Below are positions 1 through 64,000 of a DNA stretch of 64,000 bases, one piece after another. The translations under genes and the position numbers were made by a program. Positions within the stretch are counted from its first letter, which is position 1; every line of letters starts with the position of its first letter. The stretch spans positions 28,959 to 92,958 of the forward strand of contig WLWZ01000014.1 of assembly GCA_012103315.1 (NCBI GenBank), read 5' to 3'. Origin of the DNA: Alphaproteobacteria bacterium (GTDB lineage: Bacteria; Pseudomonadota; Alphaproteobacteria; MPNO01; UBA2964). The notes under the pieces were generated by a model that made no database searches, was not told where the DNA came from, and saw only the letters and a list, made by a program, of their open reading frames with translations.

Positions 1-333
1 TTTTCGCGAGATATTCCGACTCTTACCCGCACCGAATTTCGCGATGTTATGATGGTATTTTTAAAGAAGCACGACATGTCACTCGATGACATTGATGAAT
101 TCATTTGCCATCCGGGAGGTGCAAAAGTGCTGGACGCATTGGAAGACGCCTTCAATCTTCCGTCAGGTGGTCTCGACACTTCGCGCGAGATTTTGAAAAA
201 CTACGGTAATATGTCTGCCGTGACCGTTCTTTTTGTTTTGGAAAAAGTTCTACAAGAACGAAAACAAGGACGACTTCTATTAACGTCTCTGGGTCCTGGG
301 TTCACGGCAGCCTTCATGACGATGACCGCATGA
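1..333 (+). CDS. Type III polyketide synthase (chalcone/stilbene synthase family), C-terminal fragment; 5' end lies outside the window
   Basis: Frame 1 is open from nt 1. The motif ICHPGGAKVLDALEDAFNLPSGGLDTSREILKNYGNMSAVTVLFVLEK is typical of the C-terminus of bacterial type III PKS. Confidence 0.75.
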   Translation, partial: FSRDIPTLTRTEFRDVMMVFLKKHDMSLDDIDEFICHPGGAKVLDALEDAFNLPSGGLDTSREILKNYGNMSAVTVLFVLEKVLQERKQGRLLLTSLGPGFTAAFMTMTA

Positions 334-839
334 GCATTCTCTATGCCGTTTTGCTATTTGTTGTTGCTCAACGCCTGGTGGAGCTCGTTATCGCGAAACG
401 GAATACCGCGGCGTTGATCGCTGATGGTGGCATCGAACATGGCGCCGCTCATTACCCTCTCATTGTGTTGTTACATTTATGCTGGATTGCGTCGCTCGCC
501 TATTTTATTCCGGCGGACCAGCCCGCGGTTTGGTCCCTACTCGGTGTTTTCGCGGTTTTACAAGGACTTAGGGTCTGGGTGCTTGTGACGTTGGGGCGGC
601 GTTGGACCACGCGTGTTATCGAGATTCCCGGAGAACCGCCTGTTGCCACGGGTCTCTATCGCTGGGTTCGTCACCCTAACTATCTGATTGTCGCGGGCGA
701 AATCCTCATGCTGCCATTGGCATTCGGCGCCTGGGAAATCGCGGTGATATTCTCTGTGCTCAATGGCATGGTTCTTTGGCATAGAATTCGTGTTGAGAAT
801 GTTGCCCTCGATAATATGGCCGGGACGATAAATGAATAA
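330..839 (+). CDS. Isoprenylcysteine carboxyl methyltransferase (ICMT)-family membrane methyltransferase
   Basis: Multi-TM protein with the RWVRHPNYL motif of the ICMT/phospholipid methyltransferase family. ATGA start/stop overlap with the upstream PKS suggests translational coupling. Confidence 0.7.
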   Translation: MSILYAVLLFVVAQRLVELVIAKRNTAALIADGGIEHGAAHYPLIVLLHLCWIASLAYFIPADQPAVWSLLGVFAVLQGLRVWVLVTLGRRWTTRVIEIPGEPPVATGLYRWVRHPNYLIVAGEILMLPLAFGAWEIAVIFSVLNGMVLWHRIRVENVALDNMAGTINE

Positions 840-922
840 ACAGCGATGCCGCGTGTTGTTATGATATGCGGGCCTATAATTACCGCTAGAATGCGTGAAC
901 TAAAAAACTTGGGGGAAACTGG

Positions 923-2578
923 ATGATCCGGCGCGTCAGGCTTGCAACAGGCCTCGTCCTGTTTTTCTACGTAACAACGCATTTGTTAAACCACGCACTG
1001 GGGTTGATCTCTTACGCCGCGATGGAGGATGGCCGCTTCTGGTTTTTGGGCCTTTGGCGCAATCCGGTCGGAACTATAGCGCTCTATGGATCAATGATGA
1101 TCCATTTCATGCTGGCGCTCTGGGCTCTCTATGACCGACGGCGGCTCAAATTCTCTATCGGAGAAGCGCTTCAGTTAAGTCTTGGTATTGCTATACCTTT
1201 GCTTCTCGCGTTGCATATCGTTGGAACGCGGGGCGCGCATGAAATCGCCGGGACGAATGATAATTACGCATTTGTTCTCCTCATTCATTTCAAATTTGCG
1301 CCCGAGGTTGTCTTTACACAGACTGCAGCTGTTATCGCCGCCTGGGTGCATGGCTGTATCGGGCTTTTTTACTGGCTTCGCCTCAAACCCTGGTTTTCGA
1401 AATGGTCGCAAGTTCTCTTCAGCTTTGCGTTGTTGATCCCGGTTTTGTCGATCCTTGGTTATATCGAGGGCGGTCGTGAAGTTCTGGCGCTGTTTGAGAA
1501 TAAGGAATGGCGAGATGCGGCACGGGCGGCAATCAATTTCCCATCGAACGAGGCCCGCGCACAAATAGAGTTTATTGCGCAAATGGATCGATCGATTGTT
1601 GTTGGGTCCTTTATATTGGTCCTTCTTGCGCGAGGCGTTCGTGCGTTGCTAGCCCGACGGCGAGGTATCGTTCATGTTACCTATCCTGACGGCAAGGCGG
1701 TAAGCGTTGCACCAGGGACAACAATTCTCGAAGCCAGCAAATCAAATGATATCCCGCACGCATCGGTCTGTGGTGGTCGTGGCCGATGTTCAACTTGTCG
1801 GGTACGCATTGTTGACGGTGAAGAAGCGTTGCCCGCGATATCGGATGATGAACAAAAAGTTCTGGACCGGATAAGTGCCCCACCTCATGTTCGGTTGGCC
1901 TGTCAAACACGTCCCATTAAAGACGTAACCGTGATGCCTTTGTTGCCGCCCACAGCGACACCAAAGGACGGTCATCAGCGCGCGGCCCATCATATGGGGC
2001 AGGAAAAGGAGATCGTGATCCTGTTCGCTGATTTACGTGATTTCACGAAATTCTCCGAGCAAAAACTGCCGTATGACTTGGTTTTTGTCCTGAACCGGTA
2101 TTTTGCCAATATGGGCGGTGCGGTTGGCGAGGCAGGTGGTCATCTCGATAAATTCATTGGAGATGGTGTCATGGCTCTGTTTGGCGTTGATGTACCAATT
2201 GCGGAAGGTGCCAAGCAAGCAATGAAGGCGGCGAAGCTCATGACTGAGCGTCTGGAAGAGCTTAATCAAACGTTGGCTGGTGAACTCGCTGAACCCTTGA
2301 GGATCGGTATTGGACTCCATGCTGGGCCGGCCATCATTGGCGAAATGGGGTATGGCGAGACCACGAGTCTCACGGCAGTTGGCGATGCGGTGAATACCGC
2401 TAGCCGTATTGAATCGATGACTAAGGAATACAAGGCTCAACTCATGTTGTCGCAAGGCGTTGCTGACCATGCAGGAATTGATTTATCGAGTTTTCCAAGC
2501 CATCAGCTTGACGTTCGCGGCCGTTCGGAGGATATCACTGCCCGAGTTATCGTGAACGCTAAAGATTTGCCAATTTAA
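923..2578 (+). CDS. Membrane-anchored 2Fe-2S ferredoxin-domain adenylate cyclase (class III)
   Basis: About 240 aa of N-terminal TM helices rich in His. A plant-type ferredoxin motif follows (CGGRGRCSTC...LACQT). The C-terminus is a class III cyclase domain (ILFADLRDFTKF, DKFIGDGVMALFG) with Lys at the substrate-specifying position, which points to adenylate cyclase. Confidence 0.75.
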   Translation: MIRRVRLATGLVLFFYVTTHLLNHALGLISYAAMEDGRFWFLGLWRNPVGTIALYGSMMIHFMLALWALYDRRRLKFSIGEALQLSLGIAIPLLLALHIVGTRGAHEIAGTNDNYAFVLLIHFKFAPEVVFTQTAAVIAAWVHGCIGLFYWLRLKPWFSKWSQVLFSFALLIPVLSILGYIEGGREVLALFENKEWRDAARAAINFPSNEARAQIEFIAQMDRSIVVGSFILVLLARGVRALLARRRGIVHVTYPDGKAVSVAPGTTILEASKSNDIPHASVCGGRGRCSTCRVRIVDGEEALPAISDDEQKVLDRISAPPHVRLACQTRPIKDVTVMPLLPPTATPKDGHQRAAHHMGQEKEIVILFADLRDFTKFSEQKLPYDLVFVLNRYFANMGGAVGEAGGHLDKFIGDGVMALFGVDVPIAEGAKQAMKAAKLMTERLEELNQTLAGELAEPLRIGIGLHAGPAIIGEMGYGETTSLTAVGDAVNTASRIESMTKEYKAQLMLSQGVADHAGIDLSSFPSHQLDVRGRSEDITARVIVNAKDLPI

Positions 2579-2597
2579 ATGGCAGCCGGGAATAGGA

Positions 2598-3056
2598 ATG
2601 AAATACAGCAATATCTATTTTGAAGACTTTGAAATGGGTCGTGTGTTCGAAACGGATACTCGTGAAATATCGGCGGAAGACATCATGGACTTCGGAAACG
2701 ACTTCGCGCCACTGCCCTATCACACTGATCCTGAAGCAGCGAAAGATTACATGTTTGGCGAGCTTGTTGCGGCTGGCTTTCATACCTGTTCGATAAGCTT
2801 TGGGCTGTTTATTCGCGCCGGCATCTTTGATGATTGTGCCATGGGGTCTCCGGGGTTCAACAAACTCCGCTGGAAGAAGCCGGTAAAGCCGGGGGATGTG
2901 TTAAAGGTTGCTGCAACGGTAACTGAGGCCTCGCCTGCCCGCGACGAGAATGGCCGAAATCTAATTTCATTGATGTTTGTTACGACAAATCAGAATGATG
3001 AACCTGTTTTGGAGATGGAAACCCGGCATTTCGTTCGCTCTCGTCCGCAAACCTAA
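2598..3056 (+). CDS. MaoC-like (R)-specific enoyl-CoA hydratase/dehydratase (hotdog fold)
   Basis: 152 aa with recognisable MaoC dehydratase motifs (DFGNDFAPLPYHTDPEAA, hotdog core). Confidence 0.65.
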   Translation: MKYSNIYFEDFEMGRVFETDTREISAEDIMDFGNDFAPLPYHTDPEAAKDYMFGELVAAGFHTCSISFGLFIRAGIFDDCAMGSPGFNKLRWKKPVKPGDVLKVAATVTEASPARDENGRNLISLMFVTTNQNDEPVLEMETRHFVRSRPQT

Positions 3057-3135
3057 TTCTTTCTCTCCTTACCTTTCTGCGACACGGGTTTCATGTGCAT
3101 AATCGGTTTATGAAAATCGACTATGGAGCTGGCTG

Positions 3136-4848
3136 ATGCCGCAAAAGACAATTACAGACGGTACCGTTTCTGACGCCTATTTGGCGCTCTTGGCGGATAG
3201 AGGCATCGACTATTTTTTTGGTAATGCGGGAACAGATTTCGCTCCGATTATTGAGTCCTTTGCCAAGGCGCAGGCACTGGGTACACCGGCACCAAAAGCT
3301 ATGCTCGTGCCGCACGAAAATCTCGCGATCCATATGGCGCTTGGTTATTACGCGGTAACGGGGAAGCCGCAAGTGGTTATGGTGCATGTCAATGTCGGTA
3401 CGGCAAATGCGCTCAACGGCATTATCAACGCTAGCCGTGGCAATATTCCGGTCCTCTTTAGTTCCGGTCGTACGCCCTATTCAGAAACCGGTGACCGGGA
3501 AGGAAAACGTACCCGTGAAGTGCATTGGCCGCAGGAAATGTTTGATCAAGGTGCACTGGCTCGTGAGATGGTCAAATGGGATTACGAGCTAAAGGACAAG
3601 GCGGTTCTAGAGACCGTTGTCGACCGGGCTATCAATGTCGCCATGACGGAACCCAGAGGCCCAATCTATCTCACTCTCCCCCGTGAACCTCTGGCTGAGA
3701 AGTTCGATAGCTTTGATTTCACGTCTCCATCCCGTCATGCGACCCCGACGGTTGCGTGGCCTGATCCTAATGCGATTGACCAGTTGGCATCGCGTATTGC
3801 GAATGCTGAAAATCCTCTGATAATTACTCAGGACTCAGGCGCGGATGTGAATGCTGTGGCGCCGCTTGCGGCTCTGTCGGATCGTTTTGCCATTCCGGTC
3901 ATCCAACGAAAGCCACGCTATCTCTGTCTGCCAACAGATCATCCGATGCATCTTGGATATGACTCTGACCCCTATCTCGACTTCGCAGATTTAATCATTG
4001 TCGCGCAATGTGATGTCCCGTGGATACCAAGTGTGAAATCACCAGGTCCAGGCTGTACCGTGGTTCATATGGGACCGGACCCCATCTATAGCGATTACCC
4101 CATCCGGGGGTATGAGGCGGACATGGCGATTACGGGCTCCATGGCACCGTCGTTCCGAATGTTGGATGATGCTCTTGCCGGACTCGAAACGAGCGCCAAA
4201 CCGTCAATTGATACGCGGCGTAAACGGGTCGCTGGTTTGCGCGACATGATGCATGAGAATTGGGCGGCTGGACTAGAGAAATCAAAAAGCGCTTCGCCGA
4301 TGAGCCAGGCTTGGATCAGCCATTGCATTAGCGAAGTCAAAGATGATGACACCATCCTGATTACGGAATCTGCATTTGCTATGGCTCAGATGGAACTGAC
4401 AAGGCCTGGCAGCTTTATCTCCGGCGGGGCCGGTGGTGGAATCGGCTATGGATTGGGCATGTCCCTTGGTGCCAAATTGGCCGCGAAGGATCGTATGGTG
4501 ATCTGCACACAGGGTGATGGCGCCTACATGTACGGCAATCCGGTCCCCGCTCACTATGTTGGTCAGGCCGAAGGTTTACCGACCCTCACCGTCATCATGA
4601 ATAACGAGCAGTGGGGTGCAGTGAAACGCAACACCCGCGCGATGTATCCTGATGGCTACGCTGTCAAAAGCAATCGCGAAGACCTGACCTTTTTCGAAGG
4701 CGGCATGGCGTTTGAAAAAACGATGGATATTGCTGGTGGTTATGGCGAACGTGTCGAAGATCCTGCTGAGCTTCCGAAAGCCCTTGAACGGGGAGCAAAA
4801 GCCGTTAGTGACGGGCAACCGGCAGTGTTGAATTTACAGACGGTGTGA
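3136..4848 (+). CDS. Thiamine-pyrophosphate-dependent enzyme (acetolactate synthase/benzoylformate decarboxylase family)
   Basis: 570 aa with the three-domain TPP enzyme layout. It has the N-terminal pyrimidine-binding region (FGNAGTDFAPII) and a C-terminal TPP-binding GDGAYMYG ... NNEQWG motif. Confidence 0.7.
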   Translation: MPQKTITDGTVSDAYLALLADRGIDYFFGNAGTDFAPIIESFAKAQALGTPAPKAMLVPHENLAIHMALGYYAVTGKPQVVMVHVNVGTANALNGIINASRGNIPVLFSSGRTPYSETGDREGKRTREVHWPQEMFDQGALAREMVKWDYELKDKAVLETVVDRAINVAMTEPRGPIYLTLPREPLAEKFDSFDFTSPSRHATPTVAWPDPNAIDQLASRIANAENPLIITQDSGADVNAVAPLAALSDRFAIPVIQRKPRYLCLPTDHPMHLGYDSDPYLDFADLIIVAQCDVPWIPSVKSPGPGCTVVHMGPDPIYSDYPIRGYEADMAITGSMAPSFRMLDDALAGLETSAKPSIDTRRKRVAGLRDMMHENWAAGLEKSKSASPMSQAWISHCISEVKDDDTILITESAFAMAQMELTRPGSFISGGAGGGIGYGLGMSLGAKLAAKDRMVICTQGDGAYMYGNPVPAHYVGQAEGLPTLTVIMNNEQWGAVKRNTRAMYPDGYAVKSNREDLTFFEGGMAFEKTMDIAGGYGERVEDPAELPKALERGAKAVSDGQPAVLNLQTV

Positions 4849-6417
4849 TCACGCGTCGATCAGCGCGCGACGGAGAACTTTGCCGACCGGGCTCTTGGGT
4901 AGTTCGTCGATAAACTCAACCAATTGCGGAACCTTGTAGGGGGCTATTCGTTCTTTTAAAGCTGCTCGGATTTGCTCCGGCTGTTCTACCGTCCCGTCTT
5001 TCAAAACAACCACCGCCCGAATTTTGTTGCCAATTTCTTTGTCGGGTGACGGTACGACACATGCTTCCGCGATTCCCTCTATCTGCCTGAGAGCATTTTC
5101 AATCTCGATCGGTGAGATAAAGATGCCGCGGCTTTTGAAACAATCGTCATTGCGCCCTGCGATCCACAAAAATCCATCTTCATCGGCATAGGCTAGGTCG
5201 CCGGTGTGATACCAGCCATCATGGGTGACCTCATCGGTTTTGGCTTGATCCTTGTGGTAGCCAAGAAAGAACCCCGGATTGTTTGAGTCGATCAACATAT
5301 GCCCGACTTCACCTATCGGCACCGGCTGATAATCATCATCGAGGACCTCAACACGGGTGCCGGGCAATGGCTTACCCACCGAACCCGGCTTGATCGGCCA
5401 ATGCGGGCATTGACCAAAGACTAGCTGCATTTCTGAAATACCGTAATGTTCCCAGATCGGGCAGCCGATACGGTTAAACCATTCGGTATAGGTCGCCGCC
5501 TCCAGTGCTTCGCCGGTAGCGTTGCAGCCGCGCAATGACGTTAGGTCGAATTGGTTTTCAACCCCGTCGATGGCGAGAATTCTTCGGTAAACTGTGGCCA
5601 CGGAATACATGACGGTGACGCCAAGTGTCTCCACCGTTTTCAAAACGCGTTCCGGATGCATGCGCCCTTCCAGGATGGCTCCTGTGACGCCATTCCGCAG
5701 CGGATAGAGGACATTGTGGCCGAGGGCACTGATAAAGCTCCACTCGCCGGTTGCCATGGCGACGTCGTTTTCTTTGGGCTGGATACGAAGCTTGTTGGTA
5801 TCGCCCTGTGCGACAATCCAACGATGTGCATGGACAATACCTTTAGGATTTCCTGTCGTCCCTGACGTATAGACCATGAAGGCAGGATCATTGGCACCAG
5901 TATCAGCGGTTTGGATATCCAGCTTGTCATTACTTGCGATCAACTCTTCGAAGACTTGATCACCGGCCTCTGATCCACGCGCGACGATAATGCCGCGTGG
6001 GAGTTCTGCAGACAGCGTTCGGACAGGTTCCGCTATGTCGTCGAGTGTAATTGCTGCGACAGCGTCGCTATGCTCCCGAACGTATGCGACTTCCGACGCC
6101 CCCAGCAGCGAATTTTGCAGAACCGGCACGGCGCCCAGTTTTACCAGCGCAAGAAAGCTAACGATAAACTCAATGCAGTTCGGCAAACGGATCAGGACGT
6201 GATCTGTTTTGGATATGCCTAAATCACGCAAGCCAGTAGCCAGGCTACAGACGCGTTGATTTAGCTCGGCATAAGAGATACTGCCCTGAGCGTCTTTAAA
6301 GGCGATACTTGCGCCATTGCCTGATGCAATTTGCTTGTCGAGAGTCTCAGCGGTGATATTCAGCCGTTCCGGGATTTCGCGGTAACCCGGCCAAGTTTCT
6401 ATCTCGTCGGTCGTCAT
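4849..6417 (-). CDS. Aryl/acyl-CoA ligase (AMP-forming, benzoate-CoA ligase-like)
   Basis: Carries the YTSGTTGNPKG AMP-binding motif. The N-terminus resembles aromatic-acid CoA ligases. Confidence 0.75.
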   Translation of the reverse strand: MTTDEIETWPGYREIPERLNITAETLDKQIASGNGASIAFKDAQGSISYAELNQRVCSLATGLRDLGISKTDHVLIRLPNCIEFIVSFLALVKLGAVPVLQNSLLGASEVAYVREHSDAVAAITLDDIAEPVRTLSAELPRGIIVARGSEAGDQVFEELIASNDKLDIQTADTGANDPAFMVYTSGTTGNPKGIVHAHRWIVAQGDTNKLRIQPKENDVAMATGEWSFISALGHNVLYPLRNGVTGAILEGRMHPERVLKTVETLGVTVMYSVATVYRRILAIDGVENQFDLTSLRGCNATGEALEAATYTEWFNRIGCPIWEHYGISEMQLVFGQCPHWPIKPGSVGKPLPGTRVEVLDDDYQPVPIGEVGHMLIDSNNPGFFLGYHKDQAKTDEVTHDGWYHTGDLAYADEDGFLWIAGRNDDCFKSRGIFISPIEIENALRQIEGIAEACVVPSPDKEIGNKIRAVVVLKDGTVEQPEQIRAALKERIAPYKVPQLVEFIDELPKSPVGKVLRRALIDA

Positions 6418-7322
6418 CCCTTTTTTGAACCGTCCGGGAAAGGCCAGTTGTCATAGTAAGGCCCGCGGAATTCAGGGTCGCGTTTCTCTAGGAATGCCCT
6501 TATGCCTTCGTGACAGTCTTTGGTGCGGGTAATTTCTTTGATCGCGTTCAACTCCCGTTGCCAACCTTCATCAGTGCGGTTTTGGTTCCAGTAATGTTTG
6601 ACCAAATCCTTGGCTTTGCGAACGGAATGATACGGATTGTTGGCAATCTTTGTCGCGAGCTTGAAAGCGCCATCCATTAATTCGTCATGCGGAAACACAC
6701 GATCGACAAGACCTATCCGTTCGGCCTCGTCAGCCAAGATGATGTCGCCGGTCATGATCATTTCCATTGCTCGACCAATGCCGACGAGTTTGGGAAGATT
6801 TCGTGCACCCCCGGACTCAGGCAGGAAACCAGCGGGCACTGCGACTTCACCGAGCTTTGCCTTATCAGAGGCGTAGCGAATGTCACACAATGTACAAATT
6901 TCGAGGCCAATCCCAACGGCTGGGCCGTTGATCGCAGCAATCACGACTGGTGGCAAATCTTCAAATTTCCGAAAAGCCCGTTGGAGAACTTCGTGTCGGA
7001 GATCGTTGAAGAAATAGCCAGCGAGCTCCTTGTAAGCGCCGAAGTTACCGAAATCGAAATCTTCTTCACCAGCCCCAAGGGGATCAGCTTCGGTTTTGAG
7101 GTCACCGCCGGCAGAGAAGCCCCTACCCTCGCCGGTTATAACGACCGCTCTGATGTGGCTGCTGGCAGCTATTTCATCACAAAGAATATCGAGCTCGACA
7201 CGCATACGGACGTCGACCGCATTGAGAGCTTCAGGACGGTTGAGCGTGATGACACCGATGCATTTCTCCCCTGGCCGATCAGGGTTTTCATGCACCTCCC
7301 ATTTGAGGGCTTCGTATTTCAT
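6414..7322 (-). CDS. Enoyl-CoA hydratase/isomerase (crotonase) family protein
   Basis: Crotonase fold motifs (ALNAVD, GEGRGFSAGGDL). Its stop overlaps the start of the ligase by 4 nt. Confidence 0.75.
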   Translation of the reverse strand: MKYEALKWEVHENPDRPGEKCIGVITLNRPEALNAVDVRMRVELDILCDEIAASSHIRAVVITGEGRGFSAGGDLKTEADPLGAGEEDFDFGNFGAYKELAGYFFNDLRHEVLQRAFRKFEDLPPVVIAAINGPAVGIGLEICTLCDIRYASDKAKLGEVAVPAGFLPESGGARNLPKLVGIGRAMEMIMTGDIILADEAERIGLVDRVFPHDELMDGAFKLATKIANNPYHSVRKAKDLVKHYWNQNRTDEGWQRELNAIKEITRTKDCHEGIRAFLEKRDPEFRGPYYDNWPFPDGSKKG

Positions 7323-7338
7323 TGCGTCTCTCCTAGGT

Positions 7339-8139
7339 TCAGGTGCCGACTTTTAACGGGGAAACTAATCCCCTCAAACAGGCGATAACACTCAAAGCTG
7401 TAATTTTCCCGGTGCCCGGTTTTTCTTCCGATTGGACATTCTCGATACTCATCTCGAAGGTCGCGCTGTCGGAAACGACCCGGATTGCATGTGTATTACG
7501 GCTTAGCTCTGGATCGGCCCATATCTCTAGCTTGGTTCTGTCAGGGCCAATCCCGGCTAGTCCGAGTGCCGCTGCGACATTGACGTTTGCTGGAAAACCG
7601 GCAGCGCCATCGCGCGCGGACCCATCAAAGACCTTTTTGGGTTCGTTAAGTCCTTCAACCGAAATATCGTTGTCCACGAGATGCGGCGCCCCGATCAACG
7701 CGTTTGGTGGCTTGCGGGTGATCATGATAACTTCTTCGATCGTGCCTTCTGCGGCAGCGCGAACGGCATCAAGGCCCAGGAGAGCACCAGTCGCGAGGAT
7801 AATTCGTCCTTGTCCAGAATTCGCCAGTTCCACTGTGTCAGGGTTCGCTAGTATGCCAGCTGCGCTGACAGTTACGAACAAACGGCCCGCATTAAGAGCT
7901 GGAATGGCGAATGTATTGAAAGCTTCTTTTGGCACACACTCGACTACGATATCGCAAGTCTCGGCCAACTCTTCCGGGCTCATCACTGGTACCGGATTGG
8001 ATAAACCCTCCATCCGAGCTTCGCCGCGCGCAACATCGCGGACGCAGATCGCTGCCAGTTCCAATCCTTCAATACCGCTATCCAACGCCTCGCCGACGAC
8101 TTTGCCAATTGCGCCGTATCCGGCGATCCCTACTTTCAC
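7339..8139 (-). CDS. L-aspartate dehydrogenase-like (NadX family) NAD(P)-binding protein
   Basis: N-terminal MKVGIAGYGAIGK Rossmann motif, about 266 aa, and an overall pattern similar to NadX. Confidence 0.55.
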   Translation of the reverse strand: MKVGIAGYGAIGKVVGEALDSGIEGLELAAICVRDVARGEARMEGLSNPVPVMSPEELAETCDIVVECVPKEAFNTFAIPALNAGRLFVTVSAAGILANPDTVELANSGQGRIILATGALLGLDAVRAAAEGTIEEVIMITRKPPNALIGAPHLVDNDISVEGLNEPKKVFDGSARDGAAGFPANVNVAAALGLAGIGPDRTKLEIWADPELSRNTHAIRVVSDSATFEMSIENVQSEEKPGTGKITALSVIACLRGLVSPLKVGT

Positions 8140-8246
8140 GTCTTCATTCCCCTAAATATCCCTGCCGAAATCTGCTGATTGACGGCCCGCCAGACTTGCC
8201 GCACCCTTTTGGACAAGTCAACTGTCTAACAAACCAGAGCGCTTCC

Positions 8247-9176
8247 GTGTCGTTGATCTTCGCCTGCGTCGATATTCCACCCGAGCCATGGGTTAAAGCA
8301 ATCAAGGCAGAAATTCCCGATTTAACTATTCATCTTTGGCCCGACGTTGATAACCCTGAAAAGGTGGAGTTTGCATTGCTATGGGGTAAGTGGGACGCCA
8401 ACTTAAACCGGTTTCCGGAACTCAGTGCCTTGTTGTCTCTTGGGGCTGGCGTTGATCATATTCTTACGCTGGAAAACCGTCCGCCAAATATTCCTATCAT
8501 TCGGTTAGGCGATCCAGCTTTGCGCACTGGCATGGTTGAATATGTTCTCTACAACGTTTTAAAATTTCACCGACGTTTTCCTGAATACGAAGAACAACAA
8601 GAGAAGTCTCTATGGATCGAGAGAAGCCAAACGATGCCCTACAAACGAACCGTGGGCATTATGGGGTTAGGGTCTCTCGGGTCGGCCTGCGCCAAAACAT
8701 TAGTTGGTCTTGGCTTTGATGTGATTGGCTGGAGCCGTCGTAAAAAGACAATCAACAAAGTTGGTTGTTTCTATGGCGAACAGGGGCTTGGGCTTTTCTT
8801 GGCCCGATCTGAAATTGTGGTTTGTTTGCTGCCATTGACGAATGAAACACGCGGTATTTTGAATACAACCAATATGCAGAAACTGCCGGCAGGCGCGTTT
8901 ATTATCAATGCTGCGCGTGGCGGTCATCTTATCGAAGGCGATTTACTGGCATTGCTGGAGAGCGAACATATTGCAGGCGCTGCGCTCGATGTTTTTGAGA
9001 CGGAACCTTTGCCCGCAAACAACCCGCTTTGGTCTCATTCGAAAGTGACTGTTACACCCCACGTTGCGGCCCTGGTGGATTTTGATAGTGCGGCAACAGT
9101 TATCGCCGAAACTATTCGTCGAAGCCGCGAAGGCAGGCCACTTCTAAATGTGGTTGATCCGGTGCGAGGGTACTGA
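8247..9176 (+). CDS. D-isomer-specific 2-hydroxyacid dehydrogenase (glyoxylate/hydroxypyruvate reductase A-like)
   Basis: GhrA-like layout (VGIMGLGSLGSACAK NAD-binding, catalytic-domain motifs, C-terminal RGY). A GTG at 8247 gives about 310 aa. The longer ORF from 7929 runs antisense into nadX and is probably spurious. Confidence 0.7.
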   Translation: MSLIFACVDIPPEPWVKAIKAEIPDLTIHLWPDVDNPEKVEFALLWGKWDANLNRFPELSALLSLGAGVDHILTLENRPPNIPIIRLGDPALRTGMVEYVLYNVLKFHRRFPEYEEQQEKSLWIERSQTMPYKRTVGIMGLGSLGSACAKTLVGLGFDVIGWSRRKKTINKVGCFYGEQGLGLFLARSEIVVCLLPLTNETRGILNTTNMQKLPAGAFIINAARGGHLIEGDLLALLESEHIAGAALDVFETEPLPANNPLWSHSKVTVTPHVAALVDFDSAATVIAETIRRSREGRPLLNVVDPVRGY

Positions 9177-9225
9177 AAATTTACCGATGTTTAGGTGGTG
9201 ATCACGACTCTGTTGCCATGTTAGT

Positions 9226-10485
9226 TTGTCTGCAATCCGCCCTCACCCTCAATTCAATATCGAGTTCATAATGGCGACAGCGACTACTGCTCCTGCGAGT
9301 GATCTAAAGGTCATCAGCCTGATTTCGACTGGCCATTGTTTGAGCCATATTTATCAGCTCGCGCTGCCAAACCTGTTCTTTTTGATCACTGTCAAAGAAG
9401 GTTTTAGCATCGCTGAGCTCGCAATCCTGACATCGGTATTCTTTGCAGTGTCGGCAGTTGGCCAGGTGATTGCTGGGTTTATGGTAGACAAGTATGGCGC
9501 CCGCCCGATGTTGTTTGCGGGTTTTTTCCTGATGGCGGTAGCGATTGCCGCCTTTGCCTTTGTGCATTCTTACGCTGCGATGATGGTGCTGTCGTTCCTG
9601 GCTGGATTGGGGAACAGCGTTTTTCATCCGGCAGATTACAGTATTTTGAACGGTAGTATTACTGAGAAGAATGTTGGCAAAGCCTATGGTGTTCATGGGT
9701 TTGGCGGTCTAATCGGATATGCCCTGGCGCCCTTTTCTATGTATTTGATGGGAACGACGTTTGGCTGGCGGGAGACCATGTTGATCCTCGGTGTTATCGG
9801 TTTGGTTGTTGCGGGGTTAATGTGGACGCAACGATCTGACCTCCGAGACAGTGGGCTGGATAAGGGTGTCAGTGCAGGGTCTGTTCGGGACGGTATCGGG
9901 ACATTGTTCCAGCCTGCGACGATCTTTTCTTTTCTGTTCTTCTGTTTTATGGCGATGGGATCTGTCGGTCTGATGACCCTTGGTCCAGATGCCCTTACGG
10001 CCTTTCTCGACCTTTCTCGTGATAAAGCCAGCTTTACAATTTCGCTTCAGCTAACGGGTTCTCTCTGCGGAATTCTCATCGGCGGTATCGTTGCGGATCG
10101 GATCGTCCGTCACGATATGGCGACCGCTGCGATCGTAACGATTGGTGTCCTGTTGCTGTGGACTGTCCCGGCGTTTCAACCGGATAATCTTGCACTTTTG
10201 ATTACAATCTTTGTTGTCTATGGCTTTGCTTATGGCATGGCGCAACCTTCACGCGACATGGTTGTTCGCTCAGTGGCTCCGTCTGGCGCAGCCGGCAAGG
10301 TTTTTGGCTTTACCTATTCTGGTATGGATGTGGGGTCAGCAGTTGCTGTCGGTGTCTTTGGGTTTTTACTCGGGGGTGGTCAAGCGAAACTTGTCTTTAT
10401 CCTGGTCGGTGTCTTCATGATGATTGGTGTGGCAAGCGTGTTATTGGCAAAAGTCACTGCTAAGAGGAAGCAGATTGCCGCATGA
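9226..10485 (+). CDS. MFS transporter (paralogue 1)
   Basis: 12-TM MFS topology with a shared GxGNSVFHPADYS motif. An alternative start at 9271 is possible. Confidence 0.7.
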   Translation: MSAIRPHPQFNIEFIMATATTAPASDLKVISLISTGHCLSHIYQLALPNLFFLITVKEGFSIAELAILTSVFFAVSAVGQVIAGFMVDKYGARPMLFAGFFLMAVAIAAFAFVHSYAAMMVLSFLAGLGNSVFHPADYSILNGSITEKNVGKAYGVHGFGGLIGYALAPFSMYLMGTTFGWRETMLILGVIGLVVAGLMWTQRSDLRDSGLDKGVSAGSVRDGIGTLFQPATIFSFLFFCFMAMGSVGLMTLGPDALTAFLDLSRDKASFTISLQLTGSLCGILIGGIVADRIVRHDMATAAIVTIGVLLLWTVPAFQPDNLALLITIFVVYGFAYGMAQPSRDMVVRSVAPSGAAGKVFGFTYSGMDVGSAVAVGVFGFLLGGGQAKLVFILVGVFMMIGVASVLLAKVTAKRKQIAA

Positions 10486-11711
10486 CCAGCGTTGTTAGCG
10501 GAACTCGTAAAGATGTTAAGCTGATCAGTGTCATCAGCGTCGTCCACCTGTTCAGCCATTTCTACCAACTCACGCTCGCGCCTGTTTTCCCACTCATAAA
10601 ACTCGAGATGGGATTGAGTAACGTCGAGCTGGGGTTCCTCGTGACGGTGTTTTTTATTGCGTCGGCCCTATGCCAGACGCCAGCAGGGTTTTTAGTCGAT
10701 CGATTTGGCGCCAGACCCATATTACTGGGTGGACTGGGTATGCTATCCCTGTCGGTTACCGGATATTCTATTGCCCCGAACTATGAAATGTTTCTCGTCT
10801 TGACCTTTTTGGCTGGGATCGGAAACAGCGTCTTTCATCCTGCTGATTATAGTCTAATGAATAATCTGGTAAGCCCGCATTTAATGGGTCGAGCCTTTAG
10901 TTTTCATACCAATGGAGGTCATTTTGGATTCGCGCTAGGACCGGCTGTGATGGCTTTGTTGGCAGCCTCTATTGGTTGGCGAGATGCCGCAATGGCTGTT
11001 GGTTTGGTTGGGGTGGTCCTTACACTTGTGCTCATTATCTGTGGGGCAAGACTGTTTGAAGGAAGCCAATCCGCTAAAGCGCCCGACGTGGAATCCAAAG
11101 ATCACGCTGAGGCCGAGACGAGTGCAACCTCAATATCGGTGTTGTTCCGTCCATCAATTATTGCCTTTTTTCTGTTTTTTACGATCCTCGCCATGGGGTT
11201 GATCGGCATGCAGAACTTTACCCCGACGGCTCTTGTTGCCGGCCGTGGCTTTGATTTGGTGAGTGCGAGTGGCGCGTTAACCGGCTTTTTGTTTGGCGCG
11301 CCGTTGGGAATATTTTTTGGCGGTTACGCCGCGGACAAAATTCGTCATCAGGACCTGGTAGCGCTTTTCTGCATCATCATAGCTGGTGTTTTGATATTTC
11401 TCGTGCCGGTACTGGAGCTCTCCGGTTTAATATTGACGGTCCAGTTCTTTCTTGCCGGCATCTTCTTTGGCCTCGCCCTCCCTAATCGCGACATGGTTGT
11501 TCGGGCATCTACACCCAAAGGCGCTAGTGGTCGGGTGTTTGGTTTTGTTTATGGCGGATTGGATGCAGGAGCTGCGATTACGCCAGCTATCTATGGCTGG
11601 TTCGTTGATCTTGGCAGGCCTGATTGGGTGTTTTTCAGTTCCGGCGTTTTGCTGTCGATCGCAGCGCTCATAATTTTTACAACCGCGCGGGCAGTCAGAG
11701 CGCGCGGCTAG
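10482..11711 (+). CDS. MFS transporter (paralogue 2, tandem duplicate)
   Basis: Same motif set as the upstream MFS gene (FSHFYQL, NSVFHPADYS). ATGA overlap with the upstream gene. Confidence 0.7.
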   Translation: MTSVVSGTRKDVKLISVISVVHLFSHFYQLTLAPVFPLIKLEMGLSNVELGFLVTVFFIASALCQTPAGFLVDRFGARPILLGGLGMLSLSVTGYSIAPNYEMFLVLTFLAGIGNSVFHPADYSLMNNLVSPHLMGRAFSFHTNGGHFGFALGPAVMALLAASIGWRDAAMAVGLVGVVLTLVLIICGARLFEGSQSAKAPDVESKDHAEAETSATSISVLFRPSIIAFFLFFTILAMGLIGMQNFTPTALVAGRGFDLVSASGALTGFLFGAPLGIFFGGYAADKIRHQDLVALFCIIIAGVLIFLVPVLELSGLILTVQFFLAGIFFGLALPNRDMVVRASTPKGASGRVFGFVYGGLDAGAAITPAIYGWFVDLGRPDWVFFSSGVLLSIAALIIFTTARAVRARG

Positions 11712-11724
11712 ACGAGGTCAGGCT

Positions 11725-13008
11725 ATGAACATCGTCTTTTTTGGACTTGTCGCAGTTGCCTTCAGTGTGACCGCCTGGCGGCAAATATTCTGGCTCCCTA
11801 CAGTCGATAAAGCGGTATCACCGATGCAACAGCTCGGCGTTGGCATGATCGACTCTGCTGGCAGCTCAGTTACCCTGGCGTTAGGGCTTGTTGGTGTGAT
11901 GGCGTTATTCTTGGGTTTGATGAAAGTCGCGGAAGCTGGTGGTTTGTTGACCATCATTGCCAAGCTTGTGCGCCCATTAATGGTACGTGCCTTCCCTGAT
12001 GTCCCAGCTCATCACCCGGCAATGGGTGCCATGATCATGAATATCTCTGCGAATGCCCTGGGGCTGGGAAATGCTGCAACACCGTTTGGCATCCGGGCGA
12101 TGCAGGAGCTTGATAAGCTCAACCCCCATAAAGGAACCGCAACAGACGCCATGGTGTTATTCCTTGCGATCAACACATCGAGTGTGACGCTCTTGCCGAC
12201 GGGCGTAATTGCTTTGCGGGCGGCAACAGGATCAACCGACCCAGCGGGAATCCTTCCGACGACATTGTTCGCGACTATACTGTCTACGACAGTCGCTTTT
12301 ATAGCCGTGAAGTTCTATCGCCGATTTTCAGAACCACCACCTGCAACCGAGGACGTTTCTGATCAAGAAAATGATGGACTTGAAGACGATATTAGCGCTA
12401 GCGGCTATCCCTGGTGGGTTTCGGCTTTAGCTCTTCTGTCGATCGCAGCCTTTGTACCAATCACCGTTATTTACGGTAAGACGATTGCGCCATGGATCAT
12501 TCCCGGCCTGATGATTGGGTTGCTGACCTTTGGTCTGGTCCGCGGCGTACCGGTATATGAGTCTTTCGTGGAGGGCGCGCGTGACGGGTTTCAAGTCGCA
12601 ATTCGGATAATTCCTTATCTCGTCGCGATCCTGGTTGCTGTTGGGATGTTACGTGCCAGCGGTGCGCTTGATCTTTTTGTCAGTTGGGTCGGCCCGGTAA
12701 CGAGTGCTTTTGGTCTTCCCGGTGAGGCACTACCGATGGCATTGCTGCGTCCTCTATCCGGGTCAGGGGCTTATGGAATACTCGCATCGATCATTCAGGA
12801 CCCTTCGGTTGGCCCTGATAGCTACATTGGCTATTTGGTGAGCACCTTGCAGGGTTCAACAGAGACAACTTTCTATGTGCTTGCTGTCTATTTTGGTGCT
12901 GTTCAGATCAAGCGAGCCAGACATGCGCTTGCGGCAGCATTGACGGCCGACTTCGCTGGTATTATCGGCGCGATCCTTGCCTGTTCTCTGCTTTACAGTG
13001 CTCTTTAA
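11725..13008 (+). CDS. Nucleoside-recognition (Gate) domain membrane protein, SpmA/SpmB-like fusion
   Basis: 427 aa with two hydrophobic Gate-like halves separated by an acidic linker. The pattern resembles SpmA/SpmB/YjiG proteins. Confidence 0.5.
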   Translation: MNIVFFGLVAVAFSVTAWRQIFWLPTVDKAVSPMQQLGVGMIDSAGSSVTLALGLVGVMALFLGLMKVAEAGGLLTIIAKLVRPLMVRAFPDVPAHHPAMGAMIMNISANALGLGNAATPFGIRAMQELDKLNPHKGTATDAMVLFLAINTSSVTLLPTGVIALRAATGSTDPAGILPTTLFATILSTTVAFIAVKFYRRFSEPPPATEDVSDQENDGLEDDISASGYPWWVSALALLSIAAFVPITVIYGKTIAPWIIPGLMIGLLTFGLVRGVPVYESFVEGARDGFQVAIRIIPYLVAILVAVGMLRASGALDLFVSWVGPVTSAFGLPGEALPMALLRPLSGSGAYGILASIIQDPSVGPDSYIGYLVSTLQGSTETTFYVLAVYFGAVQIKRARHALAAALTADFAGIIGAILACSLLYSAL

Positions 13009-13093
13009 CAATCTGTTATCGTTTATAAATTCTAAAGACTTACGGCGCATTCTAGGTCGTTCTATCAACTGAGATAACGACAGAAGCGCGACT

Positions 13094-15228
<2,135 letters not shown>

Positions 15229-15571
15229 TCAGAGAATGGGATTAATCTGGGTTAGGTCAATCCTAACCCAGAGCAAATCGAAATAACGAAGTCTTGCATT
15301 AACTGCACATCCCGAAATGCGGGGAAGGCCATCAATGCCGCAAAAAATAGCACCGCCAGGACGATATATTCTGTCTTGCGTTCCTTACTCGTGCTGAGGT
15401 CAGTATCTGGTTCGGTTGGTTTTTCGACCATAGCCAACTTTATCTGTTTCCTGGAAAAACGCCAATCTTTCTCGTCTGCGACAAGAGAGATATCACAGCT
15501 AAATGATAGACAACTTGTATCGGAAAGTAGATCATTACATTTCTGTATAAATCTTGTAATAAGCGGATGAC

Positions 15572-16375
15572 ATGGTGATCGGCAAAACTCTACGCAAATA
15601 CGTTGCTCTGATAGGTGCGTTGACACTTTCGGGATTAGTTTCTGCGCATGCCGGAACACGAACTTATGACATCAACATGTTGCTTGATCAGCCGCATCCC
15701 TTTGCTAGCCAACCCAGCGACCCCTATTTTTCGTCGACATCATCCGTTGCGGTTCCAGTAAGAAATATTAGGGCCCCTGCCCGCATCCCCGGTTTTACCA
15801 CGCCGTCCCGGGCGATACCTCGGTCGGCCGTCCAAAAAACTGCATCTGACAGAATGCGCGGTGCGGCTGTACCCAATAGGGCAATTGCAGCGCTTCCCCA
15901 AAAAAACAAAGGCCTCATTTCTGAAATCAGGGTGGGTTTCCTCGTTCACGATCAAGGTCCCTTTTCTCGTAACGAAGAGGATGGCTTCGATGGAAATTTC
16001 GAGATTCTTTTTAGGTCACCGTCCTGGTTGCAGAAAATTTGGTCGCCGCGTCCTCATATCGGTCTTTCTGTAAACTCTTCGGGCGACACCAGTCAGGCAT
16101 ATGCGGGTTTGACTTGGGAATGGCGATTTTGGAAAAATTGGTTCATAGACTTTAGTCTCGGGGGATCGGTTCATGACGGTAAAAAAACGACGACACGCAT
16201 AGACCGCAAAGAACTTGGTTGCCGACTTCTCTTTAGAGAATCCTTTGAATTAGGATACATATTCAAGGAACGGCACAGCATAACCGGGTTCTTGGACCAC
16301 ATTTCAAATGCGAATATTTGTGATGCGAATGAAGGTCTGGAAAACTTTGGGATTCGCTACGGCTATCGTTTTTGA
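15572..16375 (+). CDS. Outer-membrane acyloxyacyl hydrolase (PagL-like lipid A deacylase) family protein
   Basis: Signal peptide, an HISNA (H-x-S-N) catalytic-type motif near the C-terminus, and a terminal aromatic YRF beta-barrel signature. Confidence 0.5.
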   Translation: MVIGKTLRKYVALIGALTLSGLVSAHAGTRTYDINMLLDQPHPFASQPSDPYFSSTSSVAVPVRNIRAPARIPGFTTPSRAIPRSAVQKTASDRMRGAAVPNRAIAALPQKNKGLISEIRVGFLVHDQGPFSRNEEDGFDGNFEILFRSPSWLQKIWSPRPHIGLSVNSSGDTSQAYAGLTWEWRFWKNWFIDFSLGGSVHDGKKTTTRIDRKELGCRLLFRESFELGYIFKERHSITGFLDHISNANICDANEGLENFGIRYGYRF

Positions 16376-16457
16376 TCCCTGAAAATGGCTTAAAATAAAC
16401 CCTCCGTTAACCAGCACCTAATAACCTCAAACGGACGAAATTTGATGGTTATGCGCA

Positions 16458-16877
16458 ATGCTCACATTTCTTTCGAAAGTAATTTATTCCGGCGTTTTTG
16501 CGTGCGTTTTGGGTTTGGCCGTTTCCCTTTCCTCGTCCGTACAGGCTCAAGCAGAGAAAAAACGGAACATGACCGTCCTTGGTTGCTGGGGAGATGCAGA
16601 TAAAGGCGACAGTGTTGACCTTAAAGTTCACTTTGTCGGAAGTGGATCCATGATTCAGTACGACGAGAATAAAGTGGAGAAACAAAAACGCACATTTGGC
16701 GCTTGGGAGATGCGTAAAGGAAGCCGTTATCTAAAGATCTTTTGGCCAACCGGTGGAACTTCCCAATATTACGTCAAACATATCGGTCCGATTCTGCATT
16801 TCAACGGGATGCGCGGTGCCAAGAACTTCACTTTACGTGCTATCGCCCCGGACAACTGCTGGGAACCGCGGACCTAA
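16458..16877 (+). CDS. Secreted hypothetical protein
   Basis: Signal peptide with an AQA cleavage site and two Cys. No recognisable family. Confidence 0.4.
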   Translation: MLTFLSKVIYSGVFACVLGLAVSLSSSVQAQAEKKRNMTVLGCWGDADKGDSVDLKVHFVGSGSMIQYDENKVEKQKRTFGAWEMRKGSRYLKIFWPTGGTSQYYVKHIGPILHFNGMRGAKNFTLRAIAPDNCWEPRT

Positions 16878-16937
16878 TCTGGTCTTAGCCTGCTTGCACG
16901 AGCCGTGCGCCCGATGCATTCTGCGCGCCATTGAATT

Positions 16938-17480
16938 TTGATGGTGATGGATAATCGTATGGATCCCCAAACATTAATGATCGCTTTCGGCTTTGCCTGG
17001 GGAGCGTGGGTTCTTTATCGAATTCATCAACGACGCTCTAGCAAATCAGACCCTGGGGCGGCGTTAGTTCGGAAGCCTGCGGCAGAGCAAGCGGCGATGC
17101 CGCGTGTTGGTAAGCCTGCTACGCTAACCTTCAATCAGATCAAGGCCCTGCAAGACAATAGCTTTACGCCTGATAAGAATTGGAGCAAGGAAGAGGCAGC
17201 GCTGATCCTGGACGCTGTGAAGTACTTACGGGCCGTTTGCCAGGACATTTCAGATGATGACGACGGTGACCCACCACTGGAAATTCAAAACGCTTTACTC
17301 CGCTATATCCTGACCGAACAGGATATCCGTGATTTTATCCGAAAATGGGGCGAAGATCGTCGCGAACAAGGGTTGGAAGATTATGCAGATGATGATCCTG
17401 AACTTGCCCGAAACGGTCAATATGACAGAGTCAAAACTGAAGCTCAGAAATTTCTGACGAATTCTACCATTGAACGGTAA
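16938..17480 (+). CDS. Hypothetical protein, N-terminal TM anchor plus acidic soluble domain
   Basis: ORF with good coding appearance and one N-terminal TM helix. No family recognised. Confidence 0.35.
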   Translation: MMVMDNRMDPQTLMIAFGFAWGAWVLYRIHQRRSSKSDPGAALVRKPAAEQAAMPRVGKPATLTFNQIKALQDNSFTPDKNWSKEEAALILDAVKYLRAVCQDISDDDDGDPPLEIQNALLRYILTEQDIRDFIRKWGEDRREQGLEDYADDDPELARNGQYDRVKTEAQKFLTNSTIER

Positions 17481-17766
17481 CTTATTGCTTTGTCTATAAA
17501 AAACATAAGTTTGAAAAGCTGGTCTCGGAAATTATCGATAAAATTTTGAAATAACCCCAAAAAAATAGTTGTCTGTTTCCGCGAATTTTATTGCATTCAA
17601 TATCGGAATGCTGAGAAACTAGCGGCAGGTAACACATGATTCTGGTGTAATCTTTGGATTGCCTGAAGGCCCGCTAGTTGAGCTATACAGAGAAATTGTG
17701 GAACCAAGACACCATGTGGTGGCAAATTGCTCCCGCATATGAAAGATGTTTGAAAGGACTATTGAG

Positions 17767-17973
17767 ATGCCGAGTGGAAAAGTTAAATGGTTTAATCCAA
17801 CCAAAGGTTACGGTTTCATTGAGCCCAGCGATGGTAGCCGGGATGCTTTTGTGCACATTTCAGCGGTAGAACGCGCAGGTTTGTCGACTTTAAACGAAGG
17901 TCAGGATATTGAGTTTGAGCTGGTCCCTGGCCAAAACGGAAAATCTTCGGCCGAAAATCTAGTCGTTAAATAA
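17767..17973 (+). CDS. cspA: Cold-shock protein (CspA family)
   Basis: MPSGKVKWFNPTKGYGFI with RNP1/RNP2 motifs, about 68 aa. It follows a long AT-rich 5' leader. Confidence 0.9.
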   Translation: MPSGKVKWFNPTKGYGFIEPSDGSRDAFVHISAVERAGLSTLNEGQDIEFELVPGQNGKSSAENLVVK

Positions 17974-17985
17974 TTTGGTTGTTGT

Positions 17986-18020
17986 GGGGCTGGTCATTGC
18001 CGGCCCCCTCACCTTTTCAT
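17986..18020 (+). terminator. Putative rho-independent terminator downstream of cspA
   Basis: GGGGCTGG-tcattg-CCGGCCCC hairpin followed by a T-rich stretch (ctcaccttttcat). Confidence 0.45.
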
Positions 18021-18083
18021 CCAACAAAAGTTACGGTGGCTGAATCAATCCGGTTAGGCCAGCCGTATCAAGAACTGGCAAAA

Positions 18084-18968
18084 TTAAACCGCAATAGAAT
18101 TTATAAAGCCCATTAGTCTCGCATTAAATGCTTGCGGTTGCTCGCGAAAGCAAAAATGGCCTGCATGATTAAGCACAGCCATCTCGGTCCTTGGTTGATG
18201 TGCGGCGATCAGATCATAAATGATTTCGCCCTGGGCTAAGACGGCTGTTGGGTCGTCTTTCCCCCACATTACAAGCGTTGGGCACTTAATTCCTTTATCT
18301 CGCAAGTCACTAAAGATACGTGAGCGGTCCTCTGCGAGCCTTGGCATGAATTGCTTCTTGCTAAGCCCTCCAATGGTCATTTTTTGATGTGCTTCGATAC
18401 TTTTGGAAAGCGCAGCGACTTCAGAAACCGCATCGAGCCAACTCTTTGTAATATGCGTTGGATTGTGGGAATAGTGCTCAATAATCCAGCGCTGACTTTC
18501 ACGACTTAATCTCGGCTCTGGAGGATGGGCGAGAACTTGTGCGCTTCGAGGGGTGCCGGGAGCGAGTGTATTGGTATCGACAATTGTGCAGGAGGCAATG
18601 AGATCGGCATGATCGAGCGCTAAACGACAGACCAAATATCCGCCCCGAGAATGTCCAGCTACATGGATAGATCGCAAACCAAGTGCCGTTAGAAAATCAA
18701 AAGCGTGAGACACAGTAGCATTCATCGTAAATTCATTATTTTTCAATGGGTTGTCTGTGTAACCTTGACCTAGTTTGTCGACCGCAATGACATGGCAATG
18801 ACGGGAGAGTTCCATAAAATTTAACTCCCAGTCTTCGGCACATTCGCAAAGATTACCTGACCCCATATTGCCGCCGTGGAATAGAACTAGAGATGGCCCC
18901 TGACCTGCCTCGAAATAACGAGTTTTTATACCGTCAACATTGATATATTGCGGATTTGTCATTGCCAT
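18084..18968 (-). CDS. Alpha/beta hydrolase (meta-cleavage product hydrolase BphD/MhpC-like)
   Basis: GHSRGG nucleophile elbow, an HGG oxyanion motif, and about 290 aa of the MhpC-like family. Confidence 0.7.
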   Translation of the reverse strand: MAMTNPQYINVDGIKTRYFEAGQGPSLVLFHGGNMGSGNLCECAEDWELNFMELSRHCHVIAVDKLGQGYTDNPLKNNEFTMNATVSHAFDFLTALGLRSIHVAGHSRGGYLVCRLALDHADLIASCTIVDTNTLAPGTPRSAQVLAHPPEPRLSRESQRWIIEHYSHNPTHITKSWLDAVSEVAALSKSIEAHQKMTIGGLSKKQFMPRLAEDRSRIFSDLRDKGIKCPTLVMWGKDDPTAVLAQGEIIYDLIAAHQPRTEMAVLNHAGHFCFREQPQAFNARLMGFINSIAV

Positions 18969-19026
18969 GGATTTTGCCTATCATTAACCATCAAAATCAC
19001 AGAATTCAGGGAAACAAGACGATCTA

Positions 19027-19809
19027 ATGAAGTTACGCGTTATACCCATTGTAGCCGTTTTACTAGTCTTGTTGAGTGCTGGAACGCATGATGCGCGCGC
19101 AGTTACTGTCAATTTCCAGGGTCTAACGGGCGATGGGCAGGGATTGTTAGGGCATTCATTTGTCTCTGCGGGTTCTATTGCTCATATGTCTGCTTTCTAT
19201 AGCGGCGTCGGTGTTGCGGGGCCTTACACGGCAGTTGTTAGCCCCGACGCTTTTGATACCACAACCGGGAACGAGCTACCCCTTGGCACGAATGCGCCCG
19301 GGACACCCTTCGCCGCAACAACCTTACCAGGCCCCCATGGGTTGGAGGGGCTCGGACTTTCTGGGCCCCTGCATATTAGTGTCAGCGGATTTACCCTTAA
19401 TGTGGGCTCCGTCGTGGATTTGTCCTTCTCCGGATTGATCGAAAACCGTATCTATCGAAACGGAATCGCTGCGATCTTTGAAGAAACTGCACCGGGAGTG
19501 TTCAATCAGGTTGCAAGTTGGTCGAATGCAACTTTTGACATTGATATCGATTATAATACCGGCAACATTACCAATACGTTCAATGGAACTTTGGATCCTG
19601 GCTCTCTTTCTTTTTTCCCTACCGTGTGGACCGGGACGTCATTTGATCCGGTTGATGTTGCAGGAACGTCCTCACAAGGACCATTTGGGGCATTTAGTGT
19701 GACGACATCATTTGACGTCGATACTGCAATCCCTGAACCTGGAAGCCTGTTGGTGTTCGCGATAGGTCTCGTTGGCATGAGTTCACTTCGTCGGAGGCGC
19801 CAAAGCTAA
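19027..19809 (+). CDS. PEP-CTERM sorting-domain secreted protein
   Basis: N-terminal signal peptide. The C-terminus IPEPGSLLVFAIGLVGMSSLRRRRQS has the PEP motif, a TM helix and an Arg cluster. Confidence 0.75.
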   Translation: MKLRVIPIVAVLLVLLSAGTHDARAVTVNFQGLTGDGQGLLGHSFVSAGSIAHMSAFYSGVGVAGPYTAVVSPDAFDTTTGNELPLGTNAPGTPFAATTLPGPHGLEGLGLSGPLHISVSGFTLNVGSVVDLSFSGLIENRIYRNGIAAIFEETAPGVFNQVASWSNATFDIDIDYNTGNITNTFNGTLDPGSLSFFPTVWTGTSFDPVDVAGTSSQGPFGAFSVTTSFDVDTAIPEPGSLLVFAIGLVGMSSLRRRRQS

Positions 19810-19836
19810 TTCAAACCTGCCATAAGCGGAATAATG

Positions 19837-19859
19837 AGCGGCAGTTAGCCGCTTTTTTT
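19837..19859 (+). terminator. Rho-independent terminator
   Basis: AGCGGC-agtta-GCCGCT stem followed by TTTTTTT. Confidence 0.7.
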
Positions 19860-19967
19860 ATGCATTAGGGCTCTGGACCTGACCAGTATTGAAGGACTAT
19901 TTTCAGCAACAGAAATCATTCCCGATGCCATTCGAGCTCAGGGCAATAAATACAAGGATATCGCTAG

Positions 19968-21482
19968 ATGGCTAACAGGAACCAACCGATCCAGGATCTC
20001 CGCGAGTGGATAGATGACGTTGATGAACTTGGTGAACTGGTACGAGTGACAAAACCGGTGGATCGCGATGAAGAGATGGGCGCGATTGCTTATCTGCTTG
20101 GTAAACAAAACCCTTCGCCCACGGTTTTGTTCGAAAGCCCAAACGGGTTTGACGACAATAACCCGATTGGCGCCCGGCTGCTGTGGAACCTGGTTGGCCC
20201 GAGCATCAAGCGTATTGCGATAACGCTCGAAGAACCTGCTGATACACCCACTATTGAATTGATTACGCGCGTCAAAGGCAAAATGGCCAATAAAATTCCG
20301 CCGGTGGAAGTGCCTGCGGATGAGGCGCCGATCTTTACCAATACCTTAACCGGGGACGATGTTGATCTCGATCTGTTGCCGATCCCAACCCATTGGCCGC
20401 TAGATGGTGGACGCTACGGCGGTACCGGCGATTGTGTCATTACGCGAGACCCTGACAACGGGTACCTCAATGTTGGTACCTACCGGATGATGCAACATAG
20501 TAAGAACGAAGTTGGATTGCATCTTTCTCCCGGTAAGGACGCGCGACTACATATCGAACGCGCGTGGGAGCGAGGCGAATCTGTTCCGGTTGCAGCTTGT
20601 TGGGGTGTTGACCCTTTGTTTATGCTGGTTGGTTCTCAGGGCTTCCCAAAGAATATTTCGGAATATGAGTATATCGGTGGGCTTAAAGGCCAGGCTGTCC
20701 CGGTGCTGAAGGCCAAGAACAGTGATTTGTTGATCCCGGCCAATGCTGATTTGATGATTGAAGGGGTAATCGAACCGCAGGCTGTTCGCGCGGAAGGCCC
20801 GTTCGGTGAATTTACTGGCTATTATGGTTCACCTGTCGGACAAGCGCCGCTGGTTAAGGTTACGGCCATTCATTATCGGGATAACCCGATCTTGACCAAT
20901 GCTTTGATGGCAGATTACCCGTCCTGCGAACAAAGTGGGTTCTTCGCGATTATTCGGTCTGCGAAGATTTGGGATGACTTGGATAAGCTCGGCGTGCCTG
21001 GGATTGCGGGAGTTTATGCCCATCCCGCCTCTGCCGGTGGTTATGGGCTGACCGTGGTTAGTCTTGAGCAACGATATGCTGGTCATGCAGCGCAGGCGCT
21101 TTCGTTAGCGGCTCAGGTTCCCGGCGGTGCATTCTTTACCAAGTGGATTGTCGCTGTGGACGAAGACGTCGATCCCTCCAATATGGATGAAGTCCTCTGG
21201 GCTTTGGGCAGTCGCAGCAATCCAATCGATGATATCGATATCCTGCGCAATACCTGGAGTACACCTCTTGATCCTAGCCAGGGCGACCCTGCGTTACGGC
21301 CATACGGATCAAAGGCGCTCATCAATGCCTGTAAGAACCACAAACATCGCGACAAATTCCCCAAGCGCACGGTGTTGCGAAAATCTGTTTATGACAAGGT
21401 TACAGCGAACTGGAAGGAGCTAGACCTTCCAGGCGAGGCACCTGGGGTCATTGTCTTTGAAAAAGAAGACAAAGCTGAATAG
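19968..21482 (+). CDS. UbiD-family (prenylated-FMN-dependent) decarboxylase
   Basis: The N-terminus (IQDLREWIDDVDELGELVRV) and overall layout match the UbiD / non-oxidative aromatic acid decarboxylase family. Confidence 0.8.
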   Translation: MANRNQPIQDLREWIDDVDELGELVRVTKPVDRDEEMGAIAYLLGKQNPSPTVLFESPNGFDDNNPIGARLLWNLVGPSIKRIAITLEEPADTPTIELITRVKGKMANKIPPVEVPADEAPIFTNTLTGDDVDLDLLPIPTHWPLDGGRYGGTGDCVITRDPDNGYLNVGTYRMMQHSKNEVGLHLSPGKDARLHIERAWERGESVPVAACWGVDPLFMLVGSQGFPKNISEYEYIGGLKGQAVPVLKAKNSDLLIPANADLMIEGVIEPQAVRAEGPFGEFTGYYGSPVGQAPLVKVTAIHYRDNPILTNALMADYPSCEQSGFFAIIRSAKIWDDLDKLGVPGIAGVYAHPASAGGYGLTVVSLEQRYAGHAAQALSLAAQVPGGAFFTKWIVAVDEDVDPSNMDEVLWALGSRSNPIDDIDILRNTWSTPLDPSQGDPALRPYGSKALINACKNHKHRDKFPKRTVLRKSVYDKVTANWKELDLPGEAPGVIVFEKEDKAE

Positions 21483-21490
21483 CTCAATCG

Positions 21491-22618
21491 ATGAAAATAA
21501 CCCGGATTGAAGCGGTTCCCCTCAAAATTCCTGTAAATTGTGGGGATCTGGGGGTCGATCATCCGGGTTTTAACAGCATTACCCATGTCGAGGTTGAAAC
21601 CGACACTGGTCTCATTGGGTATGGTATGACATCGATAACCCAGGCTAGGCCTGTTGCAGAGGTTGTGAATTCTGTTCTCGGTCCGGAAATTGTTGGTTTG
21701 AATGCCCTCTTCCATGAAGAGGTGTGGAATCGAATGTACTGGAAGGCCACGCCATGGGGCCAAACCGGCTATGCATCGCATGCCATTAGCGCAATAGACC
21801 TCGCTTTGTGGGACATCAAAGGCAAAGCCAGTAATCAACCGGTTTGGCAGTTACTTGGCGGTGCTCGGTCCAGCCTGCCAATCTATGCCACGTGTGGCTT
21901 TTCGTTTCTCGATGATAAAGAACTTGTCGATGTTGTGAAACGAGTAGTCAGCCAAGGGTTTAAGGGTGTCAAACTACAGGTTGGTCGTCCTGGTCTTGGC
22001 GGTGAGAACATTCTTGCCCTGAATGAATTGATTAAAAGCGACATCAAACGCGTCAGAGACATTCGCAATGCTGTAGGTCCCGAAATAGAAATTGCCGTCG
22101 ATGCGGCGTGTCGGCTTGATCTGCCGAGCGCCCGCAAACTTTGCCAAGCACTAGAAGAATTGGATATCGCGTTTTTTGAAGAGCCGATTGTTCAGAATGA
22201 TGTACGCCTTATGGCAGAACTTCGTCGCGAAACCACAATCCCTATTACGGCCGGACAAAATGAAGGATTGGCTTATCGATTTCGGGACATGCTTCTGGCT
22301 GATGCCGTCGATGTCATTCAACCAAATGCGATCATTACCGGCGGCATGACGCAATGTGTTCGGATTGCCGGCTTGGCATCTGCCTTTAATGTTCCGATTT
22401 CAAATGGCGGTGGTGCTCCACTTCATAATGCGCATTTGCAGGCAGGGTTAACCGTCGGGACAGCCGTTGAATATCAGTTCAATACCGTTGCGGCGGGTGA
22501 CGCACTTTATGATCAAAAACCGATCCAGACGAATGGCATGATGGAAATGTCTAACGAGCCTGGCTTTGGTCTAGCACCCAATTCTGATGTTCTGAAATCC
22601 ACGATAGATAGCGCCTAA
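21491..22618 (+). CDS. Enolase-superfamily enzyme (mandelate racemase/muconate lactonizing enzyme family)
   Basis: MKITRIEAVPLKIPV N-terminal capping domain and TIM-barrel metal-ligand pattern. 375 aa. Confidence 0.75.
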   Translation: MKITRIEAVPLKIPVNCGDLGVDHPGFNSITHVEVETDTGLIGYGMTSITQARPVAEVVNSVLGPEIVGLNALFHEEVWNRMYWKATPWGQTGYASHAISAIDLALWDIKGKASNQPVWQLLGGARSSLPIYATCGFSFLDDKELVDVVKRVVSQGFKGVKLQVGRPGLGGENILALNELIKSDIKRVRDIRNAVGPEIEIAVDAACRLDLPSARKLCQALEELDIAFFEEPIVQNDVRLMAELRRETTIPITAGQNEGLAYRFRDMLLADAVDVIQPNAIITGGMTQCVRIAGLASAFNVPISNGGGAPLHNAHLQAGLTVGTAVEYQFNTVAAGDALYDQKPIQTNGMMEMSNEPGFGLAPNSDVLKSTIDSA

Positions 22619-22621
22619 GCG

Positions 22622-23422
22622 TTACTCCGAGACCCCGATCAAGACGCTGTCGTGATCTGCAAGATGATGCTGTGTATAGGGCGCAATCCTTCTCAGGAAT
22701 TTGAGGCGGGCCTTTCCTTCGGGGCCCATACCAACAGGTGGCGGGATGAGCGTTAAATTACGTTCGATCATCGCCTGATAACTTTCTTTAAAAGCATCAA
22801 GGCTTTTGACCTTAAAGGCAAAATGGTCAGGCCCTGCACGGGAAATACCGGTGTTGGCGTAGTTGGTAATATCCCATGGCGCGAGGACGATCGTTATCCG
22901 ACCATCGGTTACATAGTAATTCTCGTCACCCTCTTCACGATTTGCGAGACTAAGCTGTAGGACATCGCAATAGAACTCGGCGCATTTCTCGGGGTTCAAT
23001 GTCCGTAGTGCAAAATGAGAGATAGCGCGTTCCTGCTCCCATTCACCGGCGGTATATATGCCTCTTCGATTTTTCATTTTGGCTTGGGATAGATCGAACA
23101 AATTGCCGTCCGGATCATGGGTCGTGATGCCCGCGTAAGGCCGGCTACTTGGTCGCTTGAGCCATTTAATTTTTGGATAGTTCTTTTCCATCCGCTCGAA
23201 AACGCTTTCAACGTCTTTAACCTGAACACCGAAATGATCTAGTCCGCCGGGACGTCCCGGTTTACGTGGGTTAATGTTCAATCCGACATACCCATCACCT
23301 ACTGTAATGGCGCCCTGTGAAGGACCTTCGGCGCGCTTCATGTCAAAAAGAATTTCGTAGAATTGGGCTTGGAGCGAGAAGTTGCTCGACATGATGGCGA
23401 TATGATTGATCTTAGCGAACAT
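22622..23422 (-). CDS. VOC-family protein (two-domain glyoxalase/extradiol dioxygenase fold)
   Basis: Two repeated beta-alpha-beta-beta-beta modules with His/Glu metal-ligand positions. 266 aa. Confidence 0.6.
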   Translation of the reverse strand: MFAKINHIAIMSSNFSLQAQFYEILFDMKRAEGPSQGAITVGDGYVGLNINPRKPGRPGGLDHFGVQVKDVESVFERMEKNYPKIKWLKRPSSRPYAGITTHDPDGNLFDLSQAKMKNRRGIYTAGEWEQERAISHFALRTLNPEKCAEFYCDVLQLSLANREEGDENYYVTDGRITIVLAPWDITNYANTGISRAGPDHFAFKVKSLDAFKESYQAMIERNLTLIPPPVGMGPEGKARLKFLRRIAPYTQHHLADHDSVLIGVSE

Positions 23423-23552
23423 GTGGATGCCTTCGATTGCGATTTCGTTGGGTTACGAACTATCCCAATATCAACACTCTAACGGCAAAAACGATACCCG
23501 CACAAATTTCATGTGGAGATTGATTTTTTAGATAGGAATTGTCTTGAAAAGA

Positions 23553-23629
23553 TGGTGCGCCCGGCAGGATTTGAACCTGCGACCAATTGATTAAAAGTCA
23601 ACTGCTCTACCGGGCTGAGCTACGGGCGC
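23553..23629 (-). tRNA. tRNA-Lys (anticodon UUU)
   Basis: The reverse complement folds as a cloverleaf. It has a GCGCCCG/CGGGCGC acceptor stem, GGTTCAAATCC T-arm, anticodon loop CUUUUAA and an encoded CCA end. Confidence 0.8.
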
Positions 23630-23713
23630 CCGATGCTTAACCGTCGAAAATATCGACGGCGGCGCACAATATGTGGGCCACCGCCTACGGTCAATAGAAA
23701 GCTGGGAAAATCC

Positions 23714-24217
23714 CTATCTGTTCTTCACTTTTTCCTCGAGTAACTCACGGACCCGCGGAGATACAAACTGCGCGACGTCACCATTGAGGATTGCAATCTC
23801 TTTAACCAATCGTGAGGCGATAAATTGATGACGATCTGAAGCCATAAGGCAAACAGTTTCAACATCAGGCGCCAATTTGGCATTCATACTTGCCATCTGG
23901 AATTCATAATCAAAATCTGTCACGGCGCGGAGTCCCCGAATGATCACGGTAGCGCCATTGTCTTTCGCAAAATCAACCAACAGGTTGTCAAACCCTTGGA
24001 CTTCAATGCGATTGCCAACCTCACCCATGGCAGCCGCTTCGACGCGGACCATCTCGAGACGTTCTTCGAGAGAAAAAAGCGGACCCTTGCCGGCATTAAT
24101 CGCAACCCCAACGACAAGCTTATCCAACATTCTTGCCGCACGCTGGATGACATCGGTATGGCCATTGGTAATCGGGTCGAACGTACCGGGATAAATGCCA
24201 ACCAAAGGCTCAGACAT
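23714..24217 (-). CDS. coaD: Phosphopantetheine adenylyltransferase
   Basis: [14 protein letters not shown] nucleotidyltransferase motif. About 167 aa. Confidence 0.85.
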
Positions 24218-27119
24218 CATCCTCTCCATCCTCAGGAGGAGAGTCCTCTGGAACGTTTTCCTCAGTCACTTCTTCAGCTGCCGCCGTTGTCTCATTTACA
24301 GAAACTGCTTCGCCTTCGATCTCAACGACTTCGGCGCCTTGGCCCTCTTCACCATCACCATTTTCTTCGTCTTCTTCGACATCAGACAAGCGGCTGACAG
24401 AAACGACGTGTTCCTTGTCGGCAACCCGGAAGACGATAACGCCTCGGGTCGAGCGTCCGGCGATCCGAATCTCGTTGATGCCTGTGCGGATCATTTGTCC
24501 GTTATCAGTCACCAGAACGAGTTGGTCGTCATCAACGACCGGGAAGGACGCCACAACAGAGTTATCTTTACCCGTTTCGAGGTTAATATTGGCAATACCC
24601 TGCCCGCCGCGTTTGCGGACCGTGTACTCGTAAGAAGATGTTCGTTTGCCGTAACCATTAGCAGCAAGCGTCAGAATGAATTGATCCATCTCGACCATTT
24701 CGGCATAGCGCTCATCGGAAAGGCTAATCGCTTCGCTATTTTCGTTGTTTTCAGCGCCGTTGCCATTGGTTTCGGCGCCATCGTCGTTCTCGATGCGTTC
24801 GGCCCGACGGCGGCGAAGATAGGCGTCACGTTCTTCAATCGAGAAGGCTGCGTGGTTTAAGGTCGACATCGACATGACATTGTCGCCCGGTGCGAGACGG
24901 ATGCCGCGAACGCCGCTTGAAGCTCGGCCGGCAAACAGCCGTACATCAGTTGACGGGAAACGGATGCACTTTCCTTTTGCGGTCGATAGGAGAATATCTT
25001 GAACCGCCTCACAGACTGAGACACCAACTAAGCGGTCGCCATCGTTCAGCTTCATGGCGATCTTGCCATTGGCCATGACGTTAACGAAGTCGCTGAGCTT
25101 ATTCCGTCTTACACCGCCGCTCGCTGTCGCGAACATGACATCGAGCTCTTCACAGGCGGACTCATCCTCCGGTAAGGGCATCAATGTTGTGATCGTTTCG
25201 CCGTCATCAAGAGGCAGTAGATTGATCAAGGCCTTGCCTCGGGCCTGCGGTGTTCCAAGTGGCACCTTATAGACCTTCAGCTTGTAAACCATGCCACGGG
25301 AGGAAAAGAACAGAACTGGCGTATGGGTGTTCACGACATAAACGCTTGAGACGAAGTCCTCGTCCCGGGTGGACATGCCGGAGCGGCCTTTGCCGCCACG
25401 GCGTTGAGCGCGATAGGTCGAAACGGGAACGCGCTTGATATAGCCGCCATGGGTAACCGTGACGACCATATCCTCGCGTTGAATCAGGTCTTCGATATCG
25501 GCTTCAAATTCTGAATCATCTATTGTCGTCCGGCGCGGGTCTGCAAATTTCTCTTTAACCTCTAGAACTTCTTCTTTGAGGATTGCTCTGACTTTCTCAC
25601 GAGAGGCCAGAATGCCAAGATATTCGGTGATCTCGGCAGCGAGACCTTCAAGTTCTTCCGCAATCTTGCCGCGTTCAAGACCTGTAAGGCGTTGTAGGCG
25701 TAAATCAAGGATGGCGCGCGCTTGAACCTCGGACAGCTGATATTTGCCATCAACGACCATGCGGCCGGGTTCATCGATTAATTCGATTAGTGGTGCGACA
25801 TCACCAGCCGGCCAAGGGCTTTTCATGAGCCCTTCACGAGCTGTTACCGGATCCGGCGCAGCCCGGATAAGTTCAATCACCTTATCGATATTGGCGACGG
25901 CAATTACCAGCCCGACCAAGACGTGCGCCCGGTCCCTCGCCTTACCCAGTTCAAATATCGTCCGGCGAGTAATGACTTCTTCGCGGAACGCAATAAAGGC
26001 TGCCAGAACATCGCGAACAGTCATCTGTTCTGGACGTCCGCCATTCAACGCCAGCATGTTAATGCCAAAGCTGGATTGCAGCGGTGTATAACGGAACAGT
26101 TGGTTGAGAACCACTTCCGCCATGGAATCTCGTTTGATTTCGACGACAACCCGCACACCATCGCGATCAGACTCGTCACGGATATCGGAGATGCCTTCAA
26201 TCCGCTCGTCGCGCACCATTTCGGCGATACGCTCAATCATCCGGGCTTTATTTACTTGGTACGGAATCTCGGTGACGACAATCGCTTCGCGATCCTTGCG
26301 GATTTCTTCAACGTGGGTACGCCCACGGATAACCACGGAGCCACGCCCGGTATGATAGGCCTGATTGATCCCGCTGCGGCCCATGATCAAGCCGCCGGTT
26401 GGGAAATCCGGTCCTGGAATGATTTCAGTCAGTTCGTTGATCGTTAGGTCTGGATTGTCCAAAAGCGCGCATGTGCCGTCGATTACCTCGCCCAAATTAT
26501 GGGGTGGGATATTTGTCGCCATGCCAACGGCGATACCACCGGCGCCATTGACCAACAGGTTCGGAAAACGTGCAGGAAGAACTTTGGGTTCGTGGATGGT
26601 CTCGTCGTAGTTTGCCTGAAAATCAACGGTTTCACGGTCGATGTCCTGCAGTAGCTCTTCTGCTGATCGGTCCAGCCGCACTTCGGTGTAGCGCATCGCC
26701 GCAGCGCGGTCGCCGTCCATTGAGCCGAAATTACCCTGACCATCGACCAGCATAAGCCGCATCGAGAAATCCTGGGCCATGCGTACCATAGCGTCGTAAA
26801 TAGCGGTATCGCCATGGGGATGGTATTTACCCATGACATCACCGACGATGCGGGCAGATTTACGATAGGCCTTGTTCCAGTCGTACCCTTCCTCCTTCAT
26901 CGCGTAGAGAATACGACGATGAACCGGTTTCAAACCGTCGCGAACATCCGGCAGGGCTCGGCTGACAATGACGCTCATCGCATAATCGAGATACGAGGAT
27001 TTCATCTCGTCTTCGATTGAAATCGGCGTAATGTCGAATTCAGGTGGCTCTGGAGGTAGGGTTTCGGAGGTCAAATTATTATTCGCCGAGCGATTGTTTC
27101 TACAAAACAATCGGCTCAA
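24210..27119 (-). CDS. gyrA: DNA gyrase subunit A
   Basis: [28 protein letters not shown], active-site Tyr region and an acidic C-terminal tail. The N-terminus is extended about 20 aa beyond the usual start, so the start is uncertain. Confidence 0.93.
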
Positions 27120-27289
27120 AAAAGACGACTGTTTAACTAAGGGAGATTACCAGAAACAAGAGAATCGGACAACCAAACGCCCGCTCAACGACGACAGTTA
27201 TTTCTTTTATAAAACAAATACTTATGAGTTATTTTTAGAGGTGAACTAAATCGCGGGAAAGCCCAGTTGATTTTGGTTCAATGTAAGCT

Positions 27290-27760
27290 CTAAAAGGGGA
27301 TTTCGTCGTCGAGATCACCACCACCACCGCCGCTGATTGCATCGGGTGCTGCCGTCGGCGCCGCCATTTCACTCGACCCACCATAGTCGCCGCCACCGGC
27401 AGAGTCGCCTCGGCCACCGAGCATCGTCAGTTCACCGCGGAAGCGTTGCAGAACAACTTCGGTGGAGTATTTTTCTTGACCAGACTGATCGGTCCATTTC
27501 CGAGTTTGGAGTTGTCCTTCGATATAGACTGTGGAGCCCTTACGTAAATATTTTTGGGCAATTTCAGCGAGTTTCTCATTGAAGATGACAACGCGGTGCC
27601 ACTCGGTCCGTTCGCGTCGTTCACCTGAGTTGCGGTCTCGCCAGCTTTCGGACGTCGCGATTGACATATTCACCACAGGATTTCCATCCTGCATGTTCCG
27701 GGTTTCTGGGTCGCGCCCAAGATTGCCGATCAAGATTACCTTATTGACACTTCCAGCCAT
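27290..27760 (-). CDS. ssb: Single-stranded DNA-binding protein
   Basis: OB-fold N-terminus ([15 protein letters not shown]), Gly-rich linker and DLDDEIPF acidic tail. Confidence 0.9.
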
Positions 27761-27912
27761 GACGTCCTCTTTTCCATCCCGAGATATGAGCAATCATCAT
27801 AGCGGAATCACTCTGCATACACACCCATCCCGTTCAGGAATCGGTGGATATCTTGCATGAGAGAAAGACTTGGGAGACAGTGCCCTAAGCTGATGAAAAA
27901 AGGACGTTCGTT

Positions 27913-29010
27913 ATGAGTAAAGTCGGTGTCATCGGGGGTGTTTGCACGACGCATGCTCCCCAACTTTGGACTCTCCCCGAATCGGAAGACCCCAATGTGG
28001 TCAACCGGGTGAAAGATCTCCTTACCGGCGTTGGTGACAAACTCAAGGCTATGAAGCCCGATATTTGCATTGTCATCGCCAATGATCATGCGCATCAGTT
28101 TCTACTGCACTGCACAGCCAGCTTCACGATGCATATTGGCGGTGTAGCGGAAGGGAGTTTTGCCGGCCGTGATTATGAATATCCAGTCGCCAGTCAGGCA
28201 TCCCTGGACCTCCTCCGCTATGCCCAACGTAATAACGTTGATCCCGCGTTCACCAGTAACGCCAAGATCGATTATGCCTTTGGCATTCCGCTGGATTTCA
28301 CCGGCATAGATAACATCCCGATCCTACCAATTTTCGTGAATGCCTACGTCCCACCACAGCCTTCTATAGAAAGATGTTTTGCTTTTGGTCGTATCCTTGG
28401 AGACGGGATTAAGGCCTTGGGCCTACGCGCCGTCGTCGTCTGTAGTGGTGGTCTTTCACATTACCCTGGCACCGAACGCTATATGGACCCGGGCCCTGAC
28501 GAAGAATTTGATCGTCATTTCATGGGCATGATGGAACGAGGTGAGCTCCGCTACTTACTGGCCCTCGATGAAAAGAAACTCGATGAAACAGGTAATATTG
28601 AGCTGCGCTGCTGGGGTGTTGCGGCGGGTATGATTGGAGAACGCCCGCCTGACGTCACTAATTTTGAACCAACCTGGCATCATAATTACGGAACCGTGGC
28701 CTGGACAAACGAGCCTGAAGAAGAAACTTTCGAGCCGCATTACCCCCACATTCATCCGGAGCGAGTGGTATTGTCGGAGACGCTGCATAATCTTGCCGGA
28801 GATCGAAATGAACGGGAAAGATACTTGGCCGACCCAACAGCCTACGCAGCAGCAATTGAAGGCCTCAGCGAAGAAGAACGCAAAGCGCTCGTTGCGTTGG
28901 ATCAGTCTGAAATGATTGCGATGGGCATGCACCCGTTCGTACCACACAGCTTTAGACGGGTTCTGGAGCGCGCGGGTATCCTCGAGGCTGCAGCACCACC
29001 CAAGAAATAA
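27913..29010 (+). CDS. Class III extradiol ring-cleavage dioxygenase (LigB family) with a fused LigA-like C-terminal domain
   Basis: LigB-type N-terminal domain (VIANDHAH, His ligands). The C-terminal region (GLSEEERKALVALD) resembles the LigA/GalA C-terminal domain. Confidence 0.65.
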   Translation: MSKVGVIGGVCTTHAPQLWTLPESEDPNVVNRVKDLLTGVGDKLKAMKPDICIVIANDHAHQFLLHCTASFTMHIGGVAEGSFAGRDYEYPVASQASLDLLRYAQRNNVDPAFTSNAKIDYAFGIPLDFTGIDNIPILPIFVNAYVPPQPSIERCFAFGRILGDGIKALGLRAVVVCSGGLSHYPGTERYMDPGPDEEFDRHFMGMMERGELRYLLALDEKKLDETGNIELRCWGVAAGMIGERPPDVTNFEPTWHHNYGTVAWTNEPEEETFEPHYPHIHPERVVLSETLHNLAGDRNERERYLADPTAYAAAIEGLSEEERKALVALDQSEMIAMGMHPFVPHSFRRVLERAGILEAAAPPKK

Positions 29011-29013
29011 ACG

Positions 29014-29736
29014 CTAGCTACGCCCTTCCGCCTTATCGAGCTTACGGTTGTGATAGCGCCACAGGTTCGTGACGATACGCGTATAGAGGATAGCTTCATC
29101 CTTCATGCCGGTGTTGACCTTCCATTGCCAGTCGGCCCCGGTTGCCATCATCGCAAGCTGCTCTTTACAGGCCTGTTCAATCGCAATGCCCATGATGACG
29201 CAATGCTCGATTGAGGTACCACAGAACGTCACGCCATGATTGCGCAAAAGAACCGCCCAGGCGTCGCCAAGCGCTTCTGCCATACCATTGGCGTCCTCCA
29301 TATTACGGACTAAGGCTAGGGTTTTCTCAAAGACCTGAACCTTACCACCAAAGTAAGACCCATTATGGCCAATACCGACGAGCTTTTCATTCGTCGCGGA
29401 AAGCAGAATACAATTCATTGGATGGGTATGACCCACGCAATCGACATCAGGGCGTGCCAGGAGGACGGCTGCGTGGATCGGCCATTCGGAGTGGCGATGC
29501 CCTTCGCTGCCTTCCAGGACTTTGCCTTCCCAGTCAATGAGATGCAGATCAGATGCCTCTATTTCATCGAGGCCGATTTCCTGACATTTCATCCAGAGGC
29601 CGCGCCCTTCGGGGTCGCGCCAGGACAAATGGCCAAGCGTCGCATCGAGATGGCCGTTGGCAGCGATAATGCGATAGCCGCGCGCGAGATTTTCTAAATT
29701 GGTCGCGATATCGATCGTTTCATTATTTGTCATGGT
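29014..29736 (-). CDS. Class II aldolase/adducin-family protein
   Basis: GHTHPMNCILLSATNEKLVGIGHNGSYFGG metal-binding His motif of the fuculose-phosphate aldolase family. The start is taken at MTNNETID. Confidence 0.7.
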   Translation of the reverse strand, partial: TMTNNETIDIATNLENLARGYRIIAANGHLDATLGHLSWRDPEGRGLWMKCQEIGLDEIEASDLHLIDWEGKVLEGSEGHRHSEWPIHAAVLLARPDVDCVGHTHPMNCILLSATNEKLVGIGHNGSYFGGKVQVFEKTLALVRNMEDANGMAEALGDAWAVLLRNHGVTFCGTSIEHCVIMGIAIEQACKEQLAMMATGADWQWKVNTGMKDEAILYTRIVTNLWRYHNRKLDKAEGRS

Positions 29737-29981
29737 GAGCCCCTGTTGCGAGTTTTGTGGAGGCAAGGTATCGCAAAGCGGACGACGCAACAATGAAACG
29801 CCGTTCATAACCAATCATGAAGTAAGAGTGGTCGACGGCACCTGGCCATCAAGGGGGGGAAGCGGAACAGCCTAAAAACTAAAGACACCACCGACCACAA
29901 GGTGATGATGGCAAAAACGTTTTAAGGCAGCGTTGCCAAAGACGGTTAACATTCGTTAGCTATAATCGTTCTGCTCAAACC

Positions 29982-30935
29982 CTAGTAACCACCCAGAAAA
30001 TTCTTCGGCTCGCCCTTAAGAAAAGCGTCGATGGCCTCAATGTAACCGTTGAAGTAGCTACCGTAATTGTCTTGTTCAACATAGCCGAGATGCGGCGTAA
30101 TCACGGTATTGTCGAGACCGCGGAACGGATGGTCTGCCGGGAGGGGCTCAACACTGAAGACGTCAATTCCGGCGCCCCCGATTGCTTTTCGTTTTAGACA
30201 GTCTACCAAAGCATCCTCGTCAATAATTGGGCCTCGCGCTGTGTTGACGATATAGGCGGTTGATTTCATGCGGGCGAGATCATCTGCGCCAATGAGTCCC
30301 CTTGTTCGATCACTCAGGATCAGGTGGATAGTCAGATAATCAGACTGGACCATCAGATCGTCTTTGCTGACCAGCTGCACGCCGAATTCATCGCAGCGTT
30401 CCTGTGTCAGGTTTTGACTCCAGGCGATGACGTTCATGTCAAACGCCTTGGCAATAACAGCCATCCTGCTGCCAAGATTACCTAACCCGGCAATCCCGAG
30501 TGTTTTTCCGATAAGCCCTTCGCCGACAGTTTGCTGCCAGCCCCCTGCTCGAATATTACTATCCTCAGCTGGAATTTTCCGTGCGAGGCCGAGGATAAGT
30601 CCCCAGGCAAGCTCGGCGGTTGGTTTGCCGACGCTCTTGCTACCACAGACGATGACGTCATTATCTTTGGCCGCATCCGTGTCGATGCCGCGATTACGCA
30701 TGCCGCTTGAAATAATGAGTTTCAGGTTAGGGAGTTTCTCGATCAATGAGCGTGGGAATGGTGTCCGTTCGCGCATTGCGCAGATGATTTCATAATCTTG
30801 TAAACGGGCTGCCACCGCATCCTCGTCATGGATATGATCTGAATACACATCGACCGCAGCTTGGCTGGTAACCGATGACCAGTCAGCACTCTCCAAGGCA
30901 GTGTTTTGATAATCATCTAAAATCGCTACGCGCAT
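29982..30935 (-). CDS. D-isomer-specific 2-hydroxyacid dehydrogenase (NAD-binding)
   Basis: GIAGLGNLGSRMA Rossmann motif and catalytic R/E/H pattern. The start is assigned at MRVAILDDYQ (30935). Confidence 0.75.
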   Translation of the reverse strand: MRVAILDDYQNTALESADWSSVTSQAAVDVYSDHIHDEDAVAARLQDYEIICAMRERTPFPRSLIEKLPNLKLIISSGMRNRGIDTDAAKDNDVIVCGSKSVGKPTAELAWGLILGLARKIPAEDSNIRAGGWQQTVGEGLIGKTLGIAGLGNLGSRMAVIAKAFDMNVIAWSQNLTQERCDEFGVQLVSKDDLMVQSDYLTIHLILSDRTRGLIGADDLARMKSTAYIVNTARGPIIDEDALVDCLKRKAIGGAGIDVFSVEPLPADHPFRGLDNTVITPHLGYVEQDNYGSYFNGYIEAIDAFLKGEPKNFLGGY

Positions 30936-31018
30936 CACTCGTCTCTTGTTGAAATTTGCGTCATGATGGTTGTCAAAGGGCATGCTGACAATGCTGATTT
31001 GCAGATTGGGAGAACGAA

Positions 31019-31768
31019 ATGTCATCAATGGTAGGAAAAGTTGTTTTGATAACGGGTGCTGGTTCTGGGTTGGGACAAAGTCATGCTGCCCTGCTCTCCG
31101 AATATGGGGCCGATATCATCGTTCAGGACATCAATCCAGATGGTGCAGCCAAAACCGCTGAGATGGTTTCGGGAAATGGCACGAGAGTTCATGTGATGAT
31201 CGGCGATGTTCGAGATTCAGATGGCTTCGCTAATCTCGCAAAAGCAGCACAATCTGACCTCGGCCCGGTTGATGTGTTGGTCAATAACGCAGGGATCAGT
31301 AGCCGCGGTCGTATGTTTGAAGAAATTGACGATGAGATTATGGCAGAGATGTTTGATATCAACGTCAAAGGCGCCTACGTCGCAACGCGGGCGGTTTTAG
31401 CAGGTATGAAAGAACGCCAGGCCGGTCGGATCATTAACACGTCTTCAGTCTTCGGAATGGCGGGCACAACACAGGGGTCGCATTACTGTGGTGCCAAAGC
31501 GGCTCTTATTGGTTTGACCAAAGCCTGGGCAAAGGAATTTGCCCCCTGGCACATCCTGGTGAATGCCGTAGCCCCGGGCTTTATCCCGACGCCTATGACC
31601 AATCGACCGGGGAAAGACGAGCTTCGTGAGGCGCGGATTGCCAGTGTGCCGTTGGGACATGAAGGCTTACCAGACAATATTTCACACGCCGTCGCCTATT
31701 TCGCCTCGGAAGGCAGCAAATATGTCACCGGACAGGTTCTTAGCCCGAATGGTGGCGTTGTTATTTAA
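31019..31768 (+). CDS. SDR-family oxidoreductase
   Basis: TGAGSGLG cofactor motif, NNAG and the S...YxxxK catalytic triad pattern. 249 aa. Confidence 0.8.
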   Translation: MSSMVGKVVLITGAGSGLGQSHAALLSEYGADIIVQDINPDGAAKTAEMVSGNGTRVHVMIGDVRDSDGFANLAKAAQSDLGPVDVLVNNAGISSRGRMFEEIDDEIMAEMFDINVKGAYVATRAVLAGMKERQAGRIINTSSVFGMAGTTQGSHYCGAKAALIGLTKAWAKEFAPWHILVNAVAPGFIPTPMTNRPGKDELREARIASVPLGHEGLPDNISHAVAYFASEGSKYVTGQVLSPNGGVVI

Positions 31769-31782
31769 CAGAGGAGCAAGAC

Positions 31783-32709
31783 ATGATTATCGATACGCAT
31801 ATTCACGTTTGGAGCTACCCTGCCCTCGCTGATGCACGAGACCATATAAAATCAACCAAAGATCTGGTGAGTTTTCGTAGCCGCTGCCCGGACCTTTATG
31901 ATCGGACGTTAACGGAAGATCCGATTGATAATTCGGATCAGTTGATCGCCGACATGGATGAGTTTGGGATTGACCGGGCTTTCGTACAGGCACGCCCCGG
32001 ATCGGTCACCAACGATCAGGTCGCATTGTCTGTTGAACGACACCCTGACCGCCTCTATGGCCTGATGCGAATTGGTCACGATCAGGAAGCCGCGTATGAA
32101 TATTTGGAAGACCCGGCTCCCGTCCGTGACGGCGCGGCGGATGAGGTCGCCCATTGTATCGAAGATTTGGGTATGATCGGTCTTGGTGAAATTTTTATCC
32201 GTGCGATGACGGCGGAGGTCGATCCCGAAAAAATCGCCAAAGACCTCGTCCCAATGATGGATGCCGTCAATCACTATAAGGTACCGGTGCAGTTTCCAAC
32301 GGCATGGTCACAGTTTCCCGGCGGATTGTTTTATGGTCATCCGGTATGGGCTGATGAGGTCGCCGCTCGTTATCCGGATGTTCCGATCATCCTTACCAAG
32401 ATGGGACGAAGCCTGATTACTTATTTTGAGCCCTGTATGGCCGTGGGAATGCGCAACGAGAATGTTTATTTCGATGTGGTTGGAACGAATGCTGATCATT
32501 TAAGACAAGCACTCGATCTATTGGGGTCTGAGCGGATTATGTTTGGCTCGGATTGGTCTGCGACCTGGAGCTGTGTTCGCGAACCCGCCCCGCTCTACAC
32601 CATGCGGCTTAAAGTCCTGGAAGATGCAGGGTGTACGGAGGAAGAACGCGAGAACATTCTGTGGCGTAACGCGGCGCGGTTGTTCAAGCTAAACGATATT
32701 GCGAATTAG
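31783..32709 (+). CDS. Amidohydrolase-2 family metal-dependent hydrolase (LigI/LigJ/ACMSD-like TIM barrel)
   Basis: MIIDTHIHVW N-terminal HxH metal motif and conserved downstream His/Asp. 308 aa. Confidence 0.7.
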   Translation: MIIDTHIHVWSYPALADARDHIKSTKDLVSFRSRCPDLYDRTLTEDPIDNSDQLIADMDEFGIDRAFVQARPGSVTNDQVALSVERHPDRLYGLMRIGHDQEAAYEYLEDPAPVRDGAADEVAHCIEDLGMIGLGEIFIRAMTAEVDPEKIAKDLVPMMDAVNHYKVPVQFPTAWSQFPGGLFYGHPVWADEVAARYPDVPIILTKMGRSLITYFEPCMAVGMRNENVYFDVVGTNADHLRQALDLLGSERIMFGSDWSATWSCVREPAPLYTMRLKVLEDAGCTEEERENILWRNAARLFKLNDIAN

Positions 32710-32711
32710 GT

Positions 32712-33287
32712 TTATTGCTTGCCTAAGGTAGCGAGGACGCGCTCAACATCGGGACGTTGCCGGTAATTCTCTGTCGAAAAACGATGGCTGATTTTGCCAT
32801 CAGCATTAACGACAAAGATTGCCGGTAAGGCGATGCCATACCAGGCACTGGATTTAGACACGCCCGGTTTGATTAAACCAAAAGCACCAATGATATCGGC
32901 CTTGGGATCCGCCAGCAGCGTATAGGAAATACCTTCATCGGCGGAGAATTGCTTGTGGACGTCGACGCCGTCTTTCGTAACAAGTACGATGTCATAACCG
33001 AGCTTGGTGAATTCCTGATGTTTTGCATTCCAGGCGACCGCCTGGCGTTTGCAGTGAGGTCACCAATCCAATGACCGTGAAAACATCACGATCAAGCCCC
33101 GCTTTCTGGCGAGTGATTTGAAATCCCGATACTGACTGTTCTGATCCTGTGCTTTGAGGGAATGCGGTAAAGCGGTCCCGACTTTAGGACCGACCTTAAT
33201 CTCATCAACGGCAAAACTTGGTGTCACTTGACCCAATGAAAAGGTCAGAGCCAAGGCCGCCAGCAGAATTTTAAAGGTTCGGTTCAT
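32712..33287 (-). CDS. Secreted thioredoxin-fold redoxin (TlpA/ResA-like) with an in-frame TGA at the first Cys of WCxxC: candidate selenoprotein (W-U-P-H-C) or pseudogene
   Basis: Signal peptide ...FSRSLDW, then TGA at 33060-33062, then the same frame stays open for 115 more codons (PHCKRQAVAWNAKHQEF ... ATLGKQ) to TAA at 32712-32714. A hairpin sits downstream of the TGA. Confidence 0.5.
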
Positions 33288-33492
33288 TGTGGTCTCAGTC
33301 CAGTATCTAATGGCTGATATAGTCGCGGTTGTTACAGCCGAAAGTCAATTCTTAATACGGATTTGCGCTTCAGATGAGCGTTCACATTTTCGTATGGTTG
33401 GATATTTCGGTTGCTGCTACTAGTTCGTTTGAAGACACCTACCCGGTACCCTATAACTAAAGCGATATGAAATATCCTCTCCGCAAGATCGA

Positions 33493-36348
33493 TTGAGCAT
33501 GGCTGGCAAAATTGTTGTTCGTGGTGCCCGCGAACATAATCTGAATAATGTTGATATTGCGCTGCCGCGTGATTCACTGGTCGTGATGACTGGTGTGTCG
33601 GGTTCCGGCAAGTCGTCACTGGCCTTCGATACAATTTATGCCGAGGGGCAACGTCGGTATGTCGAAAGCCTCTCAGCCTATGCACGGCAGTTTCTGGAAA
33701 TGATGCAGAAGCCCGATGTCGATTCCATCGAAGGCCTCTCACCGGCAATTTCCATCGAACAAAAGACCACGTCGCGAAATCCCCGTTCGACAGTCGGCAC
33801 GGTAACTGAGATTTACGATTATCTCCGACTGTTGTTCGCGCGGGCGGGTATCCCCTACTCACCAGCTACTGGCTTGCCGATTGAAAGCCAGACTGTTTCC
33901 CAGATGGTCGATCGTGTCCTGGAGATGGAAGAAGGCACCCGGCTCTATTTGTTGGCGCCAATTGTGCGAGGTCGAAAGGGAGAGTACCGGAAGGAGCTGG
34001 CAGAACTTCAAAAGAAAGGCTTCCAACGCGTTAAAATCGATGGCGAGCATTATCAGATCGAGGAAGCGCCGGCGCTAAAAAAGACCTACAAGCACGATAT
34101 TGATGTGGTCGTTGATCGGCTGGTCGTCCGACCTGACTTGGGTAATCGTCTAGCGGATTCCCTGGAGACCGCTCTTGAGCTGGCTGACGGGCTTGCGATA
34201 ACCGAAAATGCGAAGGACGGTGATCGGGTAATCTTCTCTGCCAAGTTCGCTTGTCCGGTATCGGGCTTTACGATTGATGAGATCGAACCGCGATTGTTTT
34301 CGTTCAACGCTCCGGCTGGCGCGTGCCCAGCCTGTGATGGTCTGGGCACATCGTTGTATTTCGATCCAGAACTGATCGTTCCTGATACCAGTAAGAGCCT
34401 GAAAGATGACGCGATTGCCCCCTGGGCCAATTCTAAGTCACCCTATTACGCGCAGACGCTCGATTCTCTCGCCCGGCACTACAAGGTTTCGGTCAACACC
34501 CCGTTCAAGGAGTTGAAAAAGGCCGCCCAGGAAGGGATCCTCTGGGGATCTGGCGATAAATCCGTAAAGATGACTTACGCCGACGATGGTCGGGAATATT
34601 CAATTGATCGTCCCTTTGAAGGTGTTATCCCGAATATGCAGCGCCGGTTTCGAGAAACCGATAGCTCTTGGGTGCGGGATGATCTCGGGCGTTTTCAGAG
34701 TAATACTGCCTGTGAGACTTGTGGCGGCATGCGACTACGGCCAGAGGCGCTCGCGGTTAAACTAGATGGCCTGCATATCAGCGAGATCACAGAGTTTTCA
34801 ATTTTGGCTGCGCGCGATTGGTTTGCGGCCCTACCGAAATCGCTCACCGATAAACAGGCTGAGATCGCCAGCCGTATTCTCAAGGAAATTAATGAACGGC
34901 TGAGCTTTCTGGTCGATGTTGGACTGGAATATCTCACCCTTTCACGGTCTTCCGGAACATTGTCGGGTGGTGAAAGCCAGCGCATTCGCCTCGCTTCTCA
35001 GATCGGTTCGGGGCTGACGGGTGTTCTGTACGTCCTGGATGAGCCGTCGATTGGCCTGCATCAACGCGACAATGCGCGGCTTTTGGAAACACTGCGGCGT
35101 TTGCGGGACCTCGGAAACACCGTTCTCGTCGTTGAACATGATGAAGATGCTATCCGGTCAGCTGACTATCTCGTTGATCTCGGTCCCGGTGCCGGTATTC
35201 ATGGTGGTAAAATCGTCGCGCATGGCCCTCCAGCCAAGGTGATGAAGGCCAAGAACAGCATCACGGCACAATATTTGACGGGTGTTCGTTGCGTTGAAAT
35301 TCCTGCGGAACGACGATCAGGCAAAAAGGGACAATCTCTGACTATCGAGGGGGCTGCCGCTAATAATCTACAAGGCGTCAATGCTGCGATACCGCTCGGG
35401 ACAATGACGGCGATTACCGGTGTTTCGGGCAGTGGCAAGTCGACGTTGATCATCGACACGCTCTATAAGGCAATTTCACGCCGTTTGCATGGGGCCCGCG
35501 CGGTCCCAGGTGCTCATGATGATATCAAAGGTCTCGAATTTATCGATAAAGTTGTTGAGATCGATCAATCGCCGATCGGTAGAACGCCGCGCTCTAATCC
35601 CGCGACCTACACTGGAACCTTCACGCCAATCCGTGAATGGTTCGCAGGGTTACCCGAAGCCAAAGCGCGTGGCTACAAACCGGGACGGTTCTCATTTAAC
35701 GTCAAAGGCGGTCGTTGCGAAGCCTGTCAGGGTGACGGCGTCATCAAAATTGAGATGCATTTCCTGCCCGACGTCTATGTCGAATGTGATGTTTGCAAAG
35801 GCAGCAGATACAACCGAGAAACACTTGAAATAGAGTTTAGAAACAAATCCATAGCAGATGTTCTTAACCTGACAGTTGATGAAGGGTGTGAGTTCTTTAA
35901 AGCTGTTCCGTCGATCCGAGAGAAACTGGAAATGTTGCAACGGGTAGGGCTTGGTTATATCCATATAGGCCAGCAAGCCACGACCCTTTCAGGCGGCGAA
36001 GCCCAGCGCGTCAAACTCTCCAAAGAATTGGCGCGACGCTCGACCGGCAAAACCATCTATATTCTGGATGAACCGACCACCGGTCTGCATTTCGAGGATG
36101 TCCGTAAGCTTCTGGAAGTCCTGCATGCCCTTGTCGAACAGGGAAACACCGTCGTTGTCATTGAACATAACCTCGAGGTTATCAAAACCGCAGATTGGAT
36201 CATTGATTTGGGCCCCGACGGCGGTAATAAGGGCGGTCGTCTCATTGCCAGCGGGACACCTGAAGACGTCGCGCAGACCAAGGGTAGCTATACAGGTGAG
36301 TATCTCGCCCCCTACCTCGGCAAACGAAAGCTTAAGAAAAGCGCCTAA
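33493..36348 (+). CDS. uvrA: Excinuclease ABC subunit A
   Basis: Two ABC ATPase modules (GVSGSGKSS and GVSGSGKST), zinc-finger Cys clusters and LSGGE signatures. 951 aa. Confidence 0.95.
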
Positions 36349-37085
36349 ACTGTGGTTTCAAAGACCCGAGCGACGAACTCTGGATAGGTTTTGGCAATCT
36401 CGGGGCTTATTTGGGTTCGCAGAAGTCTAAGCCGTTGATCTGTTGGGCCTAGAGTTTCTGGAACAGTCTCAGGAATATCAAAATCAAATCCCGTATTGTC
36501 CTGAATTTCCTCAACAGTATGTCCCGGATGCACAGAAGTTAGCTGAAATCGCTTCCGTTCCCGGTTAAACATCATCAGGCATAGCTCTGTGACTAAGGCA
36601 TGCGGCCCGCCAGGACGATAGACGCCGTCTTCGCTCGTGCCCGGTGCGCTGATGAAGTCAACTTCAGGAACAAATACCCGCCTGGTATGTTCTGGTCGGA
36701 ACAAGATCACCTTTGGTACGACGAAATACATGTAGGCTGAGCCAAAAGACCCTGGAAACCGACGGTCTGTCTTGGGATAGTCCCCAGTCCCGACGAGATT
36801 TATGTTGGCCTGTCCGTCAATCTGGACACCCCCAAGGAAGAACGTATCGATCCGTCCCTGCCCTGAACAATCAAACAATTCCCGTCCACCATCGGTGAAC
36901 GGGTTATTAGCATCACCGCCAATCATCGACAGTCGGAGGCCATCAATCTGATTTTTGGTCTCCTCCCGCACGAGTAAAGCAGCGGACCCCGGAAATGGCG
37001 AAGCCATACCAACCGCTACGTGACGCGATGTTTCGAGCAAAGACGCGATGGTACAGATCAGAAACTCGTCCTGATTATAGTTCAT
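36345..37085 (-). CDS. CoA-transferase subunit B (family I, glutaconate/3-oxoacid CoA-transferase beta-like)
   Basis: Family I CoA-transferase beta subunit pattern. A start at MNYNQDEF gives an ATGA overlap with the subunit A stop. Confidence 0.6.
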
Positions 37086-37903
37086 CGCGGCGCTCCGTAG
37101 ATTTTCAGCCATTCCTCAAAGCCAACCTGAGAGCTAGCTTGCTCGACATAATCCATGATTGCGGCAGTATCGGCTGGGTACCGCCCGGCTAGACCTAGAG
37201 GCCAACAGCCTTTCTCTGCTTCGGCGATAGCGCCAACATACATATCGGGCAGCGTTCCCGCCGCTGTTAGGTCGTTTTCAAGCAGATTGTCATCCTGAAT
37301 CTCTTCGACCGTGACGAATGTCGTTTTAGCGGCGTGCGCCATGGTCATCAGTTCACGCCGTTTCCCGATCCAGACATTCCCGTCACGATCCGCGAGAGGC
37401 GCGTGGATCAATGCAATGTCGGGCTGAATGGCTGGCAGGAGAACGATTGGGCCGTCGTTTTTATCAAAAGGATCGACGATAACCTGCCAGTCAGCTCTGT
37501 TTTTAAGGACATCGCTGCCAATCAGTCCCCGGAGAGGCATAAAAGGGACACCCTTTTCCGAGGCCTGTAGAGCGGTGTGGATGGCAGGACAAGTGGAGTC
37601 CAACATGGCGATTGTGTTGGTCTGGACCGCCTCTGAGAATCTCGGCGCAAGTCCTGCTTCGCCCATAGTGATGGCCGCGGCTTCAAGGGTTTTGACGCAT
37701 CCCGCTCCGATGAGCAGATCACCAGCAATTCCACCAATCGGCGCGAATAACAGATGGAGGTCCTTTACGCCACGCCGAATTAGCGCCATGACGGCGGCGA
37801 CCGGGACATTGCTATAATCCGGAGGCAGAACGATAAGAGCTTCGTCTGCAACCTGCTGCGCCAGATCATCGAGAGTTGTGAACAGTGCCATGACTACTTT
37901 CAA
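37082..37903 (-). CDS. CoA-transferase subunit A (family I, GctA-like)
   Basis: 273 aa alpha-subunit-like sequence lying directly upstream of subunit B and translationally coupled to it. Confidence 0.6.
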   Translation of the reverse strand: MKVVMALFTTLDDLAQQVADEALIVLPPDYSNVPVAAVMALIRRGVKDLHLLFAPIGGIAGDLLIGAGCVKTLEAAAITMGEAGLAPRFSEAVQTNTIAMLDSTCPAIHTALQASEKGVPFMPLRGLIGSDVLKNRADWQVIVDPFDKNDGPIVLLPAIQPDIALIHAPLADRDGNVWIGKRRELMTMAHAAKTTFVTVEEIQDDNLLENDLTAAGTLPDMYVGAIAEAEKGCWPLGLAGRYPADTAAIMDYVEQASSQVGFEEWLKIYGAPR

Positions 37904-37983
37904 TTACGTTTTGCATATCCTCATAGGACGCACTCTGCTAATCAACTGACAAATTGAATTGCCCGAAAGATTCAGCGTTCGTG

Positions 37984-39324
37984 ATGACCGATATAGCCAT
38001 TAAACCAGTTCATATTGTGGGAGGCGGCTTGGCAGGCACCGAAGCCGCCTGGCAGCTCATTAGCGCCGACATTCCGGTTATTTTACATGAAATGCGCCCG
38101 GTTCAGAAAACCAACGCGCATCACACGGATAAGCTGGCCGAGCTGGTTTGTTCCAATTCGTTTCGATCCGATGACGCGGAACGGAGTGCGATTGGTGTGC
38201 TCCATGAAGAAATGCGCCGCGCCGGTTCTCTTATTCTCAGTGCTGCAGATGAGCACAGGGTGCCGGCCGGCGGTGCGTTGGCTGTTGATCGTGATGGCTT
38301 TTCGCAACATGTCCAGGACACGCTCGAACAGCACCCCCTGGTGACGATTAGTCGTGAAGAGGTTACCGGATTACCACCGGAAGACTGGGGCCAAACCATT
38401 ATCGCAACCGGCCCCCTGACCTCTTCCGCTCTCGCGGAGTCCATTCAAACGGTAACCGGCGAGGAGTCGCTCGCTTTTTTTGATGCCATTGCGCCGATTG
38501 TGAATAAAGATTCCATCGATATGGACAAGGCGTGGTTTCAGTCACGCTATGACAAGGGTGATGGCTCGGATTACATCAACTGCCCGCTTACGGGTCGGCA
38601 ATATGATGCGTTTCTGGATGCTTTGATTGAAGGTGAGAAAACTGAATTCAAAGAATGGGAAGAAAACACGCCCTACTTCGAGGGATGTTTGCCAATTGAA
38701 GTGATGGCCTCGCGGGGTCGTCGAACGCTGTGTTATGGCCCAATGAAGCCGGTTGGGTTGACCAATCCTCATAACCCGACTGAAAAGCCGTTTGCGGTTG
38801 TGCAGCTCAGGCAGGACAACAAACTGGGAACCTTGTTCAACATTGTTGGGTTTCAAACCAAGCTTAAACATGGCGAGCAAACGCGCATCTTTAAGATGAT
38901 TCCGGGATTGGAGGACGCTACCTTTGCTAGGCTTGGTGGACTGCATCGCAATACATTTTTGAATTCACCACGGGTTTTGGATCAATTTCTAAGACTCAAG
39001 GCGGCGCCGCATATTCGGTTTGCCGGTCAGATCACTGGATGCGAAGGCTATGTTGAAAGTGCTGCAATCGGATTGATGGCTGGTCGGGTTGCTGCTGCAG
39101 ACACCGCAGGAGCCATCCCTTCTATCCCAGGCATAACGACAGCCATCGGGTCCCTCATCAGCCACATAACTGACGGAGCTGATGAACAAACATTCCAACC
39201 GATGAATGTTAACTTTGGACTATTCCCACCCTTTGAAGAACGTATCCACAAAAAAGCTCGCAAAGCGGCTTATGCGAAACGGGCCCTGGATGATTTTCAG
39301 TCTTGGCTGGATTCTGCAGCCTAA
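37984..39324 (+). CDS. trmFO: Methylenetetrahydrofolate--tRNA-(uracil54-C5)-methyltransferase (FADH2-oxidising)
   Basis: [19 protein letters not shown]-binding N-terminus with a conserved TrmFO/Gid core. The start is taken at MTDIAIKP. Confidence 0.9.
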
Positions 39325-40137
39325 TCAGGATTTGAGCAAACTCGCTATTATGATCCGGCAACGACGCCAGGCGGCATTTGTCGGGTGCCCAGTAAATGGC
39401 GATGCTTTGATTCTGGTGAGACGTTTCAAATCGTACCGGGCGATCCACTGATAAAGTGCTAGATCGTTACTTGAAGTCTGCAAGTTTGGATCTAAATGCT
39501 CTGATGCGAGGTTAAGGACTTCACCGAATGCCCGAAGAGCCCTGTCAGTCCCTATTTGTGTCACCGCTATACCCGGTAAATAACAGCGCTGTTGTGCTCG
39601 ATAAAACTCAATTGACTTCAATAACCCGATGAGGGCCCATGCCGTCCCTATTCTGTTCGCAGTCTCTTCATCCGATCCTGTTATTTCGGTCACAAGCTGA
39701 AGCAGGCTTCCCGATGTCGATTGGGCATAAGATAACAATTCAGCGATGTCTTTAGGTTCGCGGTCTTCGAGATCAAATTCCCGTCCGTTGATCATGTCGT
39801 CGAAATGCGGACGGCTTAATGAATATTCTTTGACGATAAAGGACAGAGCCAAAACTACTTCATGATTTCTGGGCGTTCCCTGATAAATGCCGTCAAGCGC
39901 TTCACGCCACCACTGAAGCCTTATACGGCCCAACATTGGCTCTGAAACGGTTTCCCGTGTTTTGGAAATTTCGAGATTAAAGGCATACAGAACCAGGAGC
40001 GGCGCCCGAAACTTCTTTGGCGCGGCAATCGCTGTAAGGTAGCGATCAGGATCGAAGGTTCTTACCTGTAAAGCACAATACTCCATCGTGCCATCTAGGG
40101 AGGATCTATCTTGAGGGGCTGCGAACGACTCGTCCAA
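39325..40137 (-). CDS. Squalene/phytoene synthase-family protein lacking the first Asp-rich motif (NDUFAF6-like)
   Basis: Isoprenoid synthase class 1 fold pattern (LLVLYAFNLEISK ... RLQWWREAL), but no DDxxD at the expected position. Confidence 0.55.
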   Translation of the reverse strand: MDESFAAPQDRSSLDGTMEYCALQVRTFDPDRYLTAIAAPKKFRAPLLVLYAFNLEISKTRETVSEPMLGRIRLQWWREALDGIYQGTPRNHEVVLALSFIVKEYSLSRPHFDDMINGREFDLEDREPKDIAELLSYAQSTSGSLLQLVTEITGSDEETANRIGTAWALIGLLKSIEFYRAQQRCYLPGIAVTQIGTDRALRAFGEVLNLASEHLDPNLQTSSNDLALYQWIARYDLKRLTRIKASPFTGHPTNAAWRRCRIIIASLLKS

Positions 40138-40219
40138 GGGGCTACTGTCTCGTTTTTGACGCTATAATAGACATGTTCTTTTAACCCAATTTCGGAATGT
40201 CCCGAACGGAAGTTTTTCT

Positions 40220-41068
40220 TTGACCGCGAATACATCATTGGAAACGCCTACCAAGACCAGCAATGACGAGAACTTTCCCGTTGCTAGTTGGCTAATTCCT
40301 GCCGAGTTGCGGGAGCATGTGCATATTTTTTATCTTTGCGTTCGTGCCGGAGATGATGTGGCTGATTCCCCTGATCTAGAGCCAGAAGAGAAATCAGCTC
40401 TCCTAAAACGGATGGATGATGCCCTTCAAGGCAATGGCACAGTCGACGAGGTTACCCAAAATGCCTCCAATCACGCACTTAGCGCGGCTGAAACCGACGT
40501 AACAACTCAACATGCCCGTCATTTGCTGCAGGCCTTTACCATGGATGTGACCAAGAAGCGTTATCGCAACTGGTCCGAGCTGGTAAATTATTGCCTGTAT
40601 TCTGCAGCCCCTGTCGGACGATACCTGGTTGATCTACATGGCTGTGATGACCGCCCCAAGAAGGCAACGGATGCCCTTTGTATCGCCTTACAAATTCTCA
40701 ATCATTTACAGGATTGTAAGGATGATTATTTAGAAATTGATCGTGTTTATATCCCGGAGGATATGCTGAGAGCTCAAAAGATTGATGTGACGGCCTTAAA
40801 GGCGGATTGTGCGAGTGCCGAGCTTCGCGCTGTGCTAGATGCTGTTCTCGACCGGACAGATGAACTTTTGCAACACGCCCGCACCGGACCAAAGCAGATA
40901 TCACACCGTGGGCTACGACTGGAGACAGCGGTTATCGTCGCAATTGCCGAGAAGTTATCAAAGAAACTAAGACGGAATGATCCCATCGCTGGTCGTGTCG
41001 AACTGACGAAAATACAAAAGGCGTCGTGTGCCTTAAAAGGACTTTGGCGAGGAATGGTGACAGCGTAA
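40220..41068 (+). CDS. Squalene synthase-like enzyme HpnC/HpnD family (hopanoid-associated)
   Basis: Phytoene/squalene synthase family with intact Asp-rich motifs (YLCVRAGDDVADS, LQDCKDD). It lies directly upstream of an HpnE-like oxidase. Confidence 0.65.
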   Translation: MTANTSLETPTKTSNDENFPVASWLIPAELREHVHIFYLCVRAGDDVADSPDLEPEEKSALLKRMDDALQGNGTVDEVTQNASNHALSAAETDVTTQHARHLLQAFTMDVTKKRYRNWSELVNYCLYSAAPVGRYLVDLHGCDDRPKKATDALCIALQILNHLQDCKDDYLEIDRVYIPEDMLRAQKIDVTALKADCASAELRAVLDAVLDRTDELLQHARTGPKQISHRGLRLETAVIVAIAEKLSKKLRRNDPIAGRVELTKIQKASCALKGLWRGMVTA

Positions 41069-42345
41069 TGGGAACAGTACATGTCATTGGGGCTGGCATG
41101 GCTGGCCTATCCTGCGCTGTGCAGTGCGCTAAAGCTGGGCATTCTGTTGCAATCTATGAAGCCTCGCCACAAGCAGGCGGTAGATGCCGGTCATTTCAAG
41201 ATGAAGGGTTAGGTTGTCTCATAGATAATGGCAGCCATATGCTGATTGGCGCCAATGAAGCCACCAAAAACTATTTGGATGATATTGGATCTCGGGATTT
41301 GGTCTCCGAGATTGTGCCGGCAACATTCCCGTTCTTTCAGCCGGACACCGGTCAGCAATGGCAAATTAAACCGGGTTCACCCTATTTTCCCATGTGGCTC
41401 TTAGCACCTGGGCGTCGAGTCCCGGGAACTAATCCGATCGATTATGCGAAAGCGCTCAGACTCTCGCGGGCAAAAAAAGAGGACACGGTTCGTCAGATTA
41501 TCGGCGGCGATGATCCACTTTACGATAGACTTTGGCAGCCAATCTGCCGGGCAGTTTTAAATACAGATGCTGATGACGCTTCTGCCCAACTGCTCTGGAA
41601 AGTTCTCAAGCTGAGTTTTCTTAAAGGAGAGTCCGCTTGCCGACCGATGATCTTTGAAAAAGGTCTTTCGGCGGCTCTCGTCAATCCTGCACTCGCGTTT
41701 TTGGAAAACAGCGAAGCCAATATCAGATATCAAGCAAGGTTGCGGGGAATTCGTTGGGAAAACGACGTTGTTCTCGCGATGCGCTTTCCAGAAGGGCTCT
41801 TACGGGTAGAGAACGAAGATACAGTTGTCTTAGCCGTACCACCTGATATTTCTGCTGAACTATGGCCCGATACTAACCCTCCGCAGGAAACACTCCCTAT
41901 CGTCAATGTGCATTTTCGCGTTCGGGAACCTGTTGAGCTTCCCGGTGGACTCCCGTTCCTGGGGCTTATCGGAACTGATTCACAGTGGATTTTTTCAAGA
42001 GATAACGTGCTATCGATCACGATTAGCGCCGCTTCTGCCCATGTCGATATGCCTAATTGGGAAATCGCCAATCAATTATGGTCAGAAGTTACCGCAATTC
42101 TTGGACGAAATATGGGACGCCTTCCACCATGGCGCGTTATCAAAGAACGTCGTGCAACGATTGCTCAAACACCAACGGTTTTGGCAAGTCGTCCTGGCGC
42201 AAAGACCGCTCTCAATAATTTATTCATTGCTGGTGATTGGACCAATACTGGCCTCCCCGCAACGATCGAAGGCGCAATTCAGTCAGGGCGCCGTGCTGCC
42301 AGGCTGGCGATCAGACGAATGACAAAAGTTCCTGAAGATAATTAA
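41068..42345 (+). CDS. hpnE: Hydroxysqualene dehydroxylase-like FAD-dependent amine oxidase
   Basis: VHVIGAGMAGLSCAVQCAKAGHSVAIYEA FAD dinucleotide fold, about 425 aa. TAATG overlap with the upstream gene. Confidence 0.65.
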   Translation: MGTVHVIGAGMAGLSCAVQCAKAGHSVAIYEASPQAGGRCRSFQDEGLGCLIDNGSHMLIGANEATKNYLDDIGSRDLVSEIVPATFPFFQPDTGQQWQIKPGSPYFPMWLLAPGRRVPGTNPIDYAKALRLSRAKKEDTVRQIIGGDDPLYDRLWQPICRAVLNTDADDASAQLLWKVLKLSFLKGESACRPMIFEKGLSAALVNPALAFLENSEANIRYQARLRGIRWENDVVLAMRFPEGLLRVENEDTVVLAVPPDISAELWPDTNPPQETLPIVNVHFRVREPVELPGGLPFLGLIGTDSQWIFSRDNVLSITISAASAHVDMPNWEIANQLWSEVTAILGRNMGRLPPWRVIKERRATIAQTPTVLASRPGAKTALNNLFIAGDWTNTGLPATIEGAIQSGRRAARLAIRRMTKVPEDN

Positions 42346-42497
42346 GTATATCTGAAAGACCCTTATGTTTTCTGCCTTTAGAGGCGAGTCGTTTCTCAGG
42401 GTTTCGACGATTCCTGTAAAATGCTATAAAAACAAGCGGTTCCACAAAGTTCTGTGGCTGTAGTATTCGAATTCTCTACGCAAAGGGGGTGTAGGAA

Positions 42498-43106
42498 ATG
42501 GCAAAAATTCTTTCAAGTCTCAATAATACAATTATCGCTGGTTTCGTACTGGCCGTTGTCTTCGTACTGATCATGATGCAATGGCATGATGGTGGATTTA
42601 GCAATGACACTGGGTGGTGGGCATTCTTTTTCCGCTGGTTGCATGTTCTTTCTGGCGTGATGTGGATTGGTATTTTGTACTATTTCAACTTTGTACAAAT
42701 TCCGAATATGCCAAATATTCCGGATGACCAAAAACCGGCAATCACGAAGGTAATTGCCCCAGAAGCACTGTTCTGGTTCCGCTGGGCGGCAATGTCGACC
42801 ATCGTAACGGGTCTTATCCTGGCATGGCTCAACGGTTATCTAGTTGATGCGCTTACCATAGGTCTTATGGCTGGTGGTACGGCAAAAGCCTCAGCCATCG
42901 GTATTGGCATGTGGCTAGGCGCCATTATGTGGTTCAACGTGTGGTTCATCATTTGGCCAGCTCAGCAGATCGCGCTGGGCATGGTTGAAGCGGATGATGC
43001 TGCGAAACCCGCAGCTGGACGCAAAGCCATGTTGTTCTCACGAACCAACACAATGCTGTCGATCCCCATGCTCTATTGCATGATATCGGCGCAGAATATC
43101 TTCTAA
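42498..43106 (+). CDS. Integral membrane protein of unknown function (5 predicted TM helices)
   Basis: ORF with good coding appearance and hydrophobic segments containing conserved Trp/His. No family assigned with confidence. Confidence 0.4.
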   Translation: MAKILSSLNNTIIAGFVLAVVFVLIMMQWHDGGFSNDTGWWAFFFRWLHVLSGVMWIGILYYFNFVQIPNMPNIPDDQKPAITKVIAPEALFWFRWAAMSTIVTGLILAWLNGYLVDALTIGLMAGGTAKASAIGIGMWLGAIMWFNVWFIIWPAQQIALGMVEADDAAKPAAGRKAMLFSRTNTMLSIPMLYCMISAQNIF

Positions 43107-43130
43107 ACAAGGTATTCGTCTGAGAATTAA

Positions 43131-43160
43131 ACGGGGGGCTTCGGCTCCCCGTTTTTTTAT
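43131..43160. terminator. Bidirectional rho-independent terminator
   Basis: ACGGGGGGCttcgGCTCCCCGT hairpin followed by TTTTTTT, between convergent genes. Confidence 0.75.
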
Positions 43161-43534
43161 GTCGCGATTAAAGCTGCCGCTGCTGACCGTTCTTCCGCCA
43201 GCAGCACATTGAATGTCCGACAGGCGGCACCTGTGTCCATAAACTCAAGGCCAATGCCTGTCGCGCGGAGCTTTGTGCGTAGTTCTGGAGCAGGTGGCGT
43301 CATTGATGACCCAGTTCCCAGCTGGAGGACTGTTAGATCGGGGACACGTTTCAATGTTGTCAGGAGGCTATCGATGTCGATGCGATCAACCGTTGTTATG
43401 TCCCAGCTACTTGTTTCCAACGCTGTAACGATTACCGAGCCAACATAATCCTGTCCGGCTATACGAAAACCACCATCTCCATAGCCCTGGATGATTTGGC
43501 TGTCGGCAGAAACTGGTGGCGTAATATCAGCCAT
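43157..43534 (-). CDS. Mth938-like domain protein (DUF498 / NDUFAF3-like)
   Basis: 125 aa. Its pattern resembles the Mth938 domain family. Confidence 0.45.
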   Translation of the reverse strand: MADITPPVSADSQIIQGYGDGGFRIAGQDYVGSVIVTALETSSWDITTVDRIDIDSLLTTLKRVPDLTVLQLGTGSSMTPPAPELRTKLRATGIGLEFMDTGAACRTFNVLLAEERSAAAALIAT

Positions 43535-43548
43535 TGGAATGCTTGAGT

Positions 43549-44484
43549 TTACGGTTGGGCAGTTGCATCGTCCTCATCGGGCAATGCCACTGCAGACGCC
43601 CGTAGGTTCATATGGACCAGAAGTGGTGTCGCGACATAGATCGATGAATAGGTTCCGACCAGGACACCCCAAATCATCGCAAAGCTAAAGCCTTTAATGA
43701 CCTCACCGCCGTAGAAATACAGGATCAACAGCGCGATCAAGGTCGTAATACTGGTCAACAATGTTCGAGACAACGTATCGTTAAGGCTCATATTGAGGAC
43801 TTCTTCGAGCGGCCGCACTTTGTACTTCCGTAAATTCTCTCGGACGCGATCATAGACCACAACGGTATCGTTGATTGAATAGCCCGCAATTGTCAGGATG
43901 GCCGCAATCGTAGAGAGGTTGAACTCGAGTCCGAGGAGAGAGAAGACCCCTATTGTCAGGACGACGTCATGCCCCAATGCGGCGACAGCGCCAACGCCAA
44001 ACTGCCACTCAAACCGAAACCAGATATACATCAGCATCGCGATAAGCGCTAAGACGACGGCTGTGACCCCGGCTTCAATCAGTTCACCTGAGACCTTTGG
44101 CCCGACAAATTCAGTCCGCCGATAATCAACTGCAGCGCCTAACGAGTTTTTGACCTTATCGACGGCAATTTTTTGTCCCTTGGCACCGCCAGGTTGGCTT
44201 TCGATCCGGATTAAGACATCGGTGTCGTTACCAAAACGCTGAAGTTCGACCTCTCCAAGCCCTAAGGAACCAAGGTTAGATCGAATTCCTGCGAGATCGG
44301 CTTTTTGAGCCGTTCGAATTTCAAGCAGGATGCCGCCACGGAAATCAATTCCGAAGTTCAGACCTTTGGTCATTAACAAACCAAATGATCCGACACAGAG
44401 CGCCAGAGACAAGAGGATGGCAATTTTACGGAGTGCCAAAAAGTTTATTTTTGTGCCAACGGGAATGAGGTTGATGAGTTTCAT
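43549..44484 (-). CDS. secF: Protein-export membrane protein SecF
   Basis: SecD/SecF family C-terminal 6-TM domain, immediately downstream of secD. Confidence 0.9.
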   Translation of the reverse strand: MKLINLIPVGTKINFLALRKIAILLSLALCVGSFGLLMTKGLNFGIDFRGGILLEIRTAQKADLAGIRSNLGSLGLGEVELQRFGNDTDVLIRIESQPGGAKGQKIAVDKVKNSLGAAVDYRRTEFVGPKVSGELIEAGVTAVVLALIAMLMYIWFRFEWQFGVGAVAALGHDVVLTIGVFSLLGLEFNLSTIAAILTIAGYSINDTVVVYDRVRENLRKYKVRPLEEVLNMSLNDTLSRTLLTSITTLIALLILYFYGGEVIKGFSFAMIWGVLVGTYSSIYVATPLLVHMNLRASAVALPDEDDATAQP

Positions 44485-44503
44485 GTTCTTTTCCTTGCCC
44501 CGA

Positions 44504-46075
44504 TCACAATGGCAGTCTTTGTGGGCGTCTTTGTCGAAGCCAGGTTACAACCATCAACCGCGTGACCATCAGAGCCGAGAACATTGATGTGCAAAGCCCT
44601 ATCGCCAAGGTCACCGCAAACCCCTTCACCGGACCAGAACCAAACATGTAGAGAAGCAAGGCGGCAATAAAGGTCGTTAGGTTCGCGTCGATAATTGTTG
44701 TCAGTGCACGCGAATACCCGGCGTCGACGGCTGATATCGGAGTCCGCCCCGCCCGCTGTTCTTCTCGTATTCGTTCAAACACAAGAACGTTGGCGTCGAC
44801 CGCCATACCAATGGTCAAAACGATCCCCGCGATCCCTGGTAATGTCAGCGTTGCCTGCAATAAAGATAATGCGGCTGCGATCAAGATAAGATTTATCGCG
44901 AGGGCGACGATTGCCATGGCACCAAACCGGCCATAAGCCATGAGCATAAATACCGCCACGGCAATGAGACCGAATATACTCGCTGTCTTACCGGCTGCGA
45001 TCGAGTCTGCACCAAGGCTTGGACCGACCGAGCGTTCTTCTATGATTGTCAAAGGGACAGGGAGTGCGCCACTTCGCAACAACAACGCCAACTCACCGGC
45101 CGATTCCGTTGTGAAGTTACCGCTGATGATACCGTTGCCTCCAAGAATAGGCTCGCGGATAACCGGCGCGCTAATCACCTCTTTATCCAGAACAATGGCG
45201 AAAGGCTTATCGACATTGCGTCTGGTCGTATTGCCAAAACGCCGCGCACCAACCGGATCAAACCGGAAACTGACAACCGGTCTCCCTTGTTCCACGGTGG
45301 CTTGGGAATCAACCAGATTTTCGCCGCTAACCTCTACCCGTTTTTTGACGAGGTAATAGACAGGCTGTCCGGCCGCATCGGCTTCATCGCGGCTTTTGAG
45401 AACCATCGTCCCGGGACGAACACGGCGCCGCGGATCGAGCGTAGAAACTTCCGGATCGACCAGATGAAAACTCATCTTCGCAGTTTGGCCAATAAGGCGT
45501 TTTAAGGCTTCCGGATCAGCGCCGGGCACCTGTAAAAGTATTCGGTCAGCACCTTGGCGCTGCAGACTCAGGTCTTTGACACCCTCTGGGTCAATCCGAA
45601 GACCCAAAATTGTCATCGCCTGTTCGAGGATATTGGCCCGTCGATCTCGTAATTGTTCTTCGGTGAATCTCAGCGTGAAGACGTTTTCATCACGTTCCAA
45701 CAGCATTTCGTTGCCGATTTCACGAAGCCGTTGACGGGTTTCATCTCTGTCTTTTTCATTACGCACCGTAACTGTAACGCCATTCCGAATTAGACCTAAG
45801 CCACGATACCCAATGGTCGGAGATCGCCGCAGGGCACTTCGTACACCTTGCTGTAAGCTCTGAAGCCCTTCTTTTAGGGCTTCATCTACTTTGGCTTCTA
45901 TTAGAAGATGCGCACCACCGCGAAGGTCGAGCCCCAAATTCATTTGCTTTTTCGGGAGCCACGCCGGGATAGAATCTACCTTTTCTGGTGCTACCACATT
46001 TGGTGACGCCAAAAGAATTCCGAGCGCACAAATTGCGAGCACCAGAATGATTTTCCATTTACCGATTTGGACCAT
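44504..46075 (-). CDS. secD: Protein-export membrane protein SecD
   Basis: 523 aa with a periplasmic domain and 6-TM SecD signature. Part of the yajC-secD-secF order. Confidence 0.9.
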   Translation of the reverse strand: MVQIGKWKIILVLAICALGILLASPNVVAPEKVDSIPAWLPKKQMNLGLDLRGGAHLLIEAKVDEALKEGLQSLQQGVRSALRRSPTIGYRGLGLIRNGVTVTVRNEKDRDETRQRLREIGNEMLLERDENVFTLRFTEEQLRDRRANILEQAMTILGLRIDPEGVKDLSLQRQGADRILLQVPGADPEALKRLIGQTAKMSFHLVDPEVSTLDPRRRVRPGTMVLKSRDEADAAGQPVYYLVKKRVEVSGENLVDSQATVEQGRPVVSFRFDPVGARRFGNTTRRNVDKPFAIVLDKEVISAPVIREPILGGNGIISGNFTTESAGELALLLRSGALPVPLTIIEERSVGPSLGADSIAAGKTASIFGLIAVAVFMLMAYGRFGAMAIVALAINLILIAAALSLLQATLTLPGIAGIVLTIGMAVDANVLVFERIREEQRAGRTPISAVDAGYSRALTTIIDANLTTFIAALLLYMFGSGPVKGFAVTLAIGLCTSMFSALMVTRLMVVTWLRQRRPQRLPL

Positions 46076-46124
46076 GAGGCCGACCTATTGAAGCAATAAT
46101 GTGTCTATATGGGACTACGAGAAC

Positions 46125-46493
46125 TTATTTCTCGTCTTTTTTGTCGTCATCTTCATCGTCGTCGTCGTCATTGGCGGCATCGCGCGCTTCAGTCTTAGCC
46201 AAAACATCACTTATCATACCGCGCATAACCTTGACTTTGACGTCATCTGATATTTCGACGGTAAGTTCGGTCTCAGAAGCTTTTGTTATCGTTCCTACGA
46301 TACCGCCCGCTGTGACTACCCGATCACCGCGCCGCAAGGCTTCCAACATCTCGCGATGCTGCTTTTGCTTCTTCTGCTGCGGGCGAATGAGCAGAAAGTA
46401 GAACACAACAAAAATCAATACGAGTGGCAATAGTGATTCCATACCACCTAAACCGCCCCCTGCTCCCTGCGCATAGGCTGGTGAAATAAACAT
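46125..46493 (-). CDS. yajC: Preprotein translocase subunit YajC
   Basis: N-terminal TM followed by the conserved YajC core, and an acidic poly-Asp/Glu C-terminal tail. Confidence 0.85.
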   Translation of the reverse strand: MFISPAYAQGAGGGLGGMESLLPLVLIFVVFYFLLIRPQQKKQKQHREMLEALRRGDRVVTAGGIVGTITKASETELTVEISDDVKVKVMRGMISDVLAKTEARDAANDDDDDEDDDKKDEK

Positions 46494-46663
46494 CCGGGTC
46501 TCCTTTTTTCTCGGCTCTAAAGTTGCCGGACTATACAGCCCTCGCTACACGTTGCAAATGCGTTGAATGCAGTGCAGAAATAATTGAAATATAACAGGAT
46601 TGACGCGTTCCCCGCTTATGATAGGGTCCCGCGCGTTTTTGTACACCATAGAAGATTGGCGGC

Positions 46664-47521
46664 ATGTCTGATTCAGAGCTAACACCCCTTCTCCGCCGCA
46701 TTGCTGATGTTCTGGAAAAAATACATCCGGCAGCCGCAAAAGCCTCGGATTTCGGCCAGTCAGATGCTTTTGTCTGGAATGCAGACCAGCAAACCCTGAA
46801 CCCAGTTAAGAGAGTAAATAGGGTTCCGATCAAACTTCTGAAAGGAATTGATCTTTCACGAGACACTTTGGTCGATAACACCAAGCGGTTTGCAAAAGGA
46901 TTTCCAGCAAATAACGCGCTTCTTTGGGGCGCCCGAGGCACCGGAAAAAGTTCTCTAATCAAGGCAGCTCATTGCGCGGTAAATGATGAAATTAAAGAGC
47001 TGATTCTGATCGAGATTCACCGCGAAGATATTTCATCCCTATCGCAGCTGCTGCCGATTTTGCGGGCTTCATCGGAGTATCGTTTCATTCTGTTTTGCGA
47101 CGATCTGTCTTTTGATGGCGAAGACGATACCTACAAGTCTTTGAAGGCTCTGCTTGAAGGCGGCCTTGAGGGTCGGCCGAATAATGTCCTGTTTTACGCG
47201 ACCTCCAACCGCCGTCACCTCATGCCACGCGACATGATTGAGAATGAACGCTCAACGGCTATTAATCCGGCGGAAGCCGTTGAAGAGAAAGTGTCCCTAT
47301 CGGATCGGTTTGGATTGTGGCTTGGATTTCATAATTGTGATCAAAAGACGTTCTTTGAAATCATCGATGGCTATGCCGACGAATTTGGACTCGATATCAG
47401 CAAAGAGCAGCTCCACGCAGAAGCCATCGAATGGTCGGTCACGCGCGGCGCACGGTCAGGCCGTGTTGCATGGCAATTCATTCAGGATTTGGCCGGGCGT
47501 CTTGAAAAGCATATTCCCTAA
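46664..47521 (+). CDS. DUF815-family AAA-type ATPase
   Basis: Walker A LLWGARGTGKSSL and Walker B ILFCDD. 285 aa. Confidence 0.6.
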   Translation: MSDSELTPLLRRIADVLEKIHPAAAKASDFGQSDAFVWNADQQTLNPVKRVNRVPIKLLKGIDLSRDTLVDNTKRFAKGFPANNALLWGARGTGKSSLIKAAHCAVNDEIKELILIEIHREDISSLSQLLPILRASSEYRFILFCDDLSFDGEDDTYKSLKALLEGGLEGRPNNVLFYATSNRRHLMPRDMIENERSTAINPAEAVEEKVSLSDRFGLWLGFHNCDQKTFFEIIDGYADEFGLDISKEQLHAEAIEWSVTRGARSGRVAWQFIQDLAGRLEKHIP

Positions 47522-48560
47522 GATTTCGTAGCGACGCAAAACGCACAAGATATCGTCTGGGGTCAACAGCCCGATCACCCCGCCTGAGCTCGAAATGAAG
47601 CTGGGGTTTGTTTACGTTCCCGGTTCTGCCCACGCGAGCGATGGTTTCACCACGTTTTACCACACTGCCTCGCCGCACATGAACACGTGATCCATGGGCA
47701 TAGGCAGACATCCAGCCCCCAGAATGCTTGATCAGAACAAGGTTACCAAATCCCTGAAGCTGATTGCCAACATAAGCGACCACGCCGTTCTCAGCGGCCT
47801 TTATGGGTGTTCCGGCACGAGCGGCGATATTGATCCCATCATTATGAAAACCGCCCTTTCGTGGCCCAAAGGCGACGATAATTCTGCCTTTTACCGGCCA
47901 TAGGAATTTACGACCGCTACGACGCGGTGGAGCTTTGAGAGGTTTTGGAGCTGACTTATCCCAGGATGGTTTCGGTGTCGCCTGTCTTGATGTTGTTGAC
48001 TGCCGGGGAAATCTGGCCGGTCCGCGGACTGGCCTAACAGTGGATTTAGGTCGGTTCGTTCCTACCCGGTCAGAACTCGTAGTTCGGGCAACATTAGAGG
48101 ACTGGGGATCGGGCAGTCTCAATCTTTGCCCTGAACGCAGCCGATAGGGAGGACGGATTTTATTGATCCTTACCAGGGACCCCATATCGACACCATAACG
48201 ACGAGCCACGCCATAAGCGGTTTCACCTGAGCGCGCGACATGAATACGCGCACCCGGCGTTTTAAGGGTCTTGCCTGGATAAATTACATAAGGCGGCCGC
48301 AAGCCATTTGCCTCGATCAACTTTCTGATGGGAATCCCATGGCGTCGGGCAATGCCGTACAACGTATCGCCGCGCCTAATCAGAATGTGACCGGCTGGCA
48401 CCACTTTGCGAGTTTGTGATTGATCATTTCGGTCGATTGTCTTTTTAGTATCGTCGAGAATCGTTGGATTATAGTCATTCCGGGCGCATGCCGAGAGCAT
48501 CACCGCCAACAGAAACGGCAGATATTTTTGGATAAAGGTGGGGCCAAAGATCAAATTCAT
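47478..48560 (-). CDS. LysM-domain M23 family peptidoglycan metalloendopeptidase (NlpD-like)
   Basis: Two LysM repeats (GDTLYGIARRHGI, GETAYGVARRYGV) and an M23 domain (HNDGINIAA ... GWMSAYAH). Confidence 0.8.
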   Translation of the reverse strand: MNLIFGPTFIQKYLPFLLAVMLSACARNDYNPTILDDTKKTIDRNDQSQTRKVVPAGHILIRRGDTLYGIARRHGIPIRKLIEANGLRPPYVIYPGKTLKTPGARIHVARSGETAYGVARRYGVDMGSLVRINKIRPPYRLRSGQRLRLPDPQSSNVARTTSSDRVGTNRPKSTVRPVRGPARFPRQSTTSRQATPKPSWDKSAPKPLKAPPRRSGRKFLWPVKGRIIVAFGPRKGGFHNDGINIAARAGTPIKAAENGVVAYVGNQLQGFGNLVLIKHSGGWMSAYAHGSRVHVRRGSVVKRGETIARVGRTGNVNKPQLHFELRRGDRAVDPRRYLVRFASLRNLREYAFQDARPNPE

Positions 48561-48607
48561 GGCGTCACGTTAAGAACGAGGTGAGTCGCGGTCAATAAAA
48601 TGCTGCA

Positions 48608-49258
48608 TCACTGGTTCGATGTATCGCCTATGGTTCCATCGAGCATCGGTACAAATCGAACCGGCCATAACTCTTCGGAATCCCATTCTCCGCTCGGAAG
48701 ATGACGAAACTTAACAAGGCTCTGGTCGTGGGTCGTTGTACCTATTGGAGCAATGATGATGCCGTCGTCAGTCATTTGATCGAGGAGAACCTTCGGCACT
48801 TCCTTCGCCGCAGCCGTTAAAATCATACGATCAAACGGGGCTTGCTCTGGCCATCCTGCACCACCGTCTCCCCATTTAGTGGTAACATTATTAATCCGAA
48901 GGTCCCGAAGCCGCGCGTCAGAAGAGCGTAGCAACTCGCGAAATCTTTCAACGGAATAAACACGCCGACACAGCCCGGCCAGCACTGCAGCTTGATAGCC
49001 ACAGCCCGTACCAACCTCCAGAATCTTCATACGAGAGCCTATTTCAAGCGCTTGGGTCATAAACCCAACAACGGAGGGTTGGCTAATTGTTTGGCCATGA
49101 CCGATTGGCAAAGCAGTATTTTCATAAGCCTGGTCATGGAAGGATTCTGGAATAAAGGCCTCGCGAGGAACTCGTTCAATCGCGGACAGCACAGCCTGAT
49201 CGGTAATCCCCTGCTGGCGAAGCTCCATCACCAACCGGATTTTGCGTGCTTCTAGCAT
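48608..49258 (-). CDS. pcm: Protein-L-isoaspartate O-methyltransferase
   Basis: SAM-binding VLEVGTGCGYQAAVLA and the conserved PIMT N-terminal motifs. Confidence 0.85.
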   Translation of the reverse strand: MLEARKIRLVMELRQQGITDQAVLSAIERVPREAFIPESFHDQAYENTALPIGHGQTISQPSVVGFMTQALEIGSRMKILEVGTGCGYQAAVLAGLCRRVYSVERFRELLRSSDARLRDLRINNVTTKWGDGGAGWPEQAPFDRMILTAAAKEVPKVLLDQMTDDGIIIAPIGTTTHDQSLVKFRHLPSGEWDSEELWPVRFVPMLDGTIGDTSNQ

Positions 49259-49265
49259 TTAGACG

Positions 49266-50540
49266 CTATCCAGCGGAAATGAGTTCGAGCCCGTTCATGT
49301 AAGGCCGGAGGACTTCAGGAATCGTAATAGAACCATCTTTGTTTTGATAATTTTCCATCACGGCGATAAGGCACCGTCCCACCGCAAGACTGGAACCGTT
49401 GAGCGTATGAACAAACTCTGTGCCCTTCCCAGCTTCGGGACGGAATCGAGCTTTCATCCGACGTGCCTGAAAATCACCGCAATTGGAACAGGAGGATATC
49501 TCTCGATATGTGTCCTGTCCTGGCAACCAGACCTCCAGGTCATAAGTCTTGCGGGCAGAAAAACCGATATCGCCCGTGCACAGCACCATTACGCGGTAAG
49601 CCAAATCAAGCCGTTTAAGGATTTCCTCCGCGGCACCCGTCATTCTTTCATGTTCTTCGAGCGAGTTATCCGGATGACAGATGCTGACCAGTTCGACCTT
49701 GTTGAACTGATGTTGGCGCAACATGCCGCGGGTATCCTTGCCCGCGGCACCGGCTTCTGACCTAAAGCAGGGCGTCAATGCGGTTACTCTGATCGGAAGG
49801 TCGTCTTCAGCCAGTATTTCGTTGGCGACTAAATTGGTAAGTGATACTTCGGCAGTCGGAATTAGCCAGAGATCGTCCGTGGTCTTAAATAGGTCGTCAG
49901 CGAATTTCGGCAACTGACCTGTGCCATAAAGGGCTTCATCTTTGACCAGCACCGGCGGCGCGATCTCCGTATAGCCAAATTCTTCGGTCTGCACGTCGAG
50001 CATGAAGGATGCTAATGCGCGTTCCAGCCTTGCCACTTGCCCCTGTAATACGACGAAACGTGATCCAGACAGTTTGCCCGCCCGTTCGAAACTAATGCCA
50101 GAAAGATTTTCGCCAAGGTCAACATGATCCTTCGCCTCGAAATCAAACTCAGGCGGCACACCTTCCAAGCGGATCTCGACATTCTCTTCTTCGCCGGCAC
50201 CCACTGGCGTATCTTCCGATGGTAGGTTTGGAATGCCCGACAAGAGATCGGTGAGATTTGAGGAAAGATTCTTCTCGTTCTCCTCAAGGGCTTGCATACG
50301 GTCTTTTAAATCACTGACCTCTTTGATTAACGTATCAGCGTCTTCACCCTTGCTCTTTGCAATGCCTATTTGTTTTGAAGCATCGTTACGTCGCGTCTGC
50401 AATTCTTGTAACTCTGTCTGGACGGCGCGCCGATCAGCATCGCGTTGAATTAGATCGGCAGACATCGCCTCATCACCACGCTTTGCTAAGGCAGCGTCGA
50501 ACTCTGCGGGGTTTTCCCGAATCCAGCGGATATCATGCAT
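49266..50540 (-). CDS. serS: Serine--tRNA ligase
   Basis: N-terminal coiled-coil arm and class II aaRS motifs 2 and 3 ([22 protein letters not shown]). 424 aa. Confidence 0.95.
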
Positions 50541-50617
50541 AGTAAACTCCAGACGCGATCTATCGCTGGCGGTTATAGGGGCAGAAGATTAACACGTCTA
50601 GAATCGTGCGATCTTTG

Positions 50618-51439
50618 TCACTCATCGTCATCGTCTATAGCGGCGTCCCGTTCTTCTTCCGCTGCCGCCCGTTCATCGCGCTTTCTTTCCATCATCCGGG
50701 CTCCAACAATCGAGACTTCGTACAATAGTATGATTGGAACCGCTAACCCGATCTGGCTTATCACATCAGGAGGCGTCAGAACTGCGGCGAAGACAAATAC
50801 ACCAACAATGGCATAGCGTCGTTTTTCAGCCAGCCCATCAGCCGTAACGATGCCAGCCTTTGCTAGCAACATCAGGAATACGGGAAGCTCGAAGCCAAGA
50901 CCAAAGGCAAAGATGAGCTGCATAACCAATGACAAATACTGATCGACTTTTGGTTCGACTTGAATTGGTAGAAGCCCCTCTCCTCCTGGCGTTTGGAAAT
51001 TGAGGAAGAACTCCCATGCGAGAGGAAAAATGAAATAATAAACCAATGCCCCACCCATAAAAAACAACACCGGTGTGGCAATTAAAAATGGTGCAAACGC
51101 GTGTTTTTCATTCCGATAGAGACCAGGAGCAACAAACAACCATATCTGTGACGCGATCAATGGGAAGGCCACAAATGCCGCTGCGAAGAAAGCTACTTTC
51201 ACATAGGTAAAAAATGCTTCGTGGAGGGCGGTGAAGATCATTCGCGCGCCTTCTCGCGTCTCCATCTGTTCCGCTAAGGGACGAACCAAAAAGGCGAAGA
51301 TGTGTTCGGCAAAATAGAAGGCGACGAAGAAGCAGACGATAAAGCCGGCGAAAGCCCAGATCAAACGGCTGCGCAGCTCAACCAAATGGTCAAGCAGCGG
51401 CATTTTTGAATCTTCTTCAGTGTCCTCAGCCATCGTCAA
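50618..51439 (-). CDS. tatC: Twin-arginine translocase subunit TatC
   Basis: 6-TM TatC signature. The upstream tatB stop overlaps its start (ATGA). Confidence 0.9.
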   Translation of the reverse strand: MTMAEDTEEDSKMPLLDHLVELRSRLIWAFAGFIVCFFVAFYFAEHIFAFLVRPLAEQMETREGARMIFTALHEAFFTYVKVAFFAAAFVAFPLIASQIWLFVAPGLYRNEKHAFAPFLIATPVLFFMGGALVYYFIFPLAWEFFLNFQTPGGEGLLPIQVEPKVDQYLSLVMQLIFAFGLGFELPVFLMLLAKAGIVTADGLAEKRRYAIVGVFVFAAVLTPPDVISQIGLAVPIILLYEVSIVGARMMERKRDERAAAEEERDAAIDDDDE

Positions 51440-51924
51440 GACTTAGCCCGGTCTTTTTCGTCTAATGTTTCATCATCGGACGCTTCATCTTCCTCAGGCT
51501 TTTCGGCATTTTTTGTCGGCGCTAATTCGACGACGTCGTTAGCGCTATCGCTTAACTCATCCTGTTCGTCGAGATCTTCCTGAATTTTTGCCATATCATC
51601 TTCAAGAATATCTTTAGCACCGTCGAGGGCATCGGCCATCTCACCACTTGGGTCTATTGCGTTGGTAACCTCCTGATGAATGGTATTACCAATATCACCG
51701 TGCTCGCCTAAGCCAACGCCATCGCGGAACTCGTCACCGATCTTTTCAAGCTCAACCTCCTGCGCGAGGTCATCTATGCCACTTTGAAATTCGCGTGCCA
51801 GTTCTCGTGCTTTGCGCACCCAGCCCGTGACTGACCGTATCATTCCAGGCAAGTCTTTGGGCCCGATGATGACAATCGCCACAACAACTATAATCAGGAA
51901 TTCCCAGCCACCGATATCAAACAT
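51436..51924 (-). CDS. tatB: Twin-arginine translocase subunit TatB
   Basis: N-terminal TM with the MFDIGGWEFLIIVVVAIVIIGPKDLP TatA/B motif and a long acidic tail. Confidence 0.75.
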   Translation of the reverse strand: MFDIGGWEFLIIVVVAIVIIGPKDLPGMIRSVTGWVRKARELAREFQSGIDDLAQEVELEKIGDEFRDGVGLGEHGDIGNTIHQEVTNAIDPSGEMADALDGAKDILEDDMAKIQEDLDEQDELSDSANDVVELAPTKNAEKPEEDEASDDETLDEKDRAKS

Positions 51925-51965
51925 GGTGCATCCGCACCCTTCAAATGCTGGAACAAATCAGGTTG

Positions 51966-52202
51966 TTAGCTCTTAGCGGTTTCATCTTTACTTGAGGTAT
52001 TCGCTGACGGCTCGGCCGCCTCGGCATCAATCGTCTTCTTTTCATCGTCACCATCAGGGCTATTTTCTTTCAGCCCCTTCTTGAAGGCCGTAATACCCCG
52101 CGCTGCATCACCCATCAGGCGTGAAAGCTTACCGCCACCGCCAAACAATACGAGCACGACAACCAGAACAATGACCCAGTGCCAAATGCTGAACGTTCCC
52201 AT
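51966..52202 (-). CDS. tatA: Twin-arginine translocase subunit TatA
   Basis: [26 protein letters not shown] TatA motif. 78 aa. Confidence 0.85.
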
Positions 52203-52356
52203 ACCGATATCCTCGCCAAATAAGCCCGGAGGCCATGTTTAAGTTGATCCAAGGTTTATCACACTTGGAAAGCGCGTAAATAGCCAATCATAAAAAGTGG
52301 CAACGCCCCGGTTACCCGAGACCTTGCCGCTACTTGTAGCTATTTCAATCGGTTGA

Positions 52357-53088
52357 TCAAGCGTCTTGTTGCTCAGCCGGGGCAGCGTCGTCGTCTGTAT
52401 TCAAGGGCTCGGGAACCGCTCCTTCTTCCTCATCAACAGCACTCGACGCGTTTGGCTCGTCAATTTTGGCCGCAACTTCGCCAAAGATAGTCCGAGCTGG
52501 ACGTGGATCAAGCAACCCAGCGGCTTTCAATTCGCCAACCCCTGGCAAATCGCTCAGCTTGTTTAAATTGAAATGATCAAGGAACTCTTGAGAGGTTCCC
52601 CAAGTTACCGGGCGTCCGGGTGTTTTGCGCTTCCCAACAGGTCGAATCCAGCCAATTTCAAGCAACAAATCAAGGGTTCCTCGACTCAGAGCTACACCGC
52701 GAATTTCTTCAATTTCTCCACGGGTGACCGGTTGATGGTAGCCAATGATAGATAGGGTTTCGACCGCAGCCCGGGACAGCTTACGTGAAACCTTAACCTC
52801 AATCTCAAGTGACCCCGCAAGATCAGGGGCTGTTCGGAACGCCCAGCGCCCTGCAACAGGCTGTAAAACAACCCCCCGGCCTTCATATTGCTGCGCCAGT
52901 TCGGCAAGTAATGCGGGAACATCAACGCCTTCTGGGAACCGCTGTGCCAAGGCACTTTCCGTGACCGGCTCGGAAACCGCAAACAAAACCGCCTCTAGAA
53001 TTCTGAGTTCCTGCGTGTTGTCGGTCATACTGCCTTCCTGGCGCTCCACGGTATCCTCGGTTTGGATAGAACCATCCATAGTATTCAC
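52357..53088 (-). CDS. scpB: Segregation and condensation protein B
   Basis: ScpB winged-helix repeats (ILEAVLFAVSEPV ... IIGYHQPVTRGEIEEIRGV). ATGA overlap with scpA. Confidence 0.8.
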   Translation of the reverse strand: MNTMDGSIQTEDTVERQEGSMTDNTQELRILEAVLFAVSEPVTESALAQRFPEGVDVPALLAELAQQYEGRGVVLQPVAGRWAFRTAPDLAGSLEIEVKVSRKLSRAAVETLSIIGYHQPVTRGEIEEIRGVALSRGTLDLLLEIGWIRPVGKRKTPGRPVTWGTSQEFLDHFNLNKLSDLPGVGELKAAGLLDPRPARTIFGEVAAKIDEPNASSAVDEEEGAVPEPLNTDDDAAPAEQQDA

Positions 53089-53870
53089 CCTGTTTCTGCG
53101 CGGGAACGAACAAAAATAGGAGCAAATGTCCCACTTTGACGAAGCTCAAGTTGTCCCGACTTTGCTAATTCCAGGCTCGCTGCAAAAGTTGAGGCCACAG
53201 CAGATCTAAAGACTACCGTGTCCTTTATCGACTCGGGCAAAAATCCTTGCAGCGTTGTCCAGTCGGGGATTTTACCTAATACCCTGCCCAATCGTTCCAG
53301 CGCATCATCGACCGAATAAATTTCGGTTGCGGCAATTTCCAATGGTCCCGATGGACCAATACTGTGTTGATCGCCATAAGCCCGTAACAGCTCATAAAGC
53401 GAGAGGTCATAAACCGGGGTCCGGGTAACCTTGACGCCTTCCGGTGCACCACGCGGAAAAACATCACGCCCAAGCCTTGGCAATTCCATGACCTTAGAAC
53501 CGGCCTCTTGCATCGCCTCGAGACGACGTAGCTGGAACGCAAGGGCCTCAGCCATTTCAGGGCCACTGGGTTCATCATCCTCATCATCAGCTGGTAGCAG
53601 AAGACGTGATTTGAGATAGGCAAGCCACGCTGCCATCACCAGATAATCCGCAGCAATTTCAAGCCGTAGCCGTCGCGCTTCTTCAATAAATCTTAGATAC
53701 TGCTCAGCGAGTTGGAGAATAGAGATATTGAGTAAATCGACCTTCTGCTGCCGTGCCAGGACGAGCAACATGTCGATTGGTCCTTCATACCCCTCCAAAT
53801 CGACGACAAGAGCACCATCCGATCCAACGGGTCGTTCTTCCATTTCAAAATCATCAGGCGCTTCTGTCAT
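53085..53870 (-). CDS. scpA: Segregation and condensation protein A
   Basis: ScpA N-terminal motif (LVVDLEGYEGPIDMLL ... ISILQLAEQY). 261 aa. Confidence 0.8.
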   Translation of the reverse strand: MTEAPDDFEMEERPVGSDGALVVDLEGYEGPIDMLLVLARQQKVDLLNISILQLAEQYLRFIEEARRLRLEIAADYLVMAAWLAYLKSRLLLPADDEDDEPSGPEMAEALAFQLRRLEAMQEAGSKVMELPRLGRDVFPRGAPEGVKVTRTPVYDLSLYELLRAYGDQHSIGPSGPLEIAATEIYSVDDALERLGRVLGKIPDWTTLQGFLPESIKDTVVFRSAVASTFAASLELAKSGQLELRQSGTFAPIFVRSRAETG

Positions 53871-53924
53871 AAACTCTCAGCTCAAAAATGACCGGCAGCT
53901 GTCATTACAAATCTATACAAGGCA

Positions 53925-54569
53925 TCAACCGGACCTCCGAGTAACCAACTCAGGGGATTCCAATTGTAGCCAAACTCGCGTCCAACTATCGGAACGACGA
54001 ATAACGCTAAGATTACTATTAAAAAGCCCGACTCGCTCCAGTCGCGCTAGTTGAATCGCTAATGGTGCCGGCAGCAGCCCTACAGCGACCCGGCCACCAT
54101 CCAATGGCGGTAGTGGCAACATGTTAAAGACCGCTAAAACCAGATTGATCAGGATCGAGTTAGCCAAATTATCGGCAAACCATTTTCCGGTGTCCGGTGA
54201 AAACATTGGGGTGACGTGCAGGAGTACTGCTGAAGCCAGGGCCAGGAGGAGATTGATGGCAGGTCCTGCAGCGGCAACCCAGACCATATCTCGGCGTGGA
54301 TTGCGCAAATTATTAAAATTAACGGGAACCGGTTTTGCCCATCCAAACAGAAATTGCGCCGAGGACAAAAGCAAAATACCCGGAATAATAACTGTACCGA
54401 TCGGGTCTATATGACGAATTGGTGAAAAGGTTACCCGTCCGAGATCCTTGGCCGTATTATCCCCTAACCGCCAAGCGACAAAGCCATGCGCAGCTTCGTG
54501 AAGCGTAATGGCGATTAGAACTGGGAGTATCCAGACCGAAGCCTGATAAATTGCTGGGCTCATGCCCAT
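53925..54569 (-). CDS. Site-2 protease family (M50) membrane metalloprotease
   Basis: HEAAHG HExxH motif within a TM helix and NMLPLPPLDGG in a later helix. Confidence 0.7.
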   Translation of the reverse strand: MGMSPAIYQASVWILPVLIAITLHEAAHGFVAWRLGDNTAKDLGRVTFSPIRHIDPIGTVIIPGILLLSSAQFLFGWAKPVPVNFNNLRNPRRDMVWVAAAGPAINLLLALASAVLLHVTPMFSPDTGKWFADNLANSILINLVLAVFNMLPLPPLDGGRVAVGLLPAPLAIQLARLERVGLFNSNLSVIRRSDSWTRVWLQLESPELVTRRSG

Positions 54570-55627
54570 TCAATTTGGTGTGCGTCGAGTATGTCCTCAA
54601 GCTCTTTTAGAGCGTCTTCGGTATTTAATCCGTCAGTGGCTTGTTGATGCCGCCGCATCTTTTCAGCGGCGGCCGCCCGACTTAAGGCGTGTTGCGACAT
54701 TCTGGGAATGATTGAGGCGACCTCGGTCATGTCCTCGATTTTGCCTGAACATTCCAAGGCTAGGTCACAACCGGCTTCCAAAATTGTTTTCGCTCGCTCG
54801 CCTTTGGTACCAGCGAGCGCTTCCATTCCGATATCGTCAGACAGTAACAATCCTTCAAAGCCGATTTTATCCCGAATTATCTGTTCAATTATAACCGGTG
54901 AAATCGTCGCGGCGTGTTCCGCGTCAATTGCCGTATAGACAACATGCGCTGTCATCGCCCACGGCATCCCAGCCATGAGTTCAAAGGGCACAAAGTCAGT
55001 CGCTTCCAGCTCATCACGTGGCGTATCAACAATCGGCAGCTCTTTGTGGCTATCTGATTTTGCCCGTCCATGGCCCGGAATGTGTTTGATTATCGGTAAA
55101 ACACCTTCCGCCATGATTCCGTCAGACAGGGCCCGCCCTAGTTCCGCAATCATCTCAGCATCACGGCCAAGGGCTCGGTCACCGATAATCTCGTGCGCGC
55201 CAACGACCGGAATGTCGAGAACCGGCAAGCAATCAACGTTGATGCCCATTGCAGCAAGTTCCCGGCCTATGAGGCGAGCATTCAGATATGCCGCCCGAAC
55301 GCCTGCGGTACGGTCTTTTGCGGCAATTTCTGGAAAGACCCTGGCGGGTGGCGGATGACGCCAATGTGGCGGCTTCATTCTGGTAACCCGCCCGCCTTCC
55401 TGATCAATCAGGATGGGGGCATCTGGACGACCCACTGTTTCTTTGAACTGGGCGACAAGGTCCTTTAATTGAGCCGGCTCGACACAATTATGTTCAAAAA
55501 GGATAAGCCCAAACGGATTGCAGTCAGCAAAGAGGTCAATTTCAGCCGTCGTTAACGCAGTGTCGATACAGCCAAATATGACCGCAGATGGAATACCATT
55601 AGCGGGGTTTGACAATGAGGCATCCAA
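54560..55627 (-). CDS. nagZ: Beta-N-acetylhexosaminidase (GH3)
   Basis: GH3 N-terminal domain motifs (KHIPGHGR, LLSDDIGMEAL). 355 aa. The start may be slightly internal because of its overlap with the upstream SPOR gene. Confidence 0.85.
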   Translation of the reverse strand: MDASLSNPANGIPSAVIFGCIDTALTTAEIDLFADCNPFGLILFEHNCVEPAQLKDLVAQFKETVGRPDAPILIDQEGGRVTRMKPPHWRHPPPARVFPEIAAKDRTAGVRAAYLNARLIGRELAAMGINVDCLPVLDIPVVGAHEIIGDRALGRDAEMIAELGRALSDGIMAEGVLPIIKHIPGHGRAKSDSHKELPIVDTPRDELEATDFVPFELMAGMPWAMTAHVVYTAIDAEHAATISPVIIEQIIRDKIGFEGLLLSDDIGMEALAGTKGERAKTILEAGCDLALECSGKIEDMTEVASIIPRMSQHALSRAAAAEKMRRHQQATDGLNTEDALKELEDILDAHQIEWA

Positions 55628-56465
55628 TTTTTCTTTTCTTCGCTTGAGAGCACAGGGTTCGTGCTGCCGTTTGACCTTTTAAGGTACCTGCTTGCAGGCG
55701 GTAATACGTCCCTTTTCCGGCAATTACGGCCCGAACAACGTTGGGTTTTAATTGCCCAAACAAAGATGGGTTACTTTTTTTGAGTTTGCGCCACATGGCA
55801 TTTGCGGCCTTTTCAGAACGCAATGATGCAATCTGTATCCGATAGACATTTCCAAGCGCAGTACTCTTTTTAACCGGAGCGACAACCTTTTTAACAGGTT
55901 GGGCTACAGATTTTACGGGCTTGGAAAGCGCGGCCATTTTCTTTTCGGTTTTTGGTTTAACCGCGGCCGCTTTAACAATCGACGATTTAACTACAGGTCT
56001 CCGCGGCGCGGCGATAATCGGCGGCGGCGGTGGAGGCGCTACAAAACTGGAGCCGGCAGCCGGTTCGGTTTTTACCGCCTGGGCAACTTCTGTTTTGGTA
56101 ATTTCTTTCACTTTCATGGGTGCCGGCTTGGGCATCGCTGGTTCCGGTTCGGGAAGCAGGCTTTCGACCTTTTCCTTCTTAGCGTTTGGATCAAGCCGGT
56201 TATAGACATCCTTCTCCTGATCATGGATCGGCATGCCAGCAGGTTTCTCGGGCTTTACCTTAGTAGGTCCGTGCTGAGCTTGGATAACAGGTGTCCCGGC
56301 GATTGCGCCTTTCTCCTTACCTTTGTCATAACTAAAAACAAGGATCATGGCGAAACCGCCCATAGCGGCCATAGCCACCATTCCGGTTAAAATTCGGCGT
56401 CCCCAACGCGGGTTTTTGCCCGATTCAGACGTTGGTGCTCTTTGTTCACCTAATAAATCATTCAT
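55599..56465 (-). CDS. SPOR-domain cell-division/peptidoglycan-binding protein
   Basis: N-terminal TM, a long Pro/Ala/Lys-rich linker and a C-terminal SPOR domain (YRIQIASLRSEKAANAMWRKL ... YRLQAG). Confidence 0.7.
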   Translation of the reverse strand: MNDLLGEQRAPTSESGKNPRWGRRILTGMVAMAAMGGFAMILVFSYDKGKEKGAIAGTPVIQAQHGPTKVKPEKPAGMPIHDQEKDVYNRLDPNAKKEKVESLLPEPEPAMPKPAPMKVKEITKTEVAQAVKTEPAAGSSFVAPPPPPPIIAAPRRPVVKSSIVKAAAVKPKTEKKMAALSKPVKSVAQPVKKVVAPVKKSTALGNVYRIQIASLRSEKAANAMWRKLKKSNPSLFGQLKPNVVRAVIAGKGTYYRLQAGTLKGQTAARTLCSQAKKRKIGCLIVKPR

Positions 56466-58219
56466 CAGCGCATCTCCTCGACCGGTTCGACTCCCATAAC
56501 GGCGAGACCGGAGGCTATTACAACGGCTACAGCACGGGCCAAAGCCACGCGGGCTACGGTTGTTGTGCTGTCGCCAGGCACAATGAACCGCAATGACTCG
56601 TCCGCATTACCCCGGTTCCAAAAGGCATGAAACGATGCCGCAAGATCCGACAGATAAAACGCAACCCGGTGTGGCTCATGAGCGAGTGCCGCGCTTTCAA
56701 CAATCTGGGGCCAACTGGCCAATTCTTTGATCATCGCAAGCTCACCAGGGTCCTGCAGTTGCGCGACATCAGCACTTGAGAGGCTCGAATCGTCAAGCAG
56801 GAGGTCGGGAAAGGCATCAGCTGTATTTCGGATCACCGAGCATATCCTGGCATGGGCATATTGTACGTAGAATACGGGATTATCTTTGCTCTGCTCTGTA
56901 ACTTTTTTGAGATCGAAATCCAGCGAGGCGTCGCTACTTCGCGTTAACATCATGAACCGAACAGCCGCTTTTCCGACTTCGTCGACAACGTCCCGCAATG
57001 TCACGAAGGACCCCGCCCGTTTGGACATCTTCGCGGGTTTACCGTCTTCCAGCAGATTCACGAGATTACACAGCCTGACATCCAAAGAGCCTTTATCTTC
57101 AGTAATGGCGTTAACCGCGGATTGCATACGTTTGACATAGCCTTTGTGATCCGCTCCCCAGACATCAATCATGGAGGCAAAGCCGCGTCTATACTTGTCA
57201 CGGTGATAGCCAATGTCTGACGCAAAGTAGGTCCAGTCACCTTCGGCCTTTTTGAGCGGCCGATCGACATCATCGCCAAAATTCGCGGATCGGAACAATA
57301 ATTGTGGTCGCTCTTCCCAGTCTTCAGGCAATTTACCCTTGGGCGGATCAAGGACTCCCATATAGACGAGATCTCGGGATTGTAGCTCCTCGACGACCTC
57401 ATCATTGGCACCGGTCCCGACAAGGGTGCGCTCCGAGGTAAACACATCATGCTTCACGCCGAGGGCGGCTAGATCATCGCGAATGAGTGCCATCATAGCG
57501 TCTATTGCGAAGACCCGGAGTGCTGCGAGCCATTCCTCTTCGGCCGCATCCCGCCATTTATCGCCGTCCCGCTGGGCCAGCTCCTGGCCTGCCTGTTTTA
57601 GATAATCGCCGGGATATAGGCCGTCCGGGATAGCCCCAATATCTTCGCCCAACGCTTCCCGGTAGCGAAGATGTGTCGACCTCGCGAGCACGTCGACCTG
57701 CGCACCGGCATCATTGATGTAATATTCCCGGGTAACGTTATATCCGGCCTTGTTGAGCAAGGATGCCAGCGCATCGCCGATAACAGCGCCTCGCGCATGC
57801 CCAATATGCATAGGCCCTGTGGGGTTTGCGGAAACATACTCGACATTTACGGCTTCATTGCTGCCGAGGTCACAATCGCCGTATGCCGTTCCAGCTTTGA
57901 GTACAGCTGGAATTTGGTTCGTCCAGAACTCTGGTACTAACCGTAAATTGATAAATCCCGGTCCAGCAACGTCGGCACCAGCGATATCAACACATTGCGT
58001 CAATCGATCAGCCAGCAATTGCCCTAATTCTCTAGGGTTTGTCTTGGCTGGCTTGGCCAGCACCATCGCGGCATTGGATGCAAGATCACCATGCGCCGGG
58101 TCCTTAGTTGGCTCCACGCCTATTCGACTAAGATCCAGTCCAACTGGAAACTTGCCATCAACGATTAATGCTTCTACCTCTACAAGAAGTATATCTTTTA
58201 TATATTTGAAATAATTCAT
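56465..58219 (-). CDS. argS: Arginine--tRNA ligase
   Basis: Class I HIGH region ([14 protein letters not shown]), KMSKR motif and a DALR anticodon-binding C-terminus. The start is taken at MNYFKY. Confidence 0.9.
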
Positions 58220-58220
58220 C

Positions 58221-59414
58221 TTATTCGTACAAATCAAACTGTCGACGGTGTTCTTCTAAAGCAAATCTGTCTGTCATCCCGGCAATGTAATCCGCTACCA
58301 TTTTCGCCCGTCCTGTATCGTCGACATTTTCGAGTTTACGTTGCCAGTCGACAGGCATTAGCCCGGTTTCTGAGACAAACAGCTGAAAAAGGTCCTGAAT
58401 AACCCGACCAGCTTTGTTGGTCATCCGGTTAACCCGCGGATGGCGATACATCCGTTCAAACAGAAAAGTCTTTAATCCACGGTTCATTTCCAACATGTCG
58501 CGCGATAAAGCAACCACTGGTTCATCAAGACCTCTGACAGCCTCCGCAGATTCTGGCTGAAACTTATCCAGTCGACTTCGGGTTTCGGTTAGCAAGTCAT
58601 CAACCATCCGATCAATCATACGCCGCGTCGACTCGTGAATGACGCGGCCTTTCTCCAAGTTCGGATACTTTTTTGTAACTTCTTCAATAACGGGTCCGAC
58701 AAGGGGTTGTTCCTGCAAATCCTCAACACTGAATAATCCCGCCCGCAGACCGTCATCCACGTCATGCGTGTTATAAGCAATATCATCCGCGAGGGCTGCG
58801 ATTTGGGCCTCAATACCGGGCTGCGTATGCCATTCGAGGTCCTGACGGGAGGCATACTCGGCCAACGCCCAAGGTAATTTGGCGATATCGTGCGGTTGAG
58901 AAATTAAAGGCCCGTTATGTTTTGCCAGACCTTCAAGTGTTTCCCAGGTGAGGTTAAGTCCGTCGAAGTCTGCATATCGAGCTTCGAGCTGCGTGACGAT
59001 GCGAATGGCCTGGCCGTTATGATCAAAGCCGCCATAGGGCGCCATGACAGCCTGCAGAGCGTCTTCCCCCGCATGGCCAAAGGGGGGATGTCCAAGATCG
59101 TGCGCTAGAGCCAATGCCTCAGCCATATCCTCATTGGTTCCCAAGACCCGGGCCAGGGATCGTGCGATCTGTGCAACCTCAAGGCTATGGGTTAGGCGCG
59201 TTCGGTAATGATCACCCTCGTGATAGACAAAGACTTGGGTTTTATATTTCAAACGGCGAAAAGCACTTGAATGAACAATCCGATCACGATCACGTTGAAA
59301 AACCGATCGTGTGAGACTTTCAGTTTCCTCAAACAGCCTGCCCCGACTGGTATTCGTGTCGCTGGCATAAACTGCCGGCGCTGTTCGCGTCTGGGGTTTT
59401 GCGTCCGCATTCAT
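58221..59414 (-). CDS. dgt: dGTP triphosphohydrolase-like HD-domain protein
   Basis: HD motif ([31 protein letters not shown]). 397 aa. Confidence 0.85.
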
Positions 59415-59556
59415 AGTTGGAACCTAGGTGTCTCTCGCGTTAACCGGCAATTCAGCGTCAAATATGCCCTAAAACTTTGAAACAAGCTGTTGACCACTGC
59501 CCATCTCGTCCTTAATTACCGTTTCATAATGATTCTATGCTAAAGTCAGCTGGCAA

Positions 59557-59922
59557 TTGGATAATATCGCTAAAATGACAGACTCACCCGAACAAACCGT
59601 CCAAATCAGTGATAGCGCTGTAAATCGAATCCGCAATCTCACGACAGATGGCGAATTCAAGGATATGCAGTTTCGTGTCGCCGTCTCAGGTGGTGGGTGT
59701 TCAGGGTTTCAATACGCCTTCTCCTTTGACGACGAACAATGCGGCGATGATCGTGTAATTGAACGCGATGGCGTCGCCGTCCTTATCGATGAAACGTCCT
59801 GGGAATATGTTGTTGGCAGTGAATTACATTATGCCGAAGAGCTTGTTGGCTCCTTCTTCACCATGCGGAATCCAAATGCCGCATCGACCTGTGGCTGCGG
59901 CGTTTCGTTCTCGATTGGCTGA
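59557..59922 (+). CDS. erpA: Iron-sulfur cluster insertion protein ErpA (HesB/IscA family)
   Basis: FRVAVSGGGCSGFQY ... CGCGVSF A-type carrier Cys triad. Confidence 0.85.
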   Translation: MDNIAKMTDSPEQTVQISDSAVNRIRNLTTDGEFKDMQFRVAVSGGGCSGFQYAFSFDDEQCGDDRVIERDGVAVLIDETSWEYVVGSELHYAEELVGSFFTMRNPNAASTCGCGVSFSIG

Positions 59923-59996
59923 ATCCCGGTTTTTGCGTTAGAACAACAACGCGACAACAACACTTCTTATTCATTGCCAAACCGCCGGGATGAAGA

Positions 59997-60785
59997 ATGG
60001 CTAAAATAGCGACCTGGAATGTCAACTCGATCCGAGCACGCCTACCCCGTGTCTTGGAATGGTTGGCTGAATTTTCTCCTGATGTGGCCCTGTTACAGGA
60101 AATTAAAGTTGTCGATGAGGCCTTTCCAGCGTTGGAGATCGAAGAGCTCGGCTATAATCTCGCGATCCATGGACAGAAAACCTATAATGGTGTCGCTATC
60201 CTGTCCAAAAGCCCGATAGAAGATATCCGGTGTGGCCTGCCGGGCGACGACTCGGACGAACAGGCCCGTTACATTGAAGCCTTCACGGGCGGTCTTCGTG
60301 TTGCATCAATCTACCTCCCGAATGGGAACCCCGTCCCCGGCGAGAAATTCGACTACAAAATTGCCTGGATGGACCGCTTGATAACCCATGCAGAAAGCCT
60401 TCTCGTCAACGAAGAAGCCTTCGTTTTGGGCGGTGATTACAATGTTATTCCGGCTGACGGTGATTGCTATGACCCTGCGCGTTGGGTGGGTGACGCTTTG
60501 TGCCAGCCGGAATCGCGTAATCGTTTTCGATCTCTGCTGAACCTCGGACTTACCGAAGCTTTCCGTTCGCTTCATCCTGAACCCGGTCGTTATAGCTATT
60601 GGGACTATACGGGTGGCTCCTGGCAGAAAGACTTTGGTGTCCGGATTGATCACCTTCTGCTGTCGCCGCAAGCGTCCGATCGTTTGATCGAGTGCGATAT
60701 CGACAAGACGCCGCGCGGCAAAGAAAAACCTTCCGATCATACCCCTGTTTGGTGTGAGATCGGAGATGAAGGGGCTGTTTTCTGA
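59997..60785 (+). CDS. xthA: Exodeoxyribonuclease III
   Basis: MKIATWNVNSIRAR start and the conserved catalytic residues of the EEP-fold Xth/APE1 family. 262 aa. Confidence 0.9.
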   Translation: MAKIATWNVNSIRARLPRVLEWLAEFSPDVALLQEIKVVDEAFPALEIEELGYNLAIHGQKTYNGVAILSKSPIEDIRCGLPGDDSDEQARYIEAFTGGLRVASIYLPNGNPVPGEKFDYKIAWMDRLITHAESLLVNEEAFVLGGDYNVIPADGDCYDPARWVGDALCQPESRNRFRSLLNLGLTEAFRSLHPEPGRYSYWDYTGGSWQKDFGVRIDHLLLSPQASDRLIECDIDKTPRGKEKPSDHTPVWCEIGDEGAVF

Positions 60786-60967
60786 TGCAACGTTATCTAT
60801 TAGGGGCGACCTTGTTTGGCTTAATCTGGGCGTCTATCGCCTATACGCAACAAGGTGTAAGCGATCCGGTTAAATTGATTGCCGGTGTTCTGGTCTTTGT
60901 CGTGCTTGGAACAACAATCTGTACCCTGCTCTCCTATGTCGTTCAGTGGTTTAAAAATCAAAAATGA
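60785..60967 (+). CDS. Small two-TM membrane protein (hypothetical)
   Basis: 60 aa with two hydrophobic helices. Its start overlaps the xthA stop (TGATG) and its stop overlaps the next ATG (ATGA), which suggests it is translated. Confidence 0.35.
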   Translation: MQRYLLGATLFGLIWASIAYTQQGVSDPVKLIAGVLVFVVLGTTICTLLSYVVQWFKNQK

Positions 60968-62565
60968 ATAATGCCGAACTGATCGTCGCAACGCTCAAGA
61001 AAGCGGGTGTAAATCACGGCTTTGGAATCCCCAGTGGCAATGTCTTGCCGGTGATGGAAGCCATGCGAACTGGCGGCATTGAGTTTGTGCTGACCGCGCA
61101 TGAAGGTTCAGCTGGATTCGCAGCCGATGTTACGGGGCGGCTCACGGGTATTCCTGGTTTTTGTATCGCAACGCTCGGCCCAGGCGCTACTAACCTTGCG
61201 ACTGGGGTTGGCAATGCGTGGCTTGATCGTTCGCCGATGATCGCTATGACCTGCAATTTGAATACAGATCAGCTCGGCCGTCGTATCCAGATGTATATTG
61301 ATCATCATGCGCTGTTTGCGCCAATCACCAAAGCGACCCTGCCCCTACGCGAGGGCAATGTCGCAGAGACCTTGGCAGAAGCAATCAAGATTGCAACGAC
61401 GGAACCTTATGGTCCAGTACACCTCGATCTCCCTGAAGATGTTGCCTTGGCAGCAGCCCAGGAAGAGATCCCGGAGTTCAGTTTGCCGCAAGCGCCGAAA
61501 GCGGCGCCACAAGCTGATCTTGATGAGGCGGTTGCTGCCCTCTCAGAGTCCAAAAGGCCCGTCGCTATCCTGGGGTCAACGGCGATGCGGATCGAAGACC
61601 ATGGGCAAATTCTGGCCTTTATTGAAAAACACCAGATACCTTTCGCGACCACCACAATGGCCAAAGGTCTCATTGATGATGACCATCCCTTGGCCATAGG
61701 TTGTATCGAACGAGCCTGTCGACAACATCAGAGAACGTTTCTGCGCTCTGCAGATTTAATAGTTGGCGTTGGTTATGACACTATTGAGGTCGAGTTTGAG
61801 GCGTGGATTGGTGACACGCCACTGCTGCAAATTGATATCGACAAAGCAGACCTGGCAGACAGCGTGACCCTAAGATATGAAGTAACGGGTGATCTGAGCC
61901 AGTCGTTGGAGGTCCTCGCAGACACAGCTTCGATCTCAAATGATTGGGCAGCCTCGGAGCTAATTGGTCACCGCAAGACCTTCAATGAACTATTGCGGCC
62001 CATAGGCAGTGGATTTACGGCCTATCAAGCGATCGATGCCGTACGTGCGGCCCTGCCGTCAGATGGAATTCTTAGTTTCGACGTCGGCGCCCATACGCAT
62101 CAGATCGCCAGCCAATGGAATTCACCTGCTGCAAAGCGCTTTTTAATCACGAATGGCTGGTCTTCCATGGGATTTGGCCTTCCCTCAGCGATTGCGGCTA
62201 AACTAGCCTGCCCCGATCAGCCGGTAGTATGCCTCATTGGCGACGGTTGTTTTCAAATGACCTGTGGCGAGTTAGCGACCGCGAAGAGGCAAGGAATTAC
62301 CCTTCCTGTGGTCGTTCTAGATGATCGTTGGCTTGGATTGATCCGGGTGAAACAGATGCGCCGCCAGTACGGCATATACGGAACAGAGCTTCAGCCAGAA
62401 GAATATCGTGATCCGCCGGAGCATTATTTCGGGGTTCCCGCTATGGGTGTTCGTAATCCTGAAGAGTTAAGAGCCGCAGTCGAGAACGCCTTAAACGCGG
62501 ACGGCCCAATTGTAATCGAAGCGGTTGTCGACTCTGAGCACTATATCGAGACGGTTTTCGATTAA
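60964..62565 (+). CDS. Thiamine-pyrophosphate-dependent enzyme (acetolactate synthase-like)
   Basis: TPP enzyme N-terminal domain (GFGIPSGNVLPVMEA) and C-terminal GDGCFQM ... TPP-binding fold. 533 aa. Confidence 0.7.
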   Translation: MNNAELIVATLKKAGVNHGFGIPSGNVLPVMEAMRTGGIEFVLTAHEGSAGFAADVTGRLTGIPGFCIATLGPGATNLATGVGNAWLDRSPMIAMTCNLNTDQLGRRIQMYIDHHALFAPITKATLPLREGNVAETLAEAIKIATTEPYGPVHLDLPEDVALAAAQEEIPEFSLPQAPKAAPQADLDEAVAALSESKRPVAILGSTAMRIEDHGQILAFIEKHQIPFATTTMAKGLIDDDHPLAIGCIERACRQHQRTFLRSADLIVGVGYDTIEVEFEAWIGDTPLLQIDIDKADLADSVTLRYEVTGDLSQSLEVLADTASISNDWAASELIGHRKTFNELLRPIGSGFTAYQAIDAVRAALPSDGILSFDVGAHTHQIASQWNSPAAKRFLITNGWSSMGFGLPSAIAAKLACPDQPVVCLIGDGCFQMTCGELATAKRQGITLPVVVLDDRWLGLIRVKQMRRQYGIYGTELQPEEYRDPPEHYFGVPAMGVRNPEELRAAVENALNADGPIVIEAVVDSEHYIETVFD

Positions 62566-62577
62566 GAGCGGCTTTGG

Positions 62578-63054
62578 TTACCAGAAGTCCTTGTGGCCTT
62601 CAGCAACTTCCTCTTCAAGCTCTGAAAAAGGCCCACGCGTACTCACCTTACGCTGGCCCGCTGCGAAGACGTCCTCACAGGATAGATTCAAAGTGAGGTT
62701 TTCCGGGTTTTCGCCTGTAAGAACTGCCAGTCGCTTTTCGGTCATGCCGTAGACCACTGTTCCAATGCCGGCCCAATAACAAGCACCGGCACACATGCAG
62801 CAAGGCTCAACAGACGTGTAAAGCGTGCATTGCTCCAGAAATTCGGCCCCATATTGTTGGCTGGCTGCTCTCGCGACATTGGCCTCGGCATGCCCGACAC
62901 CGCGGTCATCCTTAAAAGAATTACCGCTCCGCAAGAGTACTTCGTTTTCCGGACTAACCAAAATAGCCCCAAACGGATGGTTTCCGCCGTCGCGGCTTTC
63001 CTTCGCTATGCGAATGGTTTCACGGATATGTTTGAGATCGTCTTTCATGAGCAA
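62578..63054 (-). CDS. CMP/dCMP-type nucleoside deaminase (TadA/guanine deaminase-like)
   Basis: HAE zinc-ligand motif and PCCMCAGA. 158 aa. Confidence 0.75.
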   Translation of the reverse strand: MLMKDDLKHIRETIRIAKESRDGGNHPFGAILVSPENEVLLRSGNSFKDDRGVGHAEANVARAASQQYGAEFLEQCTLYTSVEPCCMCAGACYWAGIGTVVYGMTEKRLAVLTGENPENLTLNLSCEDVFAAGQRKVSTRGPFSELEEEVAEGHKDFW

Positions 63055-63463
63055 TCGACGACAAATTGGGCCTAATTCAGCCCTTAATCTGATCTAAAAT
63101 CGCGATGACATCATTCATGTCCTCTGCGAGAAATGTATTGGAATCTCGCAAAACAACTTTCAGATCTTCGCGTTCTTGCTCACTAAGACCGTCGATAAAC
63201 TGCGAGAATCCAGGCGAAACACCATCCGTCATTGTCCTCATCCCATTTATTTCGTGCTGGCCCAATTTTTAATAAATGGTTCCAGCAACGCCTGTTTATT
63301 AAGACTTTGTCGATCCTGGCACTGTGGCTCTTTCTCAGATCGAAACAAATCTCTTCAACTATAACAATACGTTACGATGAGACTGTCTAATAAACAACAA
63401 GTTTTTTATTAATATCAATAGTTTATTGGTTAACATTAATGGTTAACTTAAAAACCTTTTAGG

Positions 63464-64000
63464 CTAAATATCGGCGTAACAATGGCTCTCAGCTTTGCCG
63501 CCAGGATGAACAACCGCGCCTGCCGATGCTGGCCCAACCGTTTGCGCATAACGCCAAAGCGCACCAGATTGGAAGTCATGTTTCCGCGGTTTCCAAGCTT
63601 TCTTGCGTTTCGCCAATTCGGCTTTGGTGAGAGCAACATTCATTTTGCCCTTATTGGCATCGATTGAGATGATGTCACCATTCTTTAAGAGACCAATTGG
63701 TCCCCCAACAGCGGCTTCAGGACCAACATGGCCAATGCAAAACCCACGGGTCCCCCCGGAGAAACGTCCATCTGTGATCAAAGCGACCTTTTCGCCCATC
63801 CCTTGGCCATACAAAGCAGCAGTTGTTGACAGCATCTCACGCATGCCGGGGCCCCCTTTGGGGCCTTCATAGCGAATAACGATGACATCACCTTCATTGA
63901 TTTTCCCGCCAACAACGGCTTCAAAAGCGTCTTCTTCACATTCGAATACTCTGGCAGGGCCTTTGAATGTTAGGGTTTCCATACCGGCAACCTTCACAAT
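63464..64000 (-). CDS. ilvD: Dihydroxy-acid dehydratase (IlvD/EDD family), C-terminal part; gene continues beyond the window end
   Basis: C-terminal IlvD/EDD motifs ([31 protein letters not shown]). The minus-strand ORF runs off the window end. Confidence 0.85.

Follow-up and report, generated by a model that had tools for sequence, protein, structure and literature searches.

The window analysed here, a stretch of 64,000 nucleotides from an alphaproteobacterial assembly (GCA_012103315.1; contig WLWZ01000014.1, positions 28,959 to 92,958), opens with the end of one gene overlapping the start of another. The question is whether the two form an operon that makes and methylates a phenolic lipid and, if so, whether that operon works in this organism. 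An earlier note had read them as a type III polyketide synthase (PKS) translationally coupled to an ICMT-family methyltransferase, in an operon of the Srs/Ars type. Here we report the completion of the PKS gene from identical metagenome contigs, the assignment of both gene products, the distribution of the pair among other genomes and a stop codon within the PKS. We give a probability of roughly three in four to the reading that the locus is a chromosomal, vertically inherited cassette of two genes, of the BpsA/BpsB (SrsA/SrsB-like) type, whose PKS has recently become a nonsense pseudogene in this organism, leaving the pathway off. The features concerned are listed below; coordinates refer to the window unless stated otherwise.

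1..333, forward strand: 3' part of the type III PKS gene (codons 243-352 of 352, plus TGA; translation, Pfam, reconstruction)
L001 2377-3102, upstream of the window: remainder of the type III PKS gene (from contigs identical to the window)
109..111, forward strand: codon of the putative catalytic His279 of the PKS, motif FICHPGGAKV (alignment, match to Pks11)
208..210, forward strand: codon of the putative catalytic Asn312 of the PKS, motif NYGNMSAVT (alignment, match to Pks11)
330..333, forward strand: ATGA stop/start overlap of 4 nt, the methyltransferase ATG lying over the PKS TGA (sequence; relatives)
330..839, forward strand: ICMT-family integral membrane methyltransferase of 169 aa, putative BpsB/SrsB-type partner (Pfam, profile, AF2 model)
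669..683, forward strand: RHPNY motif, residues 114-118, the ICMT cofactor-binding signature, followed by a conserved Glu124 (18 homologs, Ma-ICMT)

Identity of the two genes

Frame 1 of the window is open from the first base and encodes 110 residues up to the TGA at 331-333. The fragment matched the Pfam model Chal_sti_synt_C with 58.1 bits (cut-off 27) and ACP_syn_III_C with 42.5 bits; together with the His and Asn motifs, this agrees with the earlier description of the first gene as the C-terminal fragment of a type III PKS. The upstream part was recovered by an exact look-up of the methyltransferase, which led to the metagenome contigs L001 and L002. Both are 100% identical to positions 1-2473 of the window and reach about 3.1 kb further upstream, an extension that covers the PKS, a divergent DUF502 gene and recG. 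The PKS frame of L001 opens with an ATG at 2377 and closes with a TGA at 3433-3435, which corresponds to 352 codons; the length is the same as in its relatives, and the product aligns gap-free with relatives of 352 aa. Obtaining the upstream sequence, as the earlier note had proposed, completed the gene in this way but also brought to light a TAA at codon 129, which was read as Gln in the full-length reconstruction.

The reconstructed protein matched Chal_sti_synt_N with 77.5 bits and Chal_sti_synt_C with 64.6 bits, and the NCBIfam model DpgA with 144 bits, whereas the FabH models scored 27-75 bits against cut-offs of 249-437 (best score 74.5 bits, cut-off 249). When a profile of the PKS family was searched against the PDB, the leading matches were Pks11 (238 bits), THNS of S. 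coelicolor (182 bits) and the alkylresorcinol synthase CylI (173 bits). All 30 PDB matches of the PKS at E <= 1e-25 were type III PKSs. The triad Cys147-His279-Asn312, sought in the contexts GCxGG, HPGG and GNxS and with Cys147 upstream of the window, is invariant in the alignment of 16 PKS homologs and aligned with that of Pks11. The residues H279-P280-G281 and N312-M313-S314 are likewise invariant, HPGG aligning with HPGG of Pks11 and GNMS with GNLS. The corresponding motifs are HPGG and GNMS in type III PKSs and HQAN and GNTS in FabH. Homologs of the PKS with 58-73% identity are named 'alkylresorcinol/alkylpyrone synthase' by JGI and those of the methyltransferase 'methyltransferase', strings that we take to be the KEGG names for bpsA/srsA and bpsB/srsB. 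Judged from its sequence, the first gene of the window is assigned to the type III PKSs of the alkylpyrone/alkylresorcinol type.

The product of the second gene scored 92.8 bits with the Pfam model ICMT (PF04140; E 1.9e-26, cut-off 24) versus 25.6 bits with PEMT (PF04191; cut-off 25), and its residues H115, P116, N117, Y118 and E124 are invariant among 18 homologs. Searched as a single sequence against the PDB with phmmer, it gave no match; a profile of its family reached Ma-ICMT (4a2n) at E 1.4e-3, with RHPNY aligned with RHPMY. The AF2 model (pLDDT 87.5) is nearly all helical, with five long helices. The top three PDB entries in a Foldseek search with this model were 5v7p, 4a2n and 5vg9, with weak E-values (about 0.08), and the comparison with 4a2n gave a TMq of 0.63 and a probability of 0.99. 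The equivalog model for protein-S-isoprenylcysteine O-methyltransferase (NF040696) yielded 16.5 bits against a cut-off of 160. On these grounds the protein is predicted to be an enzyme with an ICMT fold that does not belong to the prenylcysteine methyltransferases proper, and its earlier description as an ICMT-family membrane methyltransferase with an RHPNY motif holds. In the NCBI record, the methyltransferase is named 'hypothetical protein' and the PKS appears as two products.

The same scores bear on the reading that the earlier note had set against its own, in which the first gene encodes a FabH-type KAS III and the second a phospholipid N-methyltransferase, as a pair of primary lipid metabolism. 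The ACP_syn_III_C match of the fragment and a PEMT score barely at the Pfam cut-off would fit such a pair, but both are outscored, by the chalcone-synthase domains and by ICMT, respectively. The FabH scores far below their cut-offs, the PDB matches of the PKS, its HPGG and GNMS motifs and the ICMT structures among the fold matches of the methyltransferase also stand against it. These results refute this reading, which we regard as extremely improbable.

Pairing of the genes and their chromosomal position

In a scan in which each species was represented by a single genome, relatives of the PKS turned up in at least 545 genomes, and the best 80 loci were examined. In 78 of these best 80 of at least 545, an ICMT-type gene lies directly downstream of the PKS gene on the same strand. 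The junctions between the two genes in the best 80 of at least 545 were distributed as follows.

4-nt NTGA overlap: 50 loci
1-nt overlap: 4 loci
8-nt overlap: 1 locus
gap of 0-30 nt: 19 loci

The 4-nt and 1-nt overlaps together place an overlapping PKS stop and methyltransferase start in 54 of the 80 loci. The ATGA that the earlier note had pointed out was found at 330-333 of the window, and the notion of a conserved, overlapping pair is well borne out by the relatives. The best 80 of at least 545 genomes are mostly Alphaproteobacteria (Stellaceae, Rhodospirillales, Caulobacteraceae, Rhizomicrobium and the marine Nisaea), the other labels being Eremiobacteraeota/Vulcanimicrobiota, Bryobacterales, Candidatus Acidoferrum/Acidiferrales, Candidatus Udaeobacter and Betaproteobacteria. 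When the open reading frames of these 80 loci were clustered, only the PKS and the methyltransferase were conserved throughout, and the unit is therefore taken to be a two-gene operon with a conserved stop/start overlap. DUF502 and recG recur in about 20 of the 80 loci, and no recurrent monooxygenase was found in the clusters. The pairing of the PKS with the methyltransferase is not due to chance. A larger cluster that would include the acyl-CoA ligase, MaoC and enoyl-CoA hydratase genes downstream was considered and rejected; these genes are syntenic in close relatives only and not in the best 80 of at least 545 loci.

Such a distribution makes it very unlikely that the methyltransferase is independent of the PKS, acting on prenylated or other membrane lipid or protein carboxylates, simply adjoining the PKS gene and remaining useful after its loss. 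The intact reading frame of the methyltransferase next to a broken PKS would be in line with independence, as would a family named for prenylcysteine methylation and the RefSeq GO term 'C-terminal protein methylation' on homologs. Against these points stand the same-strand adjacency across several phyla, mostly with overlapping codons, the low score with NF040696 and the methylation of PKS products by BpsB given in a passage of PMC9827899 that cites Nakano 2009; moreover, the stop in the PKS appears to be recent, so that an intact methyltransferase says little.

A tblastn search of the methyltransferase against PLSDB returned 26 records. Among them, Sulfitobacter indolifex from North Sea seawater carries a gene annotated as 'type III polyketide synthase' that overlaps by 1 nt with one annotated as 'isoprenylcysteine carboxylmethyltransferase family protein', and Marinovum algicola and Alloyangia pacifica were also matched. 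Nisaea, Sulfitobacter, Marinovum and Alloyangia are marine genera with the pair, and Pelagibius has the methyltransferase on its own. Among Alphaproteobacteria, marine ones included, the cassette cannot be called rare; the earlier statement that type III PKS genes are uncommon in marine members of the class is not supported in view of these genera and the at least 545 genomes with relatives.

The window is ordinary core chromosome, with gyrA, uvrA, a trmFO/gidA-like gene, squalene-synthase-like genes and aromatic-catabolism genes. Its G + C content is flat (about 0.51), and a recent horizontal acquisition of the cassette was rejected on a composition profile without an island signal. The order recG, DUF502 (reverse strand), PKS, methyltransferase, Fer2-adenylate cyclase, MaoC, TPP enzyme and AMP-ligase (reverse strand) is the same in six contigs from other samples, and identical in L084 and L089-L094; mfd and sdh5 lie further upstream in most of the six contigs, in a region beyond the reach of L001. 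A Rhodospirillaceae MAG (a 'tara' source is also recorded for the cluster) shows the same order without the TPP enzyme and with an additional TPR gene. Because gene order is shared and the G + C content flat, the cassette is considered to be vertically inherited at a fixed position in a marine Rhodospirillales-like lineage and not an acquired island.

Scanned for promoters, the region of L001 before the PKS showed no sigma-70-like site; the sole such site lies at 837-865 of the window, after the methyltransferase stop. No convincing terminator was found after the methyltransferase, and the Rfam search yielded one tRNA in the whole window and nothing near the PKS-methyltransferase locus. The 15 nt that precede the ATG of the methyltransferase contain no Shine-Dalgarno-like sequence, and initiation probably relies on ribosomes that terminate at the overlapping TGA, such that the 4-nt ATGA overlap would couple translation of the methyltransferase to that of the PKS.

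By analogy with characterised relatives, the PKS of intact copies would load a long-chain fatty acyl starter with its Cys147-His279-Asn312 triad and condense it with two or three malonyl units, and the product would be cyclised to an alkylpyrone and/or alkylresorcinol. The ICMT-fold methyltransferase would then O-methylate a ring hydroxyl, which would give a methyl ether of a membrane phenolic or pyrone lipid.

The stop codon within the polyketide synthase gene

The TAA at codon 129 is in frame (L001 2761-2763; context TPSLDAHLL*RLDFRPDCERLPIFGLGCAGG, the asterisk marking the stop) and lies about 340 nt upstream of the window start and 18 codons before the codon of the putative catalytic Cys147. 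An uninterrupted PKS frame of about 350 codons was sought in the assemblies of the source sample and not found, the TAA being present in four of them (the NCBI MAG, ENA S001, ENA S002 and the Logan assembly of SRR10090292). Gene callers divide the PKS into products of 128, 140 or 163 aa and 213 or 199 aa, depending on the assembly; the 97-kb contig of the NCBI MAG (locus-tag prefix GKS01) carries it as products of 128 aa and 213 aa. All TAA-bearing assemblies derive from BioSample SAMN12718690, a Mycale hentscheli sponge, with different pipelines and read subsets, and trace to one DNA extraction from one sponge specimen (PMC7157528).

In the alignment of 16 homologs, codon 129 is matched by Gln in the nearest relative and by Glu in all 15 others. 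At the DNA level, it is CAA or GAA in the seven closest loci (L083 and L089-L094, from at least five samples), whose PKS genes align ungapped with L001, contain no internal stops and have kept the ATGA junction in all seven cases. None of more than 87 homologs has a stop at this codon, and the PKS is intact in all of the best 80 genome relatives of at least 545. An intact copy from the organism of the window was sought in the protein database without success, the best match being 81% identical, and an exact pattern around the stop, with the first codon base left free, had no match among the JGI metagenome contigs. Compared with its nearest relative L083, the interrupted gene differs by 174 synonymous and 66 non-synonymous codons and shows no other lesion, and every family-invariant residue is retained.

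As the differences to L083 are mostly synonymous and no other lesion is present, the nonsense change is probably recent, and because the TAA precedes the codon of Cys147, the PKS has presumably lost its function. Recoding of TAA is unlikely, since TAA serves as an ordinary stop in the genome of the window; the methyltransferase itself ends in TAA (837-839). Judged from these comparisons, the PKS, under purifying selection until recently, has most likely become a nonsense pseudogene in recent times, and the operon proposed in the earlier note is probably not functional here. Since every assembly with the TAA comes from the same DNA, an intact allele, be it in the minority or the majority, may conceivably coexist in the population. 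Apart from the TAA, the PKS and its partner are undamaged, an appearance that would be expected of a functional gene as well.

The last two points lead to the reading that the cassette is functional in this organism, with the TAA being a variant of part of the population, an error common to assemblies of the same reads, or a stop that is overcome, either through read-through or through reinitiation at a TTG ten codons downstream. A rest of the PKS that is conserved, free of frameshifts and biased towards synonymous differences to its nearest relative, with the invariant residues kept, fits this reading, as do an intact methyltransferase and the origin of all assemblies from one DNA extraction. 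It has to be weighed against the recovery of the TAA in four assemblies with different pipelines and read subsets, the use of TAA as an ordinary stop (837-839, for example), its absence from codon 129 of the homologs and the failure to find an intact copy from the organism in the protein database; in addition, a product that began with this TTG would be without about 140 residues at the N-terminal end of the thiolase fold. A functional cassette is, in our estimate, unlikely.

The preferred reading is that of a pathway that has been switched off in the Mycale hentscheli associate, where a single-base change would have turned codon 129 from CAA or GAA into TAA. With no Shine-Dalgarno-like sequence and a start that would depend on the overlap, synthesis of the methyltransferase would be reduced by the PKS stop as well; its expression is probably lowered by polarity and the pathway probably off. 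It is doubtful, though conceivable, that the product of the pair is an envelope lipid that serves in housekeeping or under stress, as opposed to an accessory secondary metabolite, and that the nonsense mutation marks early host-associated gene loss. This suggestion rests on the fixed core position (mfd, sdh5, recG, DUF502, PKS, methyltransferase, Fer2-cyclase), and less likely still is expression of the interrupted PKS by read-through or as two pieces.

The significance of the locus extends little beyond the correct annotation of two genes. The evidence supports renaming them as a putative BpsB/SrsB-type polyketide O-methyltransferase and an interrupted type III PKS of the alkylpyrone/alkylresorcinol type. 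When the genomes of the Mycale hentscheli microbiome are mined, the reads should be checked before this type III PKS cluster is listed among the productive pathways. For expression, an intact relative from the widespread alphaproteobacterial clade, such as L083 or L089-L094, would be more suitable.

Comparison with known systems

As far as can be told from gene content and order, the locus has the two-gene layout of the Bps type, an already described and widespread kind of cassette. BpsA/BpsB of Bacillus subtilis and DquA/DquB of Sporomusaceae are two-gene operons in which an ICMT-like membrane methyltransferase of about 170 aa comes directly after a type III PKS of about 350 aa (PMC9827899, PMC5686519). 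According to a passage of PMC9827899 that cites Nakano 2009, BpsA forms alkylpyrones and some alkylresorcinols, both of which are O-methylated by BpsB; DquB gave no methylation in E. coli, where its expression was not visible (PMC9827899). The likeness of the window lies in the succession of a type III PKS and an ICMT-like methyltransferase without a third conserved gene, and it is the absence of an SrsC-type gene that assigns the locus to the Bps two-gene type. The differences are that Bps and Dqu belong to Firmicutes and the present pair to Alphaproteobacteria, with only 36-37% identity to the Bacillus genes, and that the genes in the window overlap by 4 nt and the PKS carries a premature stop.

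In place of the characterised BpsA/B and SrsA/B sequences, the comparators were Bacillus and Streptomyces orthologs from plasmid-labelled records, chosen for their annotation and synteny. Identity to the window was 48% for the methyltransferase (E 1e-42) and 38% for the PKS in Streptomyces sp. NBC_00184, and 48% and 44%, respectively, in Sulfitobacter indolifex, in each case over the full or near-full length; in Bacillus velezensis, the values were 37% (E 1e-40, 92% of the length) and 36%. The ICMT-family gene of Bacillus velezensis adjoins fbpC and a dynamin gene, a neighbourhood that we take to be the bpsB (ypbQ) position of the B. subtilis map. The cluster of Streptomyces sp. NBC_00184 comprises UbiA, the PKS, the ICMT-family methyltransferase and a FAD monooxygenase, which is the srs/agq-type layout.

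The SrsA/SrsB/SrsC system of Streptomyces griseus, which produces alkylresorcinol and alkylquinone phenolic lipids, likewise has an ICMT-family methyltransferase after a type III PKS, and methylation of the product has been demonstrated for SrsB. It differs in that neither the window nor its relatives have an SrsC-type FAD monooxygenase or a prenyltransferase next to the pair; the gene downstream of the methyltransferase encodes the Fer2-adenylate cyclase and not a monooxygenase. In the ars operon, the PKSs are paired with the type I FAS-like ArsA and ArsD, and no methyltransferase is known from it; the determinant of resorcinol versus pyrone formation is Trp281 in ArsB and Gly284 in ArsC. FAS-like genes were not found near the pair in the window, its neighbours being recG, DUF502, the cyclase, MaoC, the TPP enzyme and the acyl-CoA ligase. 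The ArsB/ArsC system of Azotobacter vinelandii cysts shares the PKS superfamily and the class of long-chain phenolic lipid products, and both ArsB and ArsC are PKSs (PMC6274091). The Srs-like pairing of the earlier note is thus retained, without an SrsC-type gene, and the Ars comparison is dropped; taken as a whole, its interpretation is partly supported.

Alphaproteobacterial type III PKSs are about 29% identical to ArsC (PMC8776678), and the ArsC structures 3VS8 and 3VS9, named in PMC6274091, were absent among the PDB matches listed for the PKS of the window. Acetobacteraceae have clusters in which a type III PKS is accompanied by a methyltransferase and a FAD monooxygenase, with an unknown product, and the metabolite of the Rhodospirillales clusters is likewise given as unknown (PMC8776678). 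The closest solved relative of the PKS is Pks11 of M. tuberculosis (PDB 4JAO), which forms a long-chain alkylpyrone; in a comparison of sequences only, the alignment spans both proteins from end to end (194 bits when the single sequence is used) and the Cys-His-Asn context is kept. The methyltransferase shares its Pfam family, the RHPxY motif and a helical membrane fold with Ma-ICMT (4A2N) and eukaryotic ICMT (5V7P), but is only 14-20% identical to them, and its substrate is likely to be a polyketide lipid, not a prenylated protein.

Methyltransferase pairing and the adjoining cyclase gene

The pairing of the type III PKS with an ICMT-family methyltransferase is near-universal in the 80 related loci, the best 80 of at least 545 species-level genomes with PKS relatives. 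The pattern is broken at two of the 80 (L044 and L048, one Eremiobacterota MAG and one Caulobacteraceae MAG), where the PKS is present and no ICMT-type gene was found within 4 kb downstream of it. Two further genes near the pair were compared (window coordinates):

923-2578, + strand: cyclase gene, 551-aa product with PF00111 and PF00211 domains
3136-4848, + strand: TPP-dependent enzyme gene, between MaoC and AMP-ligase

The cyclase gene lies directly 3' of the methyltransferase gene in all close relatives, which comprise a syntenic Rhodospirillaceae MAG locus (L084) and six contigs from other samples (L089-L094); its position next to the PKS is not conserved across the wider set of 80 loci (best 80 of at least 545). 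In the product, a hydrophobic N-terminal stretch of approximately 220 aa precedes a ferredoxin domain of the 2Fe-2S type (PF00111), and the class III adenylate/guanylate cyclase domain (PF00211) follows. The protein appears to be a cyclase, possibly redox-sensing, whose combination of domains is uncommon. The TPP-dependent enzyme gene is shared by the window and the six contigs and is missing from L084, where the methyltransferase and cyclase genes are instead separated by a small TPR gene.

No sigma-70-like promoter match was obtained in the intergenic region between the divergent DUF502 (- strand) and PKS genes, which lies upstream of the window (2225-2376 of L001, a metagenome contig overlapping the window start). 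The sole match (L001 3939-3967; window 837-865) is located past the methyltransferase stop codon and ahead of the cyclase gene.

Other metabolic genes in the window

The window also encodes the following:

15572-16375, + strand: 267-aa ORF, PagL lipid A 3-O-deacylase domain at the C-terminus (74.6 bits)
19968-21482: UbiD-family decarboxylase
27913-29010: fused LigB-LigA type extradiol ring-cleavage dioxygenase
31783-32709: amidohydrolase_2
39325-40137, - strand: squalene/phytoene-synthase family gene 1
40220-41068, + strand: squalene/phytoene-synthase family gene 2
41026-42345: flavin amine-oxidase family gene, after both synthase genes

The decarboxylase, dioxygenase and amidohydrolase_2 genes suggest aromatic-acid catabolism in the sponge-associated bacterium. 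The trio at 39325-42345 resembles the three-enzyme squalene route HpnC/HpnD/HpnE, a second membrane-lipid pathway within the same window as the PKS-methyltransferase pair.

Comparison with Bacillus and Streptomyces loci

In Bacillus velezensis AP3 (L086 2016-3486; 'plasmid unnamed1', NZ_CP094295.1), a bpsA-like PKS without an entry in the PLSDB gene table lies upstream of an ICMT gene. Its reading frame is open over the last 316 codons only, and the PKS is possibly frameshifted or truncated. The ORF ahead of it, in a different frame, appears FMN-dependent azoreductase-like by eye only. The record is labelled a plasmid, yet contains chromosomal-looking genes (gerPC, fbpC, dynamin). On the linear plasmid of Streptomyces sp. 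NBC_00184 (L087 1930-7111; NZ_CP108138.1), the type III PKS gene carries no annotation beyond 'KAS III C-terminal domain protein' and stands between the genes for a UbiA prenyltransferase (- strand) and an ICMT-family methyltransferase. A FAD monooxygenase gene comes next, then a pair of genes for class I SAM methyltransferases. The cluster is of the srs/agq type and prenylated methoxy-hydroquinone-like.

Follow-up and report, generated by a model that had tools for sequence, protein, structure and literature searches.

The window, the stretch of 64,000 nucleotides analysed here, opens inside the gene of a type III polyketide synthase (PKS), which is followed on the same strand by genes for an ICMT-family membrane methyltransferase, a CyaC-like cyclase and a MaoC-like (R)-hydratase (Table 1). 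The cyclase gene is the subject of this report, and its product divides into a membrane anchor, a Fer2 [2Fe-2S] domain, a Pro-rich linker and a class III catalytic domain.

Table 1. Coordinates of the features at the cyclase locus (positions in the window, residues of the cyclase protein)
Feature	Residues	Positions	Strand	Basis and remarks
Type III polyketide synthase, 3' end		1..333	+	Pfam Chal_sti_synt_C; frame open from base 1, start outside the window
ICMT-family membrane methyltransferase, BpsB/DquB-like		330..839	+	Pfam ICMT, E 1.9e-26; 4-bp overlap with the PKS stop
ICMT-cyaC intergenic gap, 83 bp		840..922	+	sigma-70-like match at 837-865; GGGGGA Shine-Dalgarno-like run before the ATG
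cyaC-like gene	551 aa	923..2578	+	ORF listing; ATG start, coordinates include the stop codon
Membrane anchor	1-247	923..1663	+	six TM helices
Fer2 [2Fe-2S] domain	~250-335	1670..1927	+	Pfam PF00111
Pro-rich linker VTVMPLLPPTATPKDGHQRAAHHMGQE	~336-358	1928..1996	+	low-confidence model, pLDDT 61-73 in blocks 341-360
Class IIIb cyclase domain	~359-543	1997..2551	+	Pfam PF00211, PDB matches
MaoC-like (R)-hydratase gene		2598..3056	+	Pfam MaoC_dehydratas, E 8e-15; 19 bases past the cyclase stop

The cyclase is encoded by a single, unbroken reading frame. Within this one polypeptide, Pfam recognizes both Fer2 (residues 256-331; E 1.1e-11, score 44.9 bits, threshold 21) and Guanylate_cyc (residues 360-507; E 7.1e-18, score 65.3 bits, threshold 21.9), which confirms a combination that a sequence-only reading of this DNA had proposed for a single frame. 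That reading had also named a frameshift as a possible source of error; such an artefact, or one of fusion, is ruled out by homologues that are of equal length and contain both domains. About 8,000 database proteins match the protein at E <= 1e-5; among the matches listed, all 120 have the two domains, and nearly all are 547-581 residues long and cover 99-100% of the query.

Proteins that combine the anchor and Fer2 with a different output, or that lack the cyclase, were also looked for. Full-length proteins make up 50 of the 150 representatives examined, and no solid case of an alternative architecture was found: most of the others end at the edge of the alignment or continue into Arg/Pro/Ala-rich, out-of-frame tails, as would be expected of fragments or of gene calls with a frameshift. 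The full-length monomer model has a pTM of only 0.55, and the relative arrangement of its domains is tentative.

The membrane anchor

AlphaFold predicts the anchor (pLDDT 90.2) as six long transmembrane (TM) helices, spanning approximately residues 2-28, 48-71, 79-109, 127-152, 158-191 and 209-247, together with three short helices (31-45, 115-125 and 194-204). The sequence has six hydrophobic segments, and its charges fit the positive-inside rule, with Lys and Arg enriched at the N-terminus, in the loops at 72-78 and 153-157 and after TM6; this pattern places the N-terminus, the Fer2 domain and the cyclase in the cytoplasm. CyaC-type cyclases are characterised by this layout, hexahelical in the membrane and with both the N-terminus and the C-terminal effector in the cytoplasm. 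The loop between TM5 and TM6, on the periplasmic side, includes the conserved residues W196 and P207.

Across 121 sequences, five intramembrane histidines stand out by their conservation: H20 (99%) and H24 (98%) on TM1, H61 (99%) on TM2, H98 (100%) on TM3 and H143 (100%) on TM4. Their depths alternate from helix to helix, and they are candidate heme ligands; H106 (69%) and H122 (62%) are not conserved. The tetra-histidine signature of CyaC-type anchors is present with one conserved histidine beyond the four needed, and, because five are conserved where four suffice, H20 and H24 are alternative candidates for one heme ligand. The earlier description of some 240 residues of TM helices with conserved, possibly heme-binding histidines is well founded, in view of these five invariant or near-invariant residues and of the homology to di-heme CyaC.

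In a fold-level comparison, the predicted structure of the anchor is similar to the cytochrome b of di-heme SQR/QFR. Together with the histidine pattern, this predicted fold argues for kinship, at the fold level, with the cytochrome b found in succinate:quinone oxidoreductases of the di-heme type. As in FrdC-type cytochrome b (W. succinogenes FrdC, 1e7p_C; D. gigas, 5xmj_C; b558 family, 9lay_C), TM1 to TM4 each carry a conserved histidine, whose depth alternates from one helix to the next; in FrdC, such an arrangement ligates one distal and one proximal heme. The differences are nonetheless considerable. Identity to type-B cytochrome b subunits is only 14-15%, with no significant sequence-profile match; the anchor has no match in Pfam at E <= 10, and a 21-sequence anchor profile run against PDB sequences gives chance matches only (E ~1), with FrdC/SdhC undetected. 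The anchor has six TM helices where the type-B subunit has five, and Fer2 and a cyclase continue its own polypeptide chain, whereas the FrdC type docks to flavoprotein and Fe-S subunits. No frdA/frdB-like genes, such as would accompany a respiratory type-B SQR/QFR, lie near the cyclase gene; the anchor protein is a sensor and not a catalytic respiratory complex.

The [2Fe-2S] domain and the catalytic centre

No linker separates TM6 from the Fer2 domain: in the full-length model, residue 247 is the last of the TM6 helix and residue 250 opens the first Fer2 strand. The Fer2 ligands C283, C289, C292 and C327, which lie in CGGRGRCSTCRV...LACQT, are invariant, and this four-Cys 2Fe-2S domain occupies the position, between anchor and catalytic part, that it has in CyaC-type proteins. 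Plant-type ferredoxins space their cysteines as C-x4-C-x2-C-x29-C. The spacing computed here is C-x5-C-x2-C-x34-C, which is the pattern of adrenodoxin, putidaredoxin and NqrF, and the best sequence matches of the domain are NqrF, an ISC ferredoxin and an adrenodoxin homologue. What had been called a plant-type 2Fe-2S ferredoxin is thus a 2Fe-2S Fer2 domain as stated, but one of adrenodoxin/NqrF-like rather than plant type.

The catalytic domain has a complete class IIIb centre, consisting of the metal-binding D370 and D414, the substrate-specifying K410 and T484 and the transition-state residues N491 and R495, all six of which are invariant. K410 and D414 belong to the DKFIGDG motif, whose Lys had been read as a sign of a class III cyclase acting on ATP; K410 and T484 are indeed the class IIIb pair for ATP. 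The presence and invariance of D370 and D414 likewise answer the earlier concern that the domain might be inactive for want of metal-binding Asp residues.

The matches in the PDB are headed by 2w01 (E 1e-24), followed by 6fht. The first of these is the Synechocystis guanylate cyclase Cya2, which, together with the fact that cGMP controls cyst development in Rhodospirillum centenum, could be counted in favour of a catalytic domain that makes cGMP; a related possibility is that it is an inactive pseudo-cyclase serving as a scaffold. Both are very hard to reconcile with the residues found, and we regard them as highly improbable. Cya2 has Glu and Gly in place of the ATP-specifying Lys410 and Thr484, and K410 aligns with a specificity position that is Glu in Cya2 and Lys in the engineered adenylate cyclase 6fht, its Glu-to-Lys form; a guanylate cyclase is rejected on this Lys/Thr pair. 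A pseudo-cyclase is at odds with the invariance of both metal-binding Asp residues and of the Asn/Arg pair, and CyaC of S. meliloti loses its adenylate cyclase activity when it carries K410A/T484A or N491A/R495A (Klein et al. 2023, PMC10463352).

Relation to CyaC and a possible redox mechanism

In the account of Wissig et al. (2019, Mol Microbiol 112:16) given by Klein et al. (2023, PMC10463352), the CyaC protein of Sinorhizobium meliloti (SMc01818) contains a [2Fe-2S] cluster and two heme B. Ubiquinone oxidises and reduces these hemes directly, the redox sensitivity of the protein is attributed to them, and oxidation turns the cyclase on. CyaC and the protein described here share the domain order 6TM, Fer2, class III cyclase, and K410, T484, N491 and R495 bear identical numbers in both; judged from the published residue numbers of CyaC, the two proteins are collinear. 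Homologues on rhizobial plasmids share 46-47% of their residues with it in alignments that cover 99% of the length. The host of CyaC is S. meliloti, that of the present protein an uncultured, apparently marine or aquatic alphaproteobacterium.

The same type of anchor was recognized by Beltz et al. (2016, PMC4821796) as 'cluster 1' of the 6TM cyclase anchors, a group of 30 sequences exemplified by Rhodopseudomonas palustris Q132R4, for which two hemes held by four TM histidines were predicted and which were similar to FrdC/SdhC by BLAST. The present protein is like the members of cluster 1 in its class IIIb catalytic domain, in the ferredoxin between anchor and catalytic domain, in four spaced intramembrane histidines and in its alphaproteobacterial origin, whereas the similarity to FrdC/SdhC is reproduced here at the level of fold only, and not against PDB sequences or Pfam. 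The membrane domain by itself now accounts for 2,620 clusters at 50% identity, so that a family of 30 sequences has become one of ~2,600 clusters, counted on the anchor alone.

The gene product is, very probably, a CyaC-type redox-sensing membrane adenylate cyclase in which a di-heme-type anchor is combined with a [2Fe-2S] domain and a class IIIb cyclase. The sequence-only reading had proposed redox-gated synthesis of cAMP from the domain layout; the idea is supported by homology and matches the published behaviour of the CyaC family, all of whose defining residues are present, although what was put forward as new is already known for that family.

By homology to CyaC, the protein is expected to contain hemes and an Fe-S cluster, to respond to quinone and to be on when oxidised, and its mechanism may be pictured as follows. 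TM1-TM4 of the six helices would make up a four-helix bundle resembling the cytochrome b subunit that di-heme succinate dehydrogenases and fumarate reductases possess, and this bundle would hold two heme B. The distal heme, on the periplasmic side, would be bound by H98 and either H20 or H24, and the proximal heme, on the cytoplasmic side, by H61 and H143, a tentative assignment that we infer from the depth of the residues in the helices. Membrane quinone and quinol would oxidise and reduce the hemes; the [2Fe-2S] domain, at the cytoplasmic end of TM6 and beside the proximal heme, would either equilibrate with them or relay the resulting change. The oxidised state would favour the active cyclase dimer and, with it, the conversion of ATP to cAMP.

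A different primary signal can be considered, namely O2, reactive oxygen species, NO or iron, sensed directly by the cytoplasmic [2Fe-2S] cluster through its oxidation or loss, in the manner of SoxR or IscR, with the hemes serving mainly as structural elements or as an electron sink. The four cysteines and their flanks (H279, GGRGRCSTCR) are conserved as strictly as the heme ligands, and the cluster domain, interposed between anchor and catalytic domain, lies on the path that any signal has to take. We nevertheless consider direct sensing by the cluster quite unlikely: the predicted fold of the anchor is that of a cytochrome b that reacts with quinone, the conservation of five TM histidines across a very large family argues against hemes that are merely structural, and the redox sensitivity of CyaC is described as heme-based, with direct oxidation and reduction by ubiquinone (PMC10463352).

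The polyketide synthase neighbourhood

The cyclase gene does lie directly downstream of a type III PKS/ICMT pair, as had been noted from the sequence, across a gap of 83 bp. A promoter and terminator scan of this gap found no terminator between ICMT and cyaC, and one sigma-70-like match, the match count being not above the shuffled expectation. On the other side, the MaoC gene is probably co-transcribed with the cyclase; it is equally placed in L001, L002, L004 (with a 4-bp overlap), L005, L009 and L024 among the homologous loci and in the P0008 contig. Further neighbours of the cyclase are a ThDP enzyme, an acyl-CoA ligase and an enoyl-CoA hydratase, and in most relatives a TPR gene stands between the upstream genes and the cyclase. 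De novo clustering of the neighbours in 87 loci found no universal partner; the commonest was the TPR gene, in 14 loci, and the 14 most frequent neighbour clusters included none of the TetR or LysR family. This differs from the situation in S. meliloti, where cyaC is flanked by genes for a LysR (smc01817) and a TetR (cycR) regulator (PMC10463352). Neither is adjacent to the present cyclase gene, which has PKS-ICMT upstream and MaoC downstream; downstream signalling partners may consequently differ from those of S. meliloti.

Pairs of PKS and ICMT genes make membrane phenolic lipids that are tied to spores and cysts, and polyketide quinones that serve as respiratory electron carriers are the products of related type III PKS operons; formation of the quinone requires a third gene, for a PkqC/SrsC oxidoreductase. 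The type III PKS here is followed immediately by ICMT, which makes the two a candidate phenolic-lipid pair of the BpsAB/DquAB type. It shares this pairing with BpsA/BpsB, DquA/DquB, SrsA/SrsB and PkqA/PkqB, with a stop/start overlap between the two genes in the present case. In L004, where the orthologous PKS is complete, its closest match is the alkylpyrone synthase Pks11 of M. tuberculosis (E 6e-55). A third oxidoreductase gene of the PkqABC/SrsABC kind is not adjacent in the window, L004, L005 or L006, and the literature examined on the Bps, Dqu, Srs and Pkq pairs mentions no neighbouring cyclase.

These genes raise the question of whether the cyclase is coupled to PKS-ICMT. The anchor might sense an O-methylated alkylresorcinol or alkylpyrone, or a quinone derived from it, instead of or besides ubiquinone; or cAMP might control the production of phenolic lipid, for example in a resting-cell programme. 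The order PKS-ICMT-(TPR)-cyclase-(MaoC) recurs on one strand in seven loci of one alphaproteobacterial clade (the window, L002, L004, L005, L006, L024 and L026), with cyclase identity down to 57%, and in L006 a PKS::ICMT fusion is directly upstream of the cyclase. The terminator-free gap, the resemblance of the PKS to Pks11, the association of such pairs with spores and cysts and the quinone carriers made by related operons point in the same direction.

The distribution of the pair tells another story. It is missing at this site in eight members of the same clade with enough flanking sequence (L001, whose cyclase is 90% identical, L009, L014-L018 and the P0008 contig), a pattern that on the tree requires at least three independent losses. 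It is absent beside the cyclase in about 45 more distant loci, for each of which 2.5 kb or more of upstream sequence was available, and at the R. etli homologue. Synteny in the clade extends to RecG and DUF502, so that inherited gene order can explain the adjacency; the PKS-ICMT pair, inserted between DUF502 and the cyclase, is dispensable. Coupling through a quinone is further opposed by the missing PkqC/SrsC-type gene, and characterised CyaC answers to ubiquinone without any PKS (PMC10463352). Coupling is, on this evidence, unlikely. The adjacency on which the sequence-only reading based its link to cyst formation is real; the functional link that it drew is weakened by the restriction of the pair to seven loci of one clade and by its absence from the other eight clade members and the distant loci.

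There is, similarly, a small chance that one mostly marine or aquatic clade recruited a CyaC-type quinone sensor into a module of PKS, ICMT, secreted TPR protein, cyclase and MaoC, in which the anchor would monitor a phenolic or quinone lipid derived from the PKS, or cAMP would govern that lipid's production. If so, second-messenger signalling would be linked to an alternative redox lipid of the membrane.

In summary, assignment of the protein to the CyaC type adds no new principle to what 6TM cyclase anchors sense. It extends to uncultured alphaproteobacteria an experimentally characterised type of sensor, in which the quinone pool's redox state is converted into cAMP through a fumarate-reductase-like di-heme anchor, and indicates that the CyaC-type family is far larger than its first 30 sequences. 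The clade-specific neighbourhood of PKS-ICMT, secreted TPR protein and MaoC could, in turn, point to the process that the cAMP signal controls.

A ferredoxin–cyclase fusion, probably of the CyaC type

The cyclase ORF is uninterrupted and matches both Fer2 and Guanylate_cyc in Pfam, each far over its curated cut-off; for the ~248 residues at its N-terminus Pfam gives no match even up to E ≤ 10. Among 5.8 billion proteins searched, ~8,000 match it at E ≤ 1e-5; both domains occur in all 120 of the matches listed, nearly all of which are 547–581 aa long with 99–100% query coverage, and an alphaproteobacterial MAG protein on record (P0001) is identical. Because the homologues share domains, length and coverage, the fusion proposed by the sequence-only reading is real, and its origin as a frameshift artefact was rejected. 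One relative with 57% identity (P0112), recorded as the brown alga Discosporangium mesarthrocarpum, is probably bacterial contamination in a eukaryotic assembly. Three antisense ORFs (100–145 aa) across the ICMT and cyclase genes, of low-complexity or odd composition, are most probably non-coding shadows of the genes they overlap.

The architecture, consisting of a 6TM anchor, Fer2 and a class IIIb cyclase, is already published, with S. meliloti as the organism in which it was characterised. A "cluster 1" of 6TM anchors was described by Beltz et al. 2016 (PMC4821796), belonging to class IIIb cyclases in which a ferredoxin separates anchor and catalytic domain; these anchors have four spaced TM histidines, reportedly resemble cytochrome b of fumarate reductase/succinate dehydrogenase and are confidently predicted to carry two hemes. 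According to the passages of Klein et al. 2023 (PMC10463352) that sum up the experiments of Wissig et al. 2019 on CyaC, its 6TM domain binds two heme B, the protein also has a [2Fe-2S] cluster, ubiquinone both oxidises and reduces the hemes, and oxidation switches the cyclase on. The catalytic residues of CyaC (Lys410/Thr484 and Asn491/Arg495; PMC10463352) have exactly the same numbers in the window protein, so that collinearity of the two extends over at least 495 residues. For homologues on rhizobial plasmids, identity is 46–47% over 99% of the length, and the anchor family alone amounts to 2,620 clusters at 50% identity (E ≤ 1e-3).

Within the catalytic domain, K410 aligns with the specificity Glu of the Synechocystis guanylate cyclase Cya2 (2w01; HMMER alignment), and a Lys occupies the equivalent position in 6fht, an engineered adenylate-cyclase version of Cya2; the second specificity position is T484. 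Lys plus Thr is the ATP pair of class IIIb enzymes, and the protein is predicted from these residues to be ATP-specific, as first proposed. This substrate pair was confirmed for CyaC (Klein et al. 2023, PMC10463352).

Features of the cyclase, its gene neighbourhood and related loci (aa, cyclase residues; L-numbers, related loci; other positions, window)
Feature	Position	Strand	Remarks
Cyclase ORF	923–2578	+	551 aa
Fer2 (PF00111)	aa 256–331		Pfam, E 1.1e-11
Guanylate_cyc (PF00211)	aa 360–507		Pfam, E 7.1e-18
Catalytic-domain residues	D370, D414, K410, T484, N491, R495		invariant (121 sequences)
TM histidines	H20, H61, H98, H143		99–100% conserved (121 sequences)
TM histidine	H24		98% conserved (121 sequences)
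Other histidines	H106, H122		variable: 69%, 62% (121 sequences)
Fer2 cysteines	C283, C289, C292, C327		invariant (121 sequences)
ICMT-family methyltransferase	330–839		overlaps PKS stop codon
Antisense ORFs	680–982, 1175–1582, 2033–2470	−
TPR gene	L004:4414–4887; L005:4384–4860; L002:5451–5936
MaoC-like (R)-hydratase	2598–3056; L004:6683–7138		immediately downstream of cyclase
ThDP-dependent enzyme	3136–4848	+
AMP-binding acyl-CoA ligase	4849–6417	−
Enoyl-CoA hydratase	6414–7322	−
Aspartate-dehydrogenase-like protein	7339–8139	−
PKS::ICMT fusion	L006:2850–4565		571 aa
ThDP-enzyme homologue	L001:8218–9947		query 1–136, 126–570
tblastn matches to cyclase	L014:4209–9508		~5 kb

Membrane anchor, cluster domain and probable redox control

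Hydropathy delineates six hydrophobic segments, and Lys/Arg residues cluster at the N-terminus, in loops 72–78 and 153–157 and past TM6, a distribution that indicates an N-in/C-in topology with cytoplasmic Fer2 and cyclase domains. Conservation was read from 121 sequences with identities of 46–100%, one being a Rhizobium etli plasmid homologue. Given 20 family members, AlphaFold models residues 1–248 with confidence (pLDDT 90.2, pTM 0.85), and Foldseek independently ranks W. succinogenes FrdC as the top match (TM 0.54–0.55, ~220 aligned columns); since a sequence profile of the anchor does not detect FrdC-type proteins, this kinship rests on fold and histidine pattern. The conserved histidines are spread over TM1 to TM4 and alternate in depth. 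In FrdC, the distal and proximal hemes are likewise ligated by histidines at alternating depths on TM1 to TM4. Judging from helix positions in the model, H20/H24 and H98 would face the periplasmic side and H61 and H143 the cytoplasmic side, so placed that these candidate ligands may mirror the distal/proximal pairs of FrdC.

The 2Fe-2S ferredoxin assignment stands, whereas the label "plant-type" was not quite right, given the cysteine spacing (C-x5-C-x2-C-x34-C) and closest relatives among NqrF, ISC ferredoxin and adrenodoxin-type proteins. In a full-length model (pLDDT 87, pTM 0.55), TM6 (209–247) continues straight into Fer2, whose first strand begins at residue 250, a junction that would hold the cluster domain close against the membrane surface; confidence is low for the Pro-rich linker between Fer2 and cyclase.

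The window protein is very probably a CyaC-type sensor cyclase, relaying the quinone pool's redox state through its hemes to cAMP synthesis when oxidised. Whether the two b hemes, and probably the [2Fe-2S] cluster as well, are oxidised or reduced would be set by the membrane quinone pool, with the oxidised state favouring the active homodimer and cAMP formation. Layout, fold and residue conservation are seen in the window protein itself; cofactor binding, quinone reactivity and direction of regulation would follow CyaC by homology, which also lends support to the original interpretation of redox-gated cAMP synthesis.

Gene neighbourhood

As first noted, a type III PKS/ICMT pair lies upstream of the cyclase gene in the window. 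The products of BpsAB- and DquAB-type pairs are O-methylated alkylpyrones and alkylresorcinols; for such clusters to form quinones, a third gene, an oxidoreductase, is needed, and none was seen at these loci. The PKS orthologue in L004 has M. tuberculosis Pks11 as its closest match. Comparison covered 86 related loci (2 genome, 1 plasmid, 3 exact-protein look-ups, 80 metagenomic) and one further contig known from its gene list only. Where cyclase identity is ~55% or more, the clade shows the order RecG, DUF502(−), (PKS-ICMT), TPR, cyclase, (MaoC). The window, L002, L004, L005, L006 (where PKS and ICMT are fused), L024 and L026 carry PKS-ICMT, which is missing at the same site in L001 (cyclase 90% identical), L009, L014–L018 and the P0008 contig, a pattern implying a single gain and three or more losses on a neighbour-joining tree. 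Farther out, none of the ~45 loci that have 2.5 kb or more of sequence upstream carries it, nor does the R. etli homologue locus. Synteny extends to the flanking housekeeping genes as well, so the adjacency is sufficiently explained by inherited gene order; a promoter/terminator scan of the 83-bp ICMT–cyclase gap was uninformative, and functional coupling of the cyclase to PKS-ICMT appears improbable.

The single L006 gene, which immediately precedes the TPR and cyclase genes, joins a type III PKS (Chal_sti_synt_N, FAE1_CUT1_RppA) to ICMT and supports PKS-ICMT working as a unit. L001 and L002 largely preserve the genes of acyl-CoA-type metabolism that lie downstream in the window (3136–8139); the L001 match to the ThDP enzyme falls into two overlapping pieces in different frames, suggesting a frameshift or assembly error. 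High-scoring cyclase matches across L014 suggest that a further class III cyclase gene follows the CyaC-like gene there, a few kb downstream.

TPR and MaoC genes are more constant partners of the cyclase than PKS-ICMT. Directly upstream of the cyclase, most members of the clade with 55% cyclase identity or more have a gene for a secreted TPR protein of ~155 aa, which is missing from the window (840–922) and L001; distant relatives often have a homologue downstream on the opposite strand, several of them just downstream, and TPR is the commonest neighbour of the family. One distant TPR representative has an N-terminal hydrophobic leader, and the protein might contact the cyclase at the conserved periplasmic TM5–TM6 loop (W196, P207). 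The MaoC gene, 19 bases from the cyclase stop in the window and overlapping it by 4 bp in L004, is kept in 8 loci, some without PKS-ICMT, which suggests a cyclase-maoC operon. Beyond the literature, the only lead is this clade-specific neighbourhood of PKS-ICMT, TPR and MaoC genes.

What the first reader, a model, noticed from the sequence alone, without database searches (positions are those of the whole stretch)
27794..33492. Six-gene catabolic cassette inserted between the normally adjacent divergent ssb and uvrA genes
ssb (minus, 27290-27760) and uvrA (plus, 33493-36348) are normally immediate divergent neighbours. Here about 5.7 kb lies between them. It encodes a fused LigB/LigA-like extradiol dioxygenase, a class II aldolase, a 2-hydroxyacid dehydrogenase, an SDR, an amidohydrolase-2 (LigI/LigJ-like) hydrolase and the TGA-containing redoxin. 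The gene content recalls gallate/protocatechuate 4,5-cleavage pathways (ring-cleavage dioxygenase, pyrone or hydratase-type amidohydrolase, aldolase) but uses different dehydrogenases. I found no obvious GTTC-N7-GTTC LexA box upstream of either ssb or uvrA.
Basis: partly seen in the sequence, partly recalled or inferred. Interest (0 to 1): 0.55.

Follow-up and report, generated by a model that had tools for sequence, protein, structure and literature searches.

The report
Old gene block between ssb and uvrA
Six accessory enzyme genes do sit between the DNA-repair genes ssb and uvrA, but they are an old, vertically inherited and stepwise-built block of one marine alphaproteobacterial lineage, probably a partial aromatic ring-cleavage module, and not a recent insertion or a known pathway.

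Summary
About 5.7 kb with six genes lies between divergent ssb and uvrA, and all six family assignments are confirmed.

The "inserted cassette" reading is only half right.
- The block is absent from 80 other alphaproteobacterial uvrA loci.
- It occupies the same site in every close relative found (UvrA 78-94% identical).
- Those relatives form one clade on a UvrA tree.
- There is no GC or codon shift, no flanking repeat, no adjacent tRNA and no integrase.
- The content changes by sub-lineage. The core is the 2-hydroxyacid dehydrogenase/amidohydrolase pair. The dioxygenase plus aldolase, the SDR (or a VOC protein instead) and the selenocysteine redoxin are additions.
- The ssb-uvrA gap holds unrelated genes in 20 of 55 other loci.

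It is not the protocatechuate 4,5-cleavage or gallate pathway, and no protein reaches a curated ortholog cut-off.
- The dioxygenase has an intact LigB-type active site.
- The "aldolase" is of the FucA/adducin fold, not the LigK fold.
- The amidohydrolase resembles LigJ, LigY and ACMSD only at fold level.

My best functional guess (about 0.4) is extradiol cleavage of a carboxylated dihydroxy- or aminohydroxy-aromatic, followed by decarboxylation and redox steps. Interest is modest.

The parts
27290..27760 (-). ssb, left boundary (housekeeping gene)
   Evidence: Pfam SSB, 134 bits. The ATG at 27760 aligns with the start in 11 relatives.
27796..27801 (-). conserved -10-like TATGAT upstream of ssb, in the 152-bp ssb-dioxygenase spacer
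   Evidence: TATGAT or TATCAT is conserved in an alignment of 12 loci, about 36 nt before the ATG. A promoter role is inferred, not shown.
27913..29010 (+). class III (LigB-type) extradiol dioxygenase with a fused LigA-like C-terminal domain, 365 aa
   Evidence: Pfam LigB plus LigA. The best NCBIfam hit is MhpB at 81 bits against a cut-off of 291. PDB matches: MhpB 8k04, DesB, LigB, APD. His14, His59, Glu230 and His183 are conserved, and Tyr121 is nearly invariant.
29014..29733 (-). class II aldolase/adducin-fold protein, 239 aa, tail-to-tail with the dioxygenase (3-bp gap)
   Evidence: Pfam Aldolase_II, 128 bits. NCBIfam PRK06208 scores 119 bits (cut-off 255) and PhtC decarboxylase 94 bits (cut-off 200). 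PDB matches: 3ocr, 4xxf, 2z7b. Orthologues of at least 66% identity form only 12 clusters.
29982..30935 (-). D-isomer-specific 2-hydroxyacid dehydrogenase, 317 aa; the most constant member of the block
   Evidence: Pfam 2-Hacid_dh_C, 195 bits. No NCBIfam equivalog is reached. It is present in every clade variant whose sequence reaches its position, including the minimal L093.
31019..31768 (+). short-chain dehydrogenase/reductase, 249 aa, 14 bp upstream of the amidohydrolase
   Evidence: Pfam adh_short, 187 bits. In the other sub-clade a 412-aa VOC protein replaces it.
31783..32709 (+). Amidohydro_2 protein, 308 aa, of a very conserved uncharacterised family
   Evidence: Pfam, 89 bits. The family is 57-98% identical across phyla. 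Profile against PDB: gamma-resorcylate decarboxylase 8.5e-11, LigJ 1.3e-3. Model pLDDT is 88.8. Foldseek top hits are LigJ, LigY, IDCase and ACMSD at TM 0.54-0.66.
32712..33287 (-). secreted redoxin (AhpC/TSA-like) with in-frame TGA at 33060-33062; candidate selenoprotein
   Evidence: Translation. The TGA is kept at the same position in 6 homologous loci, and a paralogue has Cys there.
33024..33053 (-). SECIS-like hairpin (GGUC loop) just downstream of the UGA
   Evidence: The 66-nt stretch from 33065 to 33000 folds at -22.4 kcal/mol, z -3.1, with 1 of 200 shuffles as good. There is no Rfam match.
33429..33457 (+). promoter-like TTGAAG-17 nt-TATAAC upstream of uvrA
   Evidence: The element is conserved in the window, L098, L099 and L103, and partly in L107 and L125. 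Function is inferred.
33493..36348 (+). uvrA, right boundary (probable true start at ATG 33499)
   Evidence: ORF. Relatives are 68-94% identical. Start alignment.

Best explanation
Evolution (shown). The ssb-uvrA divergent spacer is a place where Alphaproteobacteria repeatedly gain genes. In one marine lineage it was filled early and then passed down vertically. I infer the order of assembly from the variants:
- The minimal form is a divergent 2-hydroxyacid dehydrogenase/amidohydrolase pair next to uvrA (as in L093).
- The LigB/LigA dioxygenase and the class II aldolase-fold gene were added on the ssb side.
- Either an SDR (the window's sub-clade) or a VOC extradiol-dioxygenase-like protein (the sister sub-clade) sits in front of the amidohydrolase.
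- The selenocysteine redoxin is found only in part of the SDR-carrying lineage.
- ssb and uvrA each keep their own promoter-like element.

Function (inferred). The five enzymes form a partial peripheral module for a carboxylated dihydroxy- or aminohydroxy-aromatic acid.
- The dioxygenase opens the ring next to the hydroxyls using Fe(II).
- The class II aldolase-fold protein and/or the amidohydrolase remove a carboxyl group from, or hydrate, the carboxylated ring-fission product. DhbB does this in Pseudomonas reinekei; OpaD, NbaD and PraH do it elsewhere.
- The two NAD(P) dehydrogenases then oxidise or reduce the aldehyde or oxo-acid product.

Uptake, regulation and the lower pathway must be encoded elsewhere in the genome.
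For: Evolution:
- The same site and gene order are seen in the window, L103, L111 and L098. Variants are L100, L107, L083, L086, L104, L105, L178, L179 and L093.
- On a UvrA neighbour-joining tree the 12 block-bearing loci form one clade. It has SDR and VOC sub-clades, L093 joins at the base, and the 30 block-free loci all fall outside.
- Protein identities fall together with the housekeeping genes. In L103: GyrA 91, UvrA 91, dioxygenase 87, aldolase 82, dehydrogenase 79, amidohydrolase 91. In L083: 81, 83, 79, 68, 71, 89.
- Gene GC is 0.50-0.54 against 0.49-0.55 in flanking genes, and codon distance is 0.72-0.89 against 0.54-1.17.
- Other lineages hold unrelated genes in the gap: pentapeptide-repeat proteins, MFS transporters, acyltransferase, AAA ATPases, a dicarboxylate symporter and PAP2.

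Function:
- The Fe triad and the catalytic His are intact. Tyr121 matches Tyr129 of aminophenol dioxygenase and Tyr125 of LigB-type homoprotocatechuate dioxygenase.
- The amidohydrolase is linked to ring-cleavage enzymes three independent times: a LigB-type gene in the same gene string in L094, a VOC protein with catechol 2,3-dioxygenase-like domains 9-15 bp upstream in L083 and L086, and this block.
- It is followed by a TctC carboxylate-binding protein gene in 41 of 54 distant loci.
- Dioxygenase homologues elsewhere are followed directly by an aldehyde dehydrogenase (L091) or by RidA-family genes (L089).
- There are published precedents for class II aldolase-fold and amidohydrolase decarboxylases acting on carboxylated ring-fission products (PMC6362003).
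Against: - No gene reaches any curated ortholog threshold, so no substrate can be named.
- The block has at least four transcription units with alternating strands, and no regulator or transporter.
- Dioxygenase homologues at 59-75% identity sit in unrelated contexts without the other genes.
- L093 lacks the dioxygenase and aldolase, L178 lacks the aldolase and L179 lacks the amidohydrolase. The genes are therefore not strictly interdependent.
- The amidohydrolase family has no invariant His at the ends of predicted strands 5 and 6, where ACMSD/NbaD has His177 and His228.
- No aldehyde dehydrogenase or lower meta-pathway gene is present.
- The UvrA tree is neighbour-joining without bootstrap support.
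Confidence: 0.55

Rival explanations
1. There is no shared pathway. The spacer is simply a permissive site where unrelated accessory enzyme genes piled up, and each works in a different process.
For: The genes alternate in strand with separate spacers. Content is swapped between sub-lineages. Dioxygenase and amidohydrolase homologues elsewhere have different neighbours. The redoxin, GNAT, Exo_endo_phos, TrkHA, DnaJ and PEP-CTERM genes at the same site are clearly unrelated to catabolism. Other lineages fill the gap with miscellaneous genes.
Against: The dioxygenase, aldolase, dehydrogenase and amidohydrolase are kept together in both sub-clades, including lineages whose UvrA is only 78% identical to the window's. 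The amidohydrolase is repeatedly coupled to ring-cleavage-type enzymes. All five enzyme types fit meta-cleavage chemistry.
Confidence: 0.33
2. It is a variant protocatechuate 4,5-cleavage or gallate pathway: dioxygenase, LigI/LigJ-type hydrolase and aldolase, with different dehydrogenases.
For: The dioxygenase has a fused LigB/LigA architecture colinear with gallate dioxygenase DesB. LigJ is the top Foldseek hit of the amidohydrolase model.
Against: NCBIfam gallate dioxygenase scores 53.8 bits (cut-off 412) and protocatechuate 4,5-dioxygenase 34 bits (cut-off 837). LigJ matches only at E 1.3e-3 over the last 80 residues, and LigI does not match at all. The aldolase is PF00596, not the LigK/GalC fold. 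No GFO/IDH/MocA-type LigC or LigU is present. Tyr121 replaces the His127 (LigB) / His124 (DesB) that contacts the substrate hydroxyl.
Confidence: 0.06
3. It is a recently acquired genomic island or mobile cassette.
For: The block is absent from 80 other alphaproteobacterial uvrA loci. In another organism a dioxygenase homologue lies between copies of a 595-aa DDE transposase gene (L089/L090).
Against: There is no GC, GC3 or codon shift. There are no flanking repeats. There is no adjacent tRNA, and none of the genes between ssb and uvrA has an integrase or transposase domain. The same site and order occur in a monophyletic clade, with divergence that tracks GyrA and UvrA.
Confidence: 0.03
4. 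It is a sugar-acid or lactone catabolic set: SDR sugar dehydrogenase, amidohydrolase-2 lactonase, 2-oxo-acid reductase and class II aldolase.
For: The only NCBIfam hit of the amidohydrolase is L-fucono-1,5-lactonase, at 24 bits against a cut-off of 400. An MR_MLE acid-sugar-dehydratase-like gene lies at 21491-22618.
Against: In the profile search against PDB, lactonases reach only E 0.09-0.13, against 8.5e-11 for aromatic decarboxylases. Foldseek top hits are LigJ, LigY and decarboxylases. The dioxygenase has no role in such a pathway. The aldolase lacks FucA's phosphate-binding Asn29, Thr43 and Ser71 (the FucA sequence was recalled from memory).
Confidence: 0.04

Closest known systems
2,3-dihydroxybenzoate meta-cleavage modules (DhbA/DhbB of Pseudomonas reinekei MT1; OpaC/OpaD of Pseudomonas sp. 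PTH10; PMC6362003)
   Same: An extradiol dioxygenase is followed by decarboxylation of a carboxylated ring-fission product. The decarboxylase is either a class II aldolase-fold protein (DhbB) or an amidohydrolase-superfamily protein (OpaD, NbaD, PraH). Both protein types occur in this block.
   Different: DhbA and OpaC are type I (VOC) dioxygenases, whereas this one is a type III LigB enzyme. There is no semialdehyde dehydrogenase and no lower pathway here. Direct similarity to DhbB and OpaD could not be measured.
Protocatechuate 4,5-cleavage (LigAB-C-I-U-J-K) and gallate (GalA/DesB) pathways
   Same: The dioxygenase is class III with a LigA-like domain fused to the LigB domain, as in DesB and GalA. 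An Amidohydro_2 protein has LigJ as its closest fold.
   Different: All ortholog cut-offs are missed. Tyr stands in place of His127 (LigB) / His124 (DesB). The aldolase has a different fold from LigK. The dehydrogenases belong to families other than LigC's. There is no LigI or LigU.
MhpB (2,3-dihydroxyphenylpropionate 1,2-dioxygenase, PDB 8k04)
   Same: It is the best sequence match of the dioxygenase's catalytic domain (profile E 6.8e-28 over residues 11-201). JGI annotates homologues under this name.
   Different: The score is 81 bits against a cut-off of 291. MhpB has His115 where this family has Tyr121. MhpB has no LigA-like tail and sits in the mhp operon.
2-aminophenol 1,6-dioxygenase (APD, 3VSH) and LigB-type homoprotocatechuate 2,3-dioxygenase (DHPAO)
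   Same: Both have the second-sphere Tyr plus His pair (APD Tyr129/His195; DHPAO Tyr125/His186), as does this family (Tyr121/His183).
   Different: Overall similarity is weak (profile E 5e-5 to APD beta). APD is a two-subunit enzyme. The Tyr occurs in both catechol and aminophenol enzymes, so it does not predict the substrate.
ACMSD / gamma-resorcylate decarboxylase / LigJ / LigY clade of Amidohydro_2
   Same: TIM-barrel fold, N-terminal HxH, and a strand-8 Asp in a conserved DW motif. These are the nearest sequence-profile and fold neighbours.
   Different: Identity is at most 18%. There is no invariant His after strands 5 and 6. Instead the family has its own invariant residues: His99-Asp100-Gln101, Glu136, Trp175, Lys206, Arg209 and His239.

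Membership tests
Class III (LigB-superfamily) extradiol dioxygenase | 2-His-1-carboxylate Fe(II) triad (LigB His12, His61, Glu242) | tested here: met
   His14, His59 and Glu230 align to the triad. His14 and Glu230 are invariant, and His59 is conserved in all 16 family members aligned.
Class III (LigB-superfamily) extradiol dioxygenase | Second-sphere catalytic pair (LigB His195 plus His127, or Tyr as in APD and DHPAO) | tested here: met
   His183 is invariant. Tyr121 aligns with MhpB His115, LigB His127 and APD Tyr129. The roles come from PMC11926856 and PMC5291488.
Class III (LigB-superfamily) extradiol dioxygenase | Ring-cleavage activity | not testable with these tools
   This needs enzyme assays.
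Protocatechuate 4,5-cleavage / gallate pathway | Orthologous LigAB, GalA or DesB dioxygenase | tested here: not met
   NCBIfam gallate dioxygenase scores 53.8 bits (cut-off 412) and protocatechuate 4,5-dioxygenase alpha/beta 34.1 bits (cut-off 837).
Protocatechuate 4,5-cleavage / gallate pathway | LigI lactonase and/or LigJ hydratase | tested here: inconclusive
   LigJ is the top Foldseek hit (TM 0.62-0.66, 14-17% identity). The sequence profile match is only E 1.3e-3 over 80 residues, and LigI is not matched.
Protocatechuate 4,5-cleavage / gallate pathway | LigK/GalC-type 4-carboxy-4-hydroxy-2-oxoadipate aldolase and LigC-type dehydrogenase | tested here: not met
   The aldolase is PF00596. 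The dehydrogenases are PF02826 and PF00106. That LigK has an RraA-like fold and LigC is of the GFO/IDH/MocA type is from my own knowledge.
ACMSD-type amidohydrolase decarboxylases (NbaD, OpaD, PraH) | Zn ligands His9, His11, His177 and Asp294, plus His228 | tested here: inconclusive
   His6, His8 and Asp257 are invariant. No invariant His follows predicted strands 169-172 and 202-205. The ligand list is from PMC6362003.
Class II aldolase-fold decarboxylases (DhbB, PhtC, HMPDdc) | FucA-type metal site (three His plus Glu) without the sugar-phosphate pocket | tested here: met
   The equivalents of Glu73, His92, His94 and His155 are kept, while those of Asn29, Thr43 and Ser71 are replaced (the FucA sequence and residue roles are from memory).
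Class II aldolase-fold decarboxylases (DhbB, PhtC, HMPDdc) | Ortholog-level similarity to a characterised decarboxylase | tested here: not met
   PhtC scores 93.8 bits against a cut-off of 200. HMPDdc (2z7b) matches at E 1.3e-14. No DhbB sequence was available.
Genomic island / mobile cassette | Compositional shift, mobility genes, tRNA or direct-repeat borders, patchy distribution | tested here: not met
   GC and codon usage are flat. There are no border repeats. The only tRNA is at 23553-23629, beyond gyrA. The block-bearing loci form one clade.
Bacterial selenoprotein (the redoxin) | In-frame UGA aligned with Cys in homologues, plus a downstream SECIS hairpin | tested here: met
   The UGA is conserved in 6 loci, and a paralogue in L110 has Cys there. 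The hairpin has a GGUC loop and z -3.1. The selA, selB, selC and selD genes were not looked for outside the window.

The most novel reading that the evidence does not exclude
The dioxygenase (Tyr121 type), the aldolase-fold protein, the 2-hydroxyacid dehydrogenase and the amidohydrolase may together encode an undescribed meta-cleavage route for a carboxylated hydroxy- or aminohydroxy-aromatic that is common in seawater. In this reading the amidohydrolase family would carry a new activity within the ACMSD/LigJ clade. That family is at least 57% identical from Alphaproteobacteria to Chloroflexi, is paired with a TctC binding protein in 41 of 54 distant loci, and lacks the strand-5 and strand-6 His ligands.
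Probability: 0.2. Interest if true: 0.5.

Novelty: new member of a known kind. Interest (0 to 1): 0.3.

Why it matters
- It shows that a block which looks like an insertion can be old synteny within a lineage. The ssb-uvrA spacer is a recurrent gene-gain site in Alphaproteobacteria.
- It flags two widespread, uncharacterised enzyme families as targets for assays. One is a LigB/LigA dioxygenase with more than 1,100 database relatives. The other is an unusually conserved amidohydrolase.
- If the two work together, they would add a route for aromatic acid turnover in marine bacteria.
- As it stands, this is ordinary genome plasticity plus unassigned enzymes.

Tried and rejected
- LexA boxes. None lies near ssb or uvrA in the window or in any clade member. 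A perfect GTTC-N7-GTTC box is present in 14 of 30 loci with a short ssb-uvrA gap. The nearest block-free relatives with a short gap (L005, L008, L010, L011, L014) lack it too. The block therefore cannot be blamed for its absence.
- Tyr121 as a marker of aminophenol substrates. I rejected this because catechol-cleaving LigB-type homoprotocatechuate dioxygenases also carry the Tyr (PMC5291488).
- Rfam search of 27000-34000 at E up to 1 found nothing.
- The repeat, tRNA, promoter and terminator scans gave nothing above chance.
They were recovered through the dioxygenase and amidohydrolase homologues instead.
- My greedy ORF clustering of amidohydrolase neighbours produced spurious antisense ORFs in GC-rich contigs. 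I used only the TctC cluster, which is cross-checked against the Pfam calls.
I did not repeat it, since the sequence alignments already answered the question.
- The 1.84-billion-representative protein search was not used.

Full report
**1. The observation**

- gyrA 24210-27119 (-)
- ssb 27290-27760 (-)
- LigB+LigA dioxygenase 27913-29010 (+)
- class II aldolase/adducin-fold protein 29014-29733 (-)
- D-2-hydroxyacid dehydrogenase 29982-30935 (-)
- SDR 31019-31768 (+)
- Amidohydro_2 protein 31783-32709 (+)
- signal-peptide redoxin 32712-33287 (-), interrupted by TGA at 33060-33062
- uvrA 33493-36348 (+)

The longest ORFs of the aldolase and the dehydrogenase overshoot. Relatives use the 239-aa and 317-aa forms. 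About 5.73 kb separates the ssb and uvrA starts.

**2. Is ssb-uvrA adjacency the norm?**

A scan of one genome per GTDB species with UvrA returned 80 alphaproteobacterial loci, at most 78% identical. ssb lies divergently upstream within 10 kb in 55 of them. The gap is at most 420 bp in 31 and at least 1 kb in 20. None has a relative of any of the six genes near uvrA.

The longer gaps in other lineages hold unrelated genes:
- pentapeptide-repeat proteins
- MFS transporters
- a ferredoxin reductase
- a solute-binding protein
- an acyltransferase-3/SGNH protein
- AAA ATPases
- a dicarboxylate symporter
- a PAP2 protein
- proteins with no Pfam match

Adjacency is therefore common, but the spacer is a recurrent gene-gain site.

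**3. Insertion or ancestral synteny?**

The real close relatives were found through homologues of the dioxygenase and the amidohydrolase.
- Full block, same order and site: L103 (GyrA 91%, UvrA 91%), L111, L098. L099 carries the right half, and L081 and L082 the left half.
- No redoxin: L100, L107.
- Sister form (L083, L086): ssb | dioxygenase, GNAT (only a fragment in L086), aldolase, dehydrogenase | 412-aa VOC, amidohydrolase, Exo_endo_phos (L083 only) | uvrA. L104 and L105 show the dehydrogenase | VOC-amidohydrolase | uvrA part of this form.
- L179 has the VOC gene followed by TrkH and TrkA, with no amidohydrolase.
- L178 lacks the aldolase and has extra genes, giving a spacer of about 9.8 kb.
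- L093 has only dehydrogenase | amidohydrolase, a TauD gene, then uvrA.

On a UvrA neighbour-joining tree the 12 block-bearing loci form one clade. It splits into an SDR sub-clade and a VOC sub-clade. L093 joins at the base, and 30 block-free loci lie outside (no bootstrap).

Identities of the block proteins fall in step with GyrA and UvrA. GC, GC3 and codon usage are the same as in the flanks. There are no bordering repeats and no adjacent tRNA. None of the genes between ssb and uvrA has an integrase or transposase domain.

The block is therefore lineage-specific but old. It was inherited vertically and assembled and remodelled in steps. An ancient gain is supported.

**4. What the proteins are**

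No protein reaches any NCBIfam equivalog cut-off.

Dioxygenase.
- The best match is MhpB: 81 bits against a cut-off of 291, and profile E 6.8e-28 to PDB 8k04.
- It aligns colinearly with the fused gallate dioxygenase DesB, including the LigA-like tail.
- His14, His59 and Glu230 match the LigB iron triad, and His183 matches His195.
- The position of LigB His127 / MhpB His115 is Tyr121 in all 16 family members aligned.
- The same Tyr occurs in aminophenol dioxygenase (Tyr129, and PMC5291488) and in LigB-type homoprotocatechuate dioxygenases (Tyr125). It is a known variant and does not reveal the substrate.
- The family is large (1,120 hits). At 59-75% identity its members sit in unrelated neighbourhoods. 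One is followed directly by an aldehyde dehydrogenase (L091). Another sits among RidA-family genes and between DDE transposase copies (L089).

Aldolase-fold protein.
- It is PF00596, nearest to PRK06208, the PhtC decarboxylase model (94 bits against 200), and PDB 3ocr, 4xxf and 2z7b.
- It keeps the FucA metal ligands and Glu but not the phosphate-pocket residues (FucA sequence from memory).
- Orthologues of at least 66% identity form only 12 clusters. The next relatives are at most 49% identical.

Amidohydrolase.
- This family is remarkably conserved: 57-63% identical in Betaproteobacteria, Deltaproteobacteria and Chloroflexi. Within the clade it is 89-97% identical where UvrA is 78-94%.
- Profile against PDB: gamma-resorcylate decarboxylase 8.5e-11, other aromatic decarboxylases and LigJ about 1e-3, and lactonases at 0.09 or worse.
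- A confident model (pLDDT 88.8) is closest to LigJ, LigY, salicylate decarboxylase, IDCase and ACMSD, at TM 0.54-0.66 and 13-18% identity.
- His6, His8 and Asp257 are invariant. No invariant His follows predicted strands 5 and 6.
- In distant taxa the gene is followed by a TctC-family binding protein in 41 of 54 loci.
- In L094 it sits in a GntR, LigB-type dioxygenase, amidohydrolase, TctC, TctA string.

VOC protein. The protein that replaces the SDR in the sister sub-clade has weak catechol 2,3-dioxygenase and HpaD similarity.

**5. How it most likely works**

Published precedent (PMC6362003) shows two ways in which carboxylated extradiol ring-fission products are decarboxylated. One uses a class II aldolase-fold enzyme (DhbB). 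The other uses amidohydrolase-superfamily enzymes (OpaD, NbaD/ACMSD, PraH).

Three observations fit this precedent: the intact dioxygenase active site, the repeated pairing of the amidohydrolase with ring-cleavage-type enzymes, and the carboxylate-transporter link.

The best-supported model is a partial peripheral module. It would carry out extradiol cleavage of a carboxylated dihydroxy- or aminohydroxy-aromatic, then decarboxylation or hydration of the product, then NAD(P)-dependent redox steps. Only the family assignments and the conserved residues are shown. The substrate, the order of steps and the functional coupling are inferred. I put this at about 0.4.

The main rival, at about 0.33, is that the genes are functionally unrelated occupants of a permissive site. 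The evidence for that rival is:
- alternating strands
- no regulator or transporter in the block
- lineage-specific loss of the dioxygenase and aldolase, of the aldolase alone, or of the amidohydrolase
- clearly unrelated co-occupants: redoxin, GNAT, TrkHA, DnaJ-like and PEP-CTERM genes

**6. Comparison with known systems**

This is not the protocatechuate 4,5-cleavage or gallate pathway.
- There is no LigC-, LigI-, LigU- or LigK-type gene.
- The ortholog thresholds are missed.
- The aldolase has a different fold.

It works most like the 2,3-dihydroxybenzoate or aminophenol-type meta-cleavage front ends, but with a class III dioxygenase. It is not a mobile island.

**7. Side issues**

- LexA. 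No GTTC-N7-GTTC box lies near ssb or uvrA in the window or in any clade member. Perfect boxes occur in 14 of 30 short-gap loci, but not in the nearest block-free relatives with a short gap. ssb and uvrA each keep a conserved promoter-like element.
- Redoxin. The TGA is conserved in six loci, a paralogue has Cys there, and a hairpin with a GGUC loop follows. This supports a real selenoprotein.

**8. Verdict**

The finding is ordinary genome plasticity plus uncharacterised members of known enzyme superfamilies. Interest is 0.3.

Noticed in passing
window 32712-33287 (-), TGA at 33060-33062, hairpin 33024-33053: The redoxin looks like a true selenoprotein. The in-frame TGA (W-U-P-x-C) is kept in six homologous loci at 44-85% identity. 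A second copy in L110 has Cys at that position. A hairpin with a GGUC loop follows the UGA (z -3.1). There is no Rfam match.
   Followed up: partly
window 31783-32709 (+); loci L094-L097, L113-L177: The amidohydrolase family is unusually conserved, at least 57% identical across phyla and more conserved than UvrA within the clade. Outside the marine clade a TctC-family binding-protein gene follows it in 41 of 54 loci. No characterised member was found.
   Followed up: partly
L089 and L090, 1746-3533, 12121-13908 and 20818 onward: In another organism a 70%-identical dioxygenase homologue lies between copies of a 595-aa DDE_Tnp_1 transposase gene. It sits among RidA-family, luciferase-like monooxygenase and cupin genes, in a composite-transposon-like arrangement.
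   Followed up: no
loci L001-L080, ssb-uvrA spacers: A perfect GTTC-N7-GTTC LexA-type box is present in 14 of 30 short ssb-uvrA spacers. It is absent from the marine relatives with a short gap that are nearest to the window (L005, L008, L010, L011, L014). This suggests a different or lost SOS operator in that part of the tree.
   Followed up: partly
window 19968-23422: A UbiD-family decarboxylase (288 bits, above the subfamily cut-off), an MR_MLE acid-sugar-dehydratase-like gene and a VOC gene lie just beyond coaD-gyrA. The same trio is conserved in L081. This is another accessory catabolic patch in the same core region.
   Followed up: no
window 36345-37903 (-): Two overlapping CoA-transferase subunit genes lie immediately downstream of uvrA, and the stop of uvrA overlaps the stop of the first. 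One or both are conserved next to uvrA in L099, L100 and L125. No NCBIfam family is matched.
   Followed up: no
window 33493-33501: The TTG at 33493 is probably not the uvrA start. Relatives begin at the ATG equivalent to 33499 (ATGGCTGG).
   Followed up: partly
window 39325-42345: Two squalene/phytoene-synthase-family genes and an amine-oxidase-family gene resemble an hpnC/hpnD/hpnE-like set for squalene synthesis.
   Followed up: no

What the first reader, a model, noticed from the sequence alone, without database searches (positions are those of the whole stretch)
32712..33287. In-frame TGA at the nucleophilic Cys position of a secreted WCxxC redoxin, with a bSECIS-like hairpin: candidate selenoprotein
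Minus-strand ORF 33060..33287 encodes a signal peptide and ends ...FSRSLDW at TGA (33060-33062). The same frame then stays open for 115 further codons (PHCKRQAVAWNAKHQEFTKLGYDIVLVTKDGVDVHKQFSADEG...ATLGKQ) down to TAA at 32712-32714. Joined across the TGA, the sequence reads W-[TGA]-P-H-C-K-R-Q. This is the WCxxC active site of TlpA/ResA/redoxin-type thiol-disulfide oxidoreductases, with TGA exactly at the attacking Cys, the position where Sec replaces Cys in known UxxC selenoproteins. Downstream the mRNA reads UGA-CCUCAC-UGCA-AACG-CCAGGC-GGUC-GCCUGG-AA-UGCA. This is a two-tier stem-loop (plus-strand 33024..33053) that starts 7 nt after the UGA and has an apical GGUC loop carrying the G-U dinucleotide expected of bacterial SECIS elements. 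Marine alphaproteobacteria are known to be rich in Sec-containing redox proteins. The alternative is a pseudogene or a sequencing error (TGC/TGT to TGA).
Basis: partly seen in the sequence, partly recalled or inferred. Interest (0 to 1): 0.85.

Follow-up and report, generated by a model that had tools for sequence, protein, structure and literature searches.

The report
Exported peroxiredoxin-like selenoprotein gene
This is very probably a real gene for a secreted thiol-redox protein that uses selenocysteine (encoded by an in-frame TGA) in its active site; it belongs to a selenoprotein family known from marine bacteria for about 20 years, so it matters mainly because annotation pipelines split it into two fragments.

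Summary
The minus-strand gene 33287..32712 encodes one 191-residue AhpC/TSA-fold protein with a signal peptide and an in-frame TGA (33062-33060) at the first position of a W-U-P-H-C motif.

- **TGA conservation:** five further lineages (44-88% identity) carry TGA at the same codon. About 30 more distant relatives carry TGC/TGT (W-C-P-Y/F-C).
- **Translation of the 3' part:** the 115 codons after the TGA are under strong purifying selection (dN/dS 0.02-0.09). The first 66 contain no possible start codon.
- **SECIS:** a 6-bp hairpin with a GGUC tetraloop (33045..33030) lies 14 nt after the UGA. It meets all four published bacterial SECIS criteria and has the same loop as E. coli fdhF. It is invariant at synonymous sites (4/4 codons against 1/47 elsewhere, p = 2e-5) and absent from the Cys forms.
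- **Stop usage:** TGA ends 17 of 42 long ORFs here, so the code is standard.

The protein fits the known "Prx-like thiol:disulfide oxidoreductase" (PF00578, UxxC) selenoprotein family, so it is a new member of a known kind and of modest interest.

The parts
32712..33287 (-). Complete selenoprotein gene: 191 sense codons (codon 76 = TGA/Sec) plus TAA stop at 32714-32712
   Evidence: Orthologues of the same length and the same TGA codon.
33210..33287 (-). Predicted Sec-type signal peptide, residues 1-26 (MNRTFK / hydrophobic core / SFA, then VDE)
   Evidence: By inspection of the sequence; no signal-peptide predictor was available. All orthologues and the Cys forms have an equivalent N-terminus. 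The equivalent 28 residues are disordered in the AlphaFold model of the Cys form.
32784..33161 (-). AhpC/TSA (thioredoxin-fold) domain, residues 43-168, spanning the TGA
   Evidence: Pfam PF00578, E = 7e-24. The model of the Cys homologue superposes on BCP/PrxQ at TM 0.87.
33060..33062 (-). In-frame TGA, codon 76: predicted selenocysteine
   Evidence: TGA at this codon in 6 lineages, and TGC/TGT in about 30 more distant relatives. TGA is otherwise a normal stop in this window, ending 17 of 42 long ORFs.
33051..33062 (-). Active-site motif U-P-H-C (residues 76-79), preceded by invariant F-S-R-S-L-D-W
   Evidence: Sec76 aligns with the peroxiredoxin Thr and Cys79 with the peroxidatic Cys.
33030..33045 (-). 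Predicted bacterial SECIS core: 6-bp stem CCAGGC/GCCUGG with GGUC tetraloop (loop = 33039..33036). It corresponds to nt 18-33 counting the U of UGA as 1.
   Evidence: Hairpin alone -10.1 kcal/mol; pair probability 0.97 in this window. 100% paired in 6 lineages. Synonymous sites invariant, p = 2e-5. Absent from Cys forms. Same loop as E. coli fdhF.
33024..33053 (-). It is present in this window, but the outer tier is not conserved.
   Evidence: MFE of this window includes it. The outer helix is paired in only 50% of cells across orthologues.
33288..33492 (.). Divergent intergenic region shared with uvrA (33493-36348, +); presumably holds the gene's promoter
   Evidence: ORF map. uvrA identity comes from the Pfam annotation of syntenic loci. 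No sigma-70 consensus match was found.

Best explanation
The gene encodes an exported (periplasmic) thioredoxin-fold oxidoreductase of the AhpC/TSA 'Prx-like' type. The N-terminal, attacking residue of its CxxC-type centre is selenocysteine (U-P-H-C).

Proposed mechanism of translation (inferred): when the ribosome reaches UGA at codon 76, the CCAGGC-GGUC-GCCUGG hairpin 14 nt downstream is bound by SelB-GTP-Sec-tRNA(Sec). SelB delivers Sec instead of allowing release-factor termination, and translation continues through the remaining 115 codons.

Proposed mechanism of the protein (inferred): the precursor is exported through the Sec translocon and its signal peptide is cleaved after Ala26. In the periplasm, the Sec76 selenolate attacks a substrate disulfide or another oxidised sulfur species. 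Cys79 resolves the intermediate, forming an intramolecular selenenylsulfide, which is recycled by an unidentified redox partner.

Shown: the single-domain architecture, conservation of the TGA, translation of the 3' part, the Cys/Sec pairing with homologues, and an RNA-level constraint on a hairpin that meets the SECIS criteria.

Inferred: SelB dependence, actual selenium insertion, export, and the chemistry and substrate.
For: 1. One AhpC/TSA domain spans the TGA.
2. TGA sits at the identical codon in six lineages: window, L001 at 88%, L002/L012 at 85-86%, L007/L013 at 71% (76% for P0001 over its N-terminal part), L014 at 52%, L015/16 at 44%. All have intact frames of about 191 codons.
3. All 22 distinct Cys-form relatives analysed have TGC/TGT at that codon. 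301 Cys-form clusters exist in the protein database.
4. Downstream of the TGA, dN/dS is 0.02-0.09 with pS of 0.56-0.83. In the window there is no in-frame ATG/GTG/TTG for 66 codons after the TGA, and no ATG at all.
5. The hairpin meets all four constraints of the published bSECIS model (PMC13188914, Fig. 2A): a 4-nt loop, a 6-bp stem, GG in the first loop positions, 20 nt between UGA and loop, and -10.1 kcal/mol.
6. Codons R-Q-A-V that form the hairpin are nucleotide-invariant in 6 lineages (4/4). Only 1 of 47 other amino-acid-invariant degenerate codons is (Fisher p = 2e-5). The single stem change is G-C to G.U.
7. Cys forms have no equivalent hairpin.
8. The loop GGUC is identical to that of the E. 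coli fdhF SECIS and sits 2 nt further from the UGA.
9. TGA terminates 17 of 42 long ORFs in the window.
10. Sec forms are monophyletic within the exported family.
11. The domain-plus-motif combination (pfam00578, UxxC) is that of a known selenoprotein family with 225 Sec and 2,740 Cys sequences in the GOS data (PMC2398784).
Against: - No selA, selB, selD or tRNA-Sec is in the 64-kb window or in any held flank. I could not examine the rest of any genome carrying the gene, so the decoding trait of the host is unverified.
- There is no compensatory covariation in the hairpin (0 pairs changed on both sides). Its support rests on conservation, not covariation.
- An alternative helix, pairing the GACC of UGA-CC with GGUC, is equally compatible with the conserved sequence. 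It is the predicted MFE in L014 and L015.
- Rfam gives no match.
- Export and chemistry are inferred from sequence and from a model of a 35%-identical Cys homologue.
Confidence: 0.88

Rival explanations
1. Sec-independent recoding: the UGA is read through by a near-cognate or suppressor tRNA (inserting Trp, Cys or Gly), with the downstream hairpin acting as a generic read-through stimulator. The mature protein would contain no selenium.
For: Sec machinery was not found in the window or the flanks and could not be checked genome-wide. The hairpin shows no covariation.
Against: - The TGA replaces exactly the redox-active Cys of the homologues. That is the signature of Sec/Cys pairs, not of leaky stops.
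- The hairpin meets the bSECIS model and carries the fdhF-type GGUC loop at nearly the same distance from the UGA.
- Trp or Gly at the attacking position would inactivate a CxxC centre, yet the gene is under strong purifying selection.
- UxxC forms of this domain are an established selenoprotein family.
Confidence: 0.06
2. Pseudogene: a nonsense mutation (TGC/TGT to TGA) inactivated a Cys-type redoxin gene.
For: A single in-frame stop inside a conserved domain. Public annotation splits the gene into fragments.
Against: - The same TGA is fixed in six lineages down to 44% identity, with no other stop or frameshift.
- dN/dS after the stop is 0.02-0.09 at near-saturated synonymous divergence.
- A truly decayed copy exists for comparison: L049-51 has several stops and frameshifts.
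Confidence: 0.02
3. Sequencing or assembly error at one base of a Cys codon.
For: A single-base difference separates TGA from TGC/TGT.
Against: - The window's 576-nt allele is identical in two other assemblies (ENA ERZ23499434, Logan SRR10090292).
- TGA recurs in unrelated projects: a complete MAG chromosome OX638326.1, JBMYRG01, PBIN01, Tara CEU* contigs and JGI Ga* contigs.
Confidence: 0.01
4. Two separate products: termination at TGA gives a 75-residue peptide, and the 3' part is translated independently by reinitiation. Alternatively, TGA is a sense codon in this organism.
For: NCBI's pipeline annotated an 89-aa C-terminal CDS in PBIN01000012.1.
Against: - No in-frame start codon of any kind occurs for 66 codons after the TGA in the window. 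Those codons include the second active-site Cys and helix 1, and they are under purifying selection.
- The split would cut a thioredoxin fold through its active site.
- TGA ends 17 of 42 long ORFs here, so it is not a general sense codon.
Confidence: 0.01

Closest known systems
Prx-like thiol:disulfide oxidoreductase selenoproteins (PF00578, UxxC/UxxU). These are called 'Prx-like protein' in the Sargasso Sea study and 'Prx-like 1' in the GOS study (Zhang and Gladyshev; PMC1088965, PMC2398784, PMC9312934, PMC13188914).
   Same: Same Pfam domain (PF00578), same Sec-containing motif (thioredoxin-like UxxC rather than the TxxU of true Sec-peroxiredoxins), a Sec/Cys pairing with abundant Cys homologues, a coding-region SECIS hairpin with G in the apical loop, and a marine bacterial origin.
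   Different: This clade has a signal peptide, the invariant context FSRS(L/V)(D/G)W-U-P-H-C, and only about 29% identity to the cytoplasmic GHW-U-PYC type seen in L003. I could not retrieve the family's reference sequence (WP_010940744.1) for a direct comparison. Whether this exported sub-clade was among the published sequences is unknown.
E. coli fdhF SECIS element (the experimentally characterised bacterial SECIS)
   Same: A hairpin in the coding region directly after the UGA, with an identical GGUC apical tetraloop. The loop is at nt 22-25 in fdhF and at nt 24-27 here. From my own knowledge of the literature, G23 and U24 of that loop are the bases contacted by SelB.
   Different: The upper stem here is a perfect 6-bp G+C-rich helix without the bulged U of fdhF. 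There is no conserved lower helix continuous with it. SelB binding has not been tested.
BCP/PrxQ peroxiredoxins (for example Xanthomonas campestris PrxQ 5iph, Sulfolobus Bcp4 3hjp)
   Same: These are the closest solved sequences (E = 1e-7) and folds (TM 0.87). Cys79 aligns with their peroxidatic Cys.
   Different: The peroxiredoxin active-site Pro-x3-Thr-x2-Cys and catalytic Arg are replaced: Ser72, Sec76 at the Thr position, and a variable residue at position 154. The NCBIfam BCP model scores 41 bits against a cut-off of 140. A thioredoxin-type mechanism is therefore more likely than a peroxiredoxin one.
TlpA/ResA/CcmG periplasmic thiol-disulfide oxidoreductases
   Same: Exported thioredoxin-fold proteins with a W-C-x-x-C centre. 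The fold similarity is TM about 0.8, with a weak sequence match to ResA (E = 7e-5).
   Different: The sequence scores lower than against BCP/AhpC-TSA. NCBIfam ResA scores 28.5 bits against a cut-off of 170. No cytochrome c maturation or DsbD/CcdA genes lie nearby in any lineage.
DsbA (C-P-H-C active site) and predicted Sec-containing DsbA-like, DsbG-like and thiol:disulfide interchange selenoproteins
   Same: A periplasmic location is predicted, and the x-x dipeptide P-H is identical to that of DsbA. PDB 3c71 is described as a ResA variant with the 'DsbA-like active site motif (CPHC)'. Exported UxxC selenoproteins are already on the published lists.
   Different: The fold subtype differs: this is AhpC/TSA with no DsbA helical insertion. 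Redox direction is unknown.
SelL and SelL-related redox proteins (NCBIfam NF040769)
   Same: A distant Prx-like thioredoxin-fold redox protein family that includes Sec forms.
   Different: The score is 35 bits against a cut-off of 120, so this protein is not a member.

Membership tests
Prx-like thiol:disulfide oxidoreductase selenoprotein (PF00578, UxxC) | AhpC/TSA domain (pfam00578) above the Pfam threshold | tested here: met
   84.6 bits against a cut-off of 26, E = 7e-24, residues 43-168 spanning the TGA.
Prx-like thiol:disulfide oxidoreductase selenoprotein (PF00578, UxxC) | In-frame TGA in a thioredoxin-like UxxC motif, aligned with the Cys of CxxC in homologues. The published criteria ask for at least 2 Cys homologues and at least 2 different TGA sequences (PMC1088965). 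| tested here: met
   6 distinct TGA lineages and 22 distinct Cys forms at the same column. 301 Cys-form clusters.
Prx-like thiol:disulfide oxidoreductase selenoprotein (PF00578, UxxC) | Bacterial SECIS-like hairpin immediately downstream of the TGA | tested here: met
   see the bSECIS rows below.
Prx-like thiol:disulfide oxidoreductase selenoprotein (PF00578, UxxC) | Sequence relationship to the family's reference member (WP_010940744.1, Geobacter) | not tested
   The reference sequence was not retrievable with these tools. Only the domain-plus-motif definition used in PMC9312934 and PMC13188914 was applied.
Selenoprotein (any) | Host genome encodes SelA, SelB, SelD and tRNA-Sec | not testable with these tools
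   None is present in the window or in the flanks of orthologues. The SelA homologue search returned 8,000 hits with no link to a carrier genome.
Selenoprotein (any) | Selenium actually incorporated at the UGA position | not testable with these tools
   This needs 75Se labelling or mass spectrometry.
Bacterial SECIS consensus model (bSECISearch; constraints as quoted in PMC13188914, Fig. 2A) | Apical loop of 3-9 nt and upper stem of 4-16 bp | tested here: met
   4-nt loop (GGUC) and 6-bp stem.
Bacterial SECIS consensus model (bSECISearch; constraints as quoted in PMC13188914, Fig. 2A) | At least one G in the first two loop positions (typically G followed by G or U) | tested here: met
   The loop is G-G-U-C and is invariant in 6 lineages.
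Bacterial SECIS consensus model (bSECISearch; constraints as quoted in PMC13188914, Fig. 2A) | [quoted passage not shown] | tested here: met
   20 nt (nt 4-23).
Bacterial SECIS consensus model (bSECISearch; constraints as quoted in PMC13188914, Fig. 2A) | Minimum free energy of -7.5 kcal/mol or lower | tested here: met
   -10.1 kcal/mol for the 16-nt hairpin alone and -15.1 for 49 nt. L015 is the marginal exception at -7.4 for the hairpin alone.
Bacterial SECIS consensus model (bSECISearch; constraints as quoted in PMC13188914, Fig. 2A) | Structure supported by compensatory base changes | tested here: inconclusive
   5 pairs never vary and 1 varies G-C to G.U, with no double changes. Support comes instead from synonymous-site invariance.
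Canonical peroxiredoxin (BCP/PrxQ type) | Active-site P-x3-T-x2-C motif and the conserved catalytic Arg | tested here: not met
   The Pro position is Ser72, the Thr position is Sec76, and the Arg position is Leu154, which is variable across the family. NCBIfam NF006960 scores 41 bits against 140.
TlpA/ResA/CcmG | Family-level sequence model, and association with cytochrome c maturation or DsbD/CcdA | tested here: not met
   NCBIfam ResA scores 28.5 bits against 170. Neighbours are uvrA, amidohydrolase, SDR, Ldh, flavodoxin-like, peptidase M28 and MoCo-binding genes.
SelL-related redox protein (NF040769) | NCBIfam score above the cut-off | tested here: not met
   35 bits against 120.

The most novel reading that the evidence does not exclude
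The exported FSRSLDW-U-P-H-C proteins may be a distinct, undescribed periplasmic sub-family. In this reading, the Cys-to-Sec switch was coupled to a Tyr/Phe-to-His switch in the active-site dipeptide, from the glutaredoxin-like C-P-Y-C to the DsbA-like U-P-H-C. That would retune the protein's redox role, for example from reductant to oxidant or isomerase, or to a selenium-specific chemistry. In addition, the conserved sequence can form either the SECIS hairpin or a mutually exclusive helix that sequesters the UGA, which might act as a switch controlling Sec insertion.
Probability: 0.1. Interest if true: 0.5.

Novelty: new member of a known kind. Interest (0 to 1): 0.27.

Why it matters
- **Annotation:** automated pipelines truncate or split this gene. 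NCBI record PBIN01000012.1 carries it as a 118-aa 'hypothetical protein' plus an 89-aa AhpC-TSA fragment. In the large protein collections the Sec forms appear only as N-terminal stubs. As a result, selenium use by uncultured marine Alphaproteobacteria is under-counted.
- **Biology:** it adds a clearly delimited, exported clade to the Prx-like UxxC selenoproteins. The clade has a clean Sec/Cys sister-group relationship, a SECIS with the same tetraloop as E. coli fdhF, and a decayed relative that illustrates selenoprotein loss.
- **Limits:** none of this changes current understanding of selenocysteine decoding.

Tried and rejected
- **Rfam:** scans at gathering threshold on the whole window, and at E ≤ 10 on 32900-33150, found no SECIS-type family. 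The only hits were chance matches to psbNH and RAGATH-25.
- **Sec machinery in the window:** ARAGORN found only tRNA-Lys. The 20 ORFs in the size range of SelA/B/D are unrelated enzymes.
- **Sec machinery in a carrier genome:** I took SelA and SelB from S. meliloti pSymA (verified against the PDB) and searched with SelA. The 8,000 hits, of which 120 are listed, were all Rhizobiales, Acetobacteraceae or Azospirillaceae. None could be tied to GCA_002720855.1 or OX638326.1.
- **Source genome:** an exact-protein look-up found only 3-6 kb contigs of one metagenome.
- **Literature:** the paper on selC nested in selB in Alphaproteobacteria (PMC8124441) does not cover these MAGs.
- **Structure:** I modelled the Cys homologue P0002 instead.
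- **Promoter:** the scan of the uvrA-divergent intergenic region gave no sigma-70 match.
- **Other selenoproteins:** a scan of the window for other TGA-containing redox motifs or split ORFs found no credible second selenoprotein.
- **Gene neighbourhoods:** comparison across Sec and Cys forms gave no conserved redox partner.
- **First fold comparison:** my first hairpin-versus-helix script used indices off by one. It was redone.
Full report
**1. The observation.** On the minus strand, an ORF starts at ATG 33287 and reads MNRTFKILLAALALTFSLGQVTPSFAVDE...FSRSLDW up to TGA at 33062-33060. The same frame continues for 115 codons (PHCKRQAVAWNAKHQEF...ATLGKQ) to TAA at 32714-32712. With Cys placed at the TGA, the 191-residue product gives a single Pfam AhpC-TSA match (PF00578, 84.6 bits, E = 7e-24, residues 43-168). 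It also matches Redoxin (PF08534, 59 bits). The match spans the TGA, so the two halves form one thioredoxin-fold domain.

**2. The TGA is conserved and the 3' part is translated.** One scan of reference genomes and one of metagenomes recovered relatives. An exact look-up of a truncated database protein (P0001) added six more loci. TGA sits at the identical codon in these lineages:
- the window;
- L001, a 4.15-Mb chromosome of an uncultured alphaproteobacterium (OX638326.1), 88% identity;
- L002/L012, 85-86%;
- L007/L013, a 'Rhodospirillaceae bacterium' MAG and Tara contigs, 71% over the full length;
- L014, 52%;
- L015/L016, 44%.

All six align without gaps over 157 codons and have no other stop. 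Downstream of the TGA, dN/dS is 0.02-0.09 while synonymous sites are near saturation (pS 0.56-0.83). In the window there is no in-frame ATG, GTG or TTG for 66 codons after the TGA, and no ATG in the whole 3' part. These conserved codons can therefore only be reached by decoding the TGA. A truly decayed copy exists for contrast: L049-51 has several stops and frameshifts, plus a second TGA at the Trp codon. The window's own 576-nt allele is identical in two other assemblies of one metagenome. Pseudogene, sequencing error and two-polypeptide explanations are thereby excluded. TGA terminates 17 of 42 long ORFs in the window, so the organism uses TGA as a normal stop.

**3. Sec/Cys pairing.** Every relative with TGA reads W-U-P-H-C-(K/Q)-R-Q-A-V. 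Every more distant relative (30-38% identity, about 30 loci) reads W-C-P-(Y/F)-C with TGC or TGT. In a neighbour-joining tree the Sec forms make one clade, sister to the Cys forms. The protein database holds 301 Cys-form clusters. They are full-length proteins of about 197 residues, named 'peroxiredoxin family protein', 'redoxin domain-containing protein' or 'peroxiredoxin Q/BCP', mostly from marine Hyphomonadaceae. The Sec forms appear there only as truncated stubs.

**4. The RNA element.** Counting the U of UGA as nt 1, the conserved element is a 6-bp stem (nt 18-23 with 28-33, CCAGGC/GCCUGG) closed by the tetraloop GGUC (nt 24-27). This corresponds to window 33045..33030. The published bacterial SECIS model requires four things (PMC13188914, Fig. 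2A):
- a 3-9 nt apical loop on a 4-16 bp stem;
- a G in the first two loop positions;
- 16-37 nt between UGA and loop;
- an MFE of -7.5 kcal/mol or lower.

Here the values are 4 nt, 6 bp, G-G, 20 nt and -10.1 kcal/mol for the hairpin alone. All four are met.

Across the six lineages the stem is 100% paired. Five pairs never vary and one changes G-C to G.U, through an Ala-to-Val substitution in L015. There is therefore no compensatory covariation. The evidence for an RNA-level constraint is different. Among codons whose amino acid is invariant and degenerate, 4 of 4 in the hairpin core (R-Q-A-V) are also nucleotide-invariant, against 1 of 47 elsewhere in the gene (Fisher p = 2e-5). For the wider region of codons +1 to +9, the count is 5 of 7 (p = 4e-5). 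The Cys forms have no comparable hairpin at this place.

I verified on the E. coli K-12 genome that the archetypal fdhF SECIS has the same GGUC tetraloop at nt 22-25, which is 2 nt closer to its UGA. That G23 and U24 of that loop contact SelB is from my own knowledge of the literature.

The same conserved sequence can also form a mutually exclusive helix, pairing nt 2-11 (including the GA of UGA) with nt 19-27. This helix is 92.6% paired, and it is the predicted MFE in L014 and L015, where the Pro codon is CCG. It does not meet the SECIS model: its loop is AAGC and lies 9 nt from the UGA. When nt 1-13 are masked, as by a ribosome, the SECIS hairpin forms in every lineage. I regard this helix as unexplained and probably incidental.

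**5. What the protein is.** The closest solved sequences are BCP/PrxQ peroxiredoxins (Xanthomonas 5iph, E = 1e-7), with ResA weaker (E = 7e-5). In the alignment, Sec76 falls on the conserved peroxiredoxin Thr and Cys79 on the peroxidatic Cys. The peroxiredoxin Pro corresponds to Ser72, and the catalytic Arg corresponds to position 154, which is Leu here and variable in the family. No NCBIfam model reaches its cut-off: BCP scores 41 against 140, SelL-related 35 against 120, and ResA 28.5 against 170.

The window protein itself could not be submitted for structure prediction. An AlphaFold model of the Cys homologue P0002 is confident (pLDDT 86, above 90 over the mature domain; pTM 0.80). It has a disordered N-terminal 28 residues, consistent with a signal peptide, and places the CxxC at the N-terminus of the first long helix. 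It superposes best on BCP/PrxQ (TM 0.87), then ResA (about 0.8).

The protein is therefore a thioredoxin-type UxxC centre on an AhpC/TSA scaffold that lacks the peroxiredoxin catalytic residues. [quoted passage not shown]

The signal peptide has positively charged residues, a hydrophobic core and S-F-A before the cleavage site. It was judged by eye, and it is present in every Sec and Cys form.

**6. Context.** The gene lies between uvrA (divergent, 33493-36348) and an Amidohydro_2 gene (convergent, 31783-32709). An SDR gene and a 2-hydroxyacid dehydrogenase gene follow. This order is kept in the L006-L011 lineage. More distant Sec forms have other neighbours: a molybdopterin-binding large subunit in both L014 and L015, and Amidohydro_2 again in L014. 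Cys forms sit next to Ldh, a flavodoxin-like reductase and a peptidase M28 gene. No DsbD/CcdA, cytochrome c maturation or other redox-partner gene is linked, so the substrate remains unknown.

**7. What could not be shown.** No selA, selB, selD or tRNA-Sec lies in the window or in the flanks of any orthologue. The attempt to find SelA in a carrier genome failed for technical reasons. The host's ability to decode Sec is therefore inferred from the gene itself. The remaining rival, Sec-independent read-through, keeps about 6%.

**8. Comparison with what is known, and verdict.** By the domain-plus-motif definition used in the field (pfam00578, UxxC), this is a 'Prx-like thiol:disulfide oxidoreductase' selenoprotein. 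That family had 22 sequences in the Sargasso Sea study. It had 225 Sec and 2,740 Cys sequences in the GOS study ('Prx-like 1'), and current reviews list it as 'predicted with high confidence'. Exported UxxC selenoproteins (DsbA-like, DsbG-like, thiol:disulfide interchange protein) are also already listed.

Novelty is limited to a well-delimited exported U-P-H-C clade in uncultured marine Alphaproteobacteria and to the correction of public annotations: PBIN01000012.1 splits the gene into a 118-aa hypothetical protein and an 89-aa AhpC-TSA fragment. Confidence that this is a real Sec-encoding gene is 0.88. Interest is 0.27.

Noticed in passing
L049, L050, L051 (about 1400-2000 in each; Tara/ENA contigs MDTD01014053.1, CEUQ01157678.1, CEUM01129844.1): A decayed copy of the Sec-form gene, most like L014. 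It keeps W-TGA-PHCKRQAV and most of the hairpin sequence, but has a second TGA at the Trp codon, further stops and frameshifts. It looks like a selenoprotein gene being lost in one lineage.
   Followed up: partly
window 33054-33056 (His78 codon CAC); alignment: The residue before the resolving Cys is His in all 6 Sec forms (U-P-H-C, the DsbA-type dipeptide), and Tyr or Phe in all 22 Cys forms and in the distant Sec paralogue L003. The His codon is CAC in all six lineages, although CAT would be synonymous. Whether this reflects redox tuning of the Sec centre or an RNA constraint is unknown.
   Followed up: partly
window 33036-33061 (nt 2-27 after the U of UGA), and the same positions in L014, L015: An alternative helix pairs the GA of the UGA plus CC(N)C.CUG with CAG(G/C)GGUC, and is mutually exclusive with the SECIS hairpin. 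It is the predicted MFE in L014 and L015 (-19.3 and -16.1 kcal/mol), but has probability of 0.13 or less in the window clade.
   Followed up: partly
L003:2893-3378 (Rhodospirillales SAG AH-558-E05, JAOMCN010000022.1): A second, distantly related (about 29%) Prx-like selenoprotein gene without a signal peptide, reading FYRGHW-TGA-PYCRRQ. Its predicted hairpin includes the GA of the UGA and has a different loop.
   Followed up: partly
L007:3001-3705 (NCBI GCA_002720855.1, PBIN01000012.1): The public annotation splits the orthologue into a 118-aa 'hypothetical protein', with a start probably placed too far upstream, and a separate 89-aa AhpC-TSA CDS. In the other assemblies only the N-terminal stub is called.
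   Followed up: yes
L014:2001-3437 and L015:2668-3438: In both divergent Sec-form lineages, the gene convergent with the selenoprotein gene encodes a molybdopterin-binding large subunit (MoCoBD_1/2, xanthine dehydrogenase or CO dehydrogenase type). L014 also has an Amidohydro_2 gene next to it, as the window does. A functional link was not tested.
   Followed up: no
window 39325-42345: Two squalene/phytoene synthase-family genes (39325-40137 on the minus strand, 40220-41068 on the plus strand) are followed by a flavin amine-oxidase-family gene (41026-42345). This arrangement resembles hpnC-hpnD-hpnE squalene synthesis clusters (the resemblance is from memory).
   Followed up: no
window 923-2578 (+): A 551-aa ORF combines a 2Fe-2S ferredoxin domain (residues 256-331) with an adenylate/guanylate cyclase catalytic domain (360-507). 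It may be a redox-sensing cyclase.
   Followed up: no
window 27913-29010 (+): A single 365-aa ORF carries both LigB (residues 10-259) and LigA (290-344) domains of aromatic ring-opening dioxygenase, meaning the two subunits are fused.
   Followed up: no
window 32748-32804: Four terminator-like hairpin/T-run matches (1.1 expected from shuffles) fall inside the 3' coding part of the selenoprotein gene, on both strands. They lie close to where it converges with the Amidohydro_2 gene, with only 2 nt between the two stop codons.
   Followed up: no
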